From assembly GCA_030699455.1 (NCBI GenBank), contig JAUYMN010000008.1, positions 6,271 through 70,270 on the forward strand: 64,000 nt of DNA, written 5' to 3'. This document shows, in pieces, positions 1 to 64,000 of the stretch (position 1 is the stretch's first letter; the number at the start of each line of letters is the position of its first letter). The notes under the pieces were generated by a model. It was not told the origin of the DNA, searched no databases, and worked only from the letters and a program-made list of their open reading frames with translations. This stretch comes from Nanobdellota archaeon. GTDB lineage: Archaea > Nanobdellota > Nanobdellia > SCGC-AAA011-G17 > UBA489. The translations under genes and the position numbers were made by a program.

Positions 1-1
1 T

Positions 2-400
2 TTCGCTATTTAGTGTTCTTAACCTGTAATTTTTTGTGGCAATAATAAAGCTGTTTTTCCTTCTAAATTCCATTTCAGAAGACTTATGCTCGCTATGTAT
101 TGCCCGTATATCTTGTATCAGCCGGACAGTTTCACGCGGTATATTATGTCTGCTACAGCTATACCTTGTAAATATATCCAGTCTCGATGCAGGATCCTGC
201 GGAAACAGCTGAATTCTCTTAAAATAGTAATCATAATATAATATTGCAGATACGGCATTTTCTAAAGATTCATACAGGTGTGTTGCTGCCAAAAGCATGA
301 TTTTTGGGTCATGAACCACCTGATAGGTCATGTGAACCATATGATCTGCTGTAGTGTATGATTTTATTGCCTTATTAACATAATCATAAAATCTTTCCAT
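2..400 (-). CDS. hypothetical protein, N-terminal part only (ORF runs off left edge)
   Basis: ATG at 400 (minus) opens an uninterrupted frame to the window edge (MERFYDYVNKAIKSYTTADHMVH...). Absent from the ORF track because there is no stop in the window. No motif recognised. Confidence 0.4.
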   Translation of the reverse strand, partial: MERFYDYVNKAIKSYTTADHMVHMTYQVVHDPKIMLLAATHLYESLENAVSAILYYDYYFKRIQLFPQDPASRLDIFTRYSCSRHNIPRETVRLIQDIRAIHSEHKSSEMEFRRKNSFIIATKNYRLRTLNSE

Positions 401-459
401 GATTTGCACAAGGATAACGAAATATATAAATATTGCAGTAGTCCATATCTTCTGTTAAA

Positions 460-780
460 ATGGGTCTGTTTAAATATTTGGAGCTCAATGACGGGATGCG
501 CATATTTGGAGCCGACTTAGACGCCATCATTATAGCAAGGCATATTAGTGGCAGAGATCACAATCACAGAGAAGCTGTTTTTGAGATTGTCGGATTGGAT
601 GAAATGGATAGGCTGTATCTGAGCTATAAGGATAAACTCTTCCGATTAATTCCTGAGCGTAGCATTTCAATTGGAATAAGGGATAATGATTGCATGACCA
701 ATCCACCAAAAAGAGTTGTTGTTCCTATGCACTTTGTTGCACCAAGAAGTTACAGTCTTAATTGTCGAAGGTATCACTAA
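460..780 (+). CDS. hypothetical protein
   Basis: 106-aa ORF with no competing ORF; no motif recognised. Confidence 0.4.
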   Translation: MGLFKYLELNDGMRIFGADLDAIIIARHISGRDHNHREAVFEIVGLDEMDRLYLSYKDKLFRLIPERSISIGIRDNDCMTNPPKRVVVPMHFVAPRSYSLNCRRYH

Positions 781-782
781 TC

Positions 783-1433
783 TCACCATCGTTCAACATG
801 AACATTTTCTTTAGGCACATTAAGTTCTTCTAGGTGTGAAACTACTGATTTTACAAATTCAGGCAGACCACAAATATAAAAATCTGAATTCAGTTTTATA
901 TTTTTTAAAATCATCCCCTTACTGATTCTCCCTGTCTGACCATTCCATTTTTCTTGGGTAAGAGTTATTATTTTGTTTATGTTTAGTAATTCCAGCTTAT
1001 CCCTAAATAATATATCTTCCTGTTTTTTAACAGAGTAAATAAGTGTGATGTCTTTGTCTTTTAACGACTGCATCATCGTCATTAGGGGCGTTATTCCTGT
1101 GCCTGCGGCTATAAACACCACTGGATTTTGAGTTTCCTTGAGTGTAAAAAGACCAAAAGGACCCTCAATATCTATCGTGTCATTAATATTTTTGCAAAAG
1201 AGGAAACATGACATTTTACCATTTGGCACTTCATTTAATGTTATTGTAATTTCTTCTGTTGGCTGTTTAAACCAGTTGGATATAGAATATGCTCTTCTTA
1301 TAACAACTCCATCTTTTTTAGAAATTACTGTTATAAATTGTCCAGGTTTATAGGTAATTGATTTGTCTAGCTTTAATCTGAATGTTTTTGTGTATGGTGT
1401 TTCATTAATAATTTTGGTGATTCTAGCTTTCAT
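783..1433 (-). CDS. FAD/NAD(P)-binding oxidoreductase, ferredoxin-NADP reductase-like
   Basis: RAYSIS (RxYS FAD motif) and AAGTGITP (NAD(P) motif). Start moved to MKARITK at 1433 so it abuts the NAC stop rather than overlapping it. Confidence 0.7.
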   Translation of the reverse strand: MKARITKIINETPYTKTFRLKLDKSITYKPGQFITVISKKDGVVIRRAYSISNWFKQPTEEITITLNEVPNGKMSCFLFCKNINDTIDIEGPFGLFTLKETQNPVVFIAAGTGITPLMTMMQSLKDKDITLIYSVKKQEDILFRDKLELLNINKIITLTQEKWNGQTGRISKGMILKNIKLNSDFYICGLPEFVKSVVSHLEELNVPKENVHVERW

Positions 1434-1434
1434 T

Positions 1435-1767
1435 TTATTCCTGGAGCGATAAAATTGCTTCTGCCAAATCACCATTATATTTTTCTAATGCTTCTCTTGC
1501 TTTTTGTTCAGAAACATTTGCTTGTGTAGATACAGTCTTTACATCTTCTTCAGAAATCTTTGTTTGTGAAGATTCTTCTGAAATATCTCCAGTTATCTGA
1601 AAACTTTCCTGACCCATTGCATTTACTTTTACAACATTTGGATTGGATATAACTATGTTCTTATCAGGACATTTTATTACTACTTCTTCTGCTTCAATTT
1701 CATCTTGTTTTATACCCATTCTTTTCATTGCTTTGGCAATATCCTTTGGGTTCATTCCTGGAATCAT
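1435..1767 (-). CDS. nac: nascent polypeptide-associated complex protein (archaeal NAC)
   Basis: 110 aa with an NAC domain followed by a UBA-like C-terminus (AREALEKYNGDLAEAILSL). Confidence 0.85.
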   Translation of the reverse strand: MIPGMNPKDIAKAMKRMGIKQDEIEAEEVVIKCPDKNIVISNPNVVKVNAMGQESFQITGDISEESSQTKISEEDVKTVSTQANVSEQKAREALEKYNGDLAEAILSLQE

Positions 1768-1798
1768 AAGAAGGTCATAAAAAGATGATTAATAAATG

Positions 1799-2014
1799 TT
1801 ATTGTTTTTTAGTAGCATATGGTGCCTTGTAATCACACGGTGTTTCTGCTGTGTATTTTGGTTTTTCCTTGTATGTTACTGCATCGGTAGTTATATTAAT
1901 TGCCGCGCTAATTGCAAGCTCTTCCAGCCCCATGCACGAAGGAAATGCCAGCAATGATGCTAATCCACCAGCCTGCAATGTTTTTTTCATTGTTTTTTTC
2001 ATTCTTGCCAACAT
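1799..2014 (-). CDS. small secreted or lipobox-like hypothetical protein
   Basis: Basic N-terminus, hydrophobic stretch, then Cys (LLAFPSC). Confidence 0.35.
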   Translation of the reverse strand: MLARMKKTMKKTLQAGGLASLLAFPSCMGLEELAISAAINITTDAVTYKEKPKYTAETPCDYKAPYATKKQ

Positions 2015-2091
2015 ATATACTGTAGTATATAAATTATAAACCTTTCTGTTTTATGCCTTTAAATTAAGAAATATTTATTTTTGGTGAGCTG

Positions 2092-2802
2092 TTAAGTTAG
2101 CGTCTGGTATAACGTCAGGGCTATTTTTTCAGGAGAAACAATTTTCGGTCTTTTGCCTTGTTTAATCTCTTCTTCATAAAAATCAATTCGTTCTTCAATC
2201 ATTGGAGTTCTTGTAAGGTTTGGTGAAACAACTTTAATCTCAATTTCTCTTGATTTCCAGTAATCTGTTTTTTCTTGGACATATTTCTCTAACAATCCTT
2301 TTGATAAACAATAATCTTCTAAAAATGGGTGATGTTTTCCTGCTAAAACTGAACCAGTTAAAACAATCTTTCCTTTTATTCCATCATTATGCATTTTCTC
2401 TCCAATTCTTTCTATAAGAAACACAGGACAATAATAATTTACTTTCATTGTTGCTTCTTTTTCTTCTTCTGTTAGACCTTTTTTGTAAACTCTTAATCCA
2501 GCATTGTATACAAAAACCTCAGGCGTTCCGAATTCTTTTAGTATTGATTCTAAACTTTTCCAATACAACTCATAGTCTAAAGAATTAAATATTAAACAAT
2601 CAATTTCAAAACTAGGGTTTTCCGATTTGATACTTCTGACTAGTCTTCTTGCACCTTCTTGGCTTTTGTAATAAGTAAACAAAACTGAGAAGTCCTTTTG
2701 TTTTGCTAATCTTTCAACAAGACAAGTCCCAATACCTTTAATTGAGGGGTTTTTATGTGAATAACTTCCCGCACCAATTACTAAAACTCTTTTGTTTTCC
2801 AT
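2092..2802 (-). CDS. short-chain dehydrogenase/reductase family protein
   Basis: N-terminal glycine-rich Rossmann motif (VIGAGS) and YxxxK (YCLSK). Last gene of a 3-gene operon. Confidence 0.75.
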   Translation of the reverse strand: MENKRVLVIGAGSYSHKNPSIKGIGTCLVERLAKQKDFSVLFTYYKSQEGARRLVRSIKSENPSFEIDCLIFNSLDYELYWKSLESILKEFGTPEVFVYNAGLRVYKKGLTEEEKEATMKVNYYCPVFLIERIGEKMHNDGIKGKIVLTGSVLAGKHHPFLEDYCLSKGLLEKYVQEKTDYWKSREIEIKVVSPNLTRTPMIEERIDFYEEEIKQGKRPKIVSPEKIALTLYQTLT

Positions 2803-2810
2803 ATTGTCCC

Positions 2811-3449
2811 CTATAAAGAATTATTTTGAGAATTTGAAACATAATCTGAAAGAGAATTGTGTATTTTAGTTCCGTAGAGCATTTTAAGTTTTTCTAATTG
2901 TTTATCCTGTGGCCAGTAAAGGCTTGCTGTGCAATCGGCTATAATTTCTGTTGGGATTCCAATTCCTCTTTCTTCTGCCCTCATAGCAATAGCATCTATA
3001 CACACATCAGTAAAGAAGCCAACCAAAACAAGACTTGAAGCTGTTCTCTGAACATATTCTCTAAATTGTGTATCAGAAAAAGCGTCTAAACCTCCTTTAG
3101 TAAAAACTGGTTCTTCTCCAATAGGTTTAATTCTATAAAAGTCAGTGCTATTAGTTCCATCTTTCAAAAACTCTTGTTCATACATTTCCTTATATCTTTC
3201 AAATCTAGATGGAGATAAATATTGGGGATCTCCTACTCCTCTAACATAAGCAATTGGAAAACTTTCTTCTCTAAAATGAGCAATTGCACTTTCAATATTA
3301 TCCACAACCTTATCTATACTTTTGACAGATAATTTACCATCTCCAAAAAAACCTTCAGGATTACAGGTTAATTTGTTCATTGCGAAAAAACCATCTGGAT
3401 GACAAAATTCATTTTGAACATCAACTACAAGAATGGTTTTTTGTTTCAT
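2811..3449 (-). CDS. isochorismatase-family cysteine hydrolase
   Basis: ILVVDVQNEF at the N-terminus and FFTDVCIDA with a candidate catalytic Cys. Confidence 0.8.
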   Translation of the reverse strand: MKQKTILVVDVQNEFCHPDGFFAMNKLTCNPEGFFGDGKLSVKSIDKVVDNIESAIAHFREESFPIAYVRGVGDPQYLSPSRFERYKEMYEQEFLKDGTNSTDFYRIKPIGEEPVFTKGGLDAFSDTQFREYVQRTASSLVLVGFFTDVCIDAIAMRAEERGIGIPTEIIADCTASLYWPQDKQLEKLKMLYGTKIHNSLSDYVSNSQNNSL

Positions 3450-4393
3450 TTTCTTCTCTCCTCTACAAATTCCTTTAAAGAATCAACTTTAAACTGCTCA
3501 CCCATCCAAGTAGAATAAAGATTGCCATTTGGCATTATTACTAAATAAGGCAATTCTTCTGCCTTTTCCCTTCCTATCTCTAATTGAGAAGTATAAAAAG
3601 GAAAACCTGTTTTTGTTTCAAAAGCAAGTTCATTTTTTTCCCTACCTTGAAAATTGGCTCTCTGTCCAGTCTGAATTGCTCCGCTTTCTCTTAATCTTTC
3701 TATAACTGGTTTTAATGGAACAAAGTTAAAATCTATATATTCCAGATGACCTCTTATCGCTTCATTATTGGAATCAACATTATAAACTCTAAATAATTCT
3801 CTTAAATATACGTCCTTTGCCCCACACTCTTGAGCAAAATCAAGGTATCTTAAAACATCATCTGTAGTTTCAAGTCCACCTTTTTGCAAGGTTGCACAAA
3901 GTCTTAATGGCATACCTATATCAGACAGATGCTTACCAATAACGCGCGGATTTCCTGTATCTATTCCAAAAATTCTATTATTTTTTTCAGAATCATAATG
4001 ATGTGTACTTAAGTTGACATAATGCAAGCCACTTTGTTTTAATTTTTGGGCTAGTGTTTCCCCATCAGATTCTTTTAACAATCTAGAACCATTAGTATAC
4101 ATGGCTATCAAATCCCAATCAGGATATTTTGATAACTCTTCTAATGTAGAAGTTACTCTGCTCAGCCTAAGAGTAGGCTCTCCGCCAGTGATTATAACTT
4201 TTCTTCCGCCCAAATCATGGTATTCACTAATATAATCAGCAACCCCTCTAGTAAAAGGATCTTGCTCTCCTGTAGGCATTTTCCATGTAATTTCTTGAAT
4301 GCACATTTGGCATCTCGCATTACACTCCGAATTTACCATTACGTCTATTTGCTCTGGCACGGTTGATTTCTTCTCTTCCATGTTGTATCTCAT
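3446..4393 (-). CDS. radical SAM protein
   Basis: CNARCQMC (CxxxCxxC) and GGEPTL. ATGA overlap with the downstream hydrolase gene. Confidence 0.85.
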   Translation of the reverse strand: MRYNMEEKKSTVPEQIDVMVNSECNARCQMCIQEITWKMPTGEQDPFTRGVADYISEYHDLGGRKVIITGGEPTLRLSRVTSTLEELSKYPDWDLIAMYTNGSRLLKESDGETLAQKLKQSGLHYVNLSTHHYDSEKNNRIFGIDTGNPRVIGKHLSDIGMPLRLCATLQKGGLETTDDVLRYLDFAQECGAKDVYLRELFRVYNVDSNNEAIRGHLEYIDFNFVPLKPVIERLRESGAIQTGQRANFQGREKNELAFETKTGFPFYTSQLEIGREKAEELPYLVIMPNGNLYSTWMGEQFKVDSLKEFVEERRK

Positions 4394-4459
4394 TAGTAGT
4401 TATTATCCTAAGTATAATATAAATACTTCCCCCCTTATTGTGGGTGGTAAATAAGAAGT

Positions 4460-4468
4460 TTTATAAAG
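4460..4468 (+). promoter_or_regulatory. TATA box (TTTATAAAG) for the TrmB-like gene
   Basis: TTTATAAAG centred about 26 nt upstream of the ATG at 4490. The same 9-mer recurs upstream of cassette genes. Confidence 0.5.
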
Positions 4469-4489
4469 TTTAGAAATATTTGGTAATGT

Positions 4490-5233
4490 ATGGACACGGA
4501 AACACTAGAAAAAATTGGTTTGACTAAAAATGAGAGTATTGTATACCTAACTTTAGTTAAATCTGGAACAATAAAAACAGCAGAGATTCTCAAGAAATCG
4601 GGACTAAACTCAGGGAGAATTTATGACACCTTGGAATCGTTGAAGCATAAGGGATTAATCTCAGAATCTAATATCAATGGCGTAAAGCACTTTACTGCTT
4701 CGCCACCAAATCAATTAAAGAATTATTTTCAACAAAGATTAAACCAACTAAAACAAGAAGAACCTATAATTGAGAAAGCCATACCTCAATTAAACCTTAT
4801 CAGAAATACATCAATTGAAAGTTCAAGAGCTACAATTTACACAGGGCTAAGAGGATTAAAAACCGCTGTTGATGAAGCATTTGAAAAGGTAGGGAAAGAT
4901 GAAGAAATTTTAGCGATGGGCGTTACCTCATTAAAAGATGAAAAGATAAACCAATTTTGGGTAAATTGGTCACCAAAAAGAATAAACAAAAAACTTGTTG
5001 CAAAGCATTTGTTTTCTGAAAAAAGTGAATTCTATGACGAATTTAAGAAAATGAAATATACAGAAGCAAAATTTTTGGAAGGTATTACTCCTGTAACAGT
5101 TGATATATTTGGAACTAAAACAATTTTAATTATGAATTACAAAGAGCCAATTTCTTGCATTTTGATTCAGGACGAAAATACTGTTCAATCTTTTAGGCAA
5201 TTTTTCTATCAGTTATGGAAAATTGCAAAATAA
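4490..5233 (+). CDS. TrmB-family transcriptional regulator (paralog 1 of 3)
   Basis: N-terminal wHTH LEKIGLTKNESIVYLTLVKSG...GRIYDTLESLKHKGLI. C-terminal domain shared with ORFs 20854 and 22440. Confidence 0.8.
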   Translation: MDTETLEKIGLTKNESIVYLTLVKSGTIKTAEILKKSGLNSGRIYDTLESLKHKGLISESNINGVKHFTASPPNQLKNYFQQRLNQLKQEEPIIEKAIPQLNLIRNTSIESSRATIYTGLRGLKTAVDEAFEKVGKDEEILAMGVTSLKDEKINQFWVNWSPKRINKKLVAKHLFSEKSEFYDEFKKMKYTEAKFLEGITPVTVDIFGTKTILIMNYKEPISCILIQDENTVQSFRQFFYQLWKIAK

Positions 5234-5323
5234 ATTTCTTGCGTAGCAAGACTATCTGTCCTAAAGGAACGCGGGCAACTTCTCCTATCAAGGGCGGGTG
5301 GTTGGGGGACTGAAGGTACTTAC

Positions 5324-5386
5324 AATTACGCTTAATTGTTGTTATACACCCTTCGAAGAGGGTCGAAGCGACCAACGAGAGTGGAG
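5324..5386 (+). repeat. junction-core repeat, variant type (AATTACGCYTAA..TT-GTTATAC)
   Basis: aattacgcttaattgttGTTATACaccc is nearly identical to 22233-22262. Followed by gaagcgacc, an iteron-like sequence. Confidence 0.6.
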
Positions 5387-5404
5387 AAGTTTGGGGCAGA
5401 GATA

Positions 5405-5413
5405 TTTATAAAG
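5405..5413 (+). promoter_or_regulatory. TATA box (TTTATAAAG)
   Basis: About 27 nt upstream of the ATG at 5436, immediately after the left arm of the inverted repeat at 5390-5399. Confidence 0.45.
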
Positions 5414-5435
5414 CCTATTTATATTAATCTAATCT

Positions 5436-5564
5436 ATGAACAAAAAAGGTGAAACGTGGAAAATGATTTTAATTGTGATTATCTTTCTAATAATTTTAAT
5501 ATGGATGCTACTTACTGGTTTCTTTAGCGATCCACTTGGGTGGTTTAGGAATTTAGCACAATAA
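5436..5564 (+). CDS. small membrane protein (42 aa)
   Basis: MNKKGETWKMILIVIIFLIILIWMLLTGFF... has one TM helix. It has its own TATA box and is bracketed by the 10-bp inverted repeat 5390-5399/5565-5574. Confidence 0.35.
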   Translation: MNKKGETWKMILIVIIFLIILIWMLLTGFFSDPLGWFRNLAQ

Positions 5565-5573
5565 CTGCCCCAA

Positions 5574-5672
5574 ATTGCACATAAGCCCTGTTAAACTCTC
5601 CCGTTAGGGATTGAATTTTAGTGCAATGTTCCGTAGCGAAGCGGAGGAAAAATTCAAAGTAAAAAAATCGGC
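5574..5672 (+). repeat. junction-core repeat with conserved hairpin
   Basis: attgcacataagccctGTTAAACtctcccgttaggga, then stem ttgaatttt (5611-5619) / aaaattcaa (5649-5657). The loop begins agtgcaa, as in copy 30615-30722. Confidence 0.65.
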
Positions 5673-5723
5673 GTATCAAGGGCGTAACCCCATTGGTTAA
5701 AAGAATATTGGGTTTGGGTTATA

Positions 5724-5732
5724 TATATAAAG
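5724..5732 (+). promoter_or_regulatory. TATA box (TATATAAAG)
   Basis: About 26 nt upstream of the ATG at 5754; overlaps a GTTATAT motif at 5718-5724. Confidence 0.45.
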
Positions 5733-5753
5733 AATCAATTAAACCTCTAAAAT

Positions 5754-6278
5754 ATGTATACAGAACAAGAACTAAGAGTATTGAATGACTGTGGTAAAGA
5801 ACAGACTAAGATTCAAACATACTTAGATTCTATTCCATTTGATGGAAGAGTATATGATACTGGAGAATATGAAGCTAGATCATTTAGAAAAACTGTTAAA
5901 GATGGGCAAGGATTATGTCTATGTGCTGCATTAACCGCTGCCCACATCTTAGAGTATAATGGACAAGAGCCTTTATTACTTGATATTTGGAGTAGGCCTC
6001 TTGAGCATACAGTTGCGATTTATCAAAATGGAAAGGTTGGTTCTTTGGGGAAAAGTAGACAAGATGGCGCCGGAGGACAACCTTCAACTTTTGATTCTGT
6101 GGAAGAAGTAGCTCAATATTATGCTAATTTTTTTAGAGGTATAGGTTGGGAAGTTGAAGCTTTCGGAGTAATTGATTTATCAAAAATTGATGATATTGAT
6201 TGGAGATTTGAATTAAGAAATTTGGATGAATTGGGAATTTGTCAAAGAATAAATAAATTTCCACATTACAAAATATAA
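5754..6278 (+). CDS. hypothetical protein, possible Cys/His hydrolase fold
   Basis: 174 aa with GQGLCLCAALTAAHILE and a downstream EHTVAIY, a weak transglutaminase/papain-like pattern. Bracketed by nested inverted repeats. Confidence 0.5.
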   Translation: MYTEQELRVLNDCGKEQTKIQTYLDSIPFDGRVYDTGEYEARSFRKTVKDGQGLCLCAALTAAHILEYNGQEPLLLDIWSRPLEHTVAIYQNGKVGSLGKSRQDGAGGQPSTFDSVEEVAQYYANFFRGIGWEVEAFGVIDLSKIDDIDWRFELRNLDELGICQRINKFPHYKI

Positions 6279-6506
6279 TCCAAACCCTTTCTATATTTAG
6301 CCGATTTTTTTATTGAGTTTAATCCTTTTTATGAAAATAACTTAATAATTTGGGGTATTATTGTCTGAAATCATGAAATATGTCATAAACAGTTTTTTTG
6401 TATTCTTTGATTAGTAGTATTTATGCATTACTTATCTAGCTAACAAATCTTAGAAAGGCTTAAATATAAGATATACAGTATATATTCTATATTAATGGGG
6501 GTTAAT

Positions 6507-6638
6507 ATGTTTGAAGCTAGTTGTAATGGATGCGAAGCGGTTTATAGTATTGAGGACAGCAGTATGCCTCAGTCTTTTAAGTGCTTATGTGGTTCAGAAA
6601 AGTTCAGTGTCAAAGAAAATACATTAGTTGTTGCTTAA
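6507..6638 (+). CDS. small zinc-ribbon protein (43 aa)
   Basis: CNGC...CLC cysteine pairs. Below the ORF-track size cutoff. Confidence 0.3.
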   Translation: MFEASCNGCEAVYSIEDSSMPQSFKCLCGSEKFSVKENTLVVA

Positions 6639-6644
6639 ATCTTG

Positions 6645-7475
6645 TTATATTATTAGTATAATCAGATATGCTAGTAGGCACCCCGCCGTTATAAATGGCA
6701 TCGCCGGATAAAACTTATTCTTTTTACCGATATACATAAGATAAAATAATGCGCCTGCTGTGAAGAATGGAATTAAATATGCTAAATTTCCGTAGGTCTT
6801 CATTACCACCCCTGCAAATATTAATGGAAGCCCAATATCTCCACCCCCTAAAATTGCAAACTTGTTTTTTGAATATGGAATCATAATTCCAGGAAAAATA
6901 TTCAGTTTTGTGTGTGACTTTGCCATTTTTACCATATGTTTTGTTTTGTTGACAGCAATATAATCATATATTGAAATTATTATTAAAAAAATTGTAATGC
7001 TAGCCAAATTCATGATTGGAACAAATACTGCAGCAAGCCCGCCATAAATAAATAATTCGCTTATGTTTTGTGTTACTACATTGTTTTTGAATATTTTTGC
7101 ATATGATAATACTATTGATAAGATAATTGCTAGTTGACTTGATAAAAATGCTGCAAATGATATTAATAAACAGAAAACGACTGATAAAAAGAACCAAGCT
7201 TTCCATAACCATTGCACATTGAATTTTATTATTAATAAAATAAAAAAAGTAACTAACAATACCATAATCAACATTGGGATGTATGAAGTACCTTCTTCAA
7301 GATCTGGTCTTTCTATATCATATGGGAGGTCATTGTATTCTATTTCTTTTACTTCCTTACCATCTATTGTTTTTGTTTTTTCAATTGAATAAGAATCAAC
7401 TATAAATAATCCAATAAACTGTGATAAGATAAAAATTGTCAATAAAATTGCAGTAATCTTTGCTGAGTGTTTCAT
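6645..7475 (-). CDS. presenilin/signal-peptide-peptidase-like intramembrane aspartyl protease
   Basis: Polytopic membrane protein with YD (SIYDYIAV) and GxGD-like (LGGGDIGLP) motifs, as in the A22 family. Confidence 0.65.
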   Translation of the reverse strand: MKHSAKITAILLTIFILSQFIGLFIVDSYSIEKTKTIDGKEVKEIEYNDLPYDIERPDLEEGTSYIPMLIMVLLVTFFILLIIKFNVQWLWKAWFFLSVVFCLLISFAAFLSSQLAIILSIVLSYAKIFKNNVVTQNISELFIYGGLAAVFVPIMNLASITIFLIIISIYDYIAVNKTKHMVKMAKSHTKLNIFPGIMIPYSKNKFAILGGGDIGLPLIFAGVVMKTYGNLAYLIPFFTAGALFYLMYIGKKNKFYPAMPFITAGCLLAYLIILII

Positions 7476-7659
7476 TTATGATTTTAGAAACATATATAAA
7501 TTAAATATGTTTCTATTTTCGTATGAAAGTAATCAGACATGTTCTCTTTCTTGGGAAATAATTAGAGGTGGTTGTGGAACATGTCTGTACTTTTATCCCG
7601 AAACTACACTTGCTGAGTTTAAGGAGAGATTTTAAAAACAGGGTTAAGATTGCATTATT

Positions 7660-10600
7660 ATGACTGCCCAAGACAGAAGAATCGCCTACATGGATAAAGC
7701 ACACGACAAAAAGGAGATAGATAGAGTTCTAAATCCATTTGTTAAAAAATGGTTTTTTTCAAAATTTAAGGATTTTTCATTGCCACAGACTTATGCAGTT
7801 AAAGAAATTCACGACAGAAATAATATATTAGTTTCAGCCCCCACTGGTGGAACCAAGACACTAACTGCTTTCTTAAGCATACTAAATGAGCTTGTTAATC
7901 TCTCAATGTCAAACTCTTTGGAAGATAGGGTTTATGCAGTTTATATTTCTCCATTAAAAGCATTGAACAATGATATTCACAGAAATTTAGAAGAGCCATT
8001 GAATGAGATAAAAGAACTGGCTAGAAAAGAAGGTGTTGATTTGAATATTAGGATTGCAACCAGAACAGGTGATACCACACCTAGTGAAAGGCAAAAGATG
8101 TTAAGGAAGCCACCACATATATTGATTACAACGCCAGAATCGTTAGCCCTCATGCTTGGAAGCCTAAAATTTAAGGAATTAATGTTTGATGTTAACTGGT
8201 GCATAATTGATGAGATTCATGCATTGGCTGACAACAAAAGGGGCGTTCATATGGCTTTAAGCCTTGAAAGGCTGAATGTTCAGTCTCCAAACTTAACAAG
8301 AATTGGATTGAGTGCTACCGTCGAACCAATAGAGGAAGTTGCTAGATTTTTAGTTGGTAGTGGAAGAAACTGCAAAATAGCAAAAGTTGGTTTTGTTAAG
8401 AAGTTTGATCTGAAAGTTCTTAGCCCAATAAAAGATTTCTTTGATGTTACAGCTGAAAAGATGCAAAATAAATTGTATGATTTATTGGATAAACTAATAC
8501 AAGAACATAAGACTACATTAATATTTACCAATACTCGCGCAGGAACTGAAAGAGTGGTTCATCATCTGAAGGAAAGGTATCCATCTAATTATAGTGAGAA
8601 TATTGGCGCACATCATGGAAGTTTAAGCAAGAAATATAGAACAAATATAGAAAAAAGACTGAAAGAAGGTAAACTAAAAACAGTTGTTTGCTCCACAAGT
8701 TTGGAGTTGGGTATAGATATTGGTTATATTGACTTGGTTATTTGTTTGGGCAGTCCAAAGGGTGTTGCAAGGTTTCTTCAGAGATGTTTGCCTTATGAAT
8801 CAAGGGTCTTGCTTGCCGATGGCACTTATAAGGAAATTGGCGAGATTGTTGAAAAAAAGTTAGATGTTGAAATACTTTCATATGATATAAAAAAATGCAG
8901 GTTTGTTAGCAACAAAATTTCAAAATATCACAAAAATAAATCAAAAAATTTTTTAGAAATAAAGTTACATTCCGGGTCTAAAATCAGATGCACAGAGGAG
9001 CACCCCATTTTAACAAGAGATGGTTGGAAAAAATCAAAAAATCTTAAGAAAGGAGAGGATATAGCTGAAATTTTTGATTTTAAATATGATGACACCCCAT
9101 ATATTTACGAATTAATAAACAATAAGGATTTTTATGTGGAAAATAAGGAAGATTTTATTAAAGAATGTGTTGATAAATACATCATAGATAATAAAATTTC
9201 TTATTCTAAATTCGCCAAACTCATGGGGATAAATCAGAATAAATTACAGGATATTATGAGGAAAAAAGGAAGAAGAAAAAGCATTAGGCTTGATTTGTTC
9301 ATAAAAATAATGAATCTTTGCAATGTTCATAAAAATACCTATCATCCCTGCCTTAAGGGATTGAAGAGCCAGTCCCATCATAGAAAATTGTTGTCTTTAA
9401 AACCGGATAAAGCGCTAATGTGGCTGGCAGGCATAGTCGCCTCAGATGGGTGCATTACCAAACACAAAAAAACAGGAGAATACAAAATAAAGATTGGAAA
9501 CAAAGATTTGAATATATTAAAAAAATGTCAGTCTATTTTTAATAAGTATGGATTTTATCAAAAAATCAATACAAGAAAAAGAGATGGGATTATGTCTATT
9601 GAATGCGGATCTAAAATTTTATCCCAGATATTTATTTCTTTTGGCATAAAAACAAAAAATAAATCAATCGATTTGGAAGTTTCTAATGTTTTGTATAAGA
9701 TGCCAAAAAATCTTGTTATACCATTTATTGAAGGAGTTTTAGAGGGAGATGGCAATGTCTCACAGGATAGAATAAGAATTTTTTCTGCTAGTAGCAAGTT
9801 TATTTCAGGTTTGCATAACCTCCTTAACAGGCATGGAGTTCATAATTATTTTTGTGAGCAGGAGGCAAAAGTATCAAAAATTGTTCCAAAAATTAATTTT
9901 AAAAATATATATTGTCTTTATGTTTCAAGAAAAAGGCACCTGAGAAAATTCCTAAAATATTGTATTTTTAATGAAAAAAAAGTTAAATCTTTAAGAAGCT
10001 CTGTCGATTACCATTATAAATCAGATAAGGATATTGAAAAAAATATTCATTGGACAAAAATAAAGTCAATTAATTATGCCAAACACAATGGATACGCATA
10101 TAACTTAACTTTGGAAAATGAGCCCAACGATTATTTTGTTGAGAGTATCTTAACCCATAACTGTGGTAGATCGGGACACAAAATGCATGAAACAGTTAAA
10201 GGTAGATTAGTTGTTATGGACAGGGATGATTTGGTTGAGTGCAGTGTTTTATTAAAAAATGCAATGGATAAAAAAATTGACAGAATTGATATCCCAATGA
10301 ACTGTTTAGATGTTTTGGCTCAACAGATACATGGCATGGCCTGTACCGAAGTATGGGACAAGTGGAAGATGTATGAGACTATAAAAAAAAGTTATTGCTA
10401 TAGCAGTTTAACCATAAGTGATTTTGAAGAGATTCTTGATTATCTTGCCGGCAGTTTTGCAAGGCTTGAAGAAAGATATGTCTATGCAAAAATATGGTAT
10501 GATCCGGAAACAAATCAGATTGGAAAGAAAGGCAGGATGGGAAGGGTAATCCATATGACAAATATAGGAACTATTCCTGACACTACAAATGTCAAAGTTA

Positions 10601-11658
10601 AAATCAATGATGTGACTATTGGAACTATTGATGAAGGATTTTTAGAGAAATTGAAAAAAGGAGATATATTTGTTTTAGGTGGAAATACTTATGAATTTAG
10701 ATTTAGCCGTGGAACTGTCGCACAGGTGGTTGCTTCTATTGGTAAAAAGCCAACTGTTCCATCATGGTATTCTGAAATGTTGCCATTAAGCTATGATTTA
10801 GCCTCAAGCATCGGAAAATTCAGGAGGTATATGCTCGATTTGTTTGCCAACAAAAAAAGTAAGGAAGAAATAATTAATTATATTCATGAATACTTGTATG
10901 TCGATGAAAATTCTTCAAATGCCATTTACGAATATTTTTTAGAACAATTTTTATATGCCGATATACCACATGACAAAAAAATTATCGTTGAGTTTTATAA
11001 CTCTGGCGCAAAAGACGAGAAAAAATATTATGTGTTCCATTCACTTTTTGGAAGAAGAGTTAATGATGTTTTATCAAGAGCCATCGCATTTGCTGCTTCA
11101 AAGATACATCAAAGAGATATAGAGGTGGGGATTAATGATAATGGGTTTTATCTGGCCTGTCCACAGGATAGAAATATCAATGTGATGAAAGCAATAGAAT
11201 TGATTAATGTCAAGAATTTTGAAGATGTCATGAAGCAATCCATTGATGGCAGTGAGGTTTTAAAAAGAAGATTTAGGCATTGTGCAGGCAGAAGCATGAT
11301 GATACTTAGGAATTACAAAGATAACAGAAAGAGTGTTGGAAGACAACAAGTAAGCAGCATGATACTTATGAATGCTGTAAAGAGAATCAGCAATGATTTT
11401 TGCATATTAAAAGAAGCAAGAAGGGAAGTTCTGGAAGATTTAATGGATCAGAACAATGCAAAAGAGATTTTAAAAGAAATTAAATCTAAAGCAATATCCA
11501 TAGAAAAAATTGATACTAAAATTCCAAGCCCGTTTGCCTTTAATTTAGTTACTCAGGGCTATAATGATATCCTAAGAATGGAAGACAAAATCGAGTTCAT
11601 ACGAAGAATGCATCAGATGGTTTTGGCAAAAATTGGAAAATCCCACAAGATGGAGTGA
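7660..11658 (+). CDS. lhr: Lhr-type large ATP-dependent helicase, intein-containing
   Basis: Walker A APTGGTKT, DEIH, SAT, and a long Lhr-like C-terminal region. Motif VI (QR..GRSGH) is split by an intein. Confidence 0.9.
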   Translation: MTAQDRRIAYMDKAHDKKEIDRVLNPFVKKWFFSKFKDFSLPQTYAVKEIHDRNNILVSAPTGGTKTLTAFLSILNELVNLSMSNSLEDRVYAVYISPLKALNNDIHRNLEEPLNEIKELARKEGVDLNIRIATRTGDTTPSERQKMLRKPPHILITTPESLALMLGSLKFKELMFDVNWCIIDEIHALADNKRGVHMALSLERLNVQSPNLTRIGLSATVEPIEEVARFLVGSGRNCKIAKVGFVKKFDLKVLSPIKDFFDVTAEKMQNKLYDLLDKLIQEHKTTLIFTNTRAGTERVVHHLKERYPSNYSENIGAHHGSLSKKYRTNIEKRLKEGKLKTVVCSTSLELGIDIGYIDLVICLGSPKGVARFLQRCLPYESRVLLADGTYKEIGEIVEKKLDVEILSYDIKKCRFVSNKISKYHKNKSKNFLEIKLHSGSKIRCTEEHPILTRDGWKKSKNLKKGEDIAEIFDFKYDDTPYIYELINNKDFYVENKEDFIKECVDKYIIDNKISYSKFAKLMGINQNKLQDIMRKKGRRKSIRLDLFIKIMNLCNVHKNTYHPCLKGLKSQSHHRKLLSLKPDKALMWLAGIVASDGCITKHKKTGEYKIKIGNKDLNILKKCQSIFNKYGFYQKINTRKRDGIMSIECGSKILSQIFISFGIKTKNKSIDLEVSNVLYKMPKNLVIPFIEGVLEGDGNVSQDRIRIFSASSKFISGLHNLLNRHGVHNYFCEQEAKVSKIVPKINFKNIYCLYVSRKRHLRKFLKYCIFNEKKVKSLRSSVDYHYKSDKDIEKNIHWTKIKSINYAKHNGYAYNLTLENEPNDYFVESILTHNCGRSGHKMHETVKGRLVVMDRDDLVECSVLLKNAMDKKIDRIDIPMNCLDVLAQQIHGMACTEVWDKWKMYETIKKSYCYSSLTISDFEEILDYLAGSFARLEERYVYAKIWYDPETNQIGKKGRMGRVIHMTNIGTIPDTTNVKVKINDVTIGTIDEGFLEKLKKGDIFVLGGNTYEFRFSRGTVAQVVASIGKKPTVPSWYSEMLPLSYDLASSIGKFRRYMLDLFANKKSKEEIINYIHEYLYVDENSSNAIYEYFLEQFLYADIPHDKKIIVEFYNSGAKDEKKYYVFHSLFGRRVNDVLSRAIAFAASKIHQRDIEVGINDNGFYLACPQDRNINVMKAIELINVKNFEDVMKQSIDGSEVLKRRFRHCAGRSMMILRNYKDNRKSVGRQQVSSMILMNAVKRISNDFCILKEARREVLEDLMDQNNAKEILKEIKSKAISIEKIDTKIPSPFAFNLVTQGYNDILRMEDKIEFIRRMHQMVLAKIGKSHKME
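8785..10161 (+). other. intein (459 aa) with LAGLIDADG homing-endonuclease domain
   Basis: Starts with Cys (CLPYESRVLLADG) right after FLQR. Ends THN, followed by the +1 Cys of CGRSGH. Two LAGLIDADG motifs (WLAGIVASDGC, FIEGVLEGDGN). In frame with the host ORF. Confidence 0.85.
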
Positions 11659-11659
11659 A

Positions 11660-11899
11660 TTATTTTACATCAAGCAGTTTCTTCAGCTTGTCAACATCAA
11701 ATCCCACTATTATTTTTCCATCAATGTCTATGACCGGCACTCCTCTTTGCCCTGATTTTTCAATCATATCCCTTGCAGCATCCTGATTTTCTGCCACATT
11801 AACATCATCAAAGCTAAAATTATGCTCCTTTAGCCAATCTTTTGCCTTGTGACAATATGGACATGTTGGTGTGCTGTAAACTGTTATTTTATGTGTCAT
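11660..11899 (-). CDS. glutaredoxin-like protein
   Basis: 79 aa with CPYC and the GVPVIDIDGKIIVGFD pattern. Confidence 0.85.
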   Translation of the reverse strand: MTHKITVYSTPTCPYCHKAKDWLKEHNFSFDDVNVAENQDAARDMIEKSGQRGVPVIDIDGKIIVGFDVDKLKKLLDVK

Positions 11900-11954
11900 T
11901 TTGATACCTCATGATATCAGTTTATTTGTTGATATATAAATTTTATCTTTAACA

Positions 11955-12680
11955 TTACCACTGAAAATCCTGCTGACTTCGATCTTCTTTATCTTTGCCT
12001 TGTTTTTCTTTCTTTTCAAATTGCCATGATACTTGGTCTTGTTTTTCTTTCGGTCTGATAAACTCTAATGCTATTCCGATTACCATTAAAATTGCTGATA
12101 ACACTGTTGAAATTATTATTGATTTAGTGAGAAAATCAGTAAAAAACCTGCCGGAAAATACAGCTACTAATGCATCTTGTGATGGATCTAACTGCCAAAG
12201 GCTGTTTGTGAATATAATCCTATGCAATCCCGCCCAGAATGAGTTGAATGCAAACGTTATCAGTAGAAATATAACAACAGTTAATCCTATAGTCAGCATC
12301 GCCCCAAGAAAAATTGATTTAGGAATCATTTTATTTGATATCAGAATCAGAGTTATCAGCAGAAGTATCACTAGGACTGTCAGACCATAAAAAATATACA
12401 ATGACAAAGATCTTAATGATTTTACATCTTCCATATGCGTTGCTGCGGTTGAACCCACTATGCCGGGATTAATGTCTTCTTTGTTCTTGAAATAAAGGAC
12501 CACATTATTTGCTATGCTTTTTGCTGTTTCCTTATCAACATGCAGTCTGTCAATGACATCTGATTTTTCTATTTCCTTATTGAAGAAATCTATATCTGTG
12601 CTCATGTATAAAATTGGACCAGATATAAGCAATATTGGTATAATAATGGTTATTAACAACTGAATATACTTTCCATTCAT
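11955..12680 (-). CDS. integral membrane protein, DUF1461/TIGR01906-like (family that includes Lit)
   Basis: N-terminal TM, an extracytoplasmic segment with THMEDVKSL (recalled family motif E..HM.DVK), then 3-4 TMs. Assignment is from memory and needs an HMM check. Confidence 0.5.
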   Translation of the reverse strand: MNGKYIQLLITIIIPILLISGPILYMSTDIDFFNKEIEKSDVIDRLHVDKETAKSIANNVVLYFKNKEDINPGIVGSTAATHMEDVKSLRSLSLYIFYGLTVLVILLLITLILISNKMIPKSIFLGAMLTIGLTVVIFLLITFAFNSFWAGLHRIIFTNSLWQLDPSQDALVAVFSGRFFTDFLTKSIIISTVLSAILMVIGIALEFIRPKEKQDQVSWQFEKKEKQGKDKEDRSQQDFQW

Positions 12681-12689
12681 GTTTTGCCT

Positions 12690-13202
12690 TTAATTGTTTA
12701 CTTCTGCTATCAACTCATCAATAATCTTCCTGAATTCTTTCTCTTCTAATTCTAAACTACCCATCGCTTCATATCCATTGCCAAATCTTATGTATTTACA
12801 ACCAAATATAAATGTCGGAACAGATCCCTGCTTGTTAGTGTCTCTGAATATTTTCATCTCTGATTCTGGCACTTCTGTTTCTACATCTTCTGTCAATGCA
12901 TCGTCGCCTATGTCAACTTCCCATAAATATGCCGTTATCTTGCCTTCGTTAACATACTCATTAACAACTTTGGAATACGTCTCCTTAATCCACTGGCAGT
13001 GCGGACACCAGGTTGTTCCAAACTCTCTTATTATTGGTTTTCCGTCTTGCGTGCAAATATCATTACTTACTTTTATGAAAGTTTCTTTTTCCTGAGCAGG
13101 CGATGCCTCTATGTTTACCCTTCCGTTTACTTCCCTTTGCTTACAGGAAGCTACTAGCAATAATGTGAGCAGTAATATCAGTAGAATTGTTGATTTTTTC
13201 AT
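12690..13202 (-). CDS. thioredoxin-fold lipoprotein (thiol:disulfide oxidoreductase)
   Basis: Signal peptide with lipobox LVASC, and a WCPHC redox motif. Confidence 0.7.
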   Translation of the reverse strand: MKKSTILLILLLTLLLVASCKQREVNGRVNIEASPAQEKETFIKVSNDICTQDGKPIIREFGTTWCPHCQWIKETYSKVVNEYVNEGKITAYLWEVDIGDDALTEDVETEVPESEMKIFRDTNKQGSVPTFIFGCKYIRFGNGYEAMGSLELEEKEFRKIIDELIAEVNN

Positions 13203-13226
13203 AGTTTATTGAAATATTTGGGGTAT

Positions 13227-13979
13227 TTAAGATTTCTGTTGCACTGTTTTATAAATCCATATCCCCGCCACAAACATGGGGATGGACAGTATTTGTCCCA
13301 TTGTCAGAAACCCTATAACTATTTCCGGCTCCCTCACAAATTCTACTGCAAACCTCAGTGCAGAGTATAATATTAAAAATAAAGCAAATAACTCGCCTGT
13401 TTTGAAGTTCTTCGATTTAAAGTATAATACTATCAATATTAAGGAGTTTTTTAATGATTCATATAACTGTGATGGGTGCCTAAAACCATCTGAATCAGGA
13501 AATTTAACAGCCCACGGTACTGAAGTTATTCTCCCATATAATTCTCCATTGATGAAGTTGGCTATTCTTCCAAAGATTAATGATATTGCAAGGGGTATCA
13601 TTAAAATATCTGCTAACTCTAAGAATTTGTAGTTATGTTTTTTTGAAAAGTAATATACTGCTATCATAGCGCCTAAAATTCCCCCATGTATTGACATCCC
13701 TCCATGCCAGAATTTAATAATTTCAACCGGATTCGAAATATAAAAGCCAAAGTTATAAAAGACTATGTAAAATAGCCTTGCTGTTATTAAAGAGCCCAAT
13801 ATTAAGTAAAATATAAAATCTTCTGGGTATTCTTTTGAGTTGAATGTTTTTTTCCCTAATTTGCTTTTTTTAAGATACAGCAATGTTAGTAAAAATCCGA
13901 GAAAGTATACAATCCCATAATATCTTATCTCTATTGGTCCAAATGATAAAAATACAGGATTGATATTGTGTATGAACAT
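13227..13979 (-). CDS. lgt: prolipoprotein diacylglyceryl transferase
   Basis: HGGMSIHGG, GRIANFINGELYG, PWAVKF and RHPSQLYES are hallmark Lgt motifs. Confidence 0.85.
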   Translation of the reverse strand: MFIHNINPVFLSFGPIEIRYYGIVYFLGFLLTLLYLKKSKLGKKTFNSKEYPEDFIFYLILGSLITARLFYIVFYNFGFYISNPVEIIKFWHGGMSIHGGILGAMIAVYYFSKKHNYKFLELADILMIPLAISLIFGRIANFINGELYGRITSVPWAVKFPDSDGFRHPSQLYESLKNSLILIVLYFKSKNFKTGELFALFLILYSALRFAVEFVREPEIVIGFLTMGQILSIPMFVAGIWIYKTVQQKS

Positions 13980-14031
13980 GCTTGGTCTATATGACAGTAA
14001 TATTTAATAATAGTGGTTGTATTTTTGTGAT

Positions 14032-15690
14032 ATGCAGCTTACTTCAGACAATCATGATGAATTCAAGGAATGGGCTTTTAACACCGTAGAGGACATAAAA
14101 AAACTTGAAGGTGTAGAGCTGATAGAAAAATCTGAGGAATTTTTTGCCGATTATTATGACCAATATGCCGAATTACAGGTAAAACACACACAAAGAACCA
14201 ATGATGAAATTGTCGATAAAGAACTTTCTTTTATGAGGGACGAGATAAATCCCGTTCTTGCTGAAGCTGGAGCCAAAATAGCAGAAAAGGTTATTAAAAG
14301 AGATGATTATCCGGCACAATTCAAGGAATATGTCAAGTCTGCAAGGGTAACACATGAATTATTTCACCCGGATATTCCCGAGCTACAGAAAAGGGCTGCA
14401 AGGCTAGAAACAGATTATGAGAAAAAATATGGCTCTCTGACTATAGAGGTCAATGGCGAAAAATTTCCTGTTACTAAAGCCGGGAAGTTATTAGAATCGT
14501 TTGATAAAGATATAAGAAAAGAGGCATGGAATAGTTTGAAGAAAGCCTTTGTCGAAAATCAAGAATTCTTTGAAAAAAATTATATTGAACTTGTTAATTT
14601 AAGAAAAAAAATAGCTGAAAAAGCTGGATGCAAGGATTACATTGAATATATCTTCAAAGCTAAACTAAGAGAATATACCCCGCAAGACTGTTATGATTAT
14701 CATGAAGCTGTAAAAAAGTATGTTGTTCCAAGAATAAATGAATTTCAAAAAAAGAGGAAAAGTATATTGAATGTTGAAAGGTTATATCCCTATGATTGTG
14801 GGTTTTCCATCAATGCAAAGCACGAGTTGCATCCATTTGATCCGAAGGATGAGAAAAAATTTGTGAGTGGAATTAAAAATGCTATAAATAAAATAAGCCC
14901 TGATATAGCCAAACATTTTCAGGAGATGTACGATAATAAAAGATTTGATTTAATTGCAAGGGAAAACAAAGCCCCCGGCGGGTATAATATGCCGTTTGTA
15001 ACAAAACCTTATTCATTTATATTCATGAATGCAAATGGTACACACCGGGACTTGAATACATTATGTCATGAAGAAGGACATGCATGGCATGGTGGATTAA
15101 CCATGAAATATAAATATCCCTTTGAGAAGGATTATTCTGCTGAAGTTGCCGAAACTGCTTCTACATTTTTGGAGCACGTTTCATCTGAAAAACTAAATGA
15201 TTTTTACAGTGATGAAGAATTAAGATGGGCTCTGAAGGATCAATGGGCGAGTGAGATTGGACTTTTGTCGTGGGTTGCCACAATAGACAAATTCCAGCAT
15301 GAAGTTTTTAAAACCGACGTGCTTGATAATGAAAAATTAAGAGAGATATGGAAAAGTGTATCTAAGGAATTTAGGGGCGAAGTGGTTGATTGGGAAAATG
15401 ATCTTGATTTTGAGCAGATAAAATATGCCCAACAGCTACATCCATTTACACATCCTTTTTATTACATAGAATATGCTATTTGTTTTATTGCTTCCGCACA
15501 ATTGATGAAAATATTTAGTGAAAATCCAAAAGAGGCATTAGAAAGATACAACAAGGGGCTTTCATTAGGCGGGACTGTGAGCACTAAAGAGGTTTATGAA
15601 ACTGGTTTTGGGATACCTCTAAAGTTTGGCGAAGAACAGGTCAAACTAGCTGTTGAGCTTTATGAAAAAAAGTTAAAAGAATTAGAGTAA
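14032..15690 (+). CDS. pepF: M3-family oligoendopeptidase F
   Basis: HEEGHAWH zinc motif and a PepF-like length. ATG at 14032 preferred over the TTG at 14017. Confidence 0.85.
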   Translation: MQLTSDNHDEFKEWAFNTVEDIKKLEGVELIEKSEEFFADYYDQYAELQVKHTQRTNDEIVDKELSFMRDEINPVLAEAGAKIAEKVIKRDDYPAQFKEYVKSARVTHELFHPDIPELQKRAARLETDYEKKYGSLTIEVNGEKFPVTKAGKLLESFDKDIRKEAWNSLKKAFVENQEFFEKNYIELVNLRKKIAEKAGCKDYIEYIFKAKLREYTPQDCYDYHEAVKKYVVPRINEFQKKRKSILNVERLYPYDCGFSINAKHELHPFDPKDEKKFVSGIKNAINKISPDIAKHFQEMYDNKRFDLIARENKAPGGYNMPFVTKPYSFIFMNANGTHRDLNTLCHEEGHAWHGGLTMKYKYPFEKDYSAEVAETASTFLEHVSSEKLNDFYSDEELRWALKDQWASEIGLLSWVATIDKFQHEVFKTDVLDNEKLREIWKSVSKEFRGEVVDWENDLDFEQIKYAQQLHPFTHPFYYIEYAICFIASAQLMKIFSENPKEALERYNKGLSLGGTVSTKEVYETGFGIPLKFGEEQVKLAVELYEKKLKELE

Positions 15691-16425
15691 TACTCCTATG
15701 GGGCAATGATCGCTTCCCATTATTTTTGGAAGTATGAACGAATCTTTTACCTTTATCTTTGGTGATGTTAAAAAGTAGTCTATGCGCCACCCAATATTTT
15801 TTGCTCTCGCACTAAACATATAGGACCAGTATGTGTAATTTTTAGGTTCTTTATTAAATTCTCTAAATGTATCTATGAAACTTTCTGTTAAGTTGTTGAA
15901 TCCGTCTATTTCAATCTGCGTAAATCCTGCTGTTTTGTTGTAGTTTGATTTTGGATTTGCCAAATCTATTTCCTTATGTGCTACATTAAAATCTCCACAG
16001 ACTATTATTGGCTTTTTCTTTTCCAGACTTCTTATGAAATTAAGGAATTCTCTGTCCCACTCTTTCCTGTAATCCAGCCTCACTAACCCTCTTCGGGAAT
16101 TAGGGGCGTACACATTTATCAGAAAATATTTTTCAAATTCAAGAGTTATTATTCTTCCTTCTTTGTCATGTTTTTCAATATTCATGCCATATTTTACTGA
16201 TAAGGGTTTTATTCTTGAGAATACCGCAGTTCCAGAATATCCACTTTTTTCTGCTGAATTCCAATAATGGTGTTCATACTGGGAAAGTATCTTGTCTACC
16301 TGATCTGGATGTGCTTTTGTCTCCTGTATGCATAATATGTCTGGGTCTTCCATTTTTATGAAATTTAGAAAATCCTTCTTCAAAACAGCCCTTATCCCGT
16401 TGACATTCCATGATATTATCTTCAT
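15682..16425 (-). CDS. xth: exodeoxyribonuclease III
   Basis: MKIISWNVNGIRA, GDFNVAH and SDHCPI. Confidence 0.9.
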   Translation of the reverse strand: MKIISWNVNGIRAVLKKDFLNFIKMEDPDILCIQETKAHPDQVDKILSQYEHHYWNSAEKSGYSGTAVFSRIKPLSVKYGMNIEKHDKEGRIITLEFEKYFLINVYAPNSRRGLVRLDYRKEWDREFLNFIRSLEKKKPIIVCGDFNVAHKEIDLANPKSNYNKTAGFTQIEIDGFNNLTESFIDTFREFNKEPKNYTYWSYMFSARAKNIGWRIDYFLTSPKIKVKDSFILPKIMGSDHCPIGVLL

Positions 16426-16463
16426 TTTAATGATATTCTGTTAAGTGTTATAAGTTTATATGA

Positions 16464-17321
16464 TTGGCAGGGTATATGTTTTTTTTCTTGATAAAGAATA
16501 TAAGCGGTTTTATTAGCCATTCTAAAATGAATCCCTGGTTTTTTAAGAATAATCTGTATAGGTATGGCGTCTGGTTTGCTGTGATTATAATTATTTTTAT
16601 ACTAGGCATAATGATTGGGCAAGTCAGCAATAACCAAAAGAATGATTCAAAAGACCATAATAAACTCCTGGAGCTTGGTGACACAAAAAAAGTCACATCA
16701 ACAATATTAGCGCTGGATTCTTATGGCAACGGTGTTGCTGCTAAATTAGTCACAGAAATAAGGAAAGGTAATGGATTGGTGCTTGTGAATGTCAATGATA
16801 TTCTTGCTGATGTAAATGCGCAATATAGCGCAAGATTGGCAAAAATTGTTACTGAAAATCTAACAGGTCTTAAGCTGGATAATACCGATGTCATATTCAA
16901 CATACTCACTGATGCAAGTATTGTTGGTGGACAAAGTGCCGGAGGTGTAATGGCTCTCAGCTTGTTGAGCCTTGTTACCAACAATACAATAAATAACAGT
17001 GTTATGGCTACTGGTGCAATTGACAGCAACGGCACTTTTGTTAGCGTTGATGGCGTATTGGAAAAATCAAAAGCTGCCAAGAAGGAGGGTGGCAAAATGG
17101 TGCTTGTTCCGATTGGCAACAGTGGAGATGTTAGCGAGTACAACAAAATCAGAAAATGTGGAGAAATTGATGTAAAGAAGTTTGTGGGCATTGATTTTGA
17201 CGGAAAGGAATATTGTGAGACTATATTTGAGGAAAGAAAGATAAATATTGGAAGGGAGCTTAATATTGATGTAGTAGAAGTCAGCAACATACAGGAGGCA
17301 GAAAAATATTATTTTATATAA
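16464..17321 (+). CDS. membrane-anchored Lon-like S16 protease domain protein (no ATPase domain)
   Basis: N-terminal TM, a GGQSAGG candidate Ser and an EKSKAAKK candidate Lys dyad, with ATGAIDSNG between them. Confidence 0.65.
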   Translation: MAGYMFFFLIKNISGFISHSKMNPWFFKNNLYRYGVWFAVIIIIFILGIMIGQVSNNQKNDSKDHNKLLELGDTKKVTSTILALDSYGNGVAAKLVTEIRKGNGLVLVNVNDILADVNAQYSARLAKIVTENLTGLKLDNTDVIFNILTDASIVGGQSAGGVMALSLLSLVTNNTINNSVMATGAIDSNGTFVSVDGVLEKSKAAKKEGGKMVLVPIGNSGDVSEYNKIRKCGEIDVKKFVGIDFDGKEYCETIFEERKINIGRELNIDVVEVSNIQEAEKYYFI

Positions 17322-17394
17322 CTCTGTACATAAATGAAAATAAAAGGAGATAAAATCAAAAGTTTATTGTGCAGGCATATTGGTATAAGAACAA

Positions 17395-18009
17395 TTGTCC
17401 ATGATATTGATAGAAACAGATACAATGTACATTAGAAGAAAGACTAAAAAAATTGCATTAATTTTGATATTTATATTTGCAGCTATATACCTATTTTTTA
17501 TCTTATGGCATGCAGGCATAACTGGCAGTGTTGTAAACAATGAAAATAATATTATGCTCGATGAAGGCGAGCACTTCATTGAATACAGAGATTATAATTT
17601 TTCAGACAGAGAATATGACCTCAAAGATTACAGGAAAATGGATGTGTTTATATCTCCTGAAAGAGTGACAATGAGGGATGATTGCTATGTTCTTGCTGTT
17701 GCTACAAGCACAGAAAAGACTGAAAAGTTGATAAGGTCTTATGAAGGGGAATTTTTGGTAAGGCCGGGAGAACATGACCTCATAGAAGAAATAATGGATG
17801 TTTTTAAAATTGAACTTGACTATGTTGCCATTGATAACGTGGAAGAAGACATTTTTTATGGGCATATGGTCATGCACGATGATAATAAGGTGTTAAATCT
17901 TGATATCAAACCAAGTGATGGACTTGCCATTGCCTTAAGAACAGGCTCTCCAGTCTATATAAGTAATGAATTAATTGATAATCTTGCTGAGAATCGCTGT
18001 GGAGCATAA
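17395..18009 (+). CDS. bifunctional-nuclease (DUF151/BFN) domain protein with N-terminal TM
   Basis: RPGEHDL and KPSDGLAIALRTGSPVYI resemble the BFN family RP.thDl / RPSDAiAlAlr motifs. Confidence 0.6.
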   Translation: MSMILIETDTMYIRRKTKKIALILIFIFAAIYLFFILWHAGITGSVVNNENNIMLDEGEHFIEYRDYNFSDREYDLKDYRKMDVFISPERVTMRDDCYVLAVATSTEKTEKLIRSYEGEFLVRPGEHDLIEEIMDVFKIELDYVAIDNVEEDIFYGHMVMHDDNKVLNLDIKPSDGLAIALRTGSPVYISNELIDNLAENRCGA

Positions 18010-18070
18010 TCTAAAAGATTTCCTACTTTAATATGGAAATACTTTAAAGCTAGTTTATATTTAATTGAAA

Positions 18071-19900
18071 ATGGCGTGGTCTTTGAAAAAAAAGGATAAT
18101 TCTGAACTTAAGCCTCTGAGGTTTACTAATGGGAAAACTCAAGAAGATATTGTTGATGAGGTTATGGAAGCAATTGGGAAGGGCCATAGAGTAATATTTT
18201 TGAAAGGAATCTGTGGAAGTGGCAAAAGTGCAATTTCACTAAATATCGCAAAAGAATGTGGAAGGGCAAGTATTGTAGTGCCTGTGAAATACTTACAGGA
18301 GCAGTATAAAACAGATTACAGTGATAACATGTGTGTTATGAAAAATGGTATTCCAATGAAGATACAAAACCTTACAGGAAGAAATAACTTTGACTGCCTA
18401 TATGACGGAAATTCCAAGGCTGACGACAAGTTTTTACCATGTTCTATTGAACTAAGACAGGATAACTGGGATTTAATTAAAGCATACCTTAAGAACAACG
18501 AGGACGTTAATGTTGAAAATTTTACGGGTGTTGATGATGTCAGAAGATTGAGTGTTGCCGCTGCCTGTCCTTATTGGAGCCCCGTTATTGGCAAAGAATG
18601 GTTTGGAGATTATGGTTTAACAAGTGCAAAACAGTATACTTATACTGGGCTAAAGGGAAAGGAGTTTATAATCCATAAAAGAAAAGATGGATGCAAATAT
18701 TATGAGCAGTTTATGAGTTATTTAGACGCTGATGTTCTAATTTTTAACAGCAGAAAATATGAAATAGAAAATGCACTAGATAGGAAGCCTGCAACTGATG
18801 TTGAAATAATAGACGAATGTGATGAGTTTTTGGACAAGTTTAGTGATGAAAAGCACTTAAACTTGAATTTTATGCAGAAAAAGATTGATGAAGTTTTTAG
18901 GAGAAATACAACTCCAAGCGATGTAAAAGAAGTTTTGGGAGAGATTAATGGCATGTTAAGGGAGCTTATCGGGGCCAAATGGATGAAAAGCATGATTGAT
19001 GATGAAGAAATAATCGAGTTAAAAAATACTAAACTGAAAGATTTATTTGCCAAGATATTAACTAACGAATTTTTGATGGAATATGAGGAACTTGAGCCAT
19101 ACTATGCTTTGGCAAAGAATTTTGAAAATCTGATGGAAGATACTTATGCGGCTTTCGACCTAAATAAGAGGGAAGACATTATTGCCCATATCGTAAACAT
19201 AAATCTTAAGAGAAAATTTAACGAAATTTTGGATAAAAATAAAGTTTTTGTCATGATGTCCGGCACCTTACATAGCGATGAAGTCCTAAAAGATATCTTC
19301 GGTTTAACTGATTTTGTAGTTATTGAAGCTGAAACCGAACACAGGGGTATTGTAAGAAAAAACATAACCGGCAGAGAGAAGAACTGCAGATATAGGGATT
19401 TTCAGGAAGGAAGAATTACCAGGAAGGAATACTTGGAAATTTTGCAGGAGTGTATCATGTGCGCTGAAAAACCAATATTAATACATGTCAACAGTTATGC
19501 AGATATGCCTACTTGCGAAGAAAAAGAAAAATACAACCTAAACATCATGAGCCGTGAAAAACTGCAGGAACTGCAGGACAGATACAAGAAAGGCGAGTTG
19601 TTGCAGATGTTCAAGGATGGGAAAATTGATGTATTATACAGCACAAAATGTAACAGGGGTGTTGACCTTCCAGGTGATATGTGTAAAAGCATAATATTCA
19701 CAAAGTATCCATTTCCTGGTATGAAAGATATTTTCTGGAAAGTTTTGCAAAAAAAGAATCCTGAAGAATTCAGAAAATTTTATTTTGATAAAGCAAAAAG
19801 AGAATTTATTCAAAGAATTTACAGAGGACTTAGAAACCATGATGACATTGTTAACCTGCTAAGCCCTGACTTGAGAGTCATGAGATCAGGATTATCCTAA
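18071..19900 (+). CDS. XPD/Rad3/DinG-family helicase
   Basis: Walker A GICGSGKSA, IIDECDEF, clustered Cys (FDCLYD, LPCS, AACPYW), and a C-terminal RGVDLPG...IIFTKYPFP. Confidence 0.7.
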   Translation: MAWSLKKKDNSELKPLRFTNGKTQEDIVDEVMEAIGKGHRVIFLKGICGSGKSAISLNIAKECGRASIVVPVKYLQEQYKTDYSDNMCVMKNGIPMKIQNLTGRNNFDCLYDGNSKADDKFLPCSIELRQDNWDLIKAYLKNNEDVNVENFTGVDDVRRLSVAAACPYWSPVIGKEWFGDYGLTSAKQYTYTGLKGKEFIIHKRKDGCKYYEQFMSYLDADVLIFNSRKYEIENALDRKPATDVEIIDECDEFLDKFSDEKHLNLNFMQKKIDEVFRRNTTPSDVKEVLGEINGMLRELIGAKWMKSMIDDEEIIELKNTKLKDLFAKILTNEFLMEYEELEPYYALAKNFENLMEDTYAAFDLNKREDIIAHIVNINLKRKFNEILDKNKVFVMMSGTLHSDEVLKDIFGLTDFVVIEAETEHRGIVRKNITGREKNCRYRDFQEGRITRKEYLEILQECIMCAEKPILIHVNSYADMPTCEEKEKYNLNIMSREKLQELQDRYKKGELLQMFKDGKIDVLYSTKCNRGVDLPGDMCKSIIFTKYPFPGMKDIFWKVLQKKNPEEFRKFYFDKAKREFIQRIYRGLRNHDDIVNLLSPDLRVMRSGLS

Positions 19901-20047
19901 GAGGTGAATTGCCGCTTCTATTACTATAACTGCAACTATCATTGCGATTACTGTTTTTGGGCTTATCTCAAATTTAGTTTTATATTCATCAAAATACCTT
20001 ACTAATCCACCACCTGATTGGGGCATCTGAATTTTTTCTTGTACCAT
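19892..20047 (-). CDS. secG: preprotein translocase Sec61-beta (archaeal SecG)
   Basis: GGGLVRYFDE followed by a C-terminal TM. Start trimmed to MVQEK. Confidence 0.7.
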   Translation of the reverse strand: MVQEKIQMPQSGGGLVRYFDEYKTKFEISPKTVIAMIVAVIVIEAAIHLLG

Positions 20048-20085
20048 GATTATATGTTTTAGAGAGTATTTAAAAGGGTTTTGAT

Positions 20086-20193
20086 TCAAATTAAACCTAT
20101 TTCTGAACAGTCTATGCTATAGCCACAATTATCACAAACTCTTTTGCAGTGCCTATCCTTTAATTGATGATTGCAAACAATGCAGTTTTCCAT
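20086..20193 (-). CDS. small zinc-ribbon protein (35 aa)
   Basis: MENCIVCNHQ...CKRVCDNCGYSIDC with several CxxC pairs. Below the ORF-track cutoff. Confidence 0.3.
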   Translation of the reverse strand: MENCIVCNHQLKDRHCKRVCDNCGYSIDCSEIGLI

Positions 20194-20275
20194 TTTTATT
20201 GTTACATTATACAAATTTTATTAAGCTTTTGTTAGTCTTGATATGTGCCCATAGTTGTGTGAGCCTTGAAAAAAA

Positions 20276-20625
20276 GTTAGGAGTGAATAAGCCACCTTCT
20301 GTTGGTCTTCTTTTCACGAAGATAAGAGTAGACCATTCCAACATTCAACTTAGCGTCTTAATGACTTGCACCAACCAGGGCTCGTTGTTTCATCGTTTCC
20401 TTTGCAAACGCTCGACTGGTTATCTTATTGTTTTCACAAACAATGTCAGGTATCATTACATACCCATGGCTTTTAATCCATGCAATCTCTTTGCTTAACA
20501 AACAAAGGCCGTGTTGTTTCTGGACGGTTGCCATCCATTTCTGGATCTTCTCAAAGAGAAGTGGTTTTTAATGGTGGGCGGACTTTCCTCAGTGTAAACA
20601 CCGATAGTTGGATGACACTCCTAAC
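20276..20625 (-). ncRNA. rnpB: RNase P RNA
   Basis: CR-I GAGGAAAGTCCGCCC and CR-V ACAGAAGGTGGCTTA. P4 pairing AAGUCCGCC/GGUGGCUU has the bulged U. P1 is a perfect 10 bp, GTTAGGAGTG/CACTCCTAAC. TTTTTAAA lies about 27 nt upstream. Confidence 0.8.
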
Positions 20626-20733
20626 TATTGTATTGGTTTAAACTGCTTTAAAAAGGTATTGAAAAGGTCCGTAGGACGACGCCCCTCTCTCTTTTTGTTT
20701 CTTTTTTCTAAAAAGAAAAGTAAGCAATCAAAA

Positions 20734-20832
20734 AATTGAATATAATTTCTGTTATGCTCTCCGAACGAAGTGAGAACCTGCAAGGCGTGGCAAAATCTCT
20801 TCGAGATTTTGCGTTCAGAAGGTCGCTCGGTG
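20734..20832 (+). repeat. junction-core repeat, full unit (core + hairpin + right arm)
   Basis: aattgaatataatttctGTTATGCtctccgaacgaagtgag, then a 10-bp stem gcaaaatctc/gagattttgc (20790-20812), then right arm gttcagaaggtcgctcgg. Confidence 0.7.
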
Positions 20833-20853
20833 GTGGGACGGTGCGCGTTTTAT

Positions 20854-21609
20854 TTAATATGGACTCTTCCAAAAATAATTGAAATATTTCATGAAACTTT
20901 CTTTAATTCTGTCAGATTCTAATACAAATGCAAAAGATTGTTTTCCCCACAAAATTTGTACTACTTTATTTCCAAAAATAATTGCTACCATGGGCACATA
21001 CATATCTTTTGGGAGTGAGCAATATTTATAGTAAGCTTTCTTGTGTTGGCTTATTTTTTCTGGTTCTAAATCTTTCAAATAAGTACCATAACTAACTAAA
21101 TCATTCATCATATGCTTTTTTTTAATTCTTCGTTCCATCCAATGTTCAAACCATACTTGTAAATTTTCAGGAACTGTTTTGTAGTTTTCAAAGCTATTTC
21201 CTCCTAACCAAAATGATTCTTTATGCTCAAGTATCTCTTCAAAAAGCGTTTTGATTGCCTCATTGCCCCTAAAAATTTCTGCCATTATTTCAGGTTTGGA
21301 GAGTTCAAAAAGTTTTTTTATGTCGGGAATTTGTTCTTCTAGTTCCTTTAATCTTTTCTCTTTTCCCTTTATTTCTTCAAGAAGCTTATTTGGGTGTGTG
21401 CATTGGTAAGTTCTCTTGCCTTTTTCAATAGTATAAGAAACAAGCCCTGCTTCTATTAATTTATTCAGAATGTCATAAATATTTCTTCGTTCTATTCCTG
21501 TTTTTTCTTGTATTTTGTTAATAGTGGATATGCCCAATTCTAGAACTGCCGAATAAACTTTGATCTGCCCATCGCTTAAACCTAATTCCTTCAGATTTTT
21601 AAGTATCAT
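20854..21609 (-). CDS. TrmB-family transcriptional regulator (paralog 2)
   Basis: MILKNLKELGLSDGQIKVYSAVLELG...RRNIYDILNKLIEAGLV. Start trimmed to 21609. Confidence 0.75.
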   Translation of the reverse strand: MILKNLKELGLSDGQIKVYSAVLELGISTINKIQEKTGIERRNIYDILNKLIEAGLVSYTIEKGKRTYQCTHPNKLLEEIKGKEKRLKELEEQIPDIKKLFELSKPEIMAEIFRGNEAIKTLFEEILEHKESFWLGGNSFENYKTVPENLQVWFEHWMERRIKKKHMMNDLVSYGTYLKDLEPEKISQHKKAYYKYCSLPKDMYVPMVAIIFGNKVVQILWGKQSFAFVLESDRIKESFMKYFNYFWKSPY

Positions 21610-21697
21610 ATGGTGTTGTATAATACCACATATATTTAAATATTTAGTCATATCAATACTATTAACAAGTAACAACAAATGTAAGGAGGTAATCAAA

Positions 21698-22147
21698 ATG
21701 AACATAAAAAAAATTTATGAAGCAGGCAAAAAAGGATTGGCGGGAATTGTTTTAGCAGGTACTCTCGCGTTAAATGGTTGTGTAGATCACCAAGAGCATA
21801 CAACTCAAGAATTGCCTTATTTTGCAGTTAAAAACATAGAAACAGTTTTGGCAATGGATCATGGAGAACGACCAAGACATGTAGAAAATGGTGTGGTTTA
21901 CACGCCAATGGTAAGATTTGACACTCAATTTCCACAATTGGAAGGAGTAAAAGCACAACAAGGAGATAAAACATACATTTTTCGGTCAAGCATGTATGAT
22001 GGACGTTTAACTGAAATAAGCAACACAGAAGGCGAAGCATATCTAAGAGTTGGAATGCTACCGGAAGAATTTAATTCCTTTAACGACGGAGTAGGAAAAG
22101 GTGCTGACACAAGCTATGCCAAGTTTATAGAAGAATTTAACAAATAA
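21698..22147 (+). CDS. lipobox lipoprotein, hypothetical
   Basis: MNIKKIYEAGKKGLAGIVLAGTLALNGC has a signal peptide and lipobox Cys. SD-like aaggagg upstream; divergent from TrmB paralog 2. Confidence 0.6.
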   Translation: MNIKKIYEAGKKGLAGIVLAGTLALNGCVDHQEHTTQELPYFAVKNIETVLAMDHGERPRHVENGVVYTPMVRFDTQFPQLEGVKAQQGDKTYIFRSSMYDGRLTEISNTEGEAYLRVGMLPEEFNSFNDGVGKGADTSYAKFIEEFNK

Positions 22148-22190
22148 AGATAAATTTTTATTTTTTTATTTTTTAACGCGCCGTCCACGT

Positions 22191-22207
22191 GGGGGGGGGG
22201 GGGGGGG
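22191..22207 (+). repeat. G17 homopolymer
   Basis: 17 consecutive G in an AT-rich genome, directly after the right inverted-repeat arm 22175-22188. Confidence 0.9.
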
Positions 22208-22232
22208 TTGGTAGGGAGAAGAGTGACCTTCT

Positions 22233-22378
22233 GAATTACGCCTAACCCTTGTTATACAAGGGTGAGGAGCGAAGCGACGAAAGCGTAGCGTCCCCAAGTG
22301 AGCGAAGCGAACGCAGCGTAAGGCACAGGGACACGTTCCATCAAGTGAGCACAGCGAACCATCCAGAACAAGAATCAA
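22233..22378 (+). repeat. junction-core repeat (variant) plus GC-rich iteron block
   Basis: gaattacgcctaacccttGTTATACaagggt places GTTATAC in the loop of a 6-bp stem. Two 17-mers follow: aagtgagcgaagcgaac (22296-22312) and aagtgagcacagcgaac (22343-22359). Confidence 0.65.
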
Positions 22379-22442
22379 GGGGACACTCTCTTGATGGTGC
22401 TTACACACTTGTAACTTTTTATTGAGAAAACGGGGGCAACTA
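22379..22442 (+). repeat. left arm of 64-bp perfect inverted repeat
   Basis: Exact reverse complement of 24939-25002. Includes the TAG stop of the TrmB gene. Confidence 0.95.
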
Positions 22443-23162
22443 CAATGGCTTTGCTATACCCCACATCACATTAAAATAATTTGTAAATGCTTTAGCACTA
22501 TCTTCACTTATGATTTGTATTGTAGTAATCTCTTTCTCTTGAATGATACCAATAATAACAACATCTTCATAGATCATATAACCCACTCGTGCTATAAAAC
22601 TTTTTGGTAGAACACGAATATTATCTTTTTTCATTATTGAGAGAAGATCTTTTACTTCTGGAATATTAGGCTGCACTGTTTTCATTTTCATCTTTTTTGC
22701 TTTTTGCTCAATGAATTTTCTAGAAAATTTTAATGCTTTAAAGAAAAATAATCCCCCGCCAACCCAGTAAACATTCTTATTTGATTTTACTGCTTCTTCA
22801 ACTACTGCTTTTGCACCCTCTAATCCAACAAAAACGTTGATTTTTGGTGATTTTTCTTCTGATTCATAAAAACTTTTTAGGTTTGGAAGAGCATCATTGA
22901 GAATTTTGTTTTTTTCTTCAAGAAATATCTTAAGACTTTCTGGATTTGTGGCTTGAAAGTATTTCACTCCATTTTTTATTTTGAAATTGACAATTCCTCT
23001 GCGAAGAAGTATATTTAGGTTGTCATAGATTGTTCTTCGGTGTACTTCTGTTTCTTTAGATAATTGAACAGCAGTAGATTCTTTTTTCTTAAGAAGAGCG
23101 AGGTAAATTTTTGCTTCTGTTTCTGAAAGTCCAATTTTTCTTAGTGAGTCTTGTAAATCCAT
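22440..23162 (-). CDS. TrmB-family transcriptional regulator (paralog 3)
   Basis: LRKIGLSETEAKIYLALLKKK...HRRTIYDNLNILLRRGIV. Confidence 0.8.
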   Translation of the reverse strand: MDLQDSLRKIGLSETEAKIYLALLKKKESTAVQLSKETEVHRRTIYDNLNILLRRGIVNFKIKNGVKYFQATNPESLKIFLEEKNKILNDALPNLKSFYESEEKSPKINVFVGLEGAKAVVEEAVKSNKNVYWVGGGLFFFKALKFSRKFIEQKAKKMKMKTVQPNIPEVKDLLSIMKKDNIRVLPKSFIARVGYMIYEDVVIIGIIQEKEITTIQIISEDSAKAFTNYFNVMWGIAKPL

Positions 23163-23262
23163 TCTAACATATATTATTCTTAGTTTTATTTAAACTTTTC
23201 GTTATTGGTGTGGAAATCCCCACACATTGATTTATATTCTTAAATATGACTACTAAAGAATA

Positions 23263-23940
23263 ATGAACACCCAACTAGATAATCCATTTAGAGAAGAGCA
23301 AATTGCAGAGATTTATTCTAGGCATAGCCATAAATATCATGCTCATCAAAGAGCATTTGAAGCATTTAGGACACTTATCCCTCTAGATAGCCGAGTTTTA
23401 GAAATTGGCGTAGGCACAGGTGCTTTTACAGATTTATTGCTTTCTGTTGGATATGATGTTAAAGGTATTGATAGATCAGAAAAAATGCTGAAAAGAGCCT
23501 CTGAACGAGTTCGTGCTTTATCTGAACATTGCGATTTGTTGGATCATGATTCTTCCGGAAAATATGATGTTGTGGTTTCGCATAGTGGTGGATTTACATT
23601 CAAAAGAGGAAAATTTGAGACGTATTATCAAGATGAAGACAATTTAGAGAAAGCACTTCAAAAAGTTCATAATGTTCTTGTTGATGAAGGAAGATTTCTT
23701 GTAGATAAAGGAGAACATGAATCCGAGATAGATTTAGGAGATGGAACAATATTCTCCGTAGAACAAGAAGATAGAGAAAAATCTCGGATTTATACTTATA
23801 CTTTCAAGCAAGGAGATAGAGAGATTACGAAGCAACAAAGACGTTTAGTATTTTTTCCAGAAGAATTGCAAAGAATGAGTTCTCCGTATTTTAATTGGAA
23901 TTTTGCAAATAAACTTTGGATAATTGGTGAAAGGATATGA
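23263..23940 (+). CDS. class I SAM-dependent methyltransferase
   Basis: VLEIGVGTGAFT motif I and DVVVSH. Confidence 0.8.
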   Translation: MNTQLDNPFREEQIAEIYSRHSHKYHAHQRAFEAFRTLIPLDSRVLEIGVGTGAFTDLLLSVGYDVKGIDRSEKMLKRASERVRALSEHCDLLDHDSSGKYDVVVSHSGGFTFKRGKFETYYQDEDNLEKALQKVHNVLVDEGRFLVDKGEHESEIDLGDGTIFSVEQEDREKSRIYTYTFKQGDREITKQQRRLVFFPEELQRMSSPYFNWNFANKLWIIGERI

Positions 23941-24941
23941 TGAATCAATTAAGACAATCATTAAGAGAATTTAAGAGTGATTTTGATAGAAAAATTGTCG
24001 CATATTTTGATGCAAAAATTGGTGAACAAGCAAATCCGGAGTTGAAAGAAGTTTTTGGTCATCTGAAAGATTATGTTTTAGCAGGGGGGAAACGTCTTAG
24101 ACCGAATATTCTTTACAGAATAAATCAAGAATTCAAACAATTAGATGGAATTGATAATGTTCTTCTTGCTTTTGAGTTTCTTCATAATTCTACGTTAATT
24201 GATGATGATGTGATAGATGAACATGATACAAGAAGAAGCAGAGCAACTCTTCCAACAGTTTATGGTGATAGAAATTATAGAGGAGATTTTGCTGCTTTGT
24301 TAAGCGCTAACTTACTAAGAAATGCAGGAATTGATTTAATTGTAAATTCAGAATTATCAAGAGATTTTCAAAGAGAATGTGGGTTGGCGTATCAAGACAT
24401 AGGAAGAAGCATAGATTTAGCACAAATTCTCGATTTAGAATATAGGGGAAGATTGAATTTATTAGAAGAAGATTATATTGCTCAAGCAGATTTAGTGGCA
24501 GCAAGATTTATCGCTTATATGTTTCAACTCTGCACACCTGAAAAATACAAAGAAGAATTTTATCAAGTAGGAAGAAATTTAGGGATTGCATTTCAGTTAG
24601 CAGATGATTTAATGGATATAGATGCAACAAAGCAGAAAGGTCGTGGTCTTGGCTCAGATATTAGAGAAGGAACACCAACATTATTATCAATTTATGCTTC
24701 AGAAAGATTAGAGGGTGTAGATAGAGAAAAGTTTAGAGGATTATTTGGCAAAAAAGATTTAACAGAGGATGAATTACAATGGATTATTACTCAATATGAA
24801 AACAGTGCAGTCATAGAAGATTCAAGAGAAAGAGTTAGAGATTACATTAATAGAGCAAATCACATTTTATCAGATGTGGGAATTCCTCAAGATCATTGGA
24901 TAGTCGCATTTGGTGAGTATAGTTTACAGCGATCTCATTAG
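23937..24941 (+). CDS. polyprenyl (trans-isoprenyl) diphosphate synthase
   Basis: First DDxxD (LIDDDVID) and second DDxxD (LADDLMD). ATGA overlap with the methyltransferase gene. Confidence 0.85.
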   Translation: MMNQLRQSLREFKSDFDRKIVAYFDAKIGEQANPELKEVFGHLKDYVLAGGKRLRPNILYRINQEFKQLDGIDNVLLAFEFLHNSTLIDDDVIDEHDTRRSRATLPTVYGDRNYRGDFAALLSANLLRNAGIDLIVNSELSRDFQRECGLAYQDIGRSIDLAQILDLEYRGRLNLLEEDYIAQADLVAARFIAYMFQLCTPEKYKEEFYQVGRNLGIAFQLADDLMDIDATKQKGRGLGSDIREGTPTLLSIYASERLEGVDREKFRGLFGKKDLTEDELQWIITQYENSAVIEDSRERVRDYINRANHILSDVGIPQDHWIVAFGEYSLQRSH

Positions 24942-25002
24942 TTGCCCCCGTTTTCTCAATAAAAAGTTACAAGTGTGTAAGCACCATCAAGAGAGTGTCC
25001 CC
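24939..25002 (+). repeat. right arm of 64-bp perfect inverted repeat
   Basis: Exact reverse complement of 22379-22442. Includes the TAG stop of the prenyl synthase gene. Confidence 0.95.
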
Positions 25003-25027
25003 CATCATTTTTAGTGTCCCGAGTAAT

Positions 25028-25130
25028 ATGTCGTATAATCGCTGTTAAACTCCCCGAACGGAACGAAGTGAGGTGAAAGCGCAACGTGGTCGACCGAAGG
25101 GAGAGGTTCGGTGCTCGCCGAAAGTTTGTT
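25028..25130 (+). repeat. junction-core repeat, full unit without payload
   Basis: atgtcgtataatcgctGTTAAACtccccgaacggaacgaagtgag. ccgaac pairs with gttcgg and aaac with gttt. Ends at the next GTTATAG (25131). Confidence 0.65.
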
Positions 25131-25200
25131 GTTATAGTAGTTGTTGAAAAATATATTATTAACTTTCAAGTAGTAAAAGAAACGAAAGATTTATAAAGTA
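25117..25200 (+). repeat. cassette 5' flank repeat A, copy 1
   Basis: About 90 percent identical by eye to 30709-30792. Contains TTGTTGAAAAATA, AACGAAAGAT and the TTTATAAAG TATA box. Identity stops 3 nt after the TATA box. Confidence 0.85.
25190..25198 (+). promoter_or_regulatory. TATA box (TTTATAAAG)
   Basis: About 25 nt upstream of the ATG at 25219. Confidence 0.5.
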
Positions 25201-25218
25201 TAGCAAATAACTATCAAT

Positions 25219-25605
25219 ATGAAAATGAATAAAACTTTAACTAGCATCGTTTTGGCAGGAGCTTTAGCTCTTAGTGGCTGTAGTGGAAAAGTCGACGATT
25301 CTAGATATGATTTCAAGGGAAAACTTGGAGATGAACAGGTAGAATTTATACGACAAGGCAATTTTTTGGTCTCCTCTGTAGATGATGGGTTATATTTAAC
25401 AGTTACAAAAGCAGATGGAAAAACTATAACTTATATCGACAGAGGAAATGATTTGAAACTAGATGAAGTAATAATCGGATACGAAGTTTATATAAATGAT
25501 GCTGTTGGACAAAACGCATTAGAATTGGCACAACAACAATTTGATGGTTATTTGACAAAAATTCTTGAATATAAACAGCAAAAAGCTGTTGATGCAATCA
25601 AGTAA
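25219..25605 (+). CDS. lipobox lipoprotein, hypothetical
   Basis: MKMNKTLTSIVLAGALALSGC has a signal peptide and lipobox. Confidence 0.6.
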   Translation: MKMNKTLTSIVLAGALALSGCSGKVDDSRYDFKGKLGDEQVEFIRQGNFLVSSVDDGLYLTVTKADGKTITYIDRGNDLKLDEVIIGYEVYINDAVGQNALELAQQQFDGYLTKILEYKQQKAVDAIK

Positions 25606-25763
25606 ATCTTTCGTTCTATAATTTTTATTTTTCAACAATTTCATTAAAATTTTGTTAGGCAAAGTTACGAAGTAATTTTGTGAAAGTTTTCTGTTATGAT
25701 TTTAACGAAGATAACAACATTAGAATTTTTGGTTTTAACCTCTGTGAGGCGAGCCCCGAATTG
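25606..25763 (+). repeat. cassette 3' flank repeat B, copy 1
   Basis: Starts immediately after the stop codon and is near-identical to 31127-31283. ATCTTTCGTT and TATTTTTCAACAA are inverted copies of elements in repeat A. Contains a degenerate core at 25693. Confidence 0.85.
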
Positions 25764-25856
25764 AACTTAATGCCTGTTATATTCTTGAACGGAACGAAGT
25801 GTAATGAGACGAGCAAAGCGAAGAGTTTTGCGTTAGCAAGATTGTACATAATCGCT
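25759..25856 (+). repeat. junction-core repeat, full unit without payload
   Basis: aattgaacttaatgcctGTTATATtcttgaacggaacgaagtg, hairpin gcaaa/tttgc, and right arm gcgttagcaagattgtacataatcgct abutting the next GTTATAT. Confidence 0.65.
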
Positions 25857-25921
25857 GTTATATTCTTCGAATGAAATGAGGCCAAAATCTGAAGGATTTT
25901 GAGTTTCTGATGGCACAAATT
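25841..25921 (+). repeat. junction-core repeat, left arm of the hicBA cassette
   Basis: attgtacataatcgctGTTATATtcttcgaatgaaatgag, hairpin caaaatc/gattttg (25883-25901), then the left inverted-repeat arm tttctgatggcacaaatt (25904-25921). Confidence 0.65.
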
Positions 25922-25929
25922 ATATAAAT
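25921..25929 (+). promoter_or_regulatory. TATA box (TATATAAAT) for hicB
   Basis: About 26 nt upstream of the ATG at 25951, directly after the left inverted-repeat arm. Confidence 0.45.
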
Positions 25930-25950
25930 CATTACATATGGAATAATATT

Positions 25951-26163
25951 ATGAAATATAGAATAACAATGGAACAAGACGAAAAAGGCATTTATGTTGT
26001 AGAATGTCCAATTCTTCCTGGATGTATATCTGAAGGTTTAACTAGAAAGGAGGCCTTAGATAATATTAAAGATGCTATTAAAGGATATATAGACAGTCTA
26101 AAAAAGCATAATGAGCCAATACCTCTATCAATTGATGAGGAAATGGTGGAAGTAAATGCCTAA
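25951..26163 (+). CDS. hicB: HicB-family antitoxin
   Basis: 70 aa, YVVECPILPGCISEGLTRKEALDNIKDAI (UPF0150/HicB fold pattern). Overlaps the hicA start. Confidence 0.8.
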   Translation: MKYRITMEQDEKGIYVVECPILPGCISEGLTRKEALDNIKDAIKGYIDSLKKHNEPIPLSIDEEMVEVNA

Positions 26164-26385
26164 ACTTCTTTCGAATCTTTCTGGCTTAAAACTTGTAAAA
26201 TTATTTTCTAAATTAGATTATGAATAGATCATCAAACCGGCAGTCATATAATATTAAGACAGAATAAATATCCATTTAGAAGGTTAACTATACCAAAACA
26301 TAAGTCACTAGCAAAAGGCACATTAAGAGCAATTATAAAACAATCTGGACTAACAAAAGAGGAATTTTTAAAGTTTCTAACCTAA
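26156..26385 (+). pseudogene. hicA: hicA toxin, frameshifted
   Basis: MPKLLSNLSGLKLVKLFSKLDYE then TAG at 26225. The homologous remainder (GSHIILRQ...TIPKHKSLAKGTLRAIIKQSGLTKEEFLKFL) continues in the -1 frame from 26224 to 26385. Confidence 0.7.
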
Positions 26386-26459
26386 TTGTGCCATCAGAAA
26401 TTGTACATAACTTCTGCTATATTGTCTGGGGTTTATCCCCAGATTAACCCGTTAGGGTT
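26384..26459 (+). repeat. right arm of the hicBA cassette plus degenerate junction core
   Basis: aattgtgccatcagaaa is the inverted partner of 25904-25921. Then ttgtacataacttctGCTATAT, hairpin tctgggg/ccccaga (26425-26443), and aacccGTTAgggtt. Confidence 0.6.
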
Positions 26460-26661
26460 GAAGTATGACGCAAGAACCAACATTAAGGAGTTTTGAACAA
26501 ATTGACCGTAACTGATTAGCTGGCGAGACTAAGCCACAGTTGCTAATAGGTTGCCTTTCATAATGGGATGCTGTATGGCTTCAGAAAATTACAAGAGAAG
26601 CTATTGAAGGGAATAAGGAGAAAAGTACGAAGCCGAGATTGATTTAGACATCATCTTTTGG

Positions 26662-27588
26662 CTAATTCCATTTGAGCATCTCATTATAAAATGCTTCTGC
26701 TTGTTTTTGATCAAATTTATCTGGGTCTCCTAAACACCTTGTTTCAACAAAATTCTTGTTCTCATCGTAAATGTTCCATATAACATACTTGTAGGTCTTT
26801 CCTATATCTCCAGTTTCAGAAATTATTGTTTTTTCAATGTATGCATTAACATTGCCCATTCCAAAGAAATAAGTGTAACCTCCGCAGTAGTACTTGTTAA
26901 GGTTTTCACCTTCTTTAGTTCCCTTTCTACAATTAGCAGATCCTTTTATTGTCCATCCATCATAAGTTTTCCCACTTATATCTGTGGTTTCATAAGGTGT
27001 TCCTTCATTGTGAAATTTCATTTCCACATTAATCTGTGGGCAATTAGATTTAAGGGTTTTTGAAAATTTCTCAGTACCTTTTTTGAATATACCTTCAAAC
27101 TGGTTATTTGATTTTGTTGTCAGATTGGTTTCAAAATTAGAACTACTCCCATAATGAATTTCTTGTTGATCTGAATTGTGTATCAGGTATAATGTAATTG
27201 CAATCACAAAAATCCACAAAAATAAATTTGAATGATCCATTCTAGATATCCTTACAAGATATGCTACCAAAACCAGTCCAACAGCTGTAAAGATAATGCT
27301 TGCCACATAATCAATAATTCCAAGATAATTAGCAAGAATAAATAGCACCCATATCGCACCAGTATTTATTACTCCCCAAAACAAAAAGGATTTGTCAACA
27401 ATAAATTTTTGTTTTGTAGTAAATATCTTTGCAAATTTTGCTAATATTGTTAATCCAAAACCCATAAAAATCAGCTGAAAGAAACTGTTCTCAATGTTTA
27501 AGTAATTTAAGAGATAACCCAAAACATACAATGAAATAGAGTGAATGACAATCCAAATTAAAGACCATTTCAAACTAAAGTTTTTCAT
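26662..27588 (-). CDS. membrane protein with extracytoplasmic C-terminal domain, hypothetical
   Basis: 308 aa with about 5 N-terminal TM helices, then a soluble Cys-containing domain. Confidence 0.5.
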   Translation of the reverse strand: MKNFSLKWSLIWIVIHSISLYVLGYLLNYLNIENSFFQLIFMGFGLTILAKFAKIFTTKQKFIVDKSFLFWGVINTGAIWVLFILANYLGIIDYVASIIFTAVGLVLVAYLVRISRMDHSNLFLWIFVIAITLYLIHNSDQQEIHYGSSSNFETNLTTKSNNQFEGIFKKGTEKFSKTLKSNCPQINVEMKFHNEGTPYETTDISGKTYDGWTIKGSANCRKGTKEGENLNKYYCGGYTYFFGMGNVNAYIEKTIISETGDIGKTYKYVIWNIYDENKNFVETRCLGDPDKFDQKQAEAFYNEMLKWN

Positions 27589-27960
27589 TTTTGTTGCGTT
27601 TCATATTCTGGAATTCTTCTTTTCACTTGCTTCCGCCCACATGAACCCAATTTTTTTTGAAGATAGAAATCATCTTTTCTCTAGCTCCATAATCTGTCTT
27701 AATTAAGAGATATAAAAAGTTTGTCTATGGATATTTTGCAAAGTTAAAGAATGGTATCACCTTTTTTCTTAAGAAAAAGAGTGGAAATGGGAGCAAACTC
27801 CTAAAAGGAGGTACCCACCATGAATGGCATTTGAGACAGCAAATGCCATTCAAGAGATATAACAATTATTACTAGTAAATTATTCCGTTCACATGATTTC
27901 TAAGTTTTATTCTATCCATAATGCCAAAATTGATAGGACGTTCGTACTTCAATGTATGTA

Positions 27961-28509
27961 TCAAGTAAAAATTTCCATAATTTTTTCAATAGAAATTTCT
28001 TGGTTAATTATGGATAAAAGAATTATTAAAAAAATAATAACAATGATTGATAGAATTATTTTTGATGCTATGGTTTTTCTTTCATATTTTTCTTCATTCG
28101 GCTGGTTTTTTTGTTCTATAGTTGGTGTTGGTTTTATGTAATCTCCTTTTTTAAATTTCTTAGTAAATTTTTCAATATCCCTATCCAATTGTTCATTCTT
28201 AAATTTTTTTTCTATTGATACTTTTTTTCTTCTGTTTTTTATTTTATTTATTCTGCCATAATCTCCATTGCATCCATGTTCTTCTGGAAGTCTGCAATTT
28301 TCACAATGAGATTCATCACAGTAATTACACACAAAAGGTATATGATTTATTTCTTTTTCACAAGAATCACACTTATTTTTAGGTCTTGGTTTTCTTCTCC
28401 GCCCCATTCTTCTTTGGTTCCAAGCATGTTCATCAAAATCCTCTTCTTCATACTCTTCCCTATCATTCTCATCTTCTTCTCTATCCCATCTCTTAGAAAA
28501 AGTTCCCAT
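27961..28509 (-). CDS. AN1-like zinc-finger protein with C-terminal membrane anchor
   Basis: CDSCEKEINHIPFVCNYCDESHCENCRLPEEHGC is close to the AN1 pattern. Charged N-terminus and a C-terminal TM. Confidence 0.55.
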   Translation of the reverse strand: MGTFSKRWDREEDENDREEYEEEDFDEHAWNQRRMGRRRKPRPKNKCDSCEKEINHIPFVCNYCDESHCENCRLPEEHGCNGDYGRINKIKNRRKKVSIEKKFKNEQLDRDIEKFTKKFKKGDYIKPTPTIEQKNQPNEEKYERKTIASKIILSIIVIIFLIILLSIINQEISIEKIMEIFT

Positions 28510-28511
28510 TT

Positions 28512-29252
28512 TCAGCAGAAATTTTGTGTTACGTAGATATCATACCAATTTCCTTCTGAACTCTCAAGAACAGAAACTCCAATTCCATGGTTCCTATGGT
28601 GGGGAGTAAGTATATTTTCTCTATGTCCTGGGCTACTCATCCAACCATTGACTATATTTTCGGCTACTTCTCCCATTGTACAAGGATGGGAATGAGTAGC
28701 ACCTACAACGATCAGTTCTCTAGTGATGTCATAATAATCCAATGCAAGATTCTCAGCTCCCTCGGATAAATAGGTTTCGTATTGTTGTGTAGTAATTTCA
28801 TAAATGCCATATTCACCTTCTTCTATCTCAGTTTCTTCTGGATAGTATATTGTATCGATTGGAACTGAACAATAATAATTTGCTTGTTTGTATCTATAGT
28901 CAAATCTATTTCCTTCAAGATCTTCATGTTCAAAATGTTTGTTTTTGGCCATATAGTCACTATACTTTCTTGCAATTTGGTTTAATTCTTCATCCCATTT
29001 TAACATATTAAGTTTGGCATTCTTTCTTTCAACCCTTACCTTCCTATGTATCAACAATTCTAATTCTTCAACATTGATATCTTCACATTGAATATTGCTT
29101 TCAAAAGAGTTGGTTTCATCTTTATAGCTTTCTGTGCTAATATCATCAAAATCCAAAAAATAAATACCTACCAAAAAAATAGAACCAATAACTAAAAGTG
29201 GAATAATCCGGCTTGTTGGAATTATAACTAAAAAGCCTTTCTTTCTATACAT
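28512..29252 (-). CDS. CAP/SCP/PR-1-like domain protein, membrane-anchored
   Basis: N-terminal TM, with KWDEELNQIARKYSDYM, GAENLA and NGWMSSPGHRENIL motifs. Confidence 0.75.
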   Translation of the reverse strand: MYRKKGFLVIIPTSRIIPLLVIGSIFLVGIYFLDFDDISTESYKDETNSFESNIQCEDINVEELELLIHRKVRVERKNAKLNMLKWDEELNQIARKYSDYMAKNKHFEHEDLEGNRFDYRYKQANYYCSVPIDTIYYPEETEIEEGEYGIYEITTQQYETYLSEGAENLALDYYDITRELIVVGATHSHPCTMGEVAENIVNGWMSSPGHRENILTPHHRNHGIGVSVLESSEGNWYDIYVTQNFC

Positions 29253-29475
29253 TCTGCCATTGACGGGATATAGGTCTCTTTTAAATTTTTAGGTCCTGGG
29301 TAACTGATTAGCTACTTTTGAAACGGAGTTCAATTCAGCCTTCTTTTGTAGAATTTTTGTATTATACGGACAAAAAGGATGTTAAATTAGCCTCTATTTG
29401 ACATAGCTAATCAGTTACAATTGACCAAAAGATTTAAATATGTGTAATCACATTTCTACACATAGGTGATCAAAA

Positions 29476-29700
29476 ATGACTAATTTAACATTAGCAATTC
29501 CAGAAGATTTGCATGAAAAAATGAAACATCACTCTGAAATAAGATGGAGTGAAGTAGTGAGAAAATCAATCTCTCAGAAGATTGAATTATTAGATGCAAT
29601 GAATAAAATTGCAAGTAAAAGTAAGTTAACAAAGAAAGATGTAGATGAAATCTCAAAGAAAATTAAAGCAGAAACATTTGATGAGTTAAACAAAAAATGA
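29476..29700 (+). CDS. vapB: VapB-like antitoxin (ribbon-helix-helix-like)
   Basis: 74 aa, LTLAIPEDLHEKMK N-terminus. ATGA overlap with the PIN gene. SD-like GGTGAT upstream. Confidence 0.6.
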   Translation: MTNLTLAIPEDLHEKMKHHSEIRWSEVVRKSISQKIELLDAMNKIASKSKLTKKDVDEISKKIKAETFDELNKK

Positions 29701-30116
29701 TCATCATTATTGATGTTAATGTTTTTCTTTCTGCTTTAATTAAGGATTCAACTTCAAGAGAAATTTTGTTAACATACGAGCAAGAATTTTGTTTTCCAGA
29801 GAGATCATTGCAGAAAATACGAAAGCATAAATCTCTTATTCAAAAGAAGTCTGAACTTTCTGATTTAGATTTTCTGAAGTTGTTTCATTCTTTATTAAAG
29901 TTTATCAGAATCATTCCTGATGAAGAATTATTAGATCAATGGGATGAAGCGATGAAAATAATGGCACACATTGATGAAGAAGATGTGACTTTTATTGCAG
30001 CAGCATTGAGTCAGAATAATGCAGTAATCTGGTCTGATGATAAGCATTTTGAGAAACAGGATAAAGTGTTTACACTAAAAACAAAAGATTTGGTCAATTT
30101 ATTTGAGAATAACTAA
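29697..30116 (+). CDS. vapC: PIN-domain toxin
   Basis: IIIDVNVFLSALI N-terminal acidic residue, EEDVTFIAAA, and WSDDKHF. Confidence 0.75.
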   Translation: MIIIIDVNVFLSALIKDSTSREILLTYEQEFCFPERSLQKIRKHKSLIQKKSELSDLDFLKLFHSLLKFIRIIPDEELLDQWDEAMKIMAHIDEEDVTFIAAALSQNNAVIWSDDKHFEKQDKVFTLKTKDLVNLFENN

Positions 30117-30156
30117 TTTCAAAACGCCTCTCTTTTCTTTGTTGGTTCTGAGTAAT

Positions 30157-30235
30157 ATTCAATATAATGCCTGTTATGTTCTCCGAACGAAGTGAGGACA
30201 AGCGAACGAAGTGAGTGAAGAGTTCAAAAAAGACT
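30157..30235 (+). repeat. junction-core repeat with duplicated iteron
   Basis: attcaatataatgcctGTTATGTtctccgaacgaagtgag. cgaacgaagtgag occurs twice (30184-30196, 30203-30215). Then the left inverted-repeat arm ttcaaaaaagact (30223-30235). Confidence 0.65.
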
Positions 30236-30280
30236 TTCTATGTGGTAATATATCTCAAAAGATATAAACTCCTTAAAAAT

Positions 30281-30595
30281 TTATCTTGGAGAATAAGGTA
30301 ATTGTGGGACAGAATATCGTGTTTTAAATTCTCTATTTATTCTTTCGATCTTGTTATGAATGTACTCCATTTGACCATATAGCCGACAATCTGCGATACA
30401 GTTCTCTTTACCACCACTATCTTGAAACGATTGGTGTGCTTCTTTGAAATCATTATCTAACATTTCTATAAGGGCGTCTAAACCATGGGCTGATATTTTA
30501 TGTTTCATAACTACTAATAAGTTACAAATTATATATAAATCTAACGGTTTTTCTATGGTTCTGACGGGCTTTCTCATGATAATTGAGCTTATCAT
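30281..30595 (-). CDS. hypothetical protein
   Basis: 104-aa ORF bracketed by the 13-bp inverted repeat 30223-30235/30604-30616. On the minus strand, ATTATATTC from the core lies about 27 nt upstream of the start. Confidence 0.4.
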   Translation of the reverse strand: MISSIIMRKPVRTIEKPLDLYIICNLLVVMKHKISAHGLDALIEMLDNDFKEAHQSFQDSGGKENCIADCRLYGQMEYIHNKIERINREFKTRYSVPQLPYSPR

Positions 30596-30614
30596 GATGC
30601 TACAGTCTTTTTTG

Positions 30615-30722
30615 AATTGAATATAATTTCTGTTAGTTTCTCCGAATGAAATGAGAACGAGATTTTAGTGCAACGATGCTGAAGGCAAAAATCTCGAGTT
30701 CTGGGCTTGCCGAAAATTCGTT
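30615..30722 (+). repeat. junction-core repeat, full unit without payload
   Basis: aattgaatataatttctGTTAGTTtctccgaatgaaatgag. Stem cgagatttt (30658-30666) / aaaatctcg (30688-30696) with loop agtgcaacg... and an extrahelical ag. Right arm gcttgccgaaaattcgtt. Confidence 0.7.
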
Positions 30723-30792
30723 GTTATTGTAGTTGTTGAAAAATAAGTTATTAACTCTCAAGTGGTAAAAGAAACGAAAGATTTATAAAGTA
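30709..30792 (+). repeat. cassette 5' flank repeat A, copy 2
   Basis: Partner of 25117-25200. Confidence 0.85.
30782..30790 (+). promoter_or_regulatory. TATA box (TTTATAAAG)
   Basis: About 29 nt upstream of the ATG at 30815. Confidence 0.5.
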
Positions 30793-30814
30793 ATTAGTTT
30801 TCGTAAGTATTACA

Positions 30815-31126
30815 ATGAAACTATATCAAAAAATTGCAACATATACATTTATTGGTGCTGCAAGTTTAGGATTATTTGGTTGTGATAAAAAAGATTCACA
30901 ACGAGCAACTGAACAACCATTACCAGCTGAAATGAGAACATATGAAGTTAGCCCATATGTATTTGGTAAATCTAAAATTAATTATGACCATTTACCAAAT
31001 CTAGGATGGTCGGACATGATTGGGGTAACTTGCGGAGATTTAGATGGTGATGGAGATTTAGAAGTGATTGTTGCAACAAAAGATGGATTAACAATTTACG
31101 AAAACAGAACAGAACAAAAAAGATAA
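30815..31126 (+). CDS. lipobox lipoprotein with FG-GAP-like repeat
   Basis: IGAASLGLFGC signal and lipobox-like Cys, plus CGDLDGDGDLEVIVATKDG. Confidence 0.6.
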   Translation: MKLYQKIATYTFIGAASLGLFGCDKKDSQRATEQPLPAEMRTYEVSPYVFGKSKINYDHLPNLGWSDMIGVTCGDLDGDGDLEVIVATKDGLTIYENRTEQKR

Positions 31127-31283
31127 ATTCTTTCGTTCTATAATTTTTATTTTTCAACAATTTCTTTAAATTTTTGTTAGACAAAGTTACGAAGTAATTT
31201 TGTGAGTTTTCTTTTATGATTTTAACGAAGATAACAACATTAGAATTTTTGGTTTTAACCTCTGTGAGGTGAGCCCCGAATTG
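31127..31283 (+). repeat. cassette 3' flank repeat B, copy 2
   Basis: Partner of 25606-25763. Similarity ends at gagccccgaattg, the last recognisable array sequence. Confidence 0.85.
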
Positions 31284-31478
31284 TGTTGAACAATATATAT
31301 GCGAAGAAGCACGAATTCCTATATTTTAGACGTTATGAAGGCATTATTTGGAAGATTGAGTTAGAAAAACTGTTTTCTTTTATGTGTAGTAAAAACAACT
31401 TATTTTTGACTTTTAACCGCATTTTCTTCGATTTTTTTGAATTAAGTTTTTTTAAGAGTTTATAGTAACTGGTTTTAA

Positions 31479-32184
31479 TGGCTTTGGATGTGCTTTATAA
31501 CATGAAAAGAGAGTTGTTTAGGAGGAAGCTGTCTCCAAGAACTGTTAAAACATACCTGCTGTATGTTAGATTATTTCTTCGAGCAAATAAAGACATCAAG
31601 AAACTCGCGAATCTGCTTTAGGCTTCTTCGCAGTATTTACTACAATTCTTGATTAAATCTAACCATCAATTCTCACTTAAGTCTTTTTTATCAACCGCCA
31701 TCATAACTTTCATAAAATCATTAGGAACCAGAAGTTTATCAAACATAGATGACGTTAACTTTACAGCTGGTGAAAAGGCTTAAATAATTTTGCGGGATGG
31801 ATTGAGTACACTGAAGCGCTACAATAATGGTCTACTCAATTTTAATCTTTATGGGAGAAGAAATTCAGAATCAATACACTAGTGGGGTATGAACTTAAAA
31901 TTATTGCTAAAGGCAATGCGCCTGGAATTTGACAGGTTAATTCTACAACATATGCTCCTGACGAAATTGCAGTTTCTGCCATGAAGTATGTTTAAGATGC
32001 TATTGAAAATGATGGAGCATTAATGAGGCAGTCTGATAGAATTACTACAATAGACAGGCCTATGATTAAAATTGTTTGCTCTGATAGTTACACATTAGTG
32101 CACCCAGCAACTATTGAAGATATGTTAAAGTACAGAAGAGGGCATGGGACAATGGCAAGAAAGCTGGCTCCATCAAGACCATAA
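31479..32184 (+). pseudogene. tyrosine recombinase/integrase, heavily decayed
   Basis: N-terminal SAM-like domain signature KLSPRTVKTYLLYVRLFL, then an in-frame TAG at 31620-31622. The frame continues (FLIKSNHQFSLKSFLSTAIITFIKSLG) to a TAA at 31782. Downstream fragments in shifted frames resemble catalytic-domain blocks (LLNFNLYGRRNSES; LKIIAKGNAPG; RRGHGTMA). No ORF of 60 aa or more across 31.47-32.19 kb. Confidence 0.6.
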
Positions 32185-32189
32185 CAGGC

Positions 32190-32963
32190 TTAAACAAATT
32201 CTATGAATAACAGGAGATACATAATTGCTATGCCTAATAAAAATATTGACAATTCTGATAATGATTGTGTAATGCCTTTGTCTTTATGCAGATGTATCTG
32301 CGGTATTAAATCAGATGCAGCTATGTAAATAAATCCTCCAGATGTTATTGGTATAAGATAATTCGGCAGTGATGATAAATTTGAGCTTAATAACAAAGTT
32401 ATGACTGCTCCTAAAATTGCGGTCAATGCTGTTATAAAATTAAGAAATACTGCTCTTGTTTTTTTAAAGCCTGCATGCAATAATACTCCAAAATCTCCAA
32501 TTTCCTGCGGTATTTCGTGCAATATGACTGCTATTGTTGTTGCAATTCCAAGAGGAACGCTTACTATGAAACTTCCTGCAATCAATATTCCATCAATAAA
32601 ATTGTGCAATGAATCTCCAACAAGGTTCATTATGGCGTATGAAGGTGTTTGTTTTTTGTGATGGTGCAAGTGACAATGCCCCCAATGAACAAATTTTTCT
32701 AATATGAAAAATATTATGATCCCCAATAAAATAAATAATGAAATATTTAGTGTAAATCCTGATTCTGCTGCTTCAGGGATTAAGTGTATGAATGCATCTC
32801 CAAGCATAACTCCTGCTGAAAGACTTACTAATAAAATTATTGTCTTATCTAGATGATTTTTTTTGAATGAAATGCTTGCAAGACCAACAAGGGAAATTAA
32901 GCTTACTATAATCACGCTTAGTAAGGTATACCCCCAAATGTTCACCTCTTGAATACCAAACAT
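32190..32963 (-). CDS. ZIP-family metal transporter
   Basis: HNFIDG, HEIPQEIGDFG, a His-rich loop HCHLHHHK, and multiple TMs. Confidence 0.85.
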   Translation of the reverse strand: MFGIQEVNIWGYTLLSVIIVSLISLVGLASISFKKNHLDKTIILLVSLSAGVMLGDAFIHLIPEAAESGFTLNISLFILLGIIIFFILEKFVHWGHCHLHHHKKQTPSYAIMNLVGDSLHNFIDGILIAGSFIVSVPLGIATTIAVILHEIPQEIGDFGVLLHAGFKKTRAVFLNFITALTAILGAVITLLLSSNLSSLPNYLIPITSGGFIYIAASDLIPQIHLHKDKGITQSLSELSIFLLGIAIMYLLLFIEFV

Positions 32964-33035
32964 ATTGCTGATATATTAAATTCTTTTATAAACGTTTTGC
33001 CAAATGTTTTTATAGATGCATAATTTCCTAATCTT

Positions 33036-33500
33036 ATGGATGCTGGGAGAAGATTATCTGGATTGATAAAACCTTTTGTTTTTCTTGTGGGTTTAGCTTC
33101 GTGCAGTAATGAGAAGTCAGACCGGCACACCATTGATGAAATTTTACACAACGCAAAACCTGATGTTGTTTCTGTATGTTATGATAAAGAAGATAGAACA
33201 CTTAATGAGTTTATCTCAATCATTCATGAAGATCATGGGATAGCTGTTATTAGAAGGGATGTTGGAAAATTTAAAAACAGTTCCTATGCATTTTGGGGCG
33301 CACAGAATGACAGGAATACGGTTGATATCATATTCTGGTATGGGTCTGATAAAAAACTTGATAGAAACAATTTGGAAAGTATAAACCGAATATACTCAAG
33401 AAATAACAAAAATTATTTTGGCGTGTTTGGATTAAATCCTAATCTGTCCCTTAGAGCTATTGCAACAACAGAAATAGGCAATAAATTAGCTATTAGATAG
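33036..33500 (+). CDS. lipobox lipoprotein, hypothetical
   Basis: FVFLVGLASC signal and lipobox. Confidence 0.5.
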   Translation: MDAGRRLSGLIKPFVFLVGLASCSNEKSDRHTIDEILHNAKPDVVSVCYDKEDRTLNEFISIIHEDHGIAVIRRDVGKFKNSSYAFWGAQNDRNTVDIIFWYGSDKKLDRNNLESINRIYSRNNKNYFGVFGLNPNLSLRAIATTEIGNKLAIR

Positions 33501-33531
33501 TTTTATAATCTTTTGATTTTTTATTAAGTAT

Positions 33532-34563
33532 ATGAAACCGCAGGAAAAATTTGACTTGATTACCAGGAATCTGCAGGAAGTTATCGGAAAAGAGGAAATG
33601 CTGAAGATACTGTATGACAGGGATCTCAAAGTTTATATTGGATTGGCCACTACAGGCAGACCACACATAGGTTATTTTTTGCCGATGGTCAAAGTTTCTG
33701 ATTTCTTGCAGGCAGGATGCAAAGTCAAGATATTATTTGCAGATATGCATGCTTACCTCGATGACCAAAAATCCATGTGGGATCAATTAAGCCATAGGAT
33801 GGAATATTATGAGTTTGTTATTAAAGAATTATTAAAGTCAATAGGTGCACCGATAGAAAAACTAGAATTTGTAAAAGGTACTGACTATCAGCTTGACAGT
33901 GAATACACACTTGATGTATACAAACTCACTACAATTTCAACTGTCAGAGATTTGAAGAAAGCCGGAGCTGAAGTTGTCAAGCAGTCCGACAATCCAAAGA
34001 TGGGTTCTTTATTATATCCAATACTGCAGGCACTGGACGAACAATACTTAGGGGTGGATGCACAATTTGGTGGTGTAGACCAGAGAAAAATCTTTATGTT
34101 CGCAAGGGAATATTTGGAAAAAATAGGCTACAAAAAAAGAATACACCTCATGAATCCCATGCTACCAAGTCTAAGGGGGGATAAGATGAGCTCTTCAGTT
34201 TTGGGTGGAAAAATTGATTTGCTAGACAGCGATAAAGAAGTTATCAAAAAAATGAACAAATGTTATTGCCCTGAAGGCGAGATTGCTGGCAACGGTGTCT
34301 TAATGCTGATGAGAAATGTGATATTCCCCATACTAGAGAATAGCAAGAAGAAATTAGTGATTGAAAGATCTGAAAAATATGGCGGAAATATAGAATTCAA
34401 ACAATATCAGAATCTGGAAGATGCATATGTTGACAAAAAAATACATCCGGTTGATTTGAAAGGTGCAGTTGGAATAGAATTGAACAAGTTATTAGAGCCT
34501 ATTAGAAAAGCTTTTAATAAAAACAAAAAATTGCAAAGCAAAATGAGTTTTGCTTATCCTTAG
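33532..34563 (+). CDS. tyrS: tyrosyl-tRNA synthetase (archaeal type)
   Basis: GRPHIGY (HIGH-like) and KMSSS. Confidence 0.9.
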   Translation: MKPQEKFDLITRNLQEVIGKEEMLKILYDRDLKVYIGLATTGRPHIGYFLPMVKVSDFLQAGCKVKILFADMHAYLDDQKSMWDQLSHRMEYYEFVIKELLKSIGAPIEKLEFVKGTDYQLDSEYTLDVYKLTTISTVRDLKKAGAEVVKQSDNPKMGSLLYPILQALDEQYLGVDAQFGGVDQRKIFMFAREYLEKIGYKKRIHLMNPMLPSLRGDKMSSSVLGGKIDLLDSDKEVIKKMNKCYCPEGEIAGNGVLMLMRNVIFPILENSKKKLVIERSEKYGGNIEFKQYQNLEDAYVDKKIHPVDLKGAVGIELNKLLEPIRKAFNKNKKLQSKMSFAYP

Positions 34564-35438
34564 ACAGCAATATCAAATTTTATTTTTGGATGTGATTTAT
34601 AGTCTTTAATTTTAGTGTCGGTATACTTCCATTCAAACAGTGAAAAACACCCATCTGAAACTGTTTCTATTCTTGGTAATTCCATGGGTTCTCTCAAAAT
34701 TTGCTCTCTAGCACCATCAAGATGATTATGGTAAATATGAGTATCCCCTAAAAAACCAATAAGTTTTCCAGGTTCCAATTTGGATTGTTTTGCAAGCAAT
34801 TCTAATAATAAAGCATAACTTGCTATATTGAACGGAAGTCCAAGCATAGTATCAACAGATCTTTGATTCCATATAAGATCCAGCTTTCCTTCCCTCGATA
34901 ATACTTGGAAACTATAGTGGCAGGGAGGTAATGCCATTTTCCCAATATCTTTTGGATTCCATGATGTAACTACCATTCTTCTGCCCGTTGGATTATTTTT
35001 CAATCTGTCTACAATCATTTCCAACTGATCAAATCCTTCCCCTGTATAATCATGCTCCCCTGTATGCCCCACATAATCGGTATTAGAATGCCTCCATTGC
35101 CACCCATATATCGGTCCTAAATCTCTTTCTTCTGCCATTTTTTTTCTTGTTTCATCGTCGTGTCCATATGGTACTTTTTCTCGATTGCACCATTCATTCC
35201 ATATTGTATTATTCCTATCTTGTAGCCATTGTTTATCAGTGTACCCTTTAATAAAAAACTCCAGCTCGGATCTAATATTTTGATGTGATACTTTTTTTGT
35301 TGTTAATAATGGAAAACCTTTAGACATATCATGTTCGAACATGGCTCCTGTAATTGCTCTCGTATTTATGCCAGTCCTACTTGAAGTATCTGTTCCTTCA
35401 GAAAGAACTTTTTTGACAATATCTAGATAAGCTCTCAT
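34560..35438 (-). CDS. thyA: thymidylate synthase ThyA
   Basis: ALPPCH catalytic Cys, WNQRS and GDTHIY. Confidence 0.9.
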   Translation of the reverse strand: MRAYLDIVKKVLSEGTDTSSRTGINTRAITGAMFEHDMSKGFPLLTTKKVSHQNIRSELEFFIKGYTDKQWLQDRNNTIWNEWCNREKVPYGHDDETRKKMAEERDLGPIYGWQWRHSNTDYVGHTGEHDYTGEGFDQLEMIVDRLKNNPTGRRMVVTSWNPKDIGKMALPPCHYSFQVLSREGKLDLIWNQRSVDTMLGLPFNIASYALLLELLAKQSKLEPGKLIGFLGDTHIYHNHLDGAREQILREPMELPRIETVSDGCFSLFEWKYTDTKIKDYKSHPKIKFDIAV

Positions 35439-35548
35439 TAGTGATTATTATCAAAAACATTTTAAATAATTAATTAGCCTTTGTATTGTATTTTTGAAAT
35501 GTTATAATGCTTTTTGATAGTTTTTATAACTATGACTTATTTTTTGAC

Positions 35549-36187
35549 ATGATGGTAAAGGGAAAATTAATTACTTTTGAGGGTGGAGAAGGGTGCGGAA
35601 AAACTACGCATGCTAAGCTTCTTGGAAACTATTTAGATGATTTGGGCTATAAAGTCCATGTTACCAGAGAGCCTGGTGGAGTTGAAGTTGCTGAAGCAAT
35701 AAGGAAAATTATACTTAATCCTGATCTGAGCAAGTCTGCAATGACTGAACTGTTTCTTTATGAAGCAGCAAGAGCAGAATTTGTTAAAACCGTTGTAAGA
35801 CCACATATGGAAAATGGTGAAATTGTTATTTCTGACAGATTTTTTGATTCAACAACTGCATATCAGGGGTATGGCGGTAATATTCCCTTGGAAACTGTTA
35901 ATAGAATGAATCTTTTGGCAGCAGGGATTATTCCAGATTTAACATTTCTTATCGACATTGATGCCGAAGTTGGGTTAAGGAATATGAAGCATGGGGAGTT
36001 TGGAAATCAACCAGATTTTCAGGAGTCTAAAGGATTAGAATTTCATAGAAGGGTTAATCAGGGGTTTAGAGAAATAGCATCATATAACTCTAACAGATTT
36101 TGTGTTATCAGATATAGGCAAGGTGATATTGAAACAATTCAGACAGACATTAGAAATGCAGTAGATAATTACATTAATAGCAATTGA
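35549..36187 (+). CDS. tmk: thymidylate kinase
   Basis: P-loop FEGGEGCGKTT and DRF. Start trimmed to the Met just before the P-loop. Confidence 0.85.
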   Translation: MMVKGKLITFEGGEGCGKTTHAKLLGNYLDDLGYKVHVTREPGGVEVAEAIRKIILNPDLSKSAMTELFLYEAARAEFVKTVVRPHMENGEIVISDRFFDSTTAYQGYGGNIPLETVNRMNLLAAGIIPDLTFLIDIDAEVGLRNMKHGEFGNQPDFQESKGLEFHRRVNQGFREIASYNSNRFCVIRYRQGDIETIQTDIRNAVDNYINSN

Positions 36188-36221
36188 ATAAGTTTATATA
36201 TGTTTTTAGAATATTTAATTT

Positions 36222-37274
36222 ATGAAGAAATCACTTTTGGAAGACAATGAAAAACTAGTCAGGAAGTTTGGTGCCAAAAAGTTAAAAGATGCACCTAATT
36301 TTTATGCTTTCAATAGGGGTCTGGTATATTCTCACAGAGATTTTGACAAGTTTTATAATGCATTAAAAAATGGTGAAAAATGCGCCATTGTTTCTGGAGT
36401 CAATGCTTCTGGCACCCTCCACATAGGGCACAAAGTTGTTTTTGACATTAATTTATTTTTTCAAAAAGAGTTTGGGATTCCTGTATACATTCCAATATCT
36501 GATGATGAGAGTTATGTTGCCGGCAAGGTAGACAGTCAGGAAAAAGCATTGGAAAATTCAATAAAACTTGCAGGAGAATTATTGGCATATGGATTTGATC
36601 CTAAAAAAACATTCATCATCATTGACCAAATATACACAAATATCTACAATTTTGCAGTAAAATTATCAAAGAAAGTGACCCTATCTGAGATTATTGCCAG
36701 CTATGGATACAAAAAGGAAGACAACCCAGGTCTGTATTTTTATCCAGCCGTTCAGTCTGCACATGTATTGTTTCCGCAGATACATGCAGGAATAAAAAAT
36801 GTTTTAGTTCCAATTGGTCCTGATGAAGATTCACACTTAAGGATTGCGAGAGATATTGCATCAAGGGCAGGGTATACAAAGCCAAGCGTATTGCACGTAA
36901 CATTCCTGCCGGGATTAGATGGGGAAAAGATGTCAAAGTCAAGAAATAATATGATATCTTTTGAAGATGATGAGAAAACACTAAGAAAAAAGGCAAACAA
37001 GGCTATTTCCGGCGGTAGGGATACTGCAGAAGAACAGAGAAAACATGGAGGAGATCCTGAAAGGGATATGGCTTGCTTCTATCTTAGCAAATTGTTTTTG
37101 GATGAGAAGGATGGAAATAATTTACTCATAGATTATAGGAAAGGCAAACTGCTCAGCGGAGAAGTAAAGAAAATTTTTGGCGATGTGCTTGTGGATTTCA
37201 TTGGAGACTTTCAGAGAAGAATCAAAAAGATTTCCAAGAATGACATCAATAGCTGTCTGATGAAGAATAAATAG
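36222..37274 (+). CDS. trpS: tryptophanyl-tRNA synthetase (archaeal type)
   Basis: GTLHIGH and KMSKS. Confidence 0.9.
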   Translation: MKKSLLEDNEKLVRKFGAKKLKDAPNFYAFNRGLVYSHRDFDKFYNALKNGEKCAIVSGVNASGTLHIGHKVVFDINLFFQKEFGIPVYIPISDDESYVAGKVDSQEKALENSIKLAGELLAYGFDPKKTFIIIDQIYTNIYNFAVKLSKKVTLSEIIASYGYKKEDNPGLYFYPAVQSAHVLFPQIHAGIKNVLVPIGPDEDSHLRIARDIASRAGYTKPSVLHVTFLPGLDGEKMSKSRNNMISFEDDEKTLRKKANKAISGGRDTAEEQRKHGGDPERDMACFYLSKLFLDEKDGNNLLIDYRKGKLLSGEVKKIFGDVLVDFIGDFQRRIKKISKNDINSCLMKNK

Positions 37275-37482
37275 CCGGCATATACAAAAGTTTTTTATAT
37301 GTGCTCATCAATTAAAACTGATAATTTTTAGACCACAAAGAGGTGAAATGAAATGGCAGCAAGAAGAGCAGCTGGAAAAACTACAGCAGCTAGAAAAACT
37401 ACAGCAAGAAGAAGACGCTAAATGAATTCTTTGGAGCTTTGAACTCATTCTTTTTTATTATTTAACTTATGATTACGCAGGA

Positions 37483-37809
37483 TTATATGCAGATGTTTGT
37501 GCTGCCAGATTTTACACAAGCCTCATCAGGCCCTGAACAATACCCCATAAAATCCCTAGAGCATGATTGCCCCGATGGAATAAATTGACATATATTATCT
37601 TTCCAAGCACAGTTTGTTTTTCCTATTGGGTCTATACCATAACATAATTTTTCTCCGGATGGTTTAAATGTTATTAGCTTGCAATATTCATCTGAAACTG
37701 CCTTGCCAGTCGTCTGAACATTGCCTAATAAGAAACCAGTTACTATAAAAAGACCTGCAAATAGAAGTGTCATATTCTCTACCTTAGAATGCCCACCCTC
37801 TTTTTTCAT
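37483..37809 (-). CDS. secreted Cys-rich hypothetical protein
   Basis: TM/signal segment followed by 10 Cys. Confidence 0.4.
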   Translation of the reverse strand: MKKEGGHSKVENMTLLFAGLFIVTGFLLGNVQTTGKAVSDEYCKLITFKPSGEKLCYGIDPIGKTNCAWKDNICQFIPSGQSCSRDFMGYCSGPDEACVKSGSTNICI

Positions 37810-37883
37810 ATGATTTATAGTGTGATATGCTTATAAAAAGTTTTTGCAACAGATATTATTAAAAATAGCTTCGTTCTTATAGA

Positions 37884-38417
37884 ATGGTGGATGCAGAAAA
37901 AGAATTATTAAGGCCTGTTGAAGATCACGAAATAAAGGAAAAAGGCAGGATAAGAAGATTTGTATGGCTGTTGGTTGGATTTTTGTTGATTTTGCTAATT
38001 GCTAGTTACATCTTAAGCAGCTTTGCAGCAAGATCCATTGTTTCTAATAAAGTAAGCGGAAGTATAGTTAAATCACAGTTTGGTGATGTGGTATTCATAG
38101 ACAATACTTATGAAACAATTAAGGAGTTATATCACACAAATGAGAAAGAGTTTAGAGCCTGCTTAATTGGCAAATATCATAATGGCAATTATATGATTAA
38201 CGATGTTTTTTTGCCAAAAGTTCATTTTCAGGATTATGATAAAGTCATCAGCTCACCATGCCCAGAAGGAACTCTTTTGGATATGCACAGTCATCCACAG
38301 CAACACTGCATCTTCTCTGATGTGGACATAAACGGTTTTTCACCAGATGATAAGAATACCTTGTTGACCGTGATGTGTAATGATAATGAGTTTATATTCC
38401 ATAAGAAAAAAATATAA
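37884..38417 (+). CDS. membrane-anchored JAB/MPN (JAMM) metalloprotease
   Basis: EFRACLIG (Glu) and HSHPQQHCIFSDVD, matching HxHx7Sx2D. N-terminal TM. Confidence 0.7.
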   Translation: MVDAEKELLRPVEDHEIKEKGRIRRFVWLLVGFLLILLIASYILSSFAARSIVSNKVSGSIVKSQFGDVVFIDNTYETIKELYHTNEKEFRACLIGKYHNGNYMINDVFLPKVHFQDYDKVISSPCPEGTLLDMHSHPQQHCIFSDVDINGFSPDDKNTLLTVMCNDNEFIFHKKKI

Positions 38418-38439
38418 AGGTATTCTGGGAATAAATATC

Positions 38440-39330
38440 ATGAAAATGGCGTATTTGCTGGTGTTAATTTTATTATCCAGCAGTGTTTATGGAGCCCCAG
38501 AACGCAGCGTAACTCTTCTTGATTCTGGGGGGGAAGTTATCAGGGAAGTAGTTGTGCATCTAACTTACTTTGGAGAAGTAAGCAGAATGGTTCTTTCCAG
38601 AGATGGGATGCTGAATCTTGATGAGAGCCTATTGAATAAGCCGGTTAGAATTTTATTAGACAAGTCAAGAACAGATGGTATGGATTATTATTTTAATGGG
38701 GTTTTAGAAGACAATGCTGTTTTGTTTACTCCTATATCACAGATAAGAGGAGATGTCCATGATGAACTTGATAACTTGGTTGGAAATGCAAACCTTGGAT
38801 TTGATTGTGATCATATAAGTAGTATTAAATTTCCAGAAAAAACTGACAGGTATGGTTCATTTTCCTCTTACCTACCCACAGGAAAGTGTGTTATTTCTGC
38901 AACAGATGGAAAATTAATTGGACGTGTAGATATTGAAAACATGATTGGAGATTCTAAGGTTGTAAATTTGGTTTTAGATAAACAAGTCAGCTCAAGTTTC
39001 AATCCATATTACCTGTTAATATTTGTTGTAGTTTTTTTACTATTAGTTTATATGCTTAACAAGCCAAGAATAAAAAATAAGTCTACCAGAAAGAAAGAAA
39101 ATAAAAAATTAGGTGCTATTGTTAAAACATTAAATGATACCGAAAAGAGCATTGTAGATTACATTGTTGCCAACGGAAATAAAACTACTTCATCTGATAT
39201 TAGGCATTCATTGGGCATACCCAAAACAACTCTTTCAAGGGTATTAGACAGGATGGAATCTAAAAAAATGATTGAGATGGAGAGAGAGGGCAAATTAAAA
39301 AAGATTAAGTTATCCGATTGGCTCAAATAG
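38440..39330 (+). CDS. membrane-spanning protein with extracellular domain and C-terminal wHTH
   Basis: Signal peptide MKMAYLLVLILLSSSVYG, one TM near residue 200, and a C-terminal wHTH (TSSDIRHSLGIPKTTLSRVLDRMESKKMIE). Confidence 0.6.
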   Translation: MKMAYLLVLILLSSSVYGAPERSVTLLDSGGEVIREVVVHLTYFGEVSRMVLSRDGMLNLDESLLNKPVRILLDKSRTDGMDYYFNGVLEDNAVLFTPISQIRGDVHDELDNLVGNANLGFDCDHISSIKFPEKTDRYGSFSSYLPTGKCVISATDGKLIGRVDIENMIGDSKVVNLVLDKQVSSSFNPYYLLIFVVVFLLLVYMLNKPRIKNKSTRKKENKKLGAIVKTLNDTEKSIVDYIVANGNKTTSSDIRHSLGIPKTTLSRVLDRMESKKMIEMEREGKLKKIKLSDWLK

Positions 39331-39332
39331 AC

Positions 39333-39389
39333 AAATGGACTGATTTTTGTCGTTTTTTTTTAAAATGGACTGATTTTTGTCGTTTTTTT
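39333..39389 (+). terminator. tandem duplicated T-rich element (2 x about 30 nt)
   Basis: aaatggactgatttttgtcgttttttt occurs at 39333 and again at 39363, each ending in a T-run typical of archaeal terminators. Confidence 0.4.
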
Positions 39390-39463
39390 ATTTTTTCGAC
39401 CCTCTCAAGCATTATATATCATTTTTACAACACACTTGCAGGTGATAAATTACGGAGGAAAAA

Positions 39464-40591
39464 ATGAAAACAAAAAGTATTGCAGTATTGCTATCTTTGC
39501 TGTTGGTTTTACCAATGGTATTTGCAGATAGTAATGATCTATTAAGAACGGACATAGCCATTGGTGGAAGCGCCTCCTATGATTCTGGGGAACGTACCGA
39601 AACCATTGAAGTTATCAAGATTGATGAGTATAAAGACGCCTGTCTCATCAGAATCAGCAACAGTGAAGCCTTCTGGGTTTCTGATAAGTACCCCATCTAT
39701 ATTGACAATCTTGAATTGAGTGTTGACCTAGAAGAGAGGTATAGCACCTGCGAAGTTAGAGTTAAAACCATTGATGATAATGGTGATAGCATTGATGATG
39801 ACTATTATGTACACGATGGAAATTCCATAATAGCTAAGATATATGAAGGCGAAAGTGTAAACTTTAATTTTGACAAAGGCACTTCTTACGAGGTCGAAGT
39901 ATTAATTATTGAAGATAGAGAAGATACAGAAATCCCTAGAGTAACACTAATGGTTAATGGAAAGATTCTCAAACCACTCGGTGCAGGTGATAATTATGAG
40001 CTAGAAGATGAGGCAAGCCTTATCGTAGGTTACATTGATACATCTAGTGAAAGAGATTCTGTTAAGGTTACAATAAAGACATCTGGAACATACCTTGACA
40101 TGGATAATGACAATGATAAATTTGTATGGCCTATGGAGCCAATCGATGAAGACACTGATCCAAGAATTGCTTGTGAAAAAAGATTCCTTTCTTGCCTCGA
40201 TAAAGGAAATACAGATGACGATTGCTCAAAAATCCTTACTCAATGTAGAATTGACAATATCCGAAGCGGAGTAGGAGTGGATACAATAATTGCCGTACCA
40301 ATTGATGAGAAATACATGTCAACTGATGAATTTATTCCTGCTTCCGGATGCCGCATCAGCGATAGAAACATTGTTCCTGTTAGTACAAGAATGAGCTTTG
40401 ATGGTAAAGAATCCCAATATTGTGACGTAGACGGGAAAATGAAAACTCAGAAAGCCGACGGTGAAGCTGCAGAAAATAACTACGAGTGTAAAAGCAATAA
40501 CTCAGAATATGGGACTTGTGCGAATCTGAAGGAGCAAGCTTATATTCTACAAAAAATCTTCAGCTGGTTATCCAGAATATTTGGTGGATAA
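39464..40591 (+). CDS. secreted acidic protein, hypothetical
   Basis: Signal peptide; 375 aa, rich in D/E. Confidence 0.5.
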   Translation: MKTKSIAVLLSLLLVLPMVFADSNDLLRTDIAIGGSASYDSGERTETIEVIKIDEYKDACLIRISNSEAFWVSDKYPIYIDNLELSVDLEERYSTCEVRVKTIDDNGDSIDDDYYVHDGNSIIAKIYEGESVNFNFDKGTSYEVEVLIIEDREDTEIPRVTLMVNGKILKPLGAGDNYELEDEASLIVGYIDTSSERDSVKVTIKTSGTYLDMDNDNDKFVWPMEPIDEDTDPRIACEKRFLSCLDKGNTDDDCSKILTQCRIDNIRSGVGVDTIIAVPIDEKYMSTDEFIPASGCRISDRNIVPVSTRMSFDGKESQYCDVDGKMKTQKADGEAAENNYECKSNNSEYGTCANLKEQAYILQKIFSWLSRIFGG

Positions 40592-40598
40592 ATTCCAC

Positions 40599-41051
40599 CT
40601 ATTTTATTTTTATTGGAATTGCTATTAAACCCTTGCAATTAAGAGCACCACACCTGCATGGATGGTCATCTGGATCCTCTGTTTCCAAACAATAATCATA
40701 AGTTATTTCTTCTCCTGATTTTATGTCTCTCAGAGCAACAATCCATATGCGGTCGTTGTCATTTAATGATTCTGCATTCGGTGAACACGAATGGTTAATA
40801 TATTTAGCATCATTGTTTTTTACACTTCCACCATCCAGTGTGCGATTGTCATCAATTTCAAATAAGTATACAACACCATCTGAAACTTCTCTTTCAGATA
40901 TTTTATCTGCCTCATCATTAGAAATTATTCTTCCCTTGTATTCAATAATATAAGTTCCTTTAGAAATATCCCTCTTGGCAAATACACCATTGTTATGTAT
41001 CTGAGAAGTCCTTACCTCTATAAACTTATTACTTTGATTTGTTACTTTCAT
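40599..41051 (-). CDS. SET-domain protein methyltransferase
   Basis: NHSCSPN, EEITYDY and post-SET CRCGALNCKG. Confidence 0.85.
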   Translation of the reverse strand: MKVTNQSNKFIEVRTSQIHNNGVFAKRDISKGTYIIEYKGRIISNDEADKISEREVSDGVVYLFEIDDNRTLDGGSVKNNDAKYINHSCSPNAESLNDNDRIWIVALRDIKSGEEITYDYCLETEDPDDHPCRCGALNCKGLIAIPIKIK

Positions 41052-41189
41052 TGCTGTATATGTTGTCTCTTTTGGGTGTCTTTAAAAATAGAATTTTGTT
41101 TATAAATGTTTTTATCTGGATTTTATACTGTAAAGTTCAAATACTTTTTTGTAAAATGTCTGCAACATATTATGCAATAAAGAAAAAAT

Positions 41190-41208
41190 ACATAGGCAAA
41201 AGTCAAGA
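41190..41208 (-). other. 3' half of pre-23S processing stem
   Basis: acataggcaaaagtcaaga pairs with 44848-44866 (ccttgacttccgcctatgc), apart from a few mismatches. Confidence 0.55.
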
Positions 41209-42162
41209 TTAACGAAGTAAATAGATAAGTCGAGTTATTAGTAGTCGCGGGCTGAATACCTCGTTACCTCGGTACTTACACCCCGACCCTATCAAACCTG
41301 TATTCTTCAGGTACTCTTAGTCTATTTTCGCGGCGGGTTTCGAGCTTAGATGCTTTCAGCTCTTATCCCTTGGCGCGTAGCTGCCCAGCCTGCCCTGTCG
41401 GACAACTGGTAAACCAGTGGCGCCGAACCTTTGTTCCTCTCGTACTAAAAGATCCTTCCACTCAGACTTTGACACCCCCAGTAGATATCATACAAACTGT
41501 CTCACGACGTTCTTAACCCAGCTCACGATCCGCTTTAACCGGTGAACACCCGTACCCTTGGAAGCTTCTGCACTTCCAGGATGCGAAGAGCCGACAACGA
41601 AGTAGCAAGCAGCGCCGTCGATCTGAACTCTTAGGCGCTACAACTCAATTATCCCCGAGATAGCTTTTCTGTCATACCTAGCCCTCATCAATAAGGACAT
41701 AGGGGTTCGCTAGACCAGACTTTCGTCTCTGAGTACCTTAACGGTTGGAACTCAGTTAGGCAAGCTTTTGCTCTTGCACTCTACTTTGGATTTCTAAACC
41801 AAATGAGCTTACCTTTGGGCCCCACTGATACCTTTTCAGCGGGGTGCCGCCCCAGCCAAACTACCCACCAGTCGATGTCCTCGTATACGAGTTAGTGATA
41901 CAACACAAAGAAAGTGGTATTACACGGTCGCCTACGATTAGCTCTAACGAACTAACCATCAAACAGCTCCCACTTATACTATATACTAAGTATTATACCA
42001 CAACGACAAGCTGTAGTAAAGTTCTACGGGGTCTTCGCTTCCCACTGGAGGTCACTGGCCTTCACACCAGTATAGTATATTCAGAGGACACTAGTTTGGG
42101 ACAATGGGACCCTCGTTACACCATTCATGCAAGCCGACATTCAATCGGCAGGGTATTGCGCT

Positions 42163-42855
42163 CAATTTGTTACTACATTATTTCTAATGTGACTAAACCA
42201 TTTCTGTTTAGCTCCTTACATCGCTGCAAGGATCGGACTATATCATCACTTGTTACCAAGTGTTTGGCGTGTAGTCTCTGAGGATTCTAGATATTTGAGT
42301 CGCGGTCTGCGATTCATTTTAGAAATTAGGTTTGCTATTTTATCAAGCCCTTCTTTTGTTAAGTGTTCTTTATTGTTCATCATGTGAATTACGTCAGAAA
42401 AAACTTCAAAGTTATTTTTCTTTACTGTGTGTAAAGGATATTTCTTAAAAAAAGTTATTATTTTATTTAAGTTATTTAATCCTCTAACACGAAATTCTTT
42501 TCTGTCGTTGTTGTTAATTCCAACTGAACCAAATCCAAAATAAGATTTAATCTTATGGAGAACTTGTTCACTTCTTTCATGTTGAACAACCCTAAACTCT
42601 GGAAGTACTTGCCATCCGAGTGTCATTTTTTCAAGCTTATTGATTGCTATATGAAAACAACCCTCGCCGTCAACAAATCCTGATATCCAGTTTGCATCTA
42701 GTCTTTCCTGCTGATTGTCTGCACTCACCACATTTTCACCTTTTGTTTTTGATATTAATAAACATCATTACAAATTAATCGAAGTTAATTCGAAAGGTAG
42801 TGTGAGATACTCAGATGTTCCAGCATATAGCCAAATTTTACTAAGGCAACCTTTC
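42163..42855 (-). mobile_element. group I intron at 23S position about L1931 (E. coli numbering)
   Basis: Exons rejoin as CTCTTAAGGT|AGCGCAATACC. The 5' exon ends in U and the intron ends in G. P1 forms UAAGGU with GCCUUA, with a U-G wobble at the splice site. Contains a LAGLIDADG ORF. Confidence 0.75.
42246..42731 (-). CDS. LAGLIDADG homing endonuclease (single-motif)
   Basis: 161 aa, WISGFVDGEGCF. Lies inside the rRNA intron. Confidence 0.85.
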   Translation of the reverse strand: MVSADNQQERLDANWISGFVDGEGCFHIAINKLEKMTLGWQVLPEFRVVQHERSEQVLHKIKSYFGFGSVGINNNDRKEFRVRGLNNLNKIITFFKKYPLHTVKKNNFEVFSDVIHMMNNKEHLTKEGLDKIANLISKMNRRPRLKYLESSETTRQTLGNK

Positions 42856-43670
42856 ACCTTAAGAGAATCATAGTTATTCCCGCCGTTTACCTGTCCTTAG
42901 TTCCCTTGAAAGGGAGTTTGAGATACAGGCACTGGGCAGATGTCACGTTCCATACACATCCTTGCGGACTTGCGAAACGCTACGTTTTTATTAAACAGTC
43001 GGAGCCCCTTGATCTTTGAACCCTGTATCCGCATATTAAATATACAGACGCAGGGACCCTTTATACCGAAGGTACAGGGCTAATCTGTCGAATTCCCTAA
43101 ACTAGTTTAAACCTTCATGCCTTGGCTTTCTCTGCCAGCCCACCAGTGCTGGTTCTTGGTACGGATATATATGATCCTTGCACATTCCCTTTTCACTGAT
43201 TCCAGGCCTCTACCAAACGATCCACAGAACCGCCATTCCTCCTTTAATTCGGGTCTCATCATTACGATACTCACCGAATTTATAGAAGTTAGCAAGTACG
43301 ACGATACTTGTTGGTATAGCCTAAAATGTCAGAAATATGCCTTGCGTTGCCGCGCGTACATATATAGTACAGGAATCTTAACCTGTTTCCCCTTCCCACT
43401 AGACCAATTAGGACTTGGGTTAGGACCGACTTACTCTTCGCTGACGAACATTGCGAAGAAACCCTTGGGCTTTCGGCATTACGGATTCTCACCGTATATA
43501 GATCCTACTACTACCAGGATTCTCATCCCTACACGGTCCACCAATTCTTACGAAAAGGCTTCTGCCCATGCAAGGCGCCTGCCTACCTCACTCCTTACGG
43601 AGGACTATGGTATCGGTAATCCACTTAGCCCCGTCCATTTTCAGGGCACGTGACCTTGAATGGTGAGCTG

Positions 43671-43705
<35 letters not shown>

Positions 43706-44847
43706 TACCTCCCATCTGTCTCGGGTGACATACACCTTTCGCCCTTTAACACTTAGCGGATATTTTGGGACCTTAACCATAGAGGGGGTTGTTCCCCCAT
43801 AGAGACGCAAGTTTACCCCGCGCCCCTTTTTCCCGACTTCTACGATGCCTGCACATTCGGAGTTGAACAAGTGGGCGAGGAGTTTCCTCCCCAAACCCAC
43901 AAATCCGTGGCTCTACCTCACAGGCGACCTCCGTCGAGACTAAACTAAGGCTTATTTCGGCAGGAACCAGCTATTACCGATCTCGATTGGCTTTTCACCC
44001 CTAACCAACAGTCACACGAACGCATGCACACAGCACCGCTTCGGACTTCCACAAACCGTCAGGTTCACTTCATCCTGCTGTAGGTTAGATCGACCGGTTT
44101 CGGGTAACTTCCCTGTGACTTTTGGCGCATTAACACCATGTCCCTGACAAAAAGCTGCGGACAATTGCTTTAGCTATGGGTGCGTGATGATATCACTTAC
44201 CCTTGCCACAGAAAAGAACTCCCTGGCTCGTTATTCGAAACGCACGATACAACCCCGAAAGGCCGTATCTCTCAATAACTATTAGGTTTCAGGCTCTTTT
44301 GACTCCCTGTAATGGGTTCTTTTCAACGTTCCATCACTGTACTATACTCTATCGGACTTGGGTTATATTTAGAGTTAGGAGTTGATGCCTCCCAGATTCA
44401 GACGCAATTTCCAATGCATCCTACTCAGGATACTTGTACATCTTTTGTTCTACTTCTACGGGACTATCACCCTCTATGGTACTGCTTTCCAGCAGACTTT
44501 GAATCAAACAAATAAGACTAAAAACAAGTCCTGCAACACCACATCTCTTAACCATTTCTGGTAAGATTCAGTTTGCTCTCTGCTGTGTTCAATCGCCTTT
44601 ACTGACAGCATCTCAATTGATTTCTTTTCCTCCAGGTACTGTAACGCTTTACTTCCCTGGGTGAGTTTTCCTTTCGGAATGTCATAAGACAAGAAGTCTC
44701 ATTCAGGAATCTATGGTTCAATGGCTGCATGCGCCTCGCCATAGCATTTCGTAGCTTGCCACGCCCTTCATCACTACCCAAGCCAAGTCATCCACCTAAT
44801 AGTGTAATAGGTCTATTTACTTCTTTCATACTATAATTATATGAAAA

Positions 44848-44866
44848 CCTTGACTTCCGCCTATGC
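44848..44866 (-). other. 5' half of pre-23S processing stem
   Basis: Complement of 41190-41208. Confidence 0.55.
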
Positions 44867-45470
44867 ATTGTAAATATGAATTGGCTGTAGTGCAACCTTT
44901 CCAATAAATACACTTCACCCAAAAGCTTGGATATCTGCTTTAGAGCTGCATCTTGATATACTCAATGGCAATTGCTTCAGAAGCTGTGAAGATAACATCA
45001 ACAACATAGCTAAAGAATTGACCACATCATTGAAACGATATCATAACCTAGCTTTGAGAAATTTAGGTTTAAAAAGATTTTGGTTGTTTTTAGAGTGAAT
45101 ACTCATGGCATTTATGGTATACATTTGTGGATTTTCTTCATAACTTTTTGTTGCTCTCAGTAAATTTCTTTTTGAAACCAACTCTGGATTTGTTAGTGCC
45201 TCTGTAAAAAGGATTTTAAAATCCAAAAATCTTATTTTTTATTAGTTGTTTAATCCAGCTCTTGCTATGAAGTCGAGCTTATTTTTCTGGCTTATTCCTC
45301 TCACCCCATTAGTCTAGTCTGCATAAATTACAGCTTCTCTTATCTTAGAATATTTCTCTTTAAAATTTCCGATTTAAGTAAAAAACCATAAACAGATACA
45401 CCAAGCATTAAGGTAACTAACCCCCAATTATCACTTTTTGTCATATTAAAGATTAAAAAAGTGGGCGTGT

Positions 45471-45806
45471 TTAAACACACGCACCCATGAAACAAGATGT
45501 TCCGTTTATTGCTGTGCAGTTCTCACTTACTAGCGCTGCATATCCTGCTGGATAGCCTGCATTTTCACTGCATGCATATTCCCCAATTGTTATGTTATCA
45601 AAACAGGTATCAAATTTTGTCAATGTTACATTTGTTCCATTATTATCAAATGTAAATGTTATATTTCCTGCCGTGAAGAAATTCAATCCACCATCAGATT
45701 CAGTGCAACTGCTAACAGGGACATATGTAACTAACGTCCATGAATATACCCCAACAGCCAAAATAGCCATTGTTAAAACTAAACTTAAAATTAATTTTTT
45801 ATTCAT
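45471..45806 (-). CDS. small secreted Cys-containing protein, hypothetical
   Basis: Signal/TM segment, SCTESDGG...EYAC...GAC pattern and several NxT sequons. Confidence 0.45.
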   Translation of the reverse strand: MNKKLILSLVLTMAILAVGVYSWTLVTYVPVSSCTESDGGLNFFTAGNITFTFDNNGTNVTLTKFDTCFDNITIGEYACSENAGYPAGYAALVSENCTAINGTSCFMGACV

Positions 45807-45938
45807 TTATTACTGCCTCCATTTAATAAATTAAGCGTAAACCTTTAGGTCAACGTTATGTTACTTATATTTTTGTTTCGTTTAAATATATTTACTGTTT
45901 TGAGTATATTTGTTAAGTTAAGAGAAAAGACATTAATA

Positions 45939-46012
45939 TGGACCCGTCGGGATTCGAACCCGAGGCCTCCTGCTTGCAAGGCAGGCGTTCTACCAGGCTG
46001 AACTACAGGCCC
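45939..46012 (-). tRNA. tRNA-Ala (anticodon UGC)
   Basis: 74-nt cloverleaf GGGCCTG/TA/GTTC-AGCCTGGTA-GAAC/G/CCTGC-CTTGCAA-GCAGG/AGGCC/TCGGG-TTCGAAT-CCCGA/CGGGTCC/A. G3:U70 identity pair present. CCA not encoded. Confidence 0.9.
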
Positions 46013-46400
46013 ATGATTAAATTAGGTCAATGTTCTATTTTTAAATCTTTATTTTTATAAAATCCCACTTAAATCTTTTCCATGGCATATTAATATCTGC
46101 CACACATTATTAATCGCATTATGGCGTTTGAAGTATATGGTCAATAACCACCGGTCACATACCAATGGCATGAATCAGTAAGTAATTAATTTTAGTTGTA
46201 CTATTCCATTTACAGCATACTTCTGTTTCATAACATAATTTCTCATAAACTCCTTATTATTTCCTATGCTATCCATGTATGTTGCTGGACTCCACAATCC
46301 GCTTCCCAAAAAATATCTTTCCTTCAGCCACTATTCAGAGACTAGTAAAAATCGAAGGAATTATAAATAAATGAAATCACGCATACCATAAAAGGGGAAG

Positions 46401-46670
46401 ATGAAAAATAATAATTATCTAAAAAGAAGATTAATTAGCCATAAAAAATTAGCACAGGAAAGAACAATTTTGGCTAATGAACGAAATACTCTTGCCTATG
46501 TTAGAACTGGTTTTGGCTCCTTTGTTTTAGGTATTGCTTTAATAAAACTGTTTGAAGAACATATGAACTATGTTTATGCAGGATATACTGCACTTTTTGT
46601 CGGGATAATATTAATTCTTTTGGGGATTAGCTTTTATCCTTTAAGAAAAAAGAAAATATTATCATACTGA
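46401..46670 (+). CDS. DUF202 (YidH-like) membrane protein
   Basis: LANERNTLAYVRTG followed by two TMs. Confidence 0.7.
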   Translation: MKNNNYLKRRLISHKKLAQERTILANERNTLAYVRTGFGSFVLGIALIKLFEEHMNYVYAGYTALFVGIILILLGISFYPLRKKKILSY

Positions 46671-46777
46671 TTTATTAGTATAAGCAATTCCTCAACCAAA
46701 ATATAGACACAGCAACTCTTCAGCAAAAATAATTAAAATGAATCAAGATAAATTAAGATTGATTTTATGCTAAAATA

Positions 46778-47851
46778 TCATTCAGAAACCATGCCATCTA
46801 AAGTTGTTATTAAAGCCTTAGCCATCTCCTTCTGGTTAAAATCATCGGACAAAAGCATAACTCTTCTCCCATATGGCAATGCCTTATTTGCTAGCACATC
46901 TCTTAATAACAGATTATCTTCTTTTCTTGCAAGATTGTACCAGTACATAAATAATTCATTCTCTCTGGAAGCATCATGAATTGGCTCTGTTTCCAGGCTT
47001 AGGACAAGATTCTTAATACGCATTTGTTCCATTGACATATCATCGCTGTCTATAAGTCCATTTTTATCTGCACCCATAAATTTTACACGCCTTGATTCAA
47101 TAATTTGTTTGTTGACAGCTGCAAAATCAAATGCCTCAAAAGAAGCATTAAATAATTTAACATATTCATTATTCTCAGGGTTAAGAATTTCCTCAACACT
47201 ATTAATAAAATTATGAGCCTCTTCCTGACCTTTTTCTTTTTTCAGCGAAACAACTCTCTTGCCCATAGGATTGTCCAAAAATACAGCAGTATCCATCAAA
47301 GTTATTGCACTGTCCATCATATTTGATAATGCTCCAAATCTCATTCTTTCACCAAGTCTTGCTCTAATTAGTCTTTTTTCTCTGTCAGTTACTCCATAAG
47401 TTACACCATCATATGTGAATGAGTAGGGCTTACTGTCCATTACTCCAGCCAGACGGACAGACTTATCAAACAAATCAGGCAATGTAATCCTGGATTCGGC
47501 TAGAACATTATCATGTATCAGCTTGTTTAATGTATATGCTTCAACTCTAAATCTGCGGTCAGTAAACATATCTCCGACTATTTGATTGCTTAATTGTTGT
47601 CTTAATGAATATTTTCCAGCCTCAAAGTTTCCCCACGGAGTCTCATTTCCTGAGCCGGATGACAAAAAAGAAGTGTAGCCTCTTTCAGTCGCATATTCTA
47701 AAGCATCAGATTTTTTATGCTGAAGCCTGCCATTAAGTTGTATTACAGACTCATAATCAGCATGTGCATTTTTTACAAATGGTATCCCACTAGCCACAGC
47801 TACTCCAGCAATAATTGCCACCTTTTCCAGAAACTCCCTCCTTGAATGCAT
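46778..47851 (-). CDS. Tat-signal-bearing secreted protein, hypothetical
   Basis: MHSRREFLEKVAIIAGVAVASG contains the twin-arginine motif SRREFL. Start trimmed to 47851. Confidence 0.5.
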   Translation of the reverse strand: MHSRREFLEKVAIIAGVAVASGIPFVKNAHADYESVIQLNGRLQHKKSDALEYATERGYTSFLSSGSGNETPWGNFEAGKYSLRQQLSNQIVGDMFTDRRFRVEAYTLNKLIHDNVLAESRITLPDLFDKSVRLAGVMDSKPYSFTYDGVTYGVTDREKRLIRARLGERMRFGALSNMMDSAITLMDTAVFLDNPMGKRVVSLKKEKGQEEAHNFINSVEEILNPENNEYVKLFNASFEAFDFAAVNKQIIESRRVKFMGADKNGLIDSDDMSMEQMRIKNLVLSLETEPIHDASRENELFMYWYNLARKEDNLLLRDVLANKALPYGRRVMLLSDDFNQKEMAKALITTLDGMVSE

Positions 47852-48091
47852 TTTTCCAAATAAAATTTTGTGTGTTTTTCTGGAGCATAGGTTATATAAA
47901 TATCTTTTGTAATGATAAGTCATAGAGCAGAATAGTTTACTACATAACAAAGTCATTGAACAGTAAAATTAATCTCGTGGATTTTTTCGATACCAATATT
48001 TTACTTTATCTCCCACTACAATCTTAGATCCAACACACAGCCAAATCATATCATCCAAAGATTTAAAACTATAACAAGTCCACACAAAATC

Positions 48092-48295
48092 ATGAAGATA
48101 AAAGCATTCATAGAAAGAGAAAAAAGAACAGTGGAAACATCCATAAATAACCCTACAATTAAGTCATTATTAGAAGAACTGAAAATAAACCCTGTAACTG
48201 TTATAGTAACAATAAATGGTGAAGTTTGCACCGAAGAGGAGAAAATATGTTCAAAAGACAAGGTAAATATACTATCGGTTGTTTCTGGAGGATAA
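48092..48295 (+). CDS. ubiquitin-like small protein (ThiS/MoaD/SAMP family)
   Basis: 67 aa ending ...VVSGG-stop. Confidence 0.7.
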   Translation: MKIKAFIEREKRTVETSINNPTIKSLLEELKINPVTVIVTINGEVCTEEEKICSKDKVNILSVVSGG

Positions 48296-49178
48296 ATTGA
48301 ACACAGTTTACATAGACCAGAGTAAAAAGAAATACAGCAAATCCCAATTCATAAAATATTTTGAAGCAAAAGTTATGAGGACAATTAGAAAGTATGATAT
48401 GCTTGGCAAAGATAAGATAATAGTGGCTATATCGGGCGGAAAAGACTCTTTAACAACAGCCCATATTCTTAACAAGATACTTTCAAAACAAGGGAGGATA
48501 TTAGAGGCTATTCTAATAGATGAAGGGATAGAAGGGTATAGAAAGCCAACAATAGAGGATGCAAAGAGATTCTGTAAAAAGGAGAGTATCAAGCTGCACA
48601 TAATATCAACAAAGAAGGAATTCAAATTTGGGGTTGATGAAGCATTAAAAAAACTAAGAATAAATCCATGCACTATATGTGGTACAATGAGAAGGTATCT
48701 GCTTAATAAGTATGCCAGAAAATTAAAAGCAGATAAAATTGCAACAGGGCACAATCTTGATGATGAAGCACAAACAATAATGATGAACCAGTACAAGGGA
48801 AACATTCAGTTATCAGCAAAACTCGGCCCGGTCACAGGGGCAATAGAAAATAAAAAATTTATAAAAAGAATAAAGCCATTATATTTTGTAACAGAAAAAG
48901 AGGTTACTATTTATACAACATTAAAGAATTTTGGCGTAAGCTACAATGAATGCCCAAATTCAAAAGATAATTTTAGATCATTAGTAAGAGACCAGCTGAA
49001 TGAATTAGAAAATAGGTATCCTGGAGTAAAAAGCGGAATAATTAATTCGTTCTTAGAACAGCTGCCTAGCCTGAGAAATGCACCAAAAAATAAGATAGTA
49101 GAATGTAAATCTTGTCGGGAGCCATCATCAAGGCAGGTGTGTTCAATGTGCGAACTGCTGGAAAAATACAGAAAATGA
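48279..49178 (+). CDS. ncsA: tRNA 2-thiolation PP-loop ATPase (NcsA/TtuA family)
   Basis: SGGKDS PP-loop, CTICGTMRR, and a C-terminal CKSC...CSMC. Apparent TTG start overlaps the SAMP-like gene by 17 nt. Confidence 0.85.
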   Translation: MFLEDKLNTVYIDQSKKKYSKSQFIKYFEAKVMRTIRKYDMLGKDKIIVAISGGKDSLTTAHILNKILSKQGRILEAILIDEGIEGYRKPTIEDAKRFCKKESIKLHIISTKKEFKFGVDEALKKLRINPCTICGTMRRYLLNKYARKLKADKIATGHNLDDEAQTIMMNQYKGNIQLSAKLGPVTGAIENKKFIKRIKPLYFVTEKEVTIYTTLKNFGVSYNECPNSKDNFRSLVRDQLNELENRYPGVKSGIINSFLEQLPSLRNAPKNKIVECKSCREPSSRQVCSMCELLEKYRK

Positions 49179-49273
49179 TGCAACCATTGTCAAGAGAAGA
49201 GCTTGTATTGCATGGTGAATGTTGTGGCAACTGTTGTCTAAACTGCCCATACACTCCAAAACATCAAAAAGGT

Positions 49274-49696
49274 TCAAAAGTTATTGATACGGCCGAGCCT
49301 AAGCTTTGATGACTTATACACATCTGGTTTAAGACCGTTTGGAAGTCTAATCATCTCAATATTTAATCCTCTTTTAGATAATATATCTTTAATATTTTTA
49401 GTGAATGCATTTTGATCATATCCAAAAACTATTACATCTGGATTTATCTCTTCAATAATTCTGTACTTATCATCTTCATAGCCTAGATAAGCACCATCAA
49501 CATACTTAAGGGATTTTATATTATCAAGCCTTTTTGCCTCATCATTTAGTGGCTTTTTCCCCTTTACTTCATAGACAGTCTTATCTCTGGCAACAACAAC
49601 ATATAGCATACTGCCATGCTTCTTAGCTTCTTTCAGATAATGTTCATGTCCTAGATGAAGCACGTCAAAAGTTCCAAAAGTTAATACTTTTTTCAT
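49274..49696 (-). CDS. ribL: FAD synthase, cytidylyltransferase-like (RibL type)
   Basis: FGTFDVLHLGH nucleotidyltransferase motif. Start trimmed to MKKVLTF. Confidence 0.8.
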   Translation of the reverse strand: MKKVLTFGTFDVLHLGHEHYLKEAKKHGSMLYVVVARDKTVYEVKGKKPLNDEAKRLDNIKSLKYVDGAYLGYEDDKYRIIEEINPDVIVFGYDQNAFTKNIKDILSKRGLNIEMIRLPNGLKPDVYKSSKLRLGRINNF

Positions 49697-49746
49697 AAAC
49701 GGCAAAAAACTATACTGCTTATAAACTTTATTCATAACAGCAAAAT

Positions 49747-50238
49747 ATGGATGATTATTACAATAAAACAGCTTTATCCTATAATGAACTGCATAGAGAA
49801 GAGCAGGTAGCAAAAGCAAAAATAATCCTCAATGAAATATTAAAGAAAAAATCAAACGGGATTTTGTTGGATATTGGCGGAGGAACTGGAATCTCTACAG
49901 AAATATTCACAAAAAACTTTGAATGTGTCTTAGTTGATCCATCTGAAAGATTATTAGAACAGGCACCTTCTAACATAGTAAAGATACTGGCAGAAGCAGA
50001 AGAGTTGCCTTTCACAAACAAAAAATTTGATGTAATAATATCAATAACAGCGCTCCATCATGCAGATCTAGAAAAGTCATTAAAGGAAATAAAGAGGGTT
50101 TCAAAAGAAAATACATTAGTTGCCATCACCTTCTTAAAAAAATCAAAAAAATTAGAAGAGTTTAGAAGATTATTCAAAAAAATTTACAATTCAAGAGAAA
50201 TAGAAGAATCAAAAGACATTATCTTTTTCAACTTTTAA
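49747..50238 (+). CDS. class I SAM-dependent methyltransferase
   Basis: LLDIGGGTGIST and DVIISITALHH. Confidence 0.75.
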   Translation: MDDYYNKTALSYNELHREEQVAKAKIILNEILKKKSNGILLDIGGGTGISTEIFTKNFECVLVDPSERLLEQAPSNIVKILAEAEELPFTNKKFDVIISITALHHADLEKSLKEIKRVSKENTLVAITFLKKSKKLEEFRRLFKKIYNSREIEESKDIIFFNF

Positions 50239-50399
50239 AACAGAGGATTTATATATTTCTGTAAATTTGATTTTTATGTGATATGAATGTCGCTCTATGA
50301 TGCAATCATCCTGCCATAAGTGCAACATGTCCTTAAGACATAATAACTCATCTATGTGCATAATTTAAAGATTAGCAAAAATTAACCGGTATAAAATGT

Positions 50400-52193
50400 G
50401 TGCCAAAAATGGAAAGACCAAATAAGGAAAATATCAATTTCAGGTACAATTTAAAGGCATATCTGAGTTTTTTAAAGAGATATAAGCTACTGTTCATATC
50501 TGTCTTGCTCCTTGTGTTATACATAGAGGCAGGCCATGCAATAGTAAAATTTTTCTTTAAGATCGTAGTAGACAGGGGCGGAGAATTTTTTGCAGGAGCA
50601 ATTTCAAAATCTGCATTCGTAAAGATTGTGTCTTTAGTGGGTTTTGCATATTTGTTAGTAATAATATTAAGCTCTGTGGCAAGTTTTTTTAGCCAATATC
50701 TTCTAACCAAATTAGAAACAGGAATTATATACGACCTGAAAAAAAAATATTTTAATCATGTGATTCACCTTTCGCATAACTTTCACACTACACACAGAAC
50801 TGGAACAATGATATCAAGGTTGATAAGGGGGGGAAAGGCTATGGAAGGGTTCACAGATGTAATCGTATTTAATTTTTCACCCTTAGTGATACAGCTTTTT
50901 ATTGTCAGTGGTGCATTACTGCTTATCAGCTGGGTGCCTGCACTAATATCACTGCTTACAGTCATATCATTTCTGACATTTAGTTTTTTGATGCAGTCTA
51001 TACAGAAGAAATCAAATATTGAGGCAGTAATGCAGGATGATTTTGAAAAAGGCAATATATCAGACATTTTTACAAATATTGATTCAATAAAATATTTTGG
51101 CAAGGAAAATTTCATAAAAAGAAAGTTTGATGCAATATCAAATAAAACAAAAGAAAAATTCAGAATTCATTGGAATTATCATAATTGGGTATCAGCAGGC
51201 CAAAGCCTGATTCTGAGCATAGGCTTAATTGCAGCCATATACTTTCCAATGGTAGACTTAATAAATGGAAGCCTGACGCTCGGAGAATTTGTGTTCATAT
51301 ACACCATCTATGGAAATTTGATCGGCCCAATGTTTTCATTTGTGCACGGAATTAGAAATTATTACAGGCTGATGGCCGATTTTGAGGCATTGTTTGAGTA
51401 TGGGAAGATAGAAAATGAGATTAAAGACGCAAAAGATGCAAAAAATCTAGAGATAGGGCATGGAAATATTGAATTTAATAATATATCATTTAAATATCTC
51501 AAGAGGGGCATATTCTCAAGCTTTAATTTAAAAATAAACAAAAATGAAAAAGTTGCATTAGTGGGACATTCAGGATGTGGCAAGTCAACTTTAATAAAAT
51601 TATTATATCGCCTTTATGACATTGAATCAGGAGAGATATTAATTGACAATAAAAACATCATGGATGTAAAGCAGGAATCATTGCGTTCAGAACTAAGTAT
51701 TGTTCCCCAGGAGTGTGTTCTGTTTGATGACACCATTTACAACAACATAAAATTTTCAAATCCTAAAGCATCAAGAAAACAGGTATTAAATGCCATTAAA
51801 TTTGCCCAGCTGGATTATGTAATTAAAGAAATGCCTAACAAAGAAAACACTATTGTTGGTGAAAGGGGTGTGAGATTATCAGGAGGAGAGAAACAGCGCG
51901 TATCAATAGCAAGGGCTGTTCTGGCAAATAAGAAAATACTTGTGTTGGATGAAGCAACATCTTCTCTGGATTCAAAGACAGAGTATGAAATACAAAAGGA
52001 TTTAAAAAAGTTAATGAAAAATCGCACTTCAATCATAATAGCTCACAGGCTATCGACAATAATGCATGCTGATAAGATAGTTGTAATGTCAAAAGGAAAA
52101 ATAGTACAGATTGGCAGTCACAAAGACCTGATAAACAAAAAAGGGGAATACAAAAAGCTATGGAATCTCCAGAAGGGTGGTTATATCAAATAA
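50400..52193 (+). CDS. ABC exporter, fused permease/ATPase
   Basis: Six N-terminal TMs, Walker A GHSGCGKST, signature LSGGEKQR and Walker B ILVLDEATS. Confidence 0.9.
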   Translation: MPKMERPNKENINFRYNLKAYLSFLKRYKLLFISVLLLVLYIEAGHAIVKFFFKIVVDRGGEFFAGAISKSAFVKIVSLVGFAYLLVIILSSVASFFSQYLLTKLETGIIYDLKKKYFNHVIHLSHNFHTTHRTGTMISRLIRGGKAMEGFTDVIVFNFSPLVIQLFIVSGALLLISWVPALISLLTVISFLTFSFLMQSIQKKSNIEAVMQDDFEKGNISDIFTNIDSIKYFGKENFIKRKFDAISNKTKEKFRIHWNYHNWVSAGQSLILSIGLIAAIYFPMVDLINGSLTLGEFVFIYTIYGNLIGPMFSFVHGIRNYYRLMADFEALFEYGKIENEIKDAKDAKNLEIGHGNIEFNNISFKYLKRGIFSSFNLKINKNEKVALVGHSGCGKSTLIKLLYRLYDIESGEILIDNKNIMDVKQESLRSELSIVPQECVLFDDTIYNNIKFSNPKASRKQVLNAIKFAQLDYVIKEMPNKENTIVGERGVRLSGGEKQRVSIARAVLANKKILVLDEATSSLDSKTEYEIQKDLKKLMKNRTSIIIAHRLSTIMHADKIVVMSKGKIVQIGSHKDLINKKGEYKKLWNLQKGGYIK

Positions 52194-54155
52194 TCAAATG
52201 TCAAAAAAGCCAAACATATTTCCTGTGTTTCCCCCATCATCCTTTTTCTTTTTATCATCTTTTTTCTCGCCCCTTACTTCATCTTTGCTGTCTTCCCTAA
52301 CCCATTCAGCTTTAACACCAGAATAAACATTGCTAATGTCCAAATCTTCATTGATATGCTCTAAATTTTTTCTCTCACCTTTATTTACAAAGCTGAAAAA
52401 TGTTCCGTCATTTCTGTCAGCCTTTTTCCTCTCACCAAATGAAGCGACTCTTGTCATATAATCATTATATTTTCTTACATGGTCTTTGTCATCTTTTACC
52501 CTGTTAATTGAGGCTCCACCGTATTCCCCATGCTTTCTATTTGGATGTACAACGCGATTATGTTTGATTGTGCGGTTAATTTTAAATTTTTTCCTGTTTT
52601 TAGCATATATGTAACCAAGCAGAATGATTATTAATGCAATCAGTATATAGATAAGCCATTTGTAGCCTATGTTTGCATCTCCAATAACAGGAACATCTTC
52701 AAAAACATTGTCATTTACTGTTACCATATAACTTCCCGTAACAACTTCTTTCCCAATATCAATTCTTGTTTCCTGTCCAATACCTAGATTTATTTTTTTG
52801 GATATACTAAAATCACTTTCAATACCATCAGCATCAACCTGCAGAGAGCCCTCATATGGCACATTACCAACATTTGTTACAACCAATACCTGTCCATCCA
52901 TTTTGTAGTCAAGTTTGACAACCTTTCCGACAGAAAAAATCTTCTCCCCATCGATGGTATCATAGCGTGCAGTCATGAAATAATTTCCAGGCACAACATC
53001 CTCGGCGATATTAACTTCAAATTGTTCACCTGATTTTTTGACATTGTTATAGAAAACATCGCCTTTATCATTGATAACCTTAACAACTAAATCCTCCTCG
53101 ATTATGTCTCCTGCCTGATCATTTAAGAAAGCCTTTACCAATATCTTTCCACCAGGATTAATTGACTCAGCATCCATTACCACAGTTATTTTTGAAGGTA
53201 TGGCATCAACAATAATAGAAAATCCATAAGTCCCATAATTTCCACTCTCATCCTCAACTCTTATGTTTATGTTATGTTTTCCGCTTGTAATAGTATTCAA
53301 AAGATAAAATGAAAAATCAAAATCACCACCACGAACATCTGTCTCATATTTCTGGTCATCAAAAGTAAGATAAGCCATTCCTTTCTTTAATTTGCCGTCA
53401 AAGGTACTTGAAGTTCCTGTAACTTTAATTTTTTCTTTTGGAAAATAGTGCACTTTGGAAGAATGAGCATTAACTTCAATTTTATTGACTAGTAAAAATT
53501 TTCCGGCAGTTACTATTAGATTGTTGCCAAAGTTATCCATTACATTTACATTCACGGAATACTCCCCCCCTGGCAAGTCGTTTGTGACAATATCATAATC
53601 AAGAACACCATTTTTTATCCCAACATTATTAGTAAAATAAGATTCACCATCTTTTTTCAAATCTATAATTGCAAAACCTTCCAACGTGCCACCATTCTGT
53701 TTAAACACTGTTCCAGCAACATTTACTTTTTCTCCAGCCCTAACAGTATCTTCATTTAAAGAAAAACTGCCAACAAGAACTTTAGTGACTTCAAACAAAG
53801 AAGAAGTCTTGCTCTCTAAGACATTTCCATCACTTTCAAGCAGCACTTTTACAGAGCATGTTTCTTCATTAGGCGTTGTAACTGCAAACATCTCCAAAAA
53901 ATCCTTTTTTATTCCAGCCTTAAGACTTATAGTTTTTGTGCTTAGTATACTGCTGTAAGCTGTGCACTTCAGTTCAAATTTCAGCAATCCCAAAACATCA
54001 TCCCCTCTTAAAACATAACCGCTAAGGGATATATCATCACCAACGTTGACTTTTGCCTGGTTTGGCCCATTGACAATAAGCTCGGCATTAACAAAAGTAA
54101 AAGAAAAGACCATAACTAGAATAAATCCAGCAACACCCCTATATAATCCCCTCAT
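52194..54155 (-). CDS. large surface protein with repeated beta-rich domains, C-terminal TM and K/D-rich tail
   Basis: Signal peptide, about 500 aa of Ig-like repetitive sequence, TM LIYILIALIIILLGYIY, and a charged tail. Confidence 0.55.
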   Translation of the reverse strand: MRGLYRGVAGFILVMVFSFTFVNAELIVNGPNQAKVNVGDDISLSGYVLRGDDVLGLLKFELKCTAYSSILSTKTISLKAGIKKDFLEMFAVTTPNEETCSVKVLLESDGNVLESKTSSLFEVTKVLVGSFSLNEDTVRAGEKVNVAGTVFKQNGGTLEGFAIIDLKKDGESYFTNNVGIKNGVLDYDIVTNDLPGGEYSVNVNVMDNFGNNLIVTAGKFLLVNKIEVNAHSSKVHYFPKEKIKVTGTSSTFDGKLKKGMAYLTFDDQKYETDVRGGDFDFSFYLLNTITSGKHNINIRVEDESGNYGTYGFSIIVDAIPSKITVVMDAESINPGGKILVKAFLNDQAGDIIEEDLVVKVINDKGDVFYNNVKKSGEQFEVNIAEDVVPGNYFMTARYDTIDGEKIFSVGKVVKLDYKMDGQVLVVTNVGNVPYEGSLQVDADGIESDFSISKKINLGIGQETRIDIGKEVVTGSYMVTVNDNVFEDVPVIGDANIGYKWLIYILIALIIILLGYIYAKNRKKFKINRTIKHNRVVHPNRKHGEYGGASINRVKDDKDHVRKYNDYMTRVASFGERKKADRNDGTFFSFVNKGERKNLEHINEDLDISNVYSGVKAEWVREDSKDEVRGEKKDDKKKKDDGGNTGNMFGFFDI

Positions 54156-54189
54156 GTAAAAAACAAGATATTAGAATTTATAATGGTTT

Positions 54190-54783
54190 TTATTCGATTA
54201 AGAGGATGTTGACCTTATAAGTAAGGTCATGCCCTACCAATGGATGATTTAAATCAAGTAAGACTGTCTGCTCATCGATATCAAGTATCCTTGCAATTCC
54301 AATCCTTCCATCTTCCATTTGTATGTATATTATATCTTCAACAGCAACATCCATATCATCAGGAATGCTACTCCTTGGGTAGCTACCTATCTTGTTTGGA
54401 TCATGGTTCCCATAGGCATTATCCTTAAGAACAACAAAACTTTTTTCATCACCTTTTTTCATGCCAATTATCTCATCTTCAAATCCTTTTATAACACTTC
54501 CAGCACCTACAATAAAATTAATTGGATCCTTATCAAAAGAACTGTCAAAAACAGTGCCATCCTCTAGTATACCAGTATAATGAAGCGTAACATTGCTACC
54601 GGATTCTATTGCACTGCCACCGCCTCCAAATATAATCAGTATAAGAACAACCACAACAACAGCAAGCAATACTTTAAGCCAACTACCAATATATTTGCCT
54701 GCTTCCTCAACAGAACCATTCACAGCATCAACCCTCTTTTTTGAAACTTTCTTTCTGGCCACCATACCAATATGTAAAACCAA
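54190..54783 (-). CDS. FKBP-type peptidyl-prolyl isomerase, membrane-anchored
   Basis: VTLHYTGILEDGTVFDSS, VIKGFEDEIIGMKKGD, and an N-terminal TM. Confidence 0.8.
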   Translation of the reverse strand: MVLHIGMVARKKVSKKRVDAVNGSVEEAGKYIGSWLKVLLAVVVVVLILIIFGGGGSAIESGSNVTLHYTGILEDGTVFDSSFDKDPINFIVGAGSVIKGFEDEIIGMKKGDEKSFVVLKDNAYGNHDPNKIGSYPRSSIPDDMDVAVEDIIYIQMEDGRIGIARILDIDEQTVLLDLNHPLVGHDLTYKVNILLIE

Positions 54784-54820
54784 TGTAACATTTATAAAGA
54801 TATAGCCAGTTTATTACAAC

Positions 54821-56305
54821 ATGAAAAATCTGGGTTTGGTAATAGAATCCCTGCATCCGCTCGAAAGACAAGTTCTCAAACATATAAAAAATAACGCTAC
54901 AGCGAATCAGATAGCAAATTTATCTGGAATGAAAGATGTTGAAGTGATGCGTGCATTACAGTGGCTTGAAGAAAAAAATATTATTGCCATGGAATTAAAA
55001 ACAGCGGAAATAGCAGAAATTGATAAGAATGGCGAATCATACCTGAAAGAAGGATTCCCCGAAAAAAGATTTTTGAATGTACTGGTCAGTAGCCCATTAA
55101 CATTAAATCAAATAAAGGAAAATGCAAATCTAAATGAGGATGAGTTAAAATTTTCACTTGGCTTCCTAAAGAACAAAAAATATATACAAATGGGAAAGGA
55201 AGTCTCAATAACGGCTGAAGGAAAAAAATTTCTAAATTCAAAGTATGGCATATTGGGAAAATTGCCAAAATATATTTCAGAATTAAATAGAGATGACCTG
55301 CTTTTAATAGAAGAACTGAAAAAAAGGAAGAATATCATAAAAATTGACTCAGAAAAGATATACACTGTAAAGTTAAAGGAAATAGCAGAACAATTATTAA
55401 AATCAAATCTTGATGTAAGCCTCATTGATGCATTAACACCCAATATGATAAAATCCGGCTCATGGAAAAATAAAAAGTTTAGGAGATATAACCTAAATGC
55501 ACCGGTAGGGGAGGCATATGGTGCAAAAAGGCACATAGTCCCACAGGCATTAAACTATGCAAGAAGGATATGGTTGGATATGGGATTTAAAGAGATGACT
55601 GGGCCAATGATTGAGTCCTCTTTTTGGAATTTTGATGCATTATTTACTCCGCAAGATCATCCTGGGAGAGAAATGCAGGATACTTTCTTCATTGATGAAA
55701 CCTCCAAACTGCCTGATGGAAAAATAGTTTCAAAGGTAAAAAAATCACATGAAAAAGGTTGGCAATACAAATGGGATGAAAAAACTGCAAAAGAGACTGT
55801 ATTAAGAACACATACTACTGCAATATCAGCCAGAACATTATCAAGATTAAAGCCTTCAGATCTTCCTGCCAAGTTCTTTGCAATAGGAAAATGCTTTAGG
55901 AATGAAGCACTAGACTGGAATCACCATTTTGAATTTAACCAGACAGAAGGCATAGTCATAGACCCAGAAGCAAATTTTAAACACCTTTTGGGATATCTGA
56001 AAATCTTTGCAAATAAGATGGGATTTCAAAAAGTAAGATTCAGACCTGCATATTTCCCATACACAGAGCCATCAATTGAAGGTGATGTTTATGACACAGT
56101 AAGGAAAAAATGGGTAGAGTTTATTGCAGCAGGAATTCTCAGGCCAGAGGTTGTTAAGCCATTGTTAGGTACGGACATACCAGTTCTTGCATGGGGTCCT
56201 GGAATTGACAGGATGATAGCATCAGTTTACAAGCTCACAGATATAAGAGACCTTTATAGAAACGATCTAAAAAAACTAAGAACCTCAGAAATATGGACAA
56301 GATAA
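54821..56305 (+). CDS. pheS: phenylalanyl-tRNA synthetase alpha subunit (archaeal type)
   Basis: N-terminal wHTH repeats, class II core with FRNE and GPGIDRM. Confidence 0.9.
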   Translation: MKNLGLVIESLHPLERQVLKHIKNNATANQIANLSGMKDVEVMRALQWLEEKNIIAMELKTAEIAEIDKNGESYLKEGFPEKRFLNVLVSSPLTLNQIKENANLNEDELKFSLGFLKNKKYIQMGKEVSITAEGKKFLNSKYGILGKLPKYISELNRDDLLLIEELKKRKNIIKIDSEKIYTVKLKEIAEQLLKSNLDVSLIDALTPNMIKSGSWKNKKFRRYNLNAPVGEAYGAKRHIVPQALNYARRIWLDMGFKEMTGPMIESSFWNFDALFTPQDHPGREMQDTFFIDETSKLPDGKIVSKVKKSHEKGWQYKWDEKTAKETVLRTHTTAISARTLSRLKPSDLPAKFFAIGKCFRNEALDWNHHFEFNQTEGIVIDPEANFKHLLGYLKIFANKMGFQKVRFRPAYFPYTEPSIEGDVYDTVRKKWVEFIAAGILRPEVVKPLLGTDIPVLAWGPGIDRMIASVYKLTDIRDLYRNDLKKLRTSEIWTR

Positions 56306-56306
56306 C

Positions 56307-57926
56307 ATGCCAAAAATAACAATAAACAAGAAAGATGTATTAAAATTAGTAGGCAGTAATATTCCTGATGAAAAATTAAAAGACAGAATTTCAATGCTTG
56401 GAACGGATCTAGAATATGTAAGCAAAGATGAAATATGTGTGGAAATATTTCCTAACAGGCCAGATTTATTGACAGCAGAAGGATTCTCAAGGGCATTATC
56501 TTCATTTGCAAAAATAAAGACAGGTCTAAGAAGTTACAAAGTAAACAAATCTGGTTATACTTTCAAGGTAGACGCCAAAACAAAAAAGGTTCGCCCCGCA
56601 GTTGCAGCCGCAGTTGTAAAGGGAATAAAAACAGACGACATAATAATCAAATCAATAATGGATATGCAGGACAAGCTAACATTAACACATGGAAGAAACA
56701 GAAAAAAGGTTGCCATTGGAATACACGACTTATCATCAATAAAATTCCCACTTACATACACTACAAAACAAAAATCATTCAGATTCACCCCGCTGGATAA
56801 ATCCAATGAACATACACTAGATGAAATTCTGGAAACGCATCCAAAAGGAAAAGAATTTGCGCATCTGCTTAAAGATTTCAAGGAGTATCCGGTATGGATA
56901 GATTCAAACAATCAAGTTCTTTCCATGCCACCAATAATAAACTCAGAGGAGACTAAGCTAAAGCCTGGCACAAAAGACCTTTTTATTGATATAACCGGAA
57001 CAAGTCAGTTAGCAGTAGAGCAAGCGCTGAATATAATAGTGACAAGTTTAGCAGACAGAAATGGAAAAATATACAGCGTAAATAGTTTTCCAAATCTAAA
57101 CCCAAAAAAGATAAAAATAGACATAAAAAAAGTTAACAAAATTCTGGGATTAAACCTTTCAAGTCAACAGATAAAGAAATTATTGGAAATGATGGGCATG
57201 ACAATGATTGGTAGCAATGTCATTTATCCTGCATATAGGACAGATATCTTAGACCATGCTGACATAATAGAAGATATTGCGATAGCATATGGCTATGAAA
57301 ATTTCACGCATGAAATACCAAACATATCAACTATTGCAGAAGAAGATTCTATGCATATTTTCAAAGAAAAAATAGCAGATATTTGCATTGGTCTAGGACT
57401 GCAGGAAACATTAAGTTTGCACCTATCAAATAAGGAGGATGAAATTGTAAAAACAAATGCATCCATGGATATCATCAAAATAAAAAATGCATTAAGCAGG
57501 GAATATAATACAATGCGTTCATGGATTGTGCCATCATTGCTGAAAGTGTTAAAAACAAACAAGCACAATGAATATCCCCAAAATATATTTGAAATAGGAA
57601 AAGTGTTCATAAAAAAAGGAAACAACATAGCAGAGCCAGTAAGATTGGGCATTGCATTATGTCATAACAAGGCAGATTACACCGAAGCGAGAAAGATATT
57701 AGACTCTATTATATCCAGCATTGGATTAACTTCAATGTATAAAGAAGCTGAACACAAGACATTCATCAAAGGTCGTGTAGCAAGAGTTTCTGTTGAAAAT
57801 AAGGAAGTAGCATACATTGGAGAAATTCACCCAGAAGTATTAAACAATTTTGAAATAGATAATCCTGTTTCCATAATTGAATTAAACCTAACAGACCTTT
57901 TTGTAATTAAATCAAAAGCTAAATAA
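56307..57926 (+). CDS. pheT: phenylalanyl-tRNA synthetase beta subunit (archaeal type)
   Basis: Immediately downstream of pheS. FPNRPDLL and the length are typical of the archaeal beta subunit. Confidence 0.9.
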   Translation: MPKITINKKDVLKLVGSNIPDEKLKDRISMLGTDLEYVSKDEICVEIFPNRPDLLTAEGFSRALSSFAKIKTGLRSYKVNKSGYTFKVDAKTKKVRPAVAAAVVKGIKTDDIIIKSIMDMQDKLTLTHGRNRKKVAIGIHDLSSIKFPLTYTTKQKSFRFTPLDKSNEHTLDEILETHPKGKEFAHLLKDFKEYPVWIDSNNQVLSMPPIINSEETKLKPGTKDLFIDITGTSQLAVEQALNIIVTSLADRNGKIYSVNSFPNLNPKKIKIDIKKVNKILGLNLSSQQIKKLLEMMGMTMIGSNVIYPAYRTDILDHADIIEDIAIAYGYENFTHEIPNISTIAEEDSMHIFKEKIADICIGLGLQETLSLHLSNKEDEIVKTNASMDIIKIKNALSREYNTMRSWIVPSLLKVLKTNKHNEYPQNIFEIGKVFIKKGNNIAEPVRLGIALCHNKADYTEARKILDSIISSIGLTSMYKEAEHKTFIKGRVARVSVENKEVAYIGEIHPEVLNNFEIDNPVSIIELNLTDLFVIKSKAK

Positions 57927-57946
57927 ACCCCACAAAGCTTATTCTA

Positions 57947-59278
57947 ATGATGAAACCAGAACTATTAGCACCAGTTGGCGGATGGGATACTCTCAGAACT
58001 GCAATAAAAGCAGGGGCAGATGCAGTCTATTTTGGCATACAAGGGGTTAATATGAGAGCTTCATCAGCCAAAAATTTTAAGACATCTGACCTAAAAAAAA
58101 TCATGAAAGAACTGCATTCCAACAAAGTTAAGGGATTTCTGGCATTAAACACTTTAGTATTTGACCACGAAGTTGGCAATATCAATAAGATAATAAATGA
58201 GGCAAAAAAAGCAAAGGTTGATGCAATAATAGCAGCCGATATGTCAATAGTCCAGTTATGCAATGAAAAAAACATAGAAGTCCATATTAGCACACAGGAA
58301 TCAGTTTCAAATTATGAAGCAGTAAAATTCTTTTCAAAGTTTTCACCAAGAATAGTTTTAGCAAGAGAATGCACTCTGGAGCAAATCAAAAACATAAAGA
58401 AAAAAATAAAGAAAGATAAGCTAAATTATAATGGAAGGGAAATAGAATTAGAGGCATTTGTCCATGGCTCATTATGTGTTGCATATTCTGGAAGGTGTTT
58501 TATGTCACAGCACCACAACAGGTTATCGGCAAACAGAGGGATGTGTTTGCAGGAATGCAGAAAAAAATACAAGATAATTGATATCGAAGATCCGAAAAGG
58601 GAATTTTTAGTCGATGAAAATTATATAATGTCCCCAAAAGATTTATGCACTTTGCCAATTTTAGACCAGTTAGTAAAGGCAGGCATATCGGTATTCAAGA
58701 TAGAGGGCAGGGCAAAAGGTCCGGAATATGTTTATACAGTAACAAAAGCCTACAGGGAAGCTATAGACCTAATAGAAAAAAACAAGTTTACTCAAAAAGA
58801 AGCATTAAGGCTGGTAAAAGAACTGGAAAAAGTATTCAATAGGGGGTTCAGTACAAACTTCTATCTTGGTGTCCCTACAAATGACTCTTGGGCAAAATTT
58901 TATGGTTCAAATGCAAAAGAAAGTAAAATCAGGCTGGGAAAAGTCACCAATTATTTTGTTAAAAATAAGGTTGTATCGGTAAGAATAGAACAAGACACAT
59001 TAAAGATTGGAGACAAAGTTTTTTTCACGGGACCGACAACAGGATACTATGAATTAACAATAAAGGAAATGCTACTCGATAACAAAAAAATAATATCTGC
59101 AAAAAAAGGCGATGAAGTAACTTTTAAGGTAAAGGAGCGTCTAAGAACACCCGACGTGTTATATAAAGTAACTAAAAGAGATATAAACAAAGAGGAAGAA
59201 AAGATAAAAAAACAATATGAAAAAGTTGGCATACACAAACCATTCAAATTCTTGGGCAAAGATAGAGGCATGAAATAG
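57947..59278 (+). CDS. peptidase U32 family protein
   Basis: KPELLAPVGG...AGADAVYFG N-terminus and EGRAKG. Confidence 0.85.
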   Translation: MMKPELLAPVGGWDTLRTAIKAGADAVYFGIQGVNMRASSAKNFKTSDLKKIMKELHSNKVKGFLALNTLVFDHEVGNINKIINEAKKAKVDAIIAADMSIVQLCNEKNIEVHISTQESVSNYEAVKFFSKFSPRIVLARECTLEQIKNIKKKIKKDKLNYNGREIELEAFVHGSLCVAYSGRCFMSQHHNRLSANRGMCLQECRKKYKIIDIEDPKREFLVDENYIMSPKDLCTLPILDQLVKAGISVFKIEGRAKGPEYVYTVTKAYREAIDLIEKNKFTQKEALRLVKELEKVFNRGFSTNFYLGVPTNDSWAKFYGSNAKESKIRLGKVTNYFVKNKVVSVRIEQDTLKIGDKVFFTGPTTGYYELTIKEMLLDNKKIISAKKGDEVTFKVKERLRTPDVLYKVTKRDINKEEEKIKKQYEKVGIHKPFKFLGKDRGMK

Positions 59279-59611
59279 TTGGCTACAGCAGTATAATCAG
59301 ATAATATTGCCAAATAAAATCATTTTTATTACAACAACGAGCATTATTTTTTTATCCAAATGGTCAGAGAAAGGAACCAAAAGTAAGCCTATTTGTTTGA
59401 CCATACATAAGCACTCAAAGCACAATCATCTTGTTTGTTATCCCAACACTTTCTTCAGAGACTGCTCAGCAAGTGCAAGCCACACTTGTTTTTCTTTTAT
59501 AGCCTCTTCCATCTTTTCTCGTATTAAATAACAAGGAAATTAGTTTACAGAATCAGAAATAGTTAGATTTATTAATATCATAAACAAAGTAAAAAGCCAA
59601 CTTGGGGGGTT

Positions 59612-60190
59612 ATGATTATGAAATATAAAACAGTTATTATTATGAGTTTGTTATTTGCTGTCCTGCTTGTAGGAATTAAAGGTGTGACAGCTGAAGAGGA
59701 TATAGAAGTTATTATTGGATGGGATCCGCACATGGACAGACCAGTTGTCAAGTCGCATCCAGACATTCCAACATTGGAACCCACTATAACACTGGATTAT
59801 GTGAAGTCAAAAATTAAGTACCATTTTCTCTTTGATAATGGAGAGCAGACTTTAGAAGTTAATCTAAAGGAATCAGAAAATAGGATAAGAAAAGATGGAA
59901 GAGAAAGCAGAAAGATGGTATACACTGTCATGAACACAAAACGAGATGGAAAAAAAGAGCCAAATTCTGCAGTGAAGAAAGAGCTCCACATAAGAATTTC
60001 GGACAGAAAGGCTGTGCAAAAATTAGTAAATCAGGAAACTGGAAAGACAGAAATAAAGTATAAATACAACAGAGAGACTGGAAAAACAAAAGTCTGGAAA
60101 AATGGAAAAGTAATAAAAGTTTACAATGGTTATGCAGCACTTCTTCTGGAATCAAACGAAGGCAACATTAAATGGTATGGTTTAGAGTAA
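59612..60190 (+). CDS. secreted hypothetical protein
   Basis: Signal peptide; K/E-rich; SD-like gggggt upstream. Confidence 0.45.
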   Translation: MIMKYKTVIIMSLLFAVLLVGIKGVTAEEDIEVIIGWDPHMDRPVVKSHPDIPTLEPTITLDYVKSKIKYHFLFDNGEQTLEVNLKESENRIRKDGRESRKMVYTVMNTKRDGKKEPNSAVKKELHIRISDRKAVQKLVNQETGKTEIKYKYNRETGKTKVWKNGKVIKVYNGYAALLLESNEGNIKWYGLE

Positions 60191-60205
60191 TTCTAGACCA
60201 TCTAA

Positions 60206-60412
60206 TTATTTTTTCTTGATAATTATATCCCACTTGGTGTCTTTCTTGATGACATCCTTCACCCTAAATTGCTCGGGCTTATCAAACATCGCCATCAGTA
60301 GATTATCTCTGTCAATAACAGTGTAAACCCTAATGCCAACAATTATTTCAACACCAGGAACTATAGCTGTCCCATACATATTCATAAAATCAAAAATGCC
60401 CCTGTATGCCAT
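60206..60412 (-). CDS. hypothetical small protein
   Basis: 68-aa ORF with no motif recognised. Confidence 0.3.
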   Translation of the reverse strand: MAYRGIFDFMNMYGTAIVPGVEIIVGIRVYTVIDRDNLLMAMFDKPEQFRVKDVIKKDTKWDIIIKKK

Positions 60413-60485
60413 GACATCAAAAACCGTGCAGTCTATTTATAGCTTTCCCCAAAAGATAATTAAAGGATAAACTTATAAAAAAATT

Positions 60486-61139
60486 ATGTTTTCAGAGTTT
60501 TTTAATGGGTTTGTTGTATTTTTGACAAATACCATTGGAGCATGGGGCTATCTTGGAATACTTATCCTCATGATTGTAGAAAGTTCTTTTATCCCTTTCC
60601 CAAGCGAAGTTGTTCTCATACCCGCAGGAATCCTAATTGCTAACGGGGAAATGTCTTGGTTACCAGTTATAACCATGGCAATCATGGGTAGCATCATTGG
60701 GGCATTGATAAACTATTATATTGCATTATCATTAGGCAGAAGGCTTACAAACAGATTAGTTTCCAGATACGGTAAAATCTTTATGGTAAACAAAGATACT
60801 ATTCTAAAATCAGAAAAATATTTTGACAGTCATGGAGAGATAACAATATTAGCTGGCAGGTTGATTCCGGGAATAAGGCAGATAATATCCTTGCCGGCAG
60901 GATTCTCAAGAATGAATATTTTCAAATTTATTTTGTTCACCACAATTGGGGCATTAATCTGGTCTGGATTTCTTACATATGCGGGCTATTTAATTGGAGC
61001 AAATCTTTCCAGCCAGGAACCAAATTTGAAAATGTTATCCTTGATTGGAATAATAATCGCCATAGCACTAATAGGTAGTTATGTAATGTTTAGAAAGAAG
61101 ATTCAAAACACAGGTTTTAATAAGTTAGACCGTATGTAA
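60486..61139 (+). CDS. dedA: DedA-family membrane protein
   Basis: FIPFPSEVVLIPAG and GRLIPGIRQIISLPAG. Confidence 0.85.
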   Translation: MFSEFFNGFVVFLTNTIGAWGYLGILILMIVESSFIPFPSEVVLIPAGILIANGEMSWLPVITMAIMGSIIGALINYYIALSLGRRLTNRLVSRYGKIFMVNKDTILKSEKYFDSHGEITILAGRLIPGIRQIISLPAGFSRMNIFKFILFTTIGALIWSGFLTYAGYLIGANLSSQEPNLKMLSLIGIIIAIALIGSYVMFRKKIQNTGFNKLDRM

Positions 61140-61144
61140 GATAT

Positions 61145-61543
61145 ATGTCAGATTCAACAAAATCGTCCCTAAAGTTCAGAATTAATAATATATACCGAAG
61201 TCACATGGTATTAAATTATTATTCTTCAAGACTGTTAAGAAATTCATTGCCAACAGAAGAGAATCTAAAAAAATTAAATGATACAAAGATTTCAATTATT
61301 AATAAAACAGAATCTTCTGTAACAATACTATCATCAATAACTGGAAGGAGATTTGAGGTTATAGATTACATAGACCCATTAAAAGTATGCGCAGATATAT
61401 TAACCTCTGAGCATTTTTTTGATTCACAGGAAATAATTAGTGATATCTTGAAGATATATGAAAACAATTTAAACAGATTTATTAGGGAATATCAGATAAG
61501 CCCCATAGACCAGGCAAAATTATCCAGAATAGATTTTATTTGA
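61145..61543 (+). CDS. hypothetical protein
   Basis: 132-aa ORF with no motif recognised. Confidence 0.4.
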   Translation: MSDSTKSSLKFRINNIYRSHMVLNYYSSRLLRNSLPTEENLKKLNDTKISIINKTESSVTILSSITGRRFEVIDYIDPLKVCADILTSEHFFDSQEIISDILKIYENNLNRFIREYQISPIDQAKLSRIDFI

Positions 61544-61999
61544 TTAATAGTAAAACGAATTAGACCCATAAAAGTCCTGTGCATTTGAAGCAAACCCATA
61601 GGCAAAAGGATTTCCTCTGCTTGCAAAATTATAAGTGTTCATCTGTGATTGTGAGGCATAATTAATAAAATTATTATTGCCCAATTGTGTTCTGGCTAAA
61701 TCATAACCCTGATAATTCTGATAAGCATCTTTATAGCTGTCTCTAGGGCAATAGCTGTAGCTCCCATAGTAACCATCACATCTTCCATAGCCACCATAAT
61801 ATGGGTAACCACCACCATAAAAATTAACACCCATACCGAATCCGCCATATCCATAGTTGTTGTAACCATAGTTATTATAGCCATAGCCTGGCCAGGTTTC
61901 ATCCATATTGAAAAAAGATGCATCTGCATCACTAATATTCATGATACCAACAAGCAATAAAAATCCGAACAACACTAATAGTTTTTTCATTTTTACCAA
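61544..61999 (-). CDS. secreted Gly/Tyr/Asn-rich low-complexity protein
   Basis: Signal peptide followed by YGYNNYGYNNYGYGGFGMGVNFYGGGYPYYGGYG. Confidence 0.5.
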   Translation of the reverse strand: MVKMKKLLVLFGFLLLVGIMNISDADASFFNMDETWPGYGYNNYGYNNYGYGGFGMGVNFYGGGYPYYGGYGRCDGYYGSYSYCPRDSYKDAYQNYQGYDLARTQLGNNNFINYASQSQMNTYNFASRGNPFAYGFASNAQDFYGSNSFYY

Positions 62000-62289
62000 T
62001 CAACTCTCCTCTTGATTTCAAGCTCACCTATTTTTCTGCTGTATTCATCTGGAGCATTATTTTTTAAATATGTGTCCAATGAAACGTATCTGGAAGCATT
62101 ATTGGAATCCTCAACAAGCAACACATCACTGCCAGAACTTCTATAAATCCTCATTACAGTAGGTTTGCCACTCTCCCTAAATATCTTAACACTCTCAGCA
62201 TTAATATCTTGTGTAGCTCCAATCGCAAGACCTGCAATTAAAAAAGCACCAGCAGTGCCACAACACAAAACCCTATCAGTAACATCCAT
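61993..62289 (-). CDS. small membrane-associated hypothetical protein
   Basis: 98 aa. Has a 7-nt overlap with the downstream G/Y-rich gene, suggesting an operon. Confidence 0.4.
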   Translation of the reverse strand: MDVTDRVLCCGTAGAFLIAGLAIGATQDINAESVKIFRESGKPTVMRIYRSSGSDVLLVEDSNNASRYVSLDTYLKNNAPDEYSRKIGELEIKRRVDW

Positions 62290-62465
62290 TTTCTTATGCC
62301 TCCAAAAGCACTATTAAAAACACCTATTTCCATATATAAATCTTTCTGTTTGTAATCACTATAACATAGCAAATAAAGCTTGATAGTTGCATATAGCCTA
62401 TGGATTCATTTTTTCAACACAAAAACCTCAAAAACTATATAAACTCTGTAAAATCAGAACAACTA

Positions 62466-64000
62466 ATGGAAAAAGAGCAATTTAAAGACTACTCCTTAAA
62501 ACACAGCACTTCCCACTTGCTGGCATCAGCAATTAAAAGTTTATATCCCATGGCAAGGCTGGCAATAGGCCCGCCAACACATGATGGATTCTATTACGAT
62601 TTTGATAATCTAGAAATAACAGATGATGACCTGAAAAAGATAGAAAAAAAGATGAGGCAGATTTCAGAATCAAACCACGAGTTCAAATATAGTGAAGCAT
62701 CCAAAGAAGAAGCAAAAAAATTGCTTAAAGATGAACCATACAAACTAGAAATTTTAAAAAATTTAAAAGGGAAAATTACATTCTATACTCATGAAAAATT
62801 CACAGACCTATGTGAAGGACCACATATAAATTCTACAAAAGAAATCAGGCACTTTAAGCTTACTAAATTGGCAGGTGCATACTGGAGGGGTGACTCAAAA
62901 AACAAGATGCTCACCAGAATTTATGGGGTAGTATTTAATACAGAAAAAGAACTAAAGGAATACCTGAACAGAATTGAAGAAGCAAAAAAAAGAGACCATA
63001 AAAAATTAGGAAAGGAATTAAAATTATTTACCTTCTCGGATTTGGTTGGTTCTGGTTTGCCATTATGGACACCAAAAGGGACTATACTAAGAAACCTGCT
63101 GGATGATTTTGTCTGGGAGCTAAGAAAGAAAAATAATTATAAAAAAGTATTCATCCCACACATAACAAAAAAAGAGTTATATCAAACAAGTGGGCACTGG
63201 GATAAATTTAAGGATGAATTATTTAAGATAAAAACGCGTGAAGGACATGAGTTTGCTATGAAGCCGATGAATTGCCCGCATCACACACAGATATTTGCTT
63301 CTGAACAAAGATCCTACAGGGATTTGCCACAGAGATACTGTGAAACAACTCTTGTATACAGAGATGAACAAAGTGGAGAGCTACAGGGGATATCAAGAGT
63401 GCGTAGCATAACACAGGATGATGCGCATGTATTCTGCCAAGAAGGGAAAGTAGAACAAGAAATAGAAATCATTTGGGGCATTATAAATAAATTTTATTCA
63501 AGCTTCGGATTCAAGCTGGATGTACGTTTATCAACACATGATCCAGATAATTTTAAAGCATATTTAGGGACTCCTGAAAGTTGGAAAAAATCAGAAACAC
63601 AGTTGCTCAGCGTAATAAAAAAACACAAAGTAAATTACACAGTTGGAGAAGGAGAGGCAACATTCTACGGTCCAAAGATTGATTTTATGGCCTATGACTC
63701 TCTTGGCAGGGAATGGCAGGTTGCAACAATACAATTAGACTCAAATATGCCGGAAAGATTCAAGTTAAACTTCACAAATGAAAAAGGAAACATAGAGCAG
63801 GTTGTTATGATACATGCTGCAATCATGGGGTCTATTGAAAGATTCCTTAGCATCCTCATAGAGCACTATGCAGGAAAATTCCCATTATGGTTGAATCCAG
63901 TTCAGATAAAAATATTGCCGATTACAGATAAAAACAATAAATATGCAGAAAAAATAGCAAAAGAGCTGGAAAAAAACAATATTAGATATGAGCTGGACAC
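62466..64000 (+). CDS. thrS: threonyl-tRNA synthetase, bacterial-like, partial (runs off right edge)
   Basis: HSTSHLLA (HxxxH of the N2 editing domain) at residue about 13, RDHRKLG and FAMKPMNCPHH. No TGS domain upstream. The frame stays open to 64000. Confidence 0.9.
   Translation, partial: MEKEQFKDYSLKHSTSHLLASAIKSLYPMARLAIGPPTHDGFYYDFDNLEITDDDLKKIEKKMRQISESNHEFKYSEASKEEAKKLLKDEPYKLEILKNLKGKITFYTHEKFTDLCEGPHINSTKEIRHFKLTKLAGAYWRGDSKNKMLTRIYGVVFNTEKELKEYLNRIEEAKKRDHKKLGKELKLFTFSDLVGSGLPLWTPKGTILRNLLDDFVWELRKKNNYKKVFIPHITKKELYQTSGHWDKFKDELFKIKTREGHEFAMKPMNCPHHTQIFASEQRSYRDLPQRYCETTLVYRDEQSGELQGISRVRSITQDDAHVFCQEGKVEQEIEIIWGIINKFYSSFGFKLDVRLSTHDPDNFKAYLGTPESWKKSETQLLSVIKKHKVNYTVGEGEATFYGPKIDFMAYDSLGREWQVATIQLDSNMPERFKLNFTNEKGNIEQVVMIHAAIMGSIERFLSILIEHYAGKFPLWLNPVQIKILPITDKNNKYAEKIAKELEKNNIRYELD

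What the first reader, a model, noticed from the sequence alone, without database searches (positions are those of the whole stretch)
20833..31160. Payloads are bracketed by their own private inverted repeat, nested inside the shared arms
Inverted-repeat (IR) pairs read directly from the sequence:
- 20833-20849 / 22175-22188: TrmB plus lipoprotein. 14 matching positions; the left copy carries 3 extra nt.
- 22379-22442 / 24939-25002: 64/64 match.
- 25181-25190 / 25606-25615 and 25141-25153 / 25626-25638: lipoprotein.
- 25904-25921 / 26384-26400: hicBA, with one extra A.
- 26508-26521 / 29405-29418.
- 30223-30235 / 30604-30616.
- 30773-30781 / 31129-31137 and 30733-30745 / 31148-31160.

In most pairs the left arm ends at the TATA box and the right arm starts at or within a few nt of the stop codon. 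In the two divergent modules both stop codons abut the arms. Exceptions are the right arm at 22175, which lies 27 nt past the stop, and ORF 30281, whose stop is 45 nt from its arm.

IR sequences differ between payloads, while the flanking arms (core and right arm) are shared.

Three units (25044-25130, 25776-25856, 30632-30722) carry the same arms closed by only a short hairpin. They look like unoccupied sites.

This layout (xL - yR - payload - yL - xR) is what would result if a circle carrying a palindromic site recombined at the centre or apex of a palindromic chromosomal site. An integron instead crosses over at the base of the hairpin. I do not know of a described system with this signature.
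Basis: seen in the sequence. Interest (0 to 1): 0.85.

Follow-up and report, generated by a model that had tools for sequence, protein, structure and literature searches.

The report
Palindrome-flanked gene cassettes beside archaeal XerA
This stretch of a tiny DPANN archaeon's chromosome is an integron-like array of gene cassettes joined at short dif/attC-like sites beside a decayed XerA recombinase gene, and each cassette's non-coding ends are mirror images of each other, a layout I did not find described in the papers searched.

Summary
All nine inverted-repeat (IR) pairs are at the stated coordinates. In 5 of 6 testable cassettes the 13-mer abutting the next junction has its reverse complement (11-13/13) only in its own leader (chance 0.007 to 5e-5).

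The "shared arms" are a conserved junction, AATTGNAYATAA-NNNCTG-TTATRYTC. It has dif-like 11-6-11 geometry, and in relatives it expands into 70-190-nt attC-like hairpins. All junctions point the same way, between the RNase P RNA gene and a decayed xerA.

Intact homologues are XerA/IntI-like but lack the IntI-specific domain. In 9 other loci they sit just past the array end, which stops after ...TAAC.

Homology breakpoints lie inside the junction, so the unit is leader + payload + trailer. Leader and trailer form one long interrupted palindrome that is split on integration.

Three details are wrong:
- The "right arm" is one cassette family's own IR.
- Two of the three "empty sites" are cassette leaders.
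- The IRs are family-specific, not payload-private: 34 shells carry about 30 unrelated ORFs.

IR arms covary and are inversion breakpoints. I call it a new variant of integron/Xer systems. Recombination itself is inferred.

The parts
20276..20625 (-). Archaeal RNase P RNA gene. It marks the left boundary of the main array and is not itself part of the system.
   Evidence: Rfam RF00373, 134.7 bits against a gathering score of 84.
20734..20762 (+). Junction 1: AATTGAATATAA-TTTCTG-TTATGCTCTCC (left arm, 6-nt centre, right arm).
   Evidence: nhmmer with the junction profile, E=3e-6; coordinates.
20752..22251 (.). Cassette 1. Payload is a TrmB regulator (20854-21705, -) plus a lipoprotein-like ORF (21698-22147, +). 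It is bracketed by an outer IR (20812-20828 / 22221-22235) and an inner IR (20833-20849 / 22175-22188).
   Evidence: Pfam TrmB 8e-15. IRs. The circular-junction fold gains -14.8 kcal/mol.
22234..22262 (+). Junction 2: AATTACGCCTAA-CCCTTG-TTATACAAGGG. The R''-like part is GCCTAAC.
   Evidence: nhmmer E=5e-4.
22252..25043 (.). Cassette 2. Payload is TrmB (22440-23162, -), a methyltransferase (23263-23940, +) and a polyprenyl (GGPP) synthase (23937-24941, +), inside a perfect 64-bp IR (22379-22442 / 24939-25002).
   Evidence: The same module is colinear in L081 and inverted relative to its flanks in L082, with breakpoints in the IR arms.
25026..25055 (+). Junction 3: ATATGTCGTATAA-TCGCTG-TTAAACTCCCC.
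   Evidence: nhmmer E=4e-5.
25045..25775 (+). Cassette 3, an 'A-type shell' carrying lipoprotein ORF 25219-25605. It has nested IRs at 25105-25119/25748-25760, 25141-25153/25626-25638 and 25181-25190/25606-25615. A payload-specific IR lies at 25204-25217/25541-25554 (12/14).
25759..25787 (+). Junction 4: AATTGAACTTAA-TGCCTG-TTATATTCTTG.
   Evidence: nhmmer E=2e-6.
25777..25856 (+). An 81-nt ORF-less mini-cassette: right arm, CGGAACGAAGTG element, small hairpin and left arm.
   Evidence: It is bounded by junctions 4 and 5. L003 has three copies of a 156-158-nt ORF-less cassette.
25840..25868 (+). Junction 5: GATTGTACATAA-TCGCTG-TTATATTCTTC.
   Evidence: nhmmer E=1e-6.
25858..26415 (+). Cassette 5, carrying HicB antitoxin (25951-26163) and a downstream disrupted ORF. 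IR at 25904-25921 / 26384-26400 (17/18).
   Evidence: Pfam HicB_lk_antitox 2.7e-10. IR 13/13 in the anchored test. The circular-junction fold has z=-6.3.
26399..26426 (+). Junction 6, degenerate: AATTGTACATAA-CTTCTG-CTATATTG, with GCT in place of GTT.
   Evidence: nhmmer E=4e-5.
26417..29432 (.). Cassette 6. Three minus-strand genes: a membrane protein (26662-27588), a zf-AN1 protein (27961-28509) and a CAP-domain protein (28512-29252). IR at 26508-26521 / 29405-29418 (14/14), with a third copy of the arm at about 29300.
29419..29444 (+). Degenerate junction: the left arm AATTGACC... is present but there is no recognisable right arm.
   Evidence: Read from the sequence. Its status is uncertain.
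29445..30172 (+). VapBC-like toxin-antitoxin module (29476-29700 and PIN 29697-30116). No convincing bracketing IR.
   Evidence: Pfam PIN_2 2e-22; IR score 17, at background level.
30155..30184 (+). Junction 8: ATATTCAATATAA-TGCCTG-TTATGTTCTCC.
   Evidence: nhmmer E=7e-6.
30174..30631 (.). Cassette 8, with a 104-aa ORF on the minus strand (30281-30595). IR at 30223-30235 / 30604-30616 (13/13).
   Evidence: The folded stem is A/T-rich and its energy is not significant (z=-1.1).
30615..30643 (+). Junction 9: AATTGAATATAA-TTTCTG-TTAGTTTCTCC.
   Evidence: nhmmer E=1e-4.
30633..31290 (+). Cassette 9, a second A-type shell, carrying lipoprotein/FG-GAP ORF 30815-31126. IRs at 30698-30711/31268-31280, 30733-30745/31148-31160 and 30773-30781/31129-31137.
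31279..31303 (+). Terminal site: AATTGTGTTGAAC|AATATATATGCG. Cassette homology stops after ...GAAC. This is the attI/dif-like end of the array.
   Evidence: Ten loci in all, counting the window, end the same way (...TAAC/...GAAC, or ...TAA in L012), mostly 130-220 nt upstream of xerA (farther in L009). L056 shares the following ATATATA.GCGAAG..GAATTC.
31478..31981 (+). Decayed tyrosine recombinase gene (psi-xerA). Only the N-terminal SAM-like part is recognisable, and the frame is broken by stop codons.
   Evidence: Pfam Phage_int_SAM_4 7e-4; frame translation; tblastn to the intact L002 protein covers residues 13-39 only.
5324..6339 (+). Second mini-array with junctions at 5324-5351, 5573-5601 and 6311-6339. 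It holds two cassettes: a small TM ORF with IR 5389-5399/5565-5574, and a 174-aa ORF (5754-6278) with IR 5661-5672/6300-6311. A TrmB gene (4490-5233) lies just upstream.

Best explanation
Region 20.7-31.3 kb, and a smaller copy at 5.3-6.3 kb, is a chromosomal array of gene cassettes of an integron-like, Xer-linked recombination system found in Woese-/Pacearchaeales (DPANN) archaea.

Layout of a cassette:
- Adjacent cassettes are joined at a short conserved site: left arm ...TTGNAYATAA, a 4-6-nt centre ending in CTG, and right arm TTATRYTC...
- The site has the 11-6-11 geometry of a dif site. In related genomes it carries an extra internal hairpin, so that it looks like an attC site (R''-L''...L'-R').
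- Each cassette runs right arm, conserved CCGAACGAAGTGAG element, small hairpin, leader, own promoter, ORF(s), trailer, left arm.
- Leader and trailer are reverse complements of each other over 10-150 nt.

Proposed mechanism:
- In an excised circle the trailer, junction and leader would form one long imperfect palindrome, able to form a hairpin or cruciform, with the crossover site in its middle.
- A XerA/IntI-type tyrosine recombinase encoded just beyond the array end cuts within the short centre, most likely at its left border (TAA|N). On the opposite strand this is the canonical integron G|TT.
- Integration therefore splits the palindrome, and its halves end up as an inverted repeat bracketing the payload.
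- The IRs are thus the outer part of each cassette family's recombination site. They are kept complementary by selection or by gene conversion, and as a side effect they allow the payload to invert.

Shown here: the IRs, their cognate specificity and their covariation; the conserved, co-oriented junctions; homology breakpoints inside the junction; the recombinase family and its position; payload exchange and payload inversion.

Inferred: that recombination takes place, that circles form, which strand is cut, and that folding of the extended palindrome matters.
For: IRs are real and cognate-specific:
- Anchored 13-mer test.
- Circularised junction folds, (z=-6.3 for cassette 5).
- The only comparable IR outside the array belongs to another cassette.

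Junction:
- 9 copies in the main array region plus 2-3 at 5.3-6.3 kb, all on the + strand.
- The exact pattern occurs only in DPANN genomes among the GTDB species representatives: 8 loci.
- L003 has at least 9 junctions, and 4-5 of its 6 payload cassettes are IR-bracketed.

The unit is leader + payload + trailer:
- The A-type shell recurs in the window (twice), in L002, in L003 and in 68 metagenome contigs, with different upstream and downstream neighbours.
- Similarity starts and stops inside the junction.
- Arrays end exactly after ...TAAC next to xerA.
- The centre TCGCTG stays with right arm TTAAACT in 15 of 16 cases, across at least 7 different left contexts.

Covariation:
- Leader arm types a, a', b and c pair with the matching trailer type in 25 of 27 typed units.
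- This includes the compensatory pair GGGCTTGCC/GGCAAGCCC versus GGGTTTGCC/GGCAAACCC.

attC-like long forms in relatives fold with R''/R' paired at the base, a 2-nt bulge and paired L boxes (z=-6.6 and -4.2).

Recombinase:
- The intact homologue L002 6467-7324 hits VchIntI4 (2a3v) at 2.5e-41 and XerA (5hxy, 4a8e) at about 1e-37.
- NCBIfam XerA_Arch scores 216.8 bits (cut-off 220) and integron integrase 207.9 (cut-off 265).
- It lies on the same strand, just past the array end, in the window, L002, L009, L010/L011, L012, L022, L048, L056 and L079.

Payloads are typical cassette cargo: TA modules, TrmB regulators, lipoproteins and small ORFs.
Against: - There is no direct evidence of excision or integration: no circles and no empty-versus-filled alleles of the same site.
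- The recombinase gene next to the window's array is a pseudogene.
- All junctions in the window are the short form, which could be deletion relics of attC-like hairpins rather than active sites.
- Two junctions (26399, 29419) are degenerate, and the VapBC module has no bracketing IR.
- The A/T-rich stem of cassette 8 gives no significant folding energy.
- The exact crossover position is only bracketed. Type-a leaders occur with three different centres.
- The 64-bp perfect IR lies 22 nt in from the junction and encloses a GGPP-synthase operon. In another genome that gene sits among tRNA-synthetase genes, without TrmB; no DNA was held for that locus, so whether it is IR-flanked there was not checked. 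This pair may owe its perfection to inversion and gene conversion rather than to site function.
- The conserved xerA-hef synteny suggests a housekeeping Xer rather than a dedicated integrase.
Confidence: 0.6

Rival explanations
1. A resident palindromic chromosomal site (shared arms xL/xR closed by a short hairpin) is invaded at its apex by circles that each carry their own palindromic site y. The result is xL-yR-payload-yL-xR, and empty x units remain as unoccupied sites.
For: - The IRs are nested.
- The leaders of the two A-type cassettes do fold on themselves, CCCCGAAC...GTTCGG.
- Inside the constant A-type shell the ORF is exchanged about 30 times, and 9 of 32 payloads have a further payload-specific IR right at the ORF borders. 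This is the pattern an apex insertion into a shell would leave.
Against: - 'xR' exists only in the A-type family, and it pairs better (12/13) with the far end of its own cassette than with xL.
- Two of the three 'empty' units are followed directly by their own promoter and ORF.
- Similarity between copies of a cassette in different arrays runs through leader, payload flanks and trailer, and breaks in the junction rather than at the y arms.
- No leader-trailer shell without an ORF was found among 68 contigs.
Confidence: 0.12
2. The IRs exist because they make the payload invertible, by homologous or site-specific recombination between the arms. Their function is orientation switching, or they are simply maintained by repeated inversion and gene conversion, and they have nothing to do with the cassette recombination site.
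For: - The TrmB/MTase/GGPPS module is inverted relative to its leader and trailer in L082 compared with the window and L081, with breakpoints in the IR arms.
- In L003/L054 the ORF and promoter of an A-type unit are inverted between the TTGTTGAAAAAT arms.
- The 64/64 identity fits gene conversion.
Against: - Each payload carries its own promoter, so inversion does not switch expression.
- Only 2 inversions were seen among more than 40 units.
- The outer arms abut the junction at a fixed offset (...RAA|TTG), which an inversion function does not explain.
- Arms as short as 10-13 bp are poor substrates for homologous recombination.
Confidence: 0.1
3. The IRs are transcription signals, or simply the promoter and terminator context. 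Mirror-image T-tracts and hairpins on both sides would insulate each self-expressed cassette from read-through in either direction. Alternatively they act in RNA, through 5'UTR-3'end pairing.
For: - The inner arms are A/T tracts (TTGTTGAAAAATA / TATTTTTCAACAA) that read as T-runs on the outgoing strand on both sides.
- The innermost shell arm contains the TATA-proximal region and the stop codon (GATTTATTCT / AGAATAAATC).
- The payload-specific IRs lie within the transcript.
Against: - The outer arms are G+C-rich, lack T-runs, lie upstream of the TATA box (so they are not in the cassette's own transcript) and abut the junction.
- The arms covary as DNA complements across cassette families that share the same promoter.
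Confidence: 0.08
4. The modules are independent transposons or MITE-like elements, and their terminal inverted repeats happen to lie in one hotspot.
For: Each module has its own terminal IR, and the sequences differ between modules.
Against: - No transposase is present in any module.
- No target-site duplications are visible at the arm ends.
- The arms sit at a fixed offset from a shared, co-oriented junction.
- The same IR set carries about 30 different ORFs.
Confidence: 0.03

Closest known systems
Integrons (IntI, attI, attC cassette arrays), including the archaeal integrons and CALINs of Ghaly et al. 2022 (PMC9668308)
   Same: - A tandem array of small, mostly single-gene cassettes, rich in TA modules and unknown ORFs.
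- Junctions with GTTA... (about GTTRRRY) and ...TAAC (about RYYYAAC) boxes. In relatives these flank an imperfect hairpin with a bulge.
- The first bases of a cassette are complementary to the box at its other end.
- ORF-less cassettes occur.
- A conserved site family carries variable ORFs, as with Vibrio VCRs.
- On the opposite strand the order is recombinase gene (divergent), terminal site, then array with crossover at G|TT.
- Ghaly et al. report CALINs (2-8 attCs, no IntI) in Woese- and Pacearchaeales MAGs. Whether these are the same sites was not tested.
   Different: - The recombinase lacks the IntI-specific additional domain: IntI4 residues 184-245 have no counterpart. It scores below the integron-integrase cut-off.
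- The window's junctions have no L boxes or loop and look like double-stranded simple sites.
- Cassettes carry their own TATA promoters and occur in both orientations.
- Complementarity extends 10-150 nt beyond the R boxes, so each integrated cassette is bracketed by an IR. I know of no report of this for attC sites (my own knowledge, plus the absence of hits).
Xer/dif chromosome-dimer resolution (archaeal XerA, Cortez et al. 2010, PMC2958812), IMEX elements integrated at dif, and single-recombinase modules such as XerS/difSL
   Same: - The recombinase is essentially at the XerA_Arch threshold (216.8 against 220 bits) and shows conserved xerA-hef synteny.
- The junction has the 11-6-11 ...ATAA-N6-TTAT... 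geometry of dif.
- Archaeal dif sites were already noted to be flanked by inverted repeats.
- The site lies next to the xer gene, as in XerS/difSL (abstract of PMC2731167).
- The elements lack a recombinase of their own, as IMEXs do.
   Different: - dif is described as single-copy, and in Thermococcales it is not next to xerA. Here there are about 10 co-oriented copies in 10 kb.
- Known IMEXs are phages or islands of several kb, not single-ORF cassettes.
- The 2021 review of archaeal tyrosine recombinases mentions no IMEX.
- The right arms are followed by a conserved CCGAACGAAGTGAG element and hairpin that have no dif counterpart.
Acinetobacter pdif (xrs) modules (PMC11705084)
   Same: Small adaptive or TA gene modules are bounded by Xer-type 28-bp sites, and host Xer recombinases are implicated.
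   Different: - In pdif modules it is the Xer sites themselves that are usually in inverted orientation around each module.
- Here all junctions are in direct orientation, and the IRs are additional sequences outside the junction.
- pdif modules are on bacterial plasmids rather than archaeal chromosomes.

Membership tests
Integron | IntI-type tyrosine recombinase with the IntI-specific additional domain around patch III | tested here: not met
   The window copy is a pseudogene. For the intact homologue, L002 residues 185-205 (21 aa) face IntI4 residues 184-245 (62 aa), which are left unaligned. TIGR02249 scores 207.9 bits against a cut-off of 265. The C-terminal NVQSPLDSLP does resemble the IntI tail.
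Integron | attC sites: R''(RYYYAAC)-L''...L'-R'(GTTRRRY) folding as an imperfect hairpin with extrahelical bases | tested here: inconclusive
   In relatives the feature is met in form: GTTTAAC-ATC-L''...L'-CT-GTTAAAC, with folds at z=-6.6 and -4.2 and a 2-nt bulge. In the window only R''-like (..ATAAT / GCCTAAC) and R'-like (GTTAT..) boxes are present, 4-5 nt apart, with no L boxes. The IntegronFinder attC model could not be run.
Integron | intI divergent from the array, with attI next to it and crossover at G|TT | tested here: inconclusive
   On the minus strand, xerA is divergent from the array in 9 loci. Array homology ends at ...TAA|C, which is G|TT on the minus strand. An attI-like function of the terminal region is not shown, and only the window and L056 share its sequence.
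Integron | Mostly promoterless, co-oriented cassettes expressed from Pc | tested here: not met
   Cassettes have their own TATA boxes in the conserved leader. ORFs lie on both strands.
Xer/dif (archaeal XerA) | XerA-family recombinase | tested here: inconclusive
   NF040815 scores 216.8 bits against a cut-off of 220. PDB XerA hits are at 1.6e-37 and 6e-36. xerA-hef synteny is seen in L009 and L012. In the window the gene is decayed.
Xer/dif (archaeal XerA) | Site of two 11-bp imperfect inverted arms around a 6-bp centre | tested here: met
   For example TTGAATATAAT/TTCTG../TTATGCTCTCC. There is a constant 15-nt distance from TTG to G|TTA in the window and in 6 metagenome junctions.
Xer/dif (archaeal XerA) | Single copy per chromosome, acting in dimer resolution | tested here: not met
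   There are at least 11 copies in the 64 kb window, in two arrays. A role in dimer resolution cannot be tested here.
IMEX (integrative mobile elements exploiting Xer) | Element without its own recombinase, integrated at dif through a dif-like site, flanked by hybrid sites | tested here: inconclusive
   No recombinase is present in any cassette. Junction arms travel with different cassettes. Integration itself was not observed, and the identity of the true dif is unresolved.
pdif / xrs modules | Modules bounded by Xer sites in alternating (inverted) orientation | tested here: not met
   All junctions are on the + strand.

The most novel reading that the evidence does not exclude
DPANN archaea (Woese-/Pacearchaeales) carry a previously undescribed Xer-linked cassette platform that sits between Xer/dif and integrons.

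- A XerA-type recombinase, IntI-like but without the IntI domain, lies next to a terminal site and an array of self-expressed cassettes.
- The junction sites range from dif-like simple sites to attC-like hairpins.
- Every cassette is a palindromic 'shell' of promoter, arms and stop codon around an exchangeable ORF.
- An excised strand could therefore fold into a rod, with the recombination site at one tip and the ORF at the other.

This would be a living model for how integrons arose from Xer systems and for how ORFs become attached to recombination sites.
Probability: 0.4. Interest if true: 0.85.

Novelty: new variant of a known kind. Interest (0 to 1): 0.72.

Why it matters
Two questions about integrons remain open: how the system arose from Xer-type recombination, and how unrelated ORFs become joined to attC sites.

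- This locus and its relatives show, in one lineage, a recombinase intermediate between XerA and IntI.
- They show junction sites spanning the range from dif-like to attC-like.
- They show a standard palindromic shell, with promoter and stop codon included, that hosts dozens of unrelated ORFs.

This gives concrete, testable substrates (short and long sites, arm mutants) for an archaeal recombinase. It also describes a gene-exchange route in DPANN archaea, whose small genomes are otherwise poor in known mobile elements. If the arrays prove inert, the IRs still mark cassette ends and inversion breakpoints, which is useful for annotation.

Tried and rejected
- **Canonical attC lying upstream of each GTTAT box.** No R''/L'' partner is present upstream in the window. 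Rejected.
- **Crossover at the start of the leader-side IR arm (G|TTC...), with the hairpin belonging to the upstream cassette.** Rejected because the right arm, hairpin and yR stay together while the upstream neighbours differ.
- **Viral-contig scan with the junction pattern.** No hits.
- **Rfam on the region.** Only RNase P RNA was found, and nothing matched the junctions.
- **Regex-based junction calling in other loci.** It was noisy and gave only 3 of 11 cassettes at >=11/13. Hand-placed junctions in L003 gave a clearer picture.
- **Gene-by-gene IR control.** It is coarse, because multi-gene cassettes are split by internal intergenic regions.
- **Reading the terminal site as a palindromic dif.** It fits 8/11 in L002 but only 3-6/11 elsewhere, so this is left unresolved.
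- **Overlap with published archaeal CALINs.** The supplement lists Woese- and Pacearchaeales MAGs but gives no site sequences, and none of my loci's accessions appear.
- **Second xerA in the window.** None was found.

Full report
**1. What the window is**

The window has about 33% G+C. It carries archaeal rRNA, an RNase P RNA gene and TATA-type promoters. The GGPP synthase of the region is 100% identical to a protein from a 'Nanoarchaeota archaeon' MAG. The finding lies between the RNase P RNA gene (20276-20625, minus strand) and a decayed tyrosine-recombinase gene (31478-31981).

**2. The observation**

To test chance, I anchored on the conserved inter-module junction.

- The 13 nt just left of each junction have a reverse-complement match of 13, 13, 12, 11 and 11 of 13 within the 200 nt that follow the previous junction.
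- Non-cognate leaders give at most 10.
- Random 13-mers of the window reach 11 or more in 0.7% of trials and 13 in 0.005%.
- The remaining cassette carries the 64/64 pair.

Joining each trailer to its own leader, as in an excised circle, adds -7.6 kcal/mol of ssDNA folding energy on average. Wrong partners add -1.9 +/- 2.1. The HicB cassette junction folds with z=-6.3.

In a gene-by-gene control, only one unit outside the array has a comparable IR. That unit is a cassette of a second small array at 5.3-6.3 kb with the same anatomy.

**3. What the 'shared arms' are**

The shared sequence is a roughly 45-nt junction: AATTGNAYATAA, then NNNCTG, then TTATRYTCTCCGAACGAAGTGAG.

- There are nine copies in the main array and two to three at 5.3-6.3 kb, all on the + strand.
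- Its first 28 nt have the geometry of a dif site: 11-bp arms ending in ATAA and starting with TTAT, around 6 bp (for the definition).
It pairs 12/13 with GGCGAGCCCCGAA at the far end of the same lipoprotein cassette.
- Two of the three 'unoccupied units' are therefore cassette leaders. Only 25777-25856 is an ORF-less mini-cassette.

**4. Relatives**

The exact junction pattern occurs in eight species-representative genomes, all Woese-, Pace- or Nanoarchaeota, and in no viral contig. A Pacearchaeota locus (L003) has at least nine junctions, and four to five of its six payload cassettes are IR-bracketed.

The lipoprotein cassettes of the window belong to a shell family, which I call 'A-type', that I traced with a 21-nt trailer motif to 68 metagenome contigs.

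- 34 non-identical shells carry about 30 unrelated ORFs of 74-312 aa.
- About 170 nt of leader are conserved, including the TATA box and part of the 5'UTR. About 160 nt of trailer are conserved, starting at the stop codon.
- Leader and trailer are one long interrupted palindrome. It runs from the junction-proximal arms (GTTCGGGGCTCGCC / GGCGAGCCCCGAA), through GAAAATTCGTTGTTAT / ATAACAAC..GAATTTTC and TTGTTGAAAAATA / TATTTTTCAACAA, to GATTTATTCT / AGAATAAATC at the ORF borders.
- The IRs are therefore shell-family-specific, not payload-private.
- Three arm variants covary between leader and trailer in 25 of 27 typed units, including a compensatory C:G to T:A change.

**5. Where recombination would occur**

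- Copies of the A-type shell have different neighbours on both sides, and similarity begins and ends inside the junction.
- Arrays end exactly after ...TAAC, about 130-220 nt upstream of xerA, in most of ten loci counting the window.
- The 6-nt centre TCGCTG stays with right arm TTAAACT in 15 of 16 cases despite seven different left contexts.
- The crossover therefore lies within the short centre, probably at its left border. Type-a leaders with three different centres keep this from being exact.

**6. attC-like long forms**

In many metagenome relatives the junction is not 6 nt wide. It is 18-190 nt: GTTTAAC-ATC-L''...L'-CT-GTTAAAC. These fold with the R boxes paired at the base, a 2-nt bulge and paired L boxes (z=-6.6 and -4.2), which is the anatomy of an attC site. 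The window has only the short form. That form equals a long form with the interior removed between two TTAA repeats (inference).

**7. The recombinase**

- The window copy keeps only its N-terminal 27-47 residues.
- The intact L002 homologue (285 aa) is most similar to VchIntI4 (2.5e-41) and to XerA structures (about 1e-37). It lacks the roughly 40-residue IntI-specific insert.
- It sits just below the XerA_Arch cut-off and well below the integron-integrase cut-off.
- Homologues are common in Woesearchaeota and are followed by hef in L009 and L012, which suggests the housekeeping Xer.
- The gene is on the same strand as, and just beyond, the array in nine loci.
- Read on the other strand this is the integron order: recombinase gene divergent, terminal site, then an array with crossover at G|TT.

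**8. Mechanism proposed**

Each cassette's recombination site is an extended imperfect palindrome (trailer-junction-leader) that is cut near its middle. Integration therefore leaves the two halves as an IR around the payload.

It replaces the 'circle into the apex of a resident palindrome' scheme with an ordinary tandem cassette array.

Whether the arms act by stabilising a folded or cruciform site is inferred from cognate specificity, covariation and folding, and is not shown.

**9. Inversion**

- The TrmB/MTase/GGPP-synthase module inside the 64-bp IR is colinear in L081. In L082 it is inverted relative to its leader and trailer, with breakpoints in the arms.
- An A-type ORF with its promoter is likewise inverted in L003/L054.
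- The IRs are therefore recombinogenic, and the perfect 64/64 identity is best explained by gene conversion accompanying such events.

**10. Comparison with what is known**

- Archaeal integrons (Ghaly 2022) are defined by IntI with the extra domain and by folded attCs. Their tables list CALINs in Woese- and Pacearchaeales MAGs. These may include the long-form sites seen here, but that was not tested.
- Archaeal dif is described as single-copy, not adjacent to xerA in Thermococcales, yet flanked by inverted repeats.
- pdif modules are bounded by inverted Xer sites, unlike the direct junctions here.
- Searches for XerA+attC, Woesearchaeota+integron, and DPANN/cassette/IR combinations found no description of this architecture.

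**11. Verdict**

The system is best filed as a new variant of the integron/Xer kind. The extended palindromic shells and the exchangeable ORFs are its unusual and interesting features. Activity is unproven, and the window's own copy may be a fossil.

Noticed in passing
L013-L080 and window 25204-25217 / 25541-25554: Within the constant A-type shell, 9 of 32 payloads have an extra payload-specific IR. It lies between the 5'UTR just upstream of the ATG and the last 20-50 nt of the coding region (for example L015 CTCAATTGTATCA / TGATACAATTGAG). Homologous lipoproteins (L035 and window 25219) pair different sequences, which looks like compensatory evolution. Both arms lie in the transcript, so an RNA role is possible.
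   Followed up: partly
window 22379-25002; L081; L082: A GGPP (polyprenyl) synthase operon, a gene class expected to be essential for archaeal lipids, sits inside the cassette array between perfect 64-bp IRs. It is inverted relative to its flanks in another genome. In a third genome the gene lies among tRNA-synthetase genes, without TrmB; no DNA was held for that locus, so flanking IRs there were not checked.
   Followed up: partly
window 20276-20625 (-): An archaeal RNase P RNA gene directly abuts the left end of the array. A motif TCCGTAGGACGACGCCCC (20669-20686) between it and the first junction recurs left of the first junction in L002.
   Followed up: no
window 32172-32200 (-) and 20214-20242 (+): A junction-like sequence (AATTTGTTTAAGCCTGTTATGGTCTTG) lies in inverted orientation at the 3' end of the decayed xerA. 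It is 76% complementary to a sequence at 20214-20242. This may be the trace of a rearrangement that truncated xerA. In other genomes hef follows xerA, but here a ZIP transporter does.
   Followed up: no
window leaders (e.g. 30664-30690, 5612-5640, 20779-20790) and L012, L024, L025: Apical loop motifs recur in the small leader hairpins and in the attC-like interiors: GTGCAAYG and CTGCAAG. Tandem GAACGAAGTGAG repeats lie right after the right arm. They may be binding sites for an accessory factor.
   Followed up: no
window 22190-22208: A run of 19 G lies between the inner and outer IR arms of cassette 1. It could be an assembly or homopolymer artefact, or a G-quadruplex-prone tract.
   Followed up: no
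window 4490-5233, 20854-21705, 22440-23162; L010 144-854; L012 15239-15952; L081; L082: TrmB-family regulators are a recurrent payload or neighbour of these arrays. There are three in this window alone.
   Followed up: no
window 41218-44819 (-): The LSU rRNA match spans 3602 nt against a 2987-position model, which suggests one or more insertions or introns. A tRNA lies at 45939-46012 (-).
   Followed up: no
window 26167-26385 (+): In the frame tried, the ORF downstream of HicB has two stop codons, so the presumed HicA partner may be disrupted.
   Followed up: no
L009, L010, L013, L019, L028, L036 and others: Many contigs end within or next to these cassettes or just upstream of xerA. This is consistent with assemblies breaking in a repeated, variable array.
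   Followed up: no

What the first reader, a model, noticed from the sequence alone, without database searches (positions are those of the whole stretch)
22379..25002. Perfect 64-bp inverted repeat enclosing a TrmB regulator, methyltransferase and prenyl diphosphate synthase module
22379-22442 is the exact reverse complement of 24939-25002.

The repeat includes the TAG stop codons of the two outward-facing terminal genes, TrmB on the minus strand and the prenyl synthase on the plus strand. Both genes therefore share an identical 62-nt 3' flank.

Zero mismatches over 64 bp in a region that is otherwise decaying (hicA and the recombinase are pseudogenes) implies one of two things:
- very recent formation, or
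- ongoing homogenisation or inversion.

The 2.5-kb segment could be invertible. It also places isoprenoid-modifying chemistry (prenyl synthase plus SAM methyltransferase, ATGA-coupled) on a mobile-looking cassette under a private regulator.
Basis: seen in the sequence. Interest (0 to 1): 0.65.

Follow-up and report, generated by a model that had tools for sequence, protein, structure and literature searches.

The report
Homogenised inverted repeat around archaeal prenyl module
A three-gene isoprenoid module in an uncultured Nanoarchaeota genome sits between an old pair of imperfect inverted repeats that in this genome were recently overwritten into a perfect 64-bp pair, and in one relative the module between the repeats has flipped; this is a clean archaeal example of a well-known kind of repeat-driven rearrangement.

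Summary
22379-22442 is the exact reverse complement of 24939-25002, each arm starts at a TAG stop codon, and no such match occurs in shuffled sequence. An independent Logan assembly breaks exactly k-1 bases into the right arm, so the repeat is in the reads.

Seven related loci carry the same TrmB(-)/methyltransferase(+)/prenyl synthase(+) triad between two different arms:
- a short arm of about 40 nt behind TrmB
- a long arm of 64 nt behind the synthase

The two arms share only a 14-nt inner core (TAGTTGCCCCCGTT) and a 12-nt outer core (GAGAGTGTCCCC).

The window keeps the short-arm flank but carries a copy of its own long arm. This means a recent non-reciprocal conversion, bounded by the two cores, created the perfect repeat.

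In locus L018 the genes are inverted relative to arms and flanks, with breakpoints in the inner cores.

No recombinase is linked to the module, the arms are not transposon ends, and they are not attC sites. Their function is unknown, although they are more conserved than third codon positions.

Verdict: a real feature and a new member of a known kind. A side lead is that the module lies among repeated dif-like sites next to a decayed tyrosine recombinase.

The parts
22379..22442 (.). Left arm: a long-type (L) arm copy, identical to the right arm, sitting next to a short-arm-type flank. It contains the outer core at 22379-22390 and the inner core at 22429-22442, which includes the TrmB stop codon.
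24939..25002 (.). Right arm: the L-type arm in its ancestral position behind the prenyl synthase. It contains the inner core at 24939-24952 (including the TAG stop) and the outer core at 24991-25002. It is the likely donor of the conversion.
22440..23162 (-). TrmB-family wHTH regulator (240 aa), 87-95% identical to its counterparts in the relatives.
23163..23262 (.). Divergent promoter region. It holds an invariant palindrome, GTGTGG-N6-CCACAC, at 23208-23225 (a candidate operator) between two conserved TATA-like boxes.
23263..23940 (+). Class I SAM-dependent methyltransferase (225 aa) of unknown substrate, translationally coupled (ATGA) to the synthase.
23937..24941 (+). Diverged trans-polyprenyl diphosphate synthase (334 aa). 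Both DDxxD motifs are present. The best solved relatives are archaeal GGPP synthases.
22252..22378 (+). Short-arm-type flank (the GC-rich body of a dispersed unit). It is orthologous to the flank that follows the short arm in L022, L023 and L018.
25003..25055 (+). Long-arm-type flank. It begins with a conserved CAT (an ATG on the opposite strand) and ends in a degenerate dif-like head at 25028-25055.
22235..22262 (+). Degenerate dif-like head (ATTACGCCTAA-CCCTTG-TTATACAAGGG). Homology to L022 and L023 begins at its right arm.
31478..31621 (+). N-terminal remnant of a decayed tyrosine recombinase. It is the only recombinase trace near the module.

Best explanation
The TrmB / methyltransferase / prenyl synthase module of this Nanoarchaeota clade is flanked by an old, imperfect pair of inverted repeats that start at the two stop codons.

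The ancestral arms differ. A short arm of about 40 nt lies behind TrmB and a 64-nt long arm lies behind the synthase. They share only a 14-nt inner core and a 12-nt outer core.

In the lineage of this window, a recent non-reciprocal event copied the right (long) arm over the left (short) arm. The event was either gene conversion between the arms or a replication template switch, and its end points lie in the two cores. This produced the perfect 64-bp repeat.

Recombination between the same arms has also inverted the gene block at least once in a related lineage (L018), with the crossover in the inner cores.

Shown: the arm types, the replacement and the inversion. Inferred: that general recombination or replication did this rather than a dedicated invertase, and that the now perfect arms make the 2.5-kb block more prone to flip.

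The module has its own divergent promoter region, so flipping is not expected to switch it on or off.
For: - **Repeat is real.** It is perfect, beyond chance and present in the reads.
- **Triad is conserved with two arm classes.** The triad occurs in L007, L018, L019/L020, L021, L022 and L023. The arm alignment shows two classes sharing TAGTTGCCCCCGTT and GAGAGTGTCCCC.
- **Conversion.** L022 and L023 are the closest relatives (PS 86-87% aa). They have short arm plus the same flank at TrmB, and long arm plus the same flank at PS. The window has that short-arm flank joined to a long arm.
- **Inversion.** For L018 against L019, L007, L022 and the window, the inner block is collinear. The two arm-plus-flank blocks (57-155 nt) match inverted and on swapped sides. 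The alignments switch inside the 14-nt inner core at both ends.
- **No linked recombinase.** No recombinase is conserved next to the module in six loci. The cores show no dyad symmetry by inspection of the sequences. The arms do not fold.
- **Arms are constrained, hence old and maintained.** They are 86-95% identical in the five closer relatives (71% in L021), against 73-81% at third codon positions.
Against: - No read-level data are available, so present-day flipping and the frequency of the converted allele are unknown.
- Only one inverted relative was found, among seven loci.
- The near-invariance of the two cores could also mean that they are protein-binding or recombination sites.
- A 14-nt core is short for RadA-type homologous recombination.
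- Logan contig L001 also breaks inside TrmB at 22713 for an unknown reason. This might reflect strain variants.
Confidence: 0.7

Rival explanations
1. Programmed invertible segment. The conserved inner and outer cores are sites for an unlinked site-specific recombinase, which flips the module as a switch.
For: The cores are almost invariant in all loci. Both the inversion breakpoints and the conversion end points fall in the cores. The arms are more conserved than third codon positions in the five closer relatives.
Against: - No recombinase gene is conserved near the module. There is only a decayed remnant 6.5 kb away in the window and a Y1 transposase 5 kb away in L007.
- The cores lack the dyad symmetry of invertase or tyrosine-recombinase sites (sequences).
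- The module carries its own conserved divergent promoter and operator, so orientation should not gate expression.
- Breakpoints must fall in the cores anyway, because they are the only sequence the two arms share.
Confidence: 0.1
2. The 64-bp arms are the terminal inverted repeats of a non-autonomous transposon that carries the three genes as cargo.
For: The neighbours of the module differ in every genome. No flanking gene of L007, L018, L019 or L021 has a homologue in the window. For L007, L019 and L021, nucleotide homology to the window ends near the arms.
Against: - In L018 the arms stayed with the flanks while the genes flipped.
- There is no target-site duplication.
- The arms occur only at the module ends, plus one solo copy in L003.
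- There are no hits in viral, plasmid or phage collections.
- There is no transposase.
- The immediate flanks outside the arms are themselves conserved among genomes.
Confidence: 0.04
3. The module is one cassette in an array of small gene modules separated by directly repeated dif-like (Xer-type) sites. Mobility and the changing neighbours come from recombination at those sites, not at the 64-bp arms. This is compatible with the best explanation for the arms.
For: - Seven heads of the form ATTGNANNTAA-NNNCTG-TTANNNTCTCC, all on the + strand, lie between 5.5 and 30.6 kb. The search gave 9 matches against 1.8 expected, and none of 100 shuffles reached 9.
- The left arm of the heads is 9-10/11 identical to the left arm of the P. 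abyssi dif site in six of the seven heads (8/11 in the seventh). That site is given in PMC2958812.
- Degenerate heads bracket the module, and homology to L022 and L023 starts and stops at them.
- The array ends at a decayed tyrosine recombinase.
- The gene content (HicBA, PIN, secreted lipoproteins) resembles that of cassette arrays (PMC9668308).
Against: - Whole-site similarity to dif is only 14-18/28, which is near chance for this AT-rich window.
- The palindromy of the heads is weak.
- Some relatives have 13-14-nt spacers.
- In L018 against L019, homology starts after the right arm, not in the spacer.
- The heads could instead be promoter or operator elements.
- No intact recombinase is in view.
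Confidence: 0.2
4. Assembly artefact: a chimeric join or a collapsed repeat created the perfect inverted repeat.
For: The G17 run at 22191-22207 lies 170 nt from the left arm, and a Logan contig ends exactly there. The sequence is a metagenome-assembled genome.
Against: - The independent Logan contig stops exactly k-1 into the arm.
- Both arms sit at positions orthologous to arms in seven other assemblies.
- The junction of short-arm flank to long arm shares only 12 nt with any alternative path, too short for a k-mer misjoin.
Confidence: 0.03

Closest known systems
Inverted-repeat-mediated inversion with arm homogenisation by gene conversion (human Y palindromes, PMC3723533; yeast chromosome XIV flip/flop region, PMC9731477; plastid inverted repeats)
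   Same: Two inverted arms flank a gene block. The arms are kept or made identical by non-reciprocal transfer. The orientation of the block differs between lineages, with breakpoints inside the arms.
   Different: The arms here are tiny (40-64 nt, with 12-14-nt shared cores) and non-coding, and they start exactly at two stop codons. The organism is a DPANN archaeon. The conversion replaced a heterologous 14-nt-flanked middle segment rather than correcting point differences.
Quasipalindrome correction by replication template switching (bacterial mutagenesis literature; own knowledge, not checked here)
   Same: An imperfect inverted repeat becomes perfect in one step, with a patch bounded by the already complementary segments.
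   Different: Classical cases have arms a few bases to tens of bases apart. Here they are 2.5 kb apart.
Site-specific invertible segments (Hin/Gin/Fim-type switches, 'invertons')
   Same: A DNA block sits between short inverted repeats and is found in both orientations.
   Different: There is no adjacent invertase, no dyad-symmetric sites, and no promoter or coding sequence that the flip would reconnect.
Chromosomal inversions in Thermococcales driven by the pTN3 integrase or by homologous recombination between integrated elements (PMC5495485, PMC8371274)
   Same: These are archaeal inversions between short identical segments. A tyrosine recombinase can act on identical DNA as short as 104 bp.
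   Different: Those inversions are large-scale and use repeats of 104 bp or more. No such integrase is seen here.
Acinetobacter dif modules (PMC6449649, PMC13141974) and archaeal integron cassette arrays (PMC9668308)
   Same: Small modules, often toxin-antitoxin or secreted proteins, are separated by repeated recombinase-type sites, and the modules are found in changing contexts.
   Different: The heads here are all in direct orientation, whereas pdif sites alternate. No attC-like hairpin is present. The resemblance to dif is weak overall. There is no intact recombinase, and the locus is a chromosome of a Nanoarchaeota MAG.

Membership tests
Inverted-repeat-mediated recombination (inversion plus arm conversion) | Two copies in inverted orientation flanking a unique segment | tested here: met
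Inverted-repeat-mediated recombination (inversion plus arm conversion) | Arms more alike within the genome than orthologous arms are between genomes (concerted change) | tested here: met
   The window arms are 100% identical. The orthologous left arm in L022 and L023 is a different, short type in the same flank.
Inverted-repeat-mediated recombination (inversion plus arm conversion) | Alternative orientation of the enclosed segment, with breakpoints inside the arms | tested here: met
   L018 against L019, L007, L022 and the window
Inverted-repeat-mediated recombination (inversion plus arm conversion) | Both orientations present within one population | not testable with these tools
   No read access. 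The Logan unitig break is uninformative about orientation.
Site-specific invertible switch (inverton) | Recombinase gene adjacent to, or inside, the invertible segment | tested here: not met
   There is none in six loci. The only traces are a decayed remnant at 31478 and a Y1 transposase 5 kb away in L007.
Site-specific invertible switch (inverton) | Inversion reconnects a promoter or coding segment | tested here: not met
   The arms lie 3' of both terminal genes. A conserved internal divergent promoter and operator is present.
TIR-bounded transposon / MITE | Target-site duplication flanking the terminal repeats | tested here: not met
   The flanks AAGAATCAA and CATCATTTT are unrelated.
TIR-bounded transposon / MITE | Terminal repeats travel with the cargo, and there are multiple copies | tested here: not met
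   The arms stay with the flanks in L018. The arms occur only at module ends plus one solo copy.
Integron gene cassette (attC) | attC site: an imperfect hairpin of 57-141 nt with R''/L''...L'/R' boxes at the cassette 3' end | tested here: not met
   The inter-module regions and the arm region fold no better than shuffles, with z from -0.7 to +1.1. The arms have z of -0.3 and -0.5. IntegronFinder/HattCI was not available.
Xer/dif-type site modules | 11-bp inverted arms around a 6-bp spacer, resembling a validated dif site | tested here: inconclusive
   The 11-6-11 layout fits. [quoted passage not shown] The whole site matches only 14-18/28 and palindromy is weak.
Xer/dif-type site modules | Cognate tyrosine recombinase present and active | not tested
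   Only a decayed N-terminal fragment is seen in the window. The rest of the genome was not available.
trans-Polyprenyl diphosphate synthase (PF00348) | Pfam domain above the gathering score, and two DDxxD motifs | tested here: met
   119.6 bits against a cut-off of 27. DDVID and DDLMD are visible in the translation. All NCBIfam equivalog cut-offs are missed, so chain length is unassigned.
Prenyl-diphosphate C-methyltransferases (GPP/IPP methyltransferases) | Sequence relationship to the solved GPP methyltransferases | tested here: not met
   None is named among the PDB hits at E<=0.01. The hits are generic class I methyltransferases matching mainly the N-terminal SAM-binding region.

The most novel reading that the evidence does not exclude
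The 20.7-31.3 kb stretch is an archaeal chromosomal cassette array. Small modules are delimited by directly repeated Xer/dif-like sites next to a now-dead tyrosine recombinase. The modules include the repeat-flanked TrmB-MT-prenyl synthase block, toxin-antitoxin pairs and secreted lipoproteins. This would be a DPANN counterpart of Acinetobacter dif modules or of integron cassettes, and it would explain why the module has different neighbours in every genome.
Probability: 0.17. Interest if true: 0.75.

Novelty: new member of a known kind. Interest (0 to 1): 0.4.

Why it matters
It gives a sequence-resolved example, in an uncultured DPANN archaeon, of two things: how very short shared cores (12-14 nt) allow both inversion and non-reciprocal homogenisation of flanking repeats, and how a perfect repeat can arise in one step from an old imperfect pair.

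In practice, the 64-bp perfect repeat makes the orientation of 22443-24938 ambiguous in short-read graphs, and it is a candidate site of population-level flip-flop.

The arms are more conserved than third codon positions in the five closer relatives, yet they have no recognisable function. They and the neighbouring dif-like repeat units are small, testable targets for DNA-protein work in a group with almost no genetics.

Tried and rejected
**Arms as structured RNA or terminators.** Folding z-scores were -0.3 and -0.5. The arms themselves gave no terminator-like hit and no Rfam hit, even at E<=10.

**Arms as dispersed repeats.**
- The outer 26-mer gave 0 hits in GTDB genomes.
- Both arm halves gave 0 hits in viral contigs.
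- A 22-mer gave one hit in JGI metagenomes, L003.

**Module on a plasmid or virus.** There was no match in the plasmid or phage collections, and none in viral contigs using TrmB as the query.

**Extended degenerate repeat beyond 64 bp.** None was found.

**A GGGRCAMCT sub-motif array.** My pattern was mis-specified and the count was not above chance. G5/C5 runs are not rare in the window.

**attC-like hairpins between modules.** Not present.

**Replication origin (ORB-like G-strings).** Considered from memory and dropped. There is no dyad element, no AT-rich unwinding region between the arms, and no orc1/cdc6 nearby.

**TrmBL2-like identity of the regulator.** Only generic wHTH and TrmB hits were found in the PDB.

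**Literature.** I found no paper on SRR13727534, and nothing on DPANN inversions or archaeal dif-like modules.

**Limits.** Structure prediction of the methyltransferase was not run, because a class I fold match would not name a substrate.
Full report
**Observation**

Window 22379-22442 is the exact reverse complement of 24939-25002. A search with up to three mismatches finds only these two copies, and none in 100 dinucleotide shuffles. Local alignment shows no extension on either side.

The arms begin with the stop codons of two outward-facing genes:
- a TrmB-family regulator at 22440-23162(-)
- a polyprenyl synthase at 23937-24941(+)

Between them lies a class I SAM methyltransferase at 23263-23940(+), coupled to the synthase by an ATGA overlap.

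The window is archaeal, with archaeal RNase P RNA and LSU rRNA, and has about 33% GC. The synthase is 100% identical to a protein of an NCBI 'Nanoarchaeota archaeon' MAG.

**Not an artefact**

A Logan contig from run SRR13727534 (L001) is identical to window 22713-24968. It stops exactly 30 nt into the right arm. With k=31 (my knowledge of Logan), that is where a unitig must stop if the arm's first 31-mer is reached from two different sequences. So both gene-to-arm junctions exist in the reads.

**Comparative anatomy**

Close homologues of the synthase led to seven further loci with the same triad:

| Locus |
|---|
| L007 |
| L018 |
| L019/L020 |
| L021 |
| L022 |
| L023 |

Reading outward from the two stop codons and aligning the results gives two arm classes:
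- The long arm (64 nt, like the window's) is followed by a flank beginning CAT.
- The short arm (about 40 nt, TAGTTGCCCCCGTTAATGATGTGTTAATGAGAGTGTCCCC) is followed by TTGATTCTTGTTCTGGATGG...

The two classes share only an inner core, TAGTTGCCCCCGTT, and an outer core, GAGAGTGTCCCC. These cores are nearly invariant and occur only at the module ends.

In L007, L019/L020, L021, L022 and L023 the short arm is at TrmB and the long arm is at the synthase.

**How the perfect repeat arose**

The window's left flank is the short-arm flank and matches that flank in L018 at 96% over 57 nt; it also resembles the L022 and L023 flanks over more than 100 nt by eye in the sequences. But the arm attached to it is the long type, and it is identical to the window's own right arm.

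The closest relatives, L022 and L023 (synthase 86-87% aa), still have the short arm there. So the short arm was recently overwritten by a copy of the right arm. The replaced tract is bounded by the two cores, the only sequence the arms share.

Reciprocal inversions at the cores can only swap arms. They cannot make two long arms. The event was therefore non-reciprocal: either gene conversion or a replication template switch.

**Inversion**

In L018 the long arm and its flank sit at TrmB, and the short arm and its flank sit at the synthase. BLAST of L018 against L019, L007, L022 and the window shows three things:
- The inner block is collinear.
- Both arm-plus-flank blocks (57-155 nt) are inverted and swapped.
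- The alignments overlap by exactly the 14-nt inner core at both ends.

L018 is a k=141 assembly (from the record name), so a misjoin at 14 nt is implausible. The arms stayed with the flanks while the genes flipped, which argues against the arms being transposon ends.

**Mechanism and alternatives**

No recombinase is conserved near the module. The window has only a decayed tyrosine-recombinase N-terminus at 31478-31621. The cores lack dyad symmetry.

The module has its own strongly conserved divergent promoter region with an invariant palindrome, GTGTGG-N6-CCACAC, whose spacer varies. A flip should therefore not switch expression.

I favour general recombination or replication error at short homology over a programmed switch.

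The arms do seem constrained. They are 86-95% identical to the window in the five closer relatives (71% in L021), compared with 73-81% at third codon positions. They do not fold and match no Rfam family.

A conserved ATG just outside the long arm opens a micro-ORF, M(M)GDTLLMVLTHL, with mostly synonymous changes. In L003 it runs, through one stop codon, into a TrmB C-terminal-domain remnant. I regard this as unexplained.

**Genes**

The synthase is a diverged trans-prenyl synthase. Its nearest solved relatives are archaeal GGPP synthases, and it falls below all NCBIfam equivalog cut-offs.

The methyltransferase is generic. It is truncated or lost in L018 and L004, so a fixed methylated-isoprenoid pathway is unproven.

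**Context**

None of the genes flanking the module in L007, L018, L019 or L021 has a homologue in the window.

The immediate flanks belong to a dispersed unit family. Its heads have the form ATTGNANNTAA-NNNCTG-TTANNNTCTCC and occur seven times, all on the + strand, between 5.5 and 30.6 kb. The pattern search gave 9 matches where 1.8 are expected by chance. Degenerate copies bracket the module.

The left arm of the heads is 9-10/11 identical to the left arm of the P. abyssi dif site (PMC2958812) in six of the seven heads. The whole site matches only 14-18/28, which is near chance for this window. There is no attC-like hairpin.

Two unrelated lipoprotein genes share 89-95% identical upstream and downstream scaffolds. 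Together with HicBA, a PIN protein and the dead recombinase, this looks like a cassette array, but that remains a lead.

**Verdict**

The 'mobile cassette bounded by the repeat' reading is not supported. The feature is a new archaeal member of the known class of inverted-repeat-mediated conversion and inversion.

Noticed in passing
window 5574, 20735, 25760, 25841, 26400, 30157, 30616 (28-nt heads, + strand); degenerate heads at 22235 and 25028; also in L003, L007, L018, L019: A dispersed intergenic unit family. Each unit has a dif-like head (ATTGNANNTAA-NNNCTG-TTANNNTCTCC) followed by a GC-rich body. The body has hairpins that appear to show compensatory changes when the copies are compared by eye: GAGATTTT/AAAATCTC, CTAAAATTT/AAATTTTAG and TTGAATTTT/AAAATTCAA. 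There is no Rfam match and no attC-like fold. The units may be Xer-type sites, a MITE/REP-like element or a shared promoter module.
   Followed up: partly
window 25106-25200 ~ 30698-30792 and 25604-25763 ~ 31126-31283: Two unrelated lipoprotein genes (25219-25605 and 30815-31126) sit in upstream and downstream scaffolds that are 89-95% identical, as if coding sequences had been exchanged within a conserved cassette frame. L003 has the same upstream scaffold in front of yet another gene.
   Followed up: partly
window 22191-22207: A run of 17 G in a 33% GC genome, 170 nt left of the left arm. An independent Logan contig (L002) ends exactly at the end of the run. This suggests length heterogeneity or a sequencing or assembly weak point.
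   Followed up: partly
window 25003-24965 (minus strand) and the equivalent positions in L003, L007, L018, L019, L022, L023: A conserved ATG just outside the long arm opens a micro-ORF, M(M)GDTLLMVLTHL, that reads inward. Substitutions among the loci are mostly synonymous. In L003 the frame continues, through one stop codon, into a TrmB C-terminal-domain remnant.
   Followed up: partly
window 23208-23225: An invariant palindrome, GTGTGG-N6-CCACAC, with a variable spacer, lies between two conserved TATA-like boxes in the TrmB/MT intergenic region of all seven loci. It is probably the operator of the TrmB-like regulator.
   Followed up: partly
window 31478-~32000 (+): A heavily decayed tyrosine recombinase (weak Phage_int_SAM_4 hit, many stop codons) lies at the right end of the repeat-unit array. 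The hicA gene at about 26160-26385 is also disrupted.
   Followed up: partly
window 41218-44819 (-), 45938-46013 (-): The LSU rRNA match spans 3602 nt against a 2987-nt model, and GC drops to 0.38 at 42-43 kb, which suggests an insertion or intron. tRNA-Ala lies upstream, but there is no SSU rRNA in the window, so the rRNA genes appear unlinked.
   Followed up: no
window 4490-5233 (+), 20854-21705 (-), 22440-23162 (-): Three TrmB-like paralogues lie within 19 kb, each with a dispersed unit at its 3' side.
   Followed up: no
L001 left end = window 22713: The Logan contig carrying the module also breaks inside the TrmB gene, at a 16-nt palindrome (AATTTTCTAGAAAATT). That is too short to explain a k=31 break, so there may be strain variation in the TrmB 3' half.
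   Followed up: no

What the first reader, a model, noticed from the sequence alone, without database searches (positions are those of the whole stretch)
25117..25763. Two lipoprotein cassettes share near-identical promoter and 3' flanks but carry unrelated coding sequences
- Flank A (25117-25200 vs 30709-30792) is about 90 percent identical by eye.
- Flank B (25606-25763 vs 31127-31283) is likewise about 90 percent identical by eye.
- Identity stops 3 nt after the TATA box and resumes at the first base after the stop codon.

The 5' UTR and CDS in between differ. One encodes 128 aa (MKMNKTLTSIVLAGALALSGC...). The other encodes 103 aa (MKLYQKIATYTFIGAASLGLFGC... with an FG-GAP-like repeat). They share only a signal-peptide/lipobox design.

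The exchanged segment is exactly the transcribed unit. It is clamped by the 10-bp inverted repeat AACGAAAGAT/ATCTTTCGTT and an outer inverted repeat TTGTTGAAAAATA/TATTTTTCAACAA. This looks like a surface-lipoprotein expression site into which alternative genes are swapped.
Basis: seen in the sequence. Interest (0 to 1): 0.7.

Follow-up and report, generated by a model that had tools for sequence, protein, structure and literature searches.

The report
Archaeal dif-flanked mobile gene cassettes
The two lipoprotein genes sit in copies of a widespread small mobile gene cassette of DPANN archaea: a standard promoter module and 3' module carry interchangeable small genes, and the whole unit is bounded by half-sites resembling the archaeal chromosome-resolution site dif, an integron-like arrangement I could not find described for archaea.

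Summary
Flank A (25106-25200 vs 30698-30792) is about 90% identical. Flank B (25603-25770 vs 31124-31290) is about 95% identical. The coding sequences between them are unrelated apart from the signal peptide (hhalign probability 1%).

These are not two fixed expression sites. The same flanks enclose at least 25 unrelated small ORFs (53 distinct proteins of 74-207 aa) in about 60 cassettes. These come from Woesearchaeota, Nanoarchaeota and Pacearchaeota MAGs and metagenomes, in non-syntenic contexts.

Each cassette is bounded by halves of a 28-bp site (11-bp arm, 6-bp spacer, inverted 11-bp arm). The left arm of this site matches the experimentally tested Pyrococcus abyssi XerA dif site at 10 of 11 positions. 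The window holds eight such sites, all co-oriented (0.28 expected). They divide 25.0-31.3 kb into modules: lipoprotein 1, an empty module, hicB, a 3.8-kb block, a 104-aa ORF and lipoprotein 2.

A 743-bp cassette that is 100% identical occurs in two contexts, and its identity ends exactly at the arm/spacer borders, with no target duplication. XerA-like recombinase genes lie directly downstream of four cassettes.

Best reading: these are Xer-type site-specific cassettes, analogous to integron cassettes, IMEX elements and Acinetobacter dif modules. How new cargo enters the backbone is not explained.

The parts
25028..25055 (+). Left junction site of cassette 1. It reads ATGTCGTATAA (left arm, not cassette-derived) + TCGCTG (spacer) + TTAAACTCCCC (cassette right arm).
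   Evidence: PWM score 20.7. Same geometry as P. abyssi dif, ATTGGATATAA TCGGCC TTATATCTAAA. In L050/L095 the identity of an identical cassette begins at ATAA plus this spacer.
25056..25105 (+). GC-rich hairpin module ('D') that follows the site. It contains the conserved motif AGCGCAACG (family consensus AGTGCAAYG).
   Evidence: Conserved 79-94% in L003, L004 and L005. There are 47 D hits in the loci. Three sequence variants keep helices with different sequences (by eye).
25106..25200 (+). Flank A. It holds the subterminal inverted repeat TTCGGTGCTCGCC (25107-25119), GTTGTTAT/GTTGTTGA repeats, BRE CGAAAG (25182-25187) and the TATA box TTTATAAA (25189-25196).
   Evidence: The BRE/TATA motif is also found upstream of other window genes. 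The ATG lies 18-22 nt (leaderless) or 30-34 nt (with GGAGG) after flank A across the family.
25219..25605 (+). Cargo 1: a 128-aa lipoprotein of unknown fold.
   Evidence: ORF. Homologues (37-91% identical in BLASTP alignments) lie in other DPANN contigs. The AF2 model has pLDDT 78 and no PDB fold match.
25603..25770 (+). Flank B. It holds the stop codon TAA, an inverted BRE (ATCTTTCGTT), two T5 runs (25622-25626 and 25628-25632) and the hairpin 25660-25680. It also holds ATAACAAC, the subterminal repeat GGCGAGCCCCGAA (25748-25760) and the cassette left arm ATTGAACTTAA (25760-25770).
   Evidence: Hairpin covariation: CG/UA 24:22, AU/GC 30:20, AU/GC 25:24, and G.U kept in 45 of 52. The subterminal repeat covaries with the flank A repeat in three versions.
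25760..25787 (+). Right junction site of cassette 1, which is also the left site of an 81-bp empty module: ATTGAACTTAA TGCCTG TTATATTCTTG.
   Evidence: PWM 33.5.
25841..25868 (+). dif-like site ATTGTACATAA TCGCTG TTATATTCTTC. It opens the hicB module (hicB at 25951-26163).
   Evidence: HicB assigned by Pfam.
26400..26427 (+). Weaker dif-like site ATTGTACATAA CTTCTG CTATATTGTCT. It opens a 3.8-kb block carrying a membrane protein, an AN1 zinc-finger protein, a CAP-domain protein and an RHH_12 (VapB-like) antitoxin/PIN toxin pair.
   Evidence: PWM 16.9. Membrane, AN1 and CAP from Pfam; RHH_12 and PIN from the precomputed Pfam hits listed for L001.
30157..30184 (+). dif-like site ATTCAATATAA TGCCTG TTATGTTCTCC. 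It opens a 459-bp module with a 104-aa ORF on the minus strand.
   Evidence: PWM 38.5.
30616..30643 (+). Left junction site of cassette 2: ATTGAATATAA TTTCTG TTAGTTTCTCC (type ii cassette right arm).
   Evidence: PWM 36.5.
30644..30792 (+). Hairpin module (type ii: GAGATTTT..AGTGCAACG..AAAATCTC) followed by flank A of cassette 2 (30698-30792). Flank A holds BRE 30775-30780 and TATA 30782-30789.
30815..31126 (+). Cargo 2: a 103-aa lipoprotein with one FG-GAP/VCBS-like repeat.
31124..31290 (+). Flank B of cassette 2. It ends in a degenerate cassette left arm ATTGTGTTGAA (31280-31290), followed by CAATAT ATATGCGAAGA.
   Evidence: The right end is type i-like while the left end is type ii, so this cassette is a hybrid.
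20735..20762 (+). Solitary dif-like site ATTGAATATAA TTTCTG TTATGCTCTCC with a hairpin module, next to the RNase P RNA gene.
   Evidence: PWM 38.4. Left arm matches P. abyssi dif at 10 of 11 positions.
5574..5601 (+). Solitary dif-like site ATTGCACATAA GCCCTG TTAAACTCTCC, followed by a conserved 140-nt module.

Best explanation
Both loci are copies of one family of 0.6-0.8-kb single-gene mobile cassettes of Woesearchaeota-type DPANN archaea.

Anatomy of a cassette, left to right:
- a 6-bp spacer plus an 11-bp right arm of a Xer/dif-type core site;
- a GC-rich hairpin module;
- flank A: subterminal repeat, then a BRE/TATA promoter giving a leaderless or short-leader mRNA;
- one variable small ORF;
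- flank B: stop codon, T-run terminators, a conserved hairpin and the inverse subterminal repeat;
- the 11-bp left arm of the core site.

The two cassette arms are inverted copies of each other. An excised circle would therefore carry one complete site, ATTGAGTTTAA-N6-TTAAACTC.

Inferred mechanism. A XerA-type tyrosine recombinase, supplied in trans by the host, recombines this site with dif-like sites in the chromosome. The crossover lies at the left-arm/spacer border. This builds co-oriented arrays of modules, much as integron cassette arrays, IMEX arrays and Acinetobacter dif modules are built.

Role of the flanks. They are the conserved backbone (expression signals plus recombination-accessory sequence). 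The gene is interchangeable cargo. Exchange of cargo between backbones most likely runs by homologous recombination within the about 90% identical flanks, and for lipoproteins within shared signal-peptide segments.

Shown: the anatomy, the distribution, the cargo diversity, the breakpoints, the site similarity and the co-orientation.
Inferred: catalysis by XerA, a circular intermediate, and the route of cargo exchange.
Unknown: how a new ORF first enters the backbone with its stop codon exactly at flank B.
For: 1. Family. Flank patterns found about 15 DPANN genomes and 74 metagenome contigs. blastn gave 80 A, 100 B and 47 D hits. There were 59 complete A-ORF-B units, and the ORF ended at flank B's TAA in nearly all of them. 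These carried 53 distinct cargo proteins in at least 25 unrelated families.

2. Mobility.
- Homologues of both window cargos carry the same flanks in unrelated neighbourhoods.
- A 743-bp cassette is 100% identical in L050 and L095, with different DNA on both sides.
- The L004 cassette is 33.8% GC in a 43.6% GC contig.
- Flank identity is independent of cargo identity.

3. Site.
- The motif ATTGNAYATAA-N6-TTAYNTTCTCC has 11-6-11 geometry with inverted arms. It matches P. abyssi dif (sequence from PMC2958812) at 10 of 11 left-arm positions plus the inner TTAT.
- It gives 7 hits in the window against 0.28 expected, all on the + strand. The PWM finds 8.
- All 33 PWM sites in the 8 loci with two or more sites are co-oriented within their locus.
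- L071, L095 and L025 show arrays mostly of single-gene modules between sites.

4. Breakpoints. In L050/L095 and L008/L063 the shared sequence starts within the last 2-4 bases of the left arm, just before the spacer TCGCTG; in L050/L095 it ends at the last base of ATTGAGTTTAA. There is no target-site duplication. The flanking arms in L050 (ATGTCGTATAA ... ATATACGCAAT) are themselves an inverted pair.

5. Ends covary. Cassette half-sites (AACTC, GTTTC and GCCGA types) and the 13-nt subterminal repeats (three versions) change together at both ends.

6. Enzyme. XerA-like recombinases of about 280 aa (one ORF, in L009, is only 194 aa with a partial catalytic-domain match) carry Phage_int_SAM_4 and Phage_integrase domains. 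For the one tested (L038), the best PDB sequence matches are XerA entries 5HXY and 4A8E. Such genes lie directly downstream of the cassette, on the same strand, in 4 of about 45 independent loci that share no other synteny. Two more lie within 5-8 kb. The 2017 Xer review notes that some archaea have an xerA/dif module (PMC5357621).

7. No transposase family was among the 25 Pfam families most often matched by 145 neighbouring proteins (only those 25 of 162 are listed).
Against: - No recombinase homologue lies in the 64-kb window, so the enzyme is assumed to be encoded elsewhere in the genome.
- No excised circle, circular contig or orthologous empty site for a whole cassette was found.
- Many right junctions read CATCGG+AATTTAACGAA. 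This is the start of another hairpin module rather than a recognisable right arm, so not every junction is a canonical site.
- Right arms match P. abyssi dif only in the inner TTAT.
- Directly repeated active sites spread over 25 kb of chromosome that includes RNase P RNA would risk deletions. Activity must therefore be restrained in some unknown way.
- The covarying terminal repeats would equally fit a transposase that binds both ends.
- The model does not explain why every cargo ORF ends exactly at flank B, nor why 47 of 53 cargo proteins end in E, K or R.
Confidence: 0.62

Rival explanations
1. Non-autonomous transposon (a cargo-carrying MITE or 'mobile insertion cassette'). A transposase encoded elsewhere recognises the terminal and subterminal inverted repeats and moves the unit by cut-and-paste.
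For: - The unit has long imperfect terminal inverted repeats: flank A is roughly the reverse complement of flank B.
- The 13-nt subterminal repeats and the 8-nt termini covary at both ends, as happens with transposase-bound ends.
- There is no recombinase gene inside the unit.
- An 84-bp hairpin module is present in L051 and absent in L044, flanked by AATT on both sides. This could be a 4-bp target duplication.
Against: - The identical cassette in L050 and L095 has no target-site duplication.
- The termini have the exact 11-6-11 geometry of Xer core sites, with flanking arms completing them.
- Sites form co-oriented arrays, which transposition does not predict.
- No transposase family appears among the 25 families listed for 145 neighbour proteins, whereas Xer-like recombinases are enriched next to cassettes.
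Confidence: 0.13
2. There is no mobility. Flanks A and B are a strongly selected promoter region and terminator/3' element shared by a regulon of small envelope genes. The upstream ATTGAATATAAT motif is the promoter of a small structured ncRNA (the hairpin module). Similarity between loci is kept by selection or gene conversion.
For: - The inner part of flank A is the general BRE/TATA consensus of this genome.
- Flank B starts with T-run terminators.
- The flank B hairpin keeps a G.U pair and shows compensatory changes, which suggests an RNA-level (+ strand) function.
- Flank identity sits uniformly near 89% whatever the cargo, as expected under purifying selection.
Against: - This reading does not explain the non-syntenic locations of homologous cassettes.
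- It does not explain a 100% identical 743-bp unit in two contexts, with identity ending at arm/spacer borders.
- It does not explain the low-GC cassette in a 43.6% GC contig.
- It does not explain the inverted half-sites at the two cassette ends, or the enrichment of Xer-like genes next to cassettes.
- About 260 nt of near-invariant non-coding DNA is far more than known archaeal promoters or terminators need.
Confidence: 0.12
3. Classical integron gene cassettes (IntI and attC), as reported for some archaeal MAGs.
For: - The units are single-ORF cassettes of 0.5-1 kb in co-oriented arrays.
- They carry a repeat that is about 90% conserved next to unrelated ORFs, like the Vibrio cholerae repeats.
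- Toxin-antitoxin modules lie in the same array.
- Integrons have been reported in Nanoarchaeota MAGs (PMC9668308).
Against: - The recombination motif is a double-stranded 11-6-11 dif-type core, not a folded attC.
- The adjacent recombinases are about 280 aa. For the one tested (L038), the best PDB matches are XerA, and the match to IntI4 is split into two stretches.
- The cassettes carry their own promoter.
- No IntI or attI-Pc platform was seen. The Rfam scan found nothing.
Confidence: 0.04
4. The two coding sequences are diverged paralogues, or the pattern is an assembly artefact at repeats.
For: - Both proteins are small lipoproteins with similar signal peptides.
- Short-read contigs do break at flank B: L001 ends 32 nt into it.
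Against: - hhalign between the two family profiles gives probability 1%.
- The breakpoints are sharp.
- The same architecture recurs in about 90 independent assemblies from many projects.
- L001 reproduces window 29419-31158 at 99.9%.
Confidence: 0.02

Closest known systems
Acinetobacter pdif ('dif') modules (XerC/XerD sites on plasmids flanking discrete gene modules)
   Same: - Small discrete modules, often one or two genes and including toxin-antitoxin pairs, are each bounded by 28-bp dif-like sites.
- No recombinase lies inside the module; a host Xer enzyme is presumed to act.
- The same modules turn up in different contexts.
   Different: - Here the sites are in direct orientation, not alternating C/D and D/C inverted pairs.
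- The arrays are on a chromosome carrying rRNA, RNase P RNA and aminoacyl-tRNA synthetase genes, not on Rep_3 plasmids.
- The sites resemble the single-recombinase archaeal XerA dif.
- The modules carry a standard promoter/3' scaffold and a hairpin module.
IMEX elements (CTXphi, TLCphi, VGJphi, gonococcal genetic island)
   Same: - The integrated element is flanked by directly repeated dif-like sites and has no integrase of its own.
- The crossover lies at one side of the spacer.
- Some elements lie next to the presumed primary site: four cassettes adjoin xerA.
- Folded inverted repeats play a part in CTXphi attP, which may parallel the long palindrome formed by the cassette ends.
   Different: - IMEX elements are phages or islands of 5-57 kb in bacteria that integrate at the one chromosomal dif.
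- These are 0.6-0.8-kb single-gene units at many sites in archaea, and they were absent from the viral contig collection.
Integron gene cassettes, especially chromosomal superintegron cassettes with about 90% identical VCR-type attC repeats
   Same: - Both form arrays of co-oriented single-ORF cassettes.
- A conserved recombination-associated repeat lies beside unrelated, mostly unknown small genes.
- A structured (hairpin) element sits next to the crossover point.
- The origin of new cassettes is unexplained in both systems.
   Different: - There is no IntI, no attC and no attI/Pc platform.
- The core site is a conventional duplex 11-6-11 Xer site.
- Each cassette brings its own promoter and terminator.
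Archaeal XerA/dif chromosome-dimer resolution system (Pyrococcus abyssi; Cortez et al. 2010)
   Same: - The geometry is 28 bp: 11-bp arm, 6-bp spacer, 11-bp arm.
- The left arm ATTGNAYATAA compares with ATTGGATATAA, with the inner ATAA..TTAT shared.
- The neighbouring recombinases are XerA-like.
   Different: - A dif site is unique and lies at the replication terminus. Here there are eight or more co-oriented copies in 25 kb, which delimit accessory genes.
- The outer halves of the right arms differ.
Cargo-carrying MITEs / mobile insertion cassettes (MIC231 of Bacillus cereus)
   Same: A short non-autonomous unit with inverted ends carries a passenger gene and is mobilised in trans.
   Different: - No target-site duplication was found.
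- No cognate transposase or IS was found.
- The ends form halves of a site-specific recombination site.

Membership tests
Xer/dif-type core recombination site | Two imperfectly inverted 11-bp arms separated by a 6-bp spacer | tested here: met
   Site lists and PWM. An example is ATTGAACTTAA TGCCTG TTATATTCTTG, whose arms match 8 of 11 as inverted repeats. The two cassette arms ATTGAGTTTAA and TTAAACTCCCC also match 8 of 11.
Xer/dif-type core recombination site | Sequence similarity to an experimentally validated dif site | tested here: met
   Window site 20735 against P. abyssi dif (oligo sequence in PMC2958812): left arm 10 of 11, right arm 4 of 11, total 15 of 28. For comparison, Pyrococcus dif shares 14 of 28 with the bacterial consensus according to that paper.
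Xer/dif-type core recombination site | Bound and cleaved by a Xer recombinase | not testable with these tools
   The only support is indirect. XerA-like genes adjoin four cassettes.
Chromosomal dif (dimer-resolution site) | A single copy per replicon, at the replication terminus | tested here: not met
   There are eight co-oriented sites in the window. These are dif-like sites, not the dif site itself.
[quoted passage not shown] | Integrated element flanked by directly repeated dif-like sites | tested here: met
   Shown by cassette 1 (sites at 25028 and 25760), by L095 (sites at 2364 and 1625) and by the general co-orientation.
[quoted passage not shown] | No recombinase of its own; depends on the host Xer enzyme | tested here: inconclusive
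   The cassettes encode only the cargo ORF, and there is no recombinase homologue in the window. Dependence on host XerA was not tested.
Acinetobacter pdif modules | Modules bounded by oppositely oriented pdif sites (XerC/D and XerD/C) on plasmids | tested here: not met
   All sites within a locus are co-oriented. The window is chromosomal, carrying LSU rRNA, RNase P RNA and a tRNA.
Integron | An IntI integrase with the integron-specific additional domain, next to attI and the array | tested here: not met
   The adjacent recombinases have 270-282 aa (one shorter ORF of 194 aa in L009). The one tested (L038) best matches XerA structures, and its match to IntI4 is interrupted. None lies in the window.
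Integron | attC sites (folded single-strand R''-L''/L'-R' structure) at the 3' end of promoterless cassettes | tested here: inconclusive
   No dedicated attC model was available. The Rfam scan gave nothing. The cassettes have their own BRE/TATA promoter. The crossover motif is a duplex 11-6-11 site.
MITE / mobile insertion cassette | Terminal inverted repeats | tested here: met
MITE / mobile insertion cassette | Target-site duplication flanking the insertion | tested here: not met
   L050 and L095 show no duplication at the borders of the identical 743-bp unit. The 84-bp module indel between L051 and L044 has AATT on both sides, which is ambiguous.
Diversity-generating retroelement / group II intron / known ncRNA | A reverse transcriptase, a TR/VR pair or an Rfam-detectable RNA | tested here: not met
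   No Rfam hit in 20000-32500 at E up to 5, other than RNase P and two chance-level matches (MIR5298 E 2.4, Afu_254 E 3.3). No RT family is among the 25 families listed for the neighbour proteins. The variable part is a whole unrelated ORF, not an A-mutated repeat.

The most novel reading that the evidence does not exclude
DPANN archaea of the Woesearchaeota type possess an integron-like gene-cassette system that runs on the housekeeping XerA recombinase. Co-oriented dif-like sites with an adjacent hairpin module delimit mostly single-gene modules. One abundant cassette lineage supplies a standard promoter and 3' module, so that any small ORF placed in it is expressed. The result is a shared, horizontally exchanged pool of small surface, membrane and other proteins for these episymbionts. 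The long palindrome formed by the two cassette ends, and the strand-asymmetric (G.U-keeping) hairpins, may act as a folded single-strand recombination substrate, as in attC and CTXphi attP.
Probability: 0.5. Interest if true: 0.88.

Novelty: new variant of a known kind. Interest (0 to 1): 0.8.

Why it matters
- Xer-exploiting modules and integron cassettes are major routes of gene shuffling in bacteria. I found no description of an archaeal counterpart built on XerA/dif-type sites. My searches covered the archaeal tyrosine-recombinase review, the Xer review and the archaeal-integron paper.
- If this reading is right, it gives DPANN archaea a cassette pool. These organisms have tiny genomes and depend on host contact. 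The pool would hold small lipoproteins and membrane proteins, each with a ready-made promoter, which is a plausible engine for surface variation and for gene flow between lineages.
- It offers a compact, testable substrate (a 28-bp site plus about 80 nt of hairpins) for XerA biochemistry.
- It raises the cassette-genesis problem in a new form, because every cargo ORF ends exactly at the conserved 3' module.
- It flags a conserved archaeal promoter/terminator scaffold that could be useful as an expression cassette.

Tried and rejected
- Rfam at gathering and E-value thresholds found only RNase P RNA, LSU rRNA and a tRNA; flanks and hairpin modules matched nothing.
- DGR and group II intron ideas were dropped. 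There is no RT, and the variable part is a whole unrelated ORF.
- The 'diverged paralogues' idea was rejected by BLASTP and hhalign.
- Viral contig scans with both flank patterns gave 0 hits.
- A search for an 'empty' palindrome (flank A joined directly to flank B) found none.
- A test for circular contigs by terminal overlaps found none.
- Exact-protein look-ups of the neighbours to find an empty allele of the window sites failed: hicB is not on record, and polyprenyl synthase occurs only in the same sample.
- The 128-aa protein was not found by exact look-up, although it is in the homology database.
I did not build a covariance model.
- Structure prediction of lipoprotein 1 gave a confident small beta-sheet plus helix fold with no PDB match, so the cargo function stays unknown.
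- Within-genome homogenisation of flanks was tested and not supported. Window cassettes 1 and 2 (about 91.5%) are no more alike than cassettes from different genomes.
- Literature searches for Woesearchaeota MITEs, DPANN cassettes, archaeal dif modules and archaeal IMEX found no prior description.
Full report
**Setting.** The window is archaeal. It carries an archaeal RNase P RNA (20276-20625, minus strand), an archaeal LSU rRNA (41218-44819, minus strand) and a tRNA-Ala. GC content is 34%. The two proteins of the finding occur in an NCBI MAG named 'Nanoarchaeota archaeon', on a contig of 76,777 bp.

**Check of the observation.** Reading the two loci, the repeat finder, MAFFT and blastn all confirm the claim.
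- Flank A, 25106-25200 vs 30698-30792, is 89% identical over 95 nt. The best HSP is 84 nt at 91.7%, E 1.5e-27.
- Flank B, 25604-25763 vs 31126-31283, is 95.5% identical over 157 nt, E 4e-69.
- Between the flanks the alignment is at random level.
- The 128-aa and 103-aa products share only the signal peptide and lipobox (BLASTP, 26 aa, E 0.06).
- Profiles built from 16 and 8 homologues do not match (hhalign probability 1%).
They belong to a larger pattern: flank A as a whole is an imperfect reverse complement of flank B. The collinear arm pairs are 25107-25119/25748-25760, 25127-25142/25704-25719, 25148-25166/25661-25679 and 25181-25193/25603-25615.

**The flanks belong to a large family.**
- Homologues of lipoprotein 1 (L002, L003) and lipoprotein 2 (L004, L005) in other assemblies sit in entirely different gene neighbourhoods. 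All carry flank A, flank B and an upstream GC-rich segment. In L004, flank B is 92.5% identical to the window copy while the protein is only 64% identical.
- A flank A pattern found 20 stretches in the species-representative genome set. About 15 are true, and apart from one record titled Methanosarcinales all are in Woesearchaeota, Nanoarchaeota or Pacearchaeota MAGs. A flank B pattern found 74 metagenome contigs. Neither pattern occurs in the viral collection.
- Against consensus sequences there are 80 flank A, 100 flank B and 47 upstream-module hits.
- Fifty-nine complete units were parsed. In nearly all, the ORF ends at the TAA that opens flank B. The ATG lies 18-22 nt after flank A (leaderless geometry relative to the TATA box) or 30-34 nt after it (with a GGAGG).
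- The 53 distinct cargo proteins (74-207 aa, median 123) fall into at least 25 unrelated groups. By simple criteria they are 22 lipoproteins, 19 hydrophobic/TM proteins and 12 soluble proteins.
- Among the lipoproteins, signal peptides ('MKLYQKI...', 'M.I.KTLTSIVLAGALAL...') are combined with different mature domains. This shows recombination inside cassettes.
- Over 35 non-redundant cassettes the median pairwise identity is 89% (flank A), 87% (flank B) and 52% (CDS). Flank identity does not track CDS identity (Spearman 0.02 and 0.16).

**The unit moves as a whole.**
- L050 and L095 share a 743-bp segment at 100% identity, embedded in unrelated DNA. It runs from ATAATCGCTGTTAAAC... to ...GAATTGAGTTTAA, that is upstream module, flank A, CDS and flank B. 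There is no target-site duplication.
- In L004 the cassette has 33.8% GC in a 43.6% GC contig.

**What bounds the unit.**
- The motif I first logged as a 'D1 repeat' has the form ATTGNAYATAA - 6 nt - TTAYNTTCTCC.
- The P. abyssi dif site, used experimentally by Cortez et al. (PMC2958812; oligo Pab-Dif-Top), is ATTGGATATAA TCGGCC TTATATCTAAA. Window site 20735 (ATTGAATATAA TTTCTG TTATGCTCTCC) matches its left arm at 10 of 11 positions and keeps the inner TTAT. The geometry is the 11-6-11 of Xer sites.
- The pattern ATTGNAYATAANNNCTGTTA (up to 2 mismatches) hits the window 7 times against 0.28 expected, always on the + strand. A PWM adds 25028 (no shuffle reached even score 8).
- Every cassette is bounded as follows. 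On the left: [foreign left arm][spacer, mostly TCGCTG][cassette right arm TTAAACTCCCC]. On the right: [cassette left arm ATTGAGTTTAA][foreign spacer][foreign right arm].
- The two cassette arms are inverted copies of each other (8 of 11). They change together in three cassette lineages...AAACTC/GAGTTT......AGTTTC/GAAACT... and ...AGCCGA/TTGGCT....
- In L050/L095 and L008/L063 the shared sequence begins within the last 2-4 bases of the left arm, just before the spacer; in L050/L095 it ends at the last base of the cassette left arm. Integration of a circle carrying ATTGAGTTTAA-spacer-TTAAACTC, with the crossover at the left-arm/spacer border, predicts exactly this.
- In L050 the two outer arms (ATGTCGTATAA ... 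ATATACGCAAT) are themselves an inverted pair, as expected of a split target site.

**Arrays.**
- In all eight loci with two or more PWM sites, the 33 sites are co-oriented within their locus.
- L071, L095 and L025 show strings of modules, most with a single gene, with typical spacing of about 0.5-1 kb between consecutive sites and genes in either orientation.
- In the window the sites cut 25.0-31.3 kb into these modules:
  - lipoprotein 1 (25028-25760);
  - an 81-bp empty module (site plus hairpins only, 25760-25841);
  - hicB (25841-26400);
  - a 3.8-kb block with a membrane protein, an AN1 zinc-finger protein, a CAP-domain protein and an RHH_12 (VapB-like)/PIN pair (26400-30157);
  - a 104-aa ORF (30157-30616);
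  - lipoprotein 2 (30616-31290).
  These assignments rest.
- Cassette 2 is a hybrid. Its left end is of lineage ii (TTAGTTTCTCC; TTCTGGGCTTGCC). Its right end is lineage i-like (GGTGAGCCCCGAA; degenerate arm ATTGTGTTGAA). This is direct evidence for recombination between backbones.

**Which enzyme.**
- Among 145 proteins encoded next to cassettes, no transposase family is among the 25 most often matched families (only these are listed). Four proteins are tyrosine recombinases with Phage_int_SAM_4 and Phage_integrase domains.
- They have 270-282 aa (one ORF, in L009, has 194 aa and only a partial Phage_integrase match). The one tested against the PDB (L038) is closest to the solved XerA structures (5HXY 8e-46, 4A8E 6e-42).
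- They lie directly downstream of flank B on the same strand in L038, L061, L009 and L098. These loci share no other synteny and hold four different cargos. Two further loci have one within 5-8 kb.
- For a gene expected once per genome this is a strong enrichment. It fits the remark that some archaea have an xerA/dif module (PMC5357621).
- The window itself has no such gene.

**What the flanks contain.**
- Flank A ends in CGAAAG-ATTTATAAA. The same BRE/TATA motif precedes other window genes (23187 minus, 29426 plus, 62333 minus; 5 hits against 0.35 expected).
- Flank B opens with the stop codon, an inverted copy of that BRE, and two T5 runs of the kind that act as archaeal terminators (established knowledge, not tested here).
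- Next comes a hairpin (25660-25680). It has compensatory changes in three pairs, and a G.U pair is kept in 45 of 52 sequences. That is a strand-specific signal pointing to RNA or single-stranded DNA.
- A 13-nt subterminal repeat lies at the outer end of flank A and near the end of flank B. It exists in three fully complementary versions: TTCGGGGCTCGCC/GGCGAGCCCCGAA, TTCTGGGYTTGCC/GGCAARCCCAGAA and TTTTTTTACTGCC/GGCAGTAAAAAAA.
- The hairpin module after each site keeps a motif AGTGCAAYG between helices whose sequences differ among variants (by eye). Its role is unknown; it could be a recombination accessory or an ncRNA.
- The constraint of flank B reaches into the ORF. Forty-seven of 53 cargos end in E, K or R, and the last codon is R-A-R (A at position -2 in 45 of 53). 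On the minus strand this completes a BRE/TATA-like CGAAAGATTTAYTY, possibly an antisense promoter. This remains unexplained.

**Interpretation.**
- The best-supported reading is a Xer-type site-specific cassette system. The flanks form the backbone of one abundant cassette lineage and the gene is the cargo.
- It works like integron cassettes, IMEX elements and Acinetobacter dif modules, but it is not a member of any of these:
  - the sites are co-oriented and chromosomal, unlike pdif modules;
  - there is no IntI or attC, unlike integrons;
  - the units are tiny and numerous, unlike IMEX elements;
  - there is no target duplication or transposase, unlike MITEs and MICs.
- The step from 'dif-like sites at the borders' to 'XerA catalyses it' is inferred. 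So are the circular intermediate and cargo exchange by homologous recombination.
- The origin of new cargo with its stop codon exactly at flank B is open.

**Literature.** Searches of the held library found no description of such elements in archaea. The library lacks many subscription-journal papers, so absence of prior work is not proven.

**Verdict.** The element is a new variant of a known kind (Xer-exploiting or integron-like cassettes, here in DPANN archaea). Interest is 0.8.

Noticed in passing
window 22379-22442 and 24939-25002: A perfect 64-nt inverted repeat. Each arm starts at the TAG stop codon of a gene: a TrmB-like regulator on the minus strand and polyprenyl synthase on the plus strand. 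The repeat encloses three genes (2.5 kb). This is a second case of a shared 3' module that begins at a stop codon, and the segment may be invertible. No copy was found in the other loci.
   Followed up: partly
window 22160-22378: A GC-rich hairpin region downstream of a third lipoprotein gene (21698-22147), with a G-run of about 20 nt at 22183-22205. It has many GCGAAGC-type mini-hairpins. Part of it (22250-22320) is 87% identical to L020/L079. A degenerate dif-like motif (CCCTTG TTATACAAGGG) lies at about 22245.
   Followed up: partly
window 5574-5720: The dif-like site at 5574 is followed by a 140-nt module (...AGTGCAATG...AAAGTAAAAAAATCGGCGTATCAAGGGCGTAACCCCATTGG). This module is 87-95% conserved in L034, L099, L020, L062 and L072 (79% in L041). 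It may be an ncRNA or an attachment region.
   Followed up: no
window 41218-44819: The LSU rRNA match spans 3602 nt against a 2987-nt model. The gene therefore probably contains one or more insertions or introns.
   Followed up: no
all cassettes (e.g. window 25597-25608, 31118-31129): The last residue of the cargo protein is E, K or R in 47 of 53 distinct cargos, and the last codon is R-A-R. With the stop codon and ATCTTTCG, this forms an inverted BRE/TATA-like element on the minus strand, possibly an antisense promoter.
   Followed up: partly
L004:8570-9250: The cassette has 33.8% GC in a contig of 43.6% GC. This compositional signature points to horizontal acquisition.
   Followed up: yes
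L016 (CAYHAM010000001.1, 389-kb contig): A cassette with a truncated flank B lies in a record titled 'uncultured Methanosarcinales archaeon'. The 8-kb stretch has 33.7% GC, like the DPANN loci. This may be a mis-binned or mislabelled contig, or a transfer into a putative host lineage.
   Followed up: partly
L051:3767-3850 vs L044:10406-10409: Two otherwise 99.6-100% identical contigs differ by an 84-bp hairpin module (AACAG...CTGTT) with AATT on both sides. This is a presence/absence polymorphism of a small module right after a cassette.
   Followed up: partly
window 39333-39389: A 27-nt sequence (AAATGGACTGATTTTTGTCGTTTTTTT) is repeated perfectly with a 3-nt gap.
   Followed up: no
L098:560-1270: A DUF5680 gene next to a cassette is flanked by inverted copies of a site-plus-hairpin segment (GGCATGCC...). 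Some modules therefore seem to be bounded by inverted rather than direct sites.
   Followed up: no
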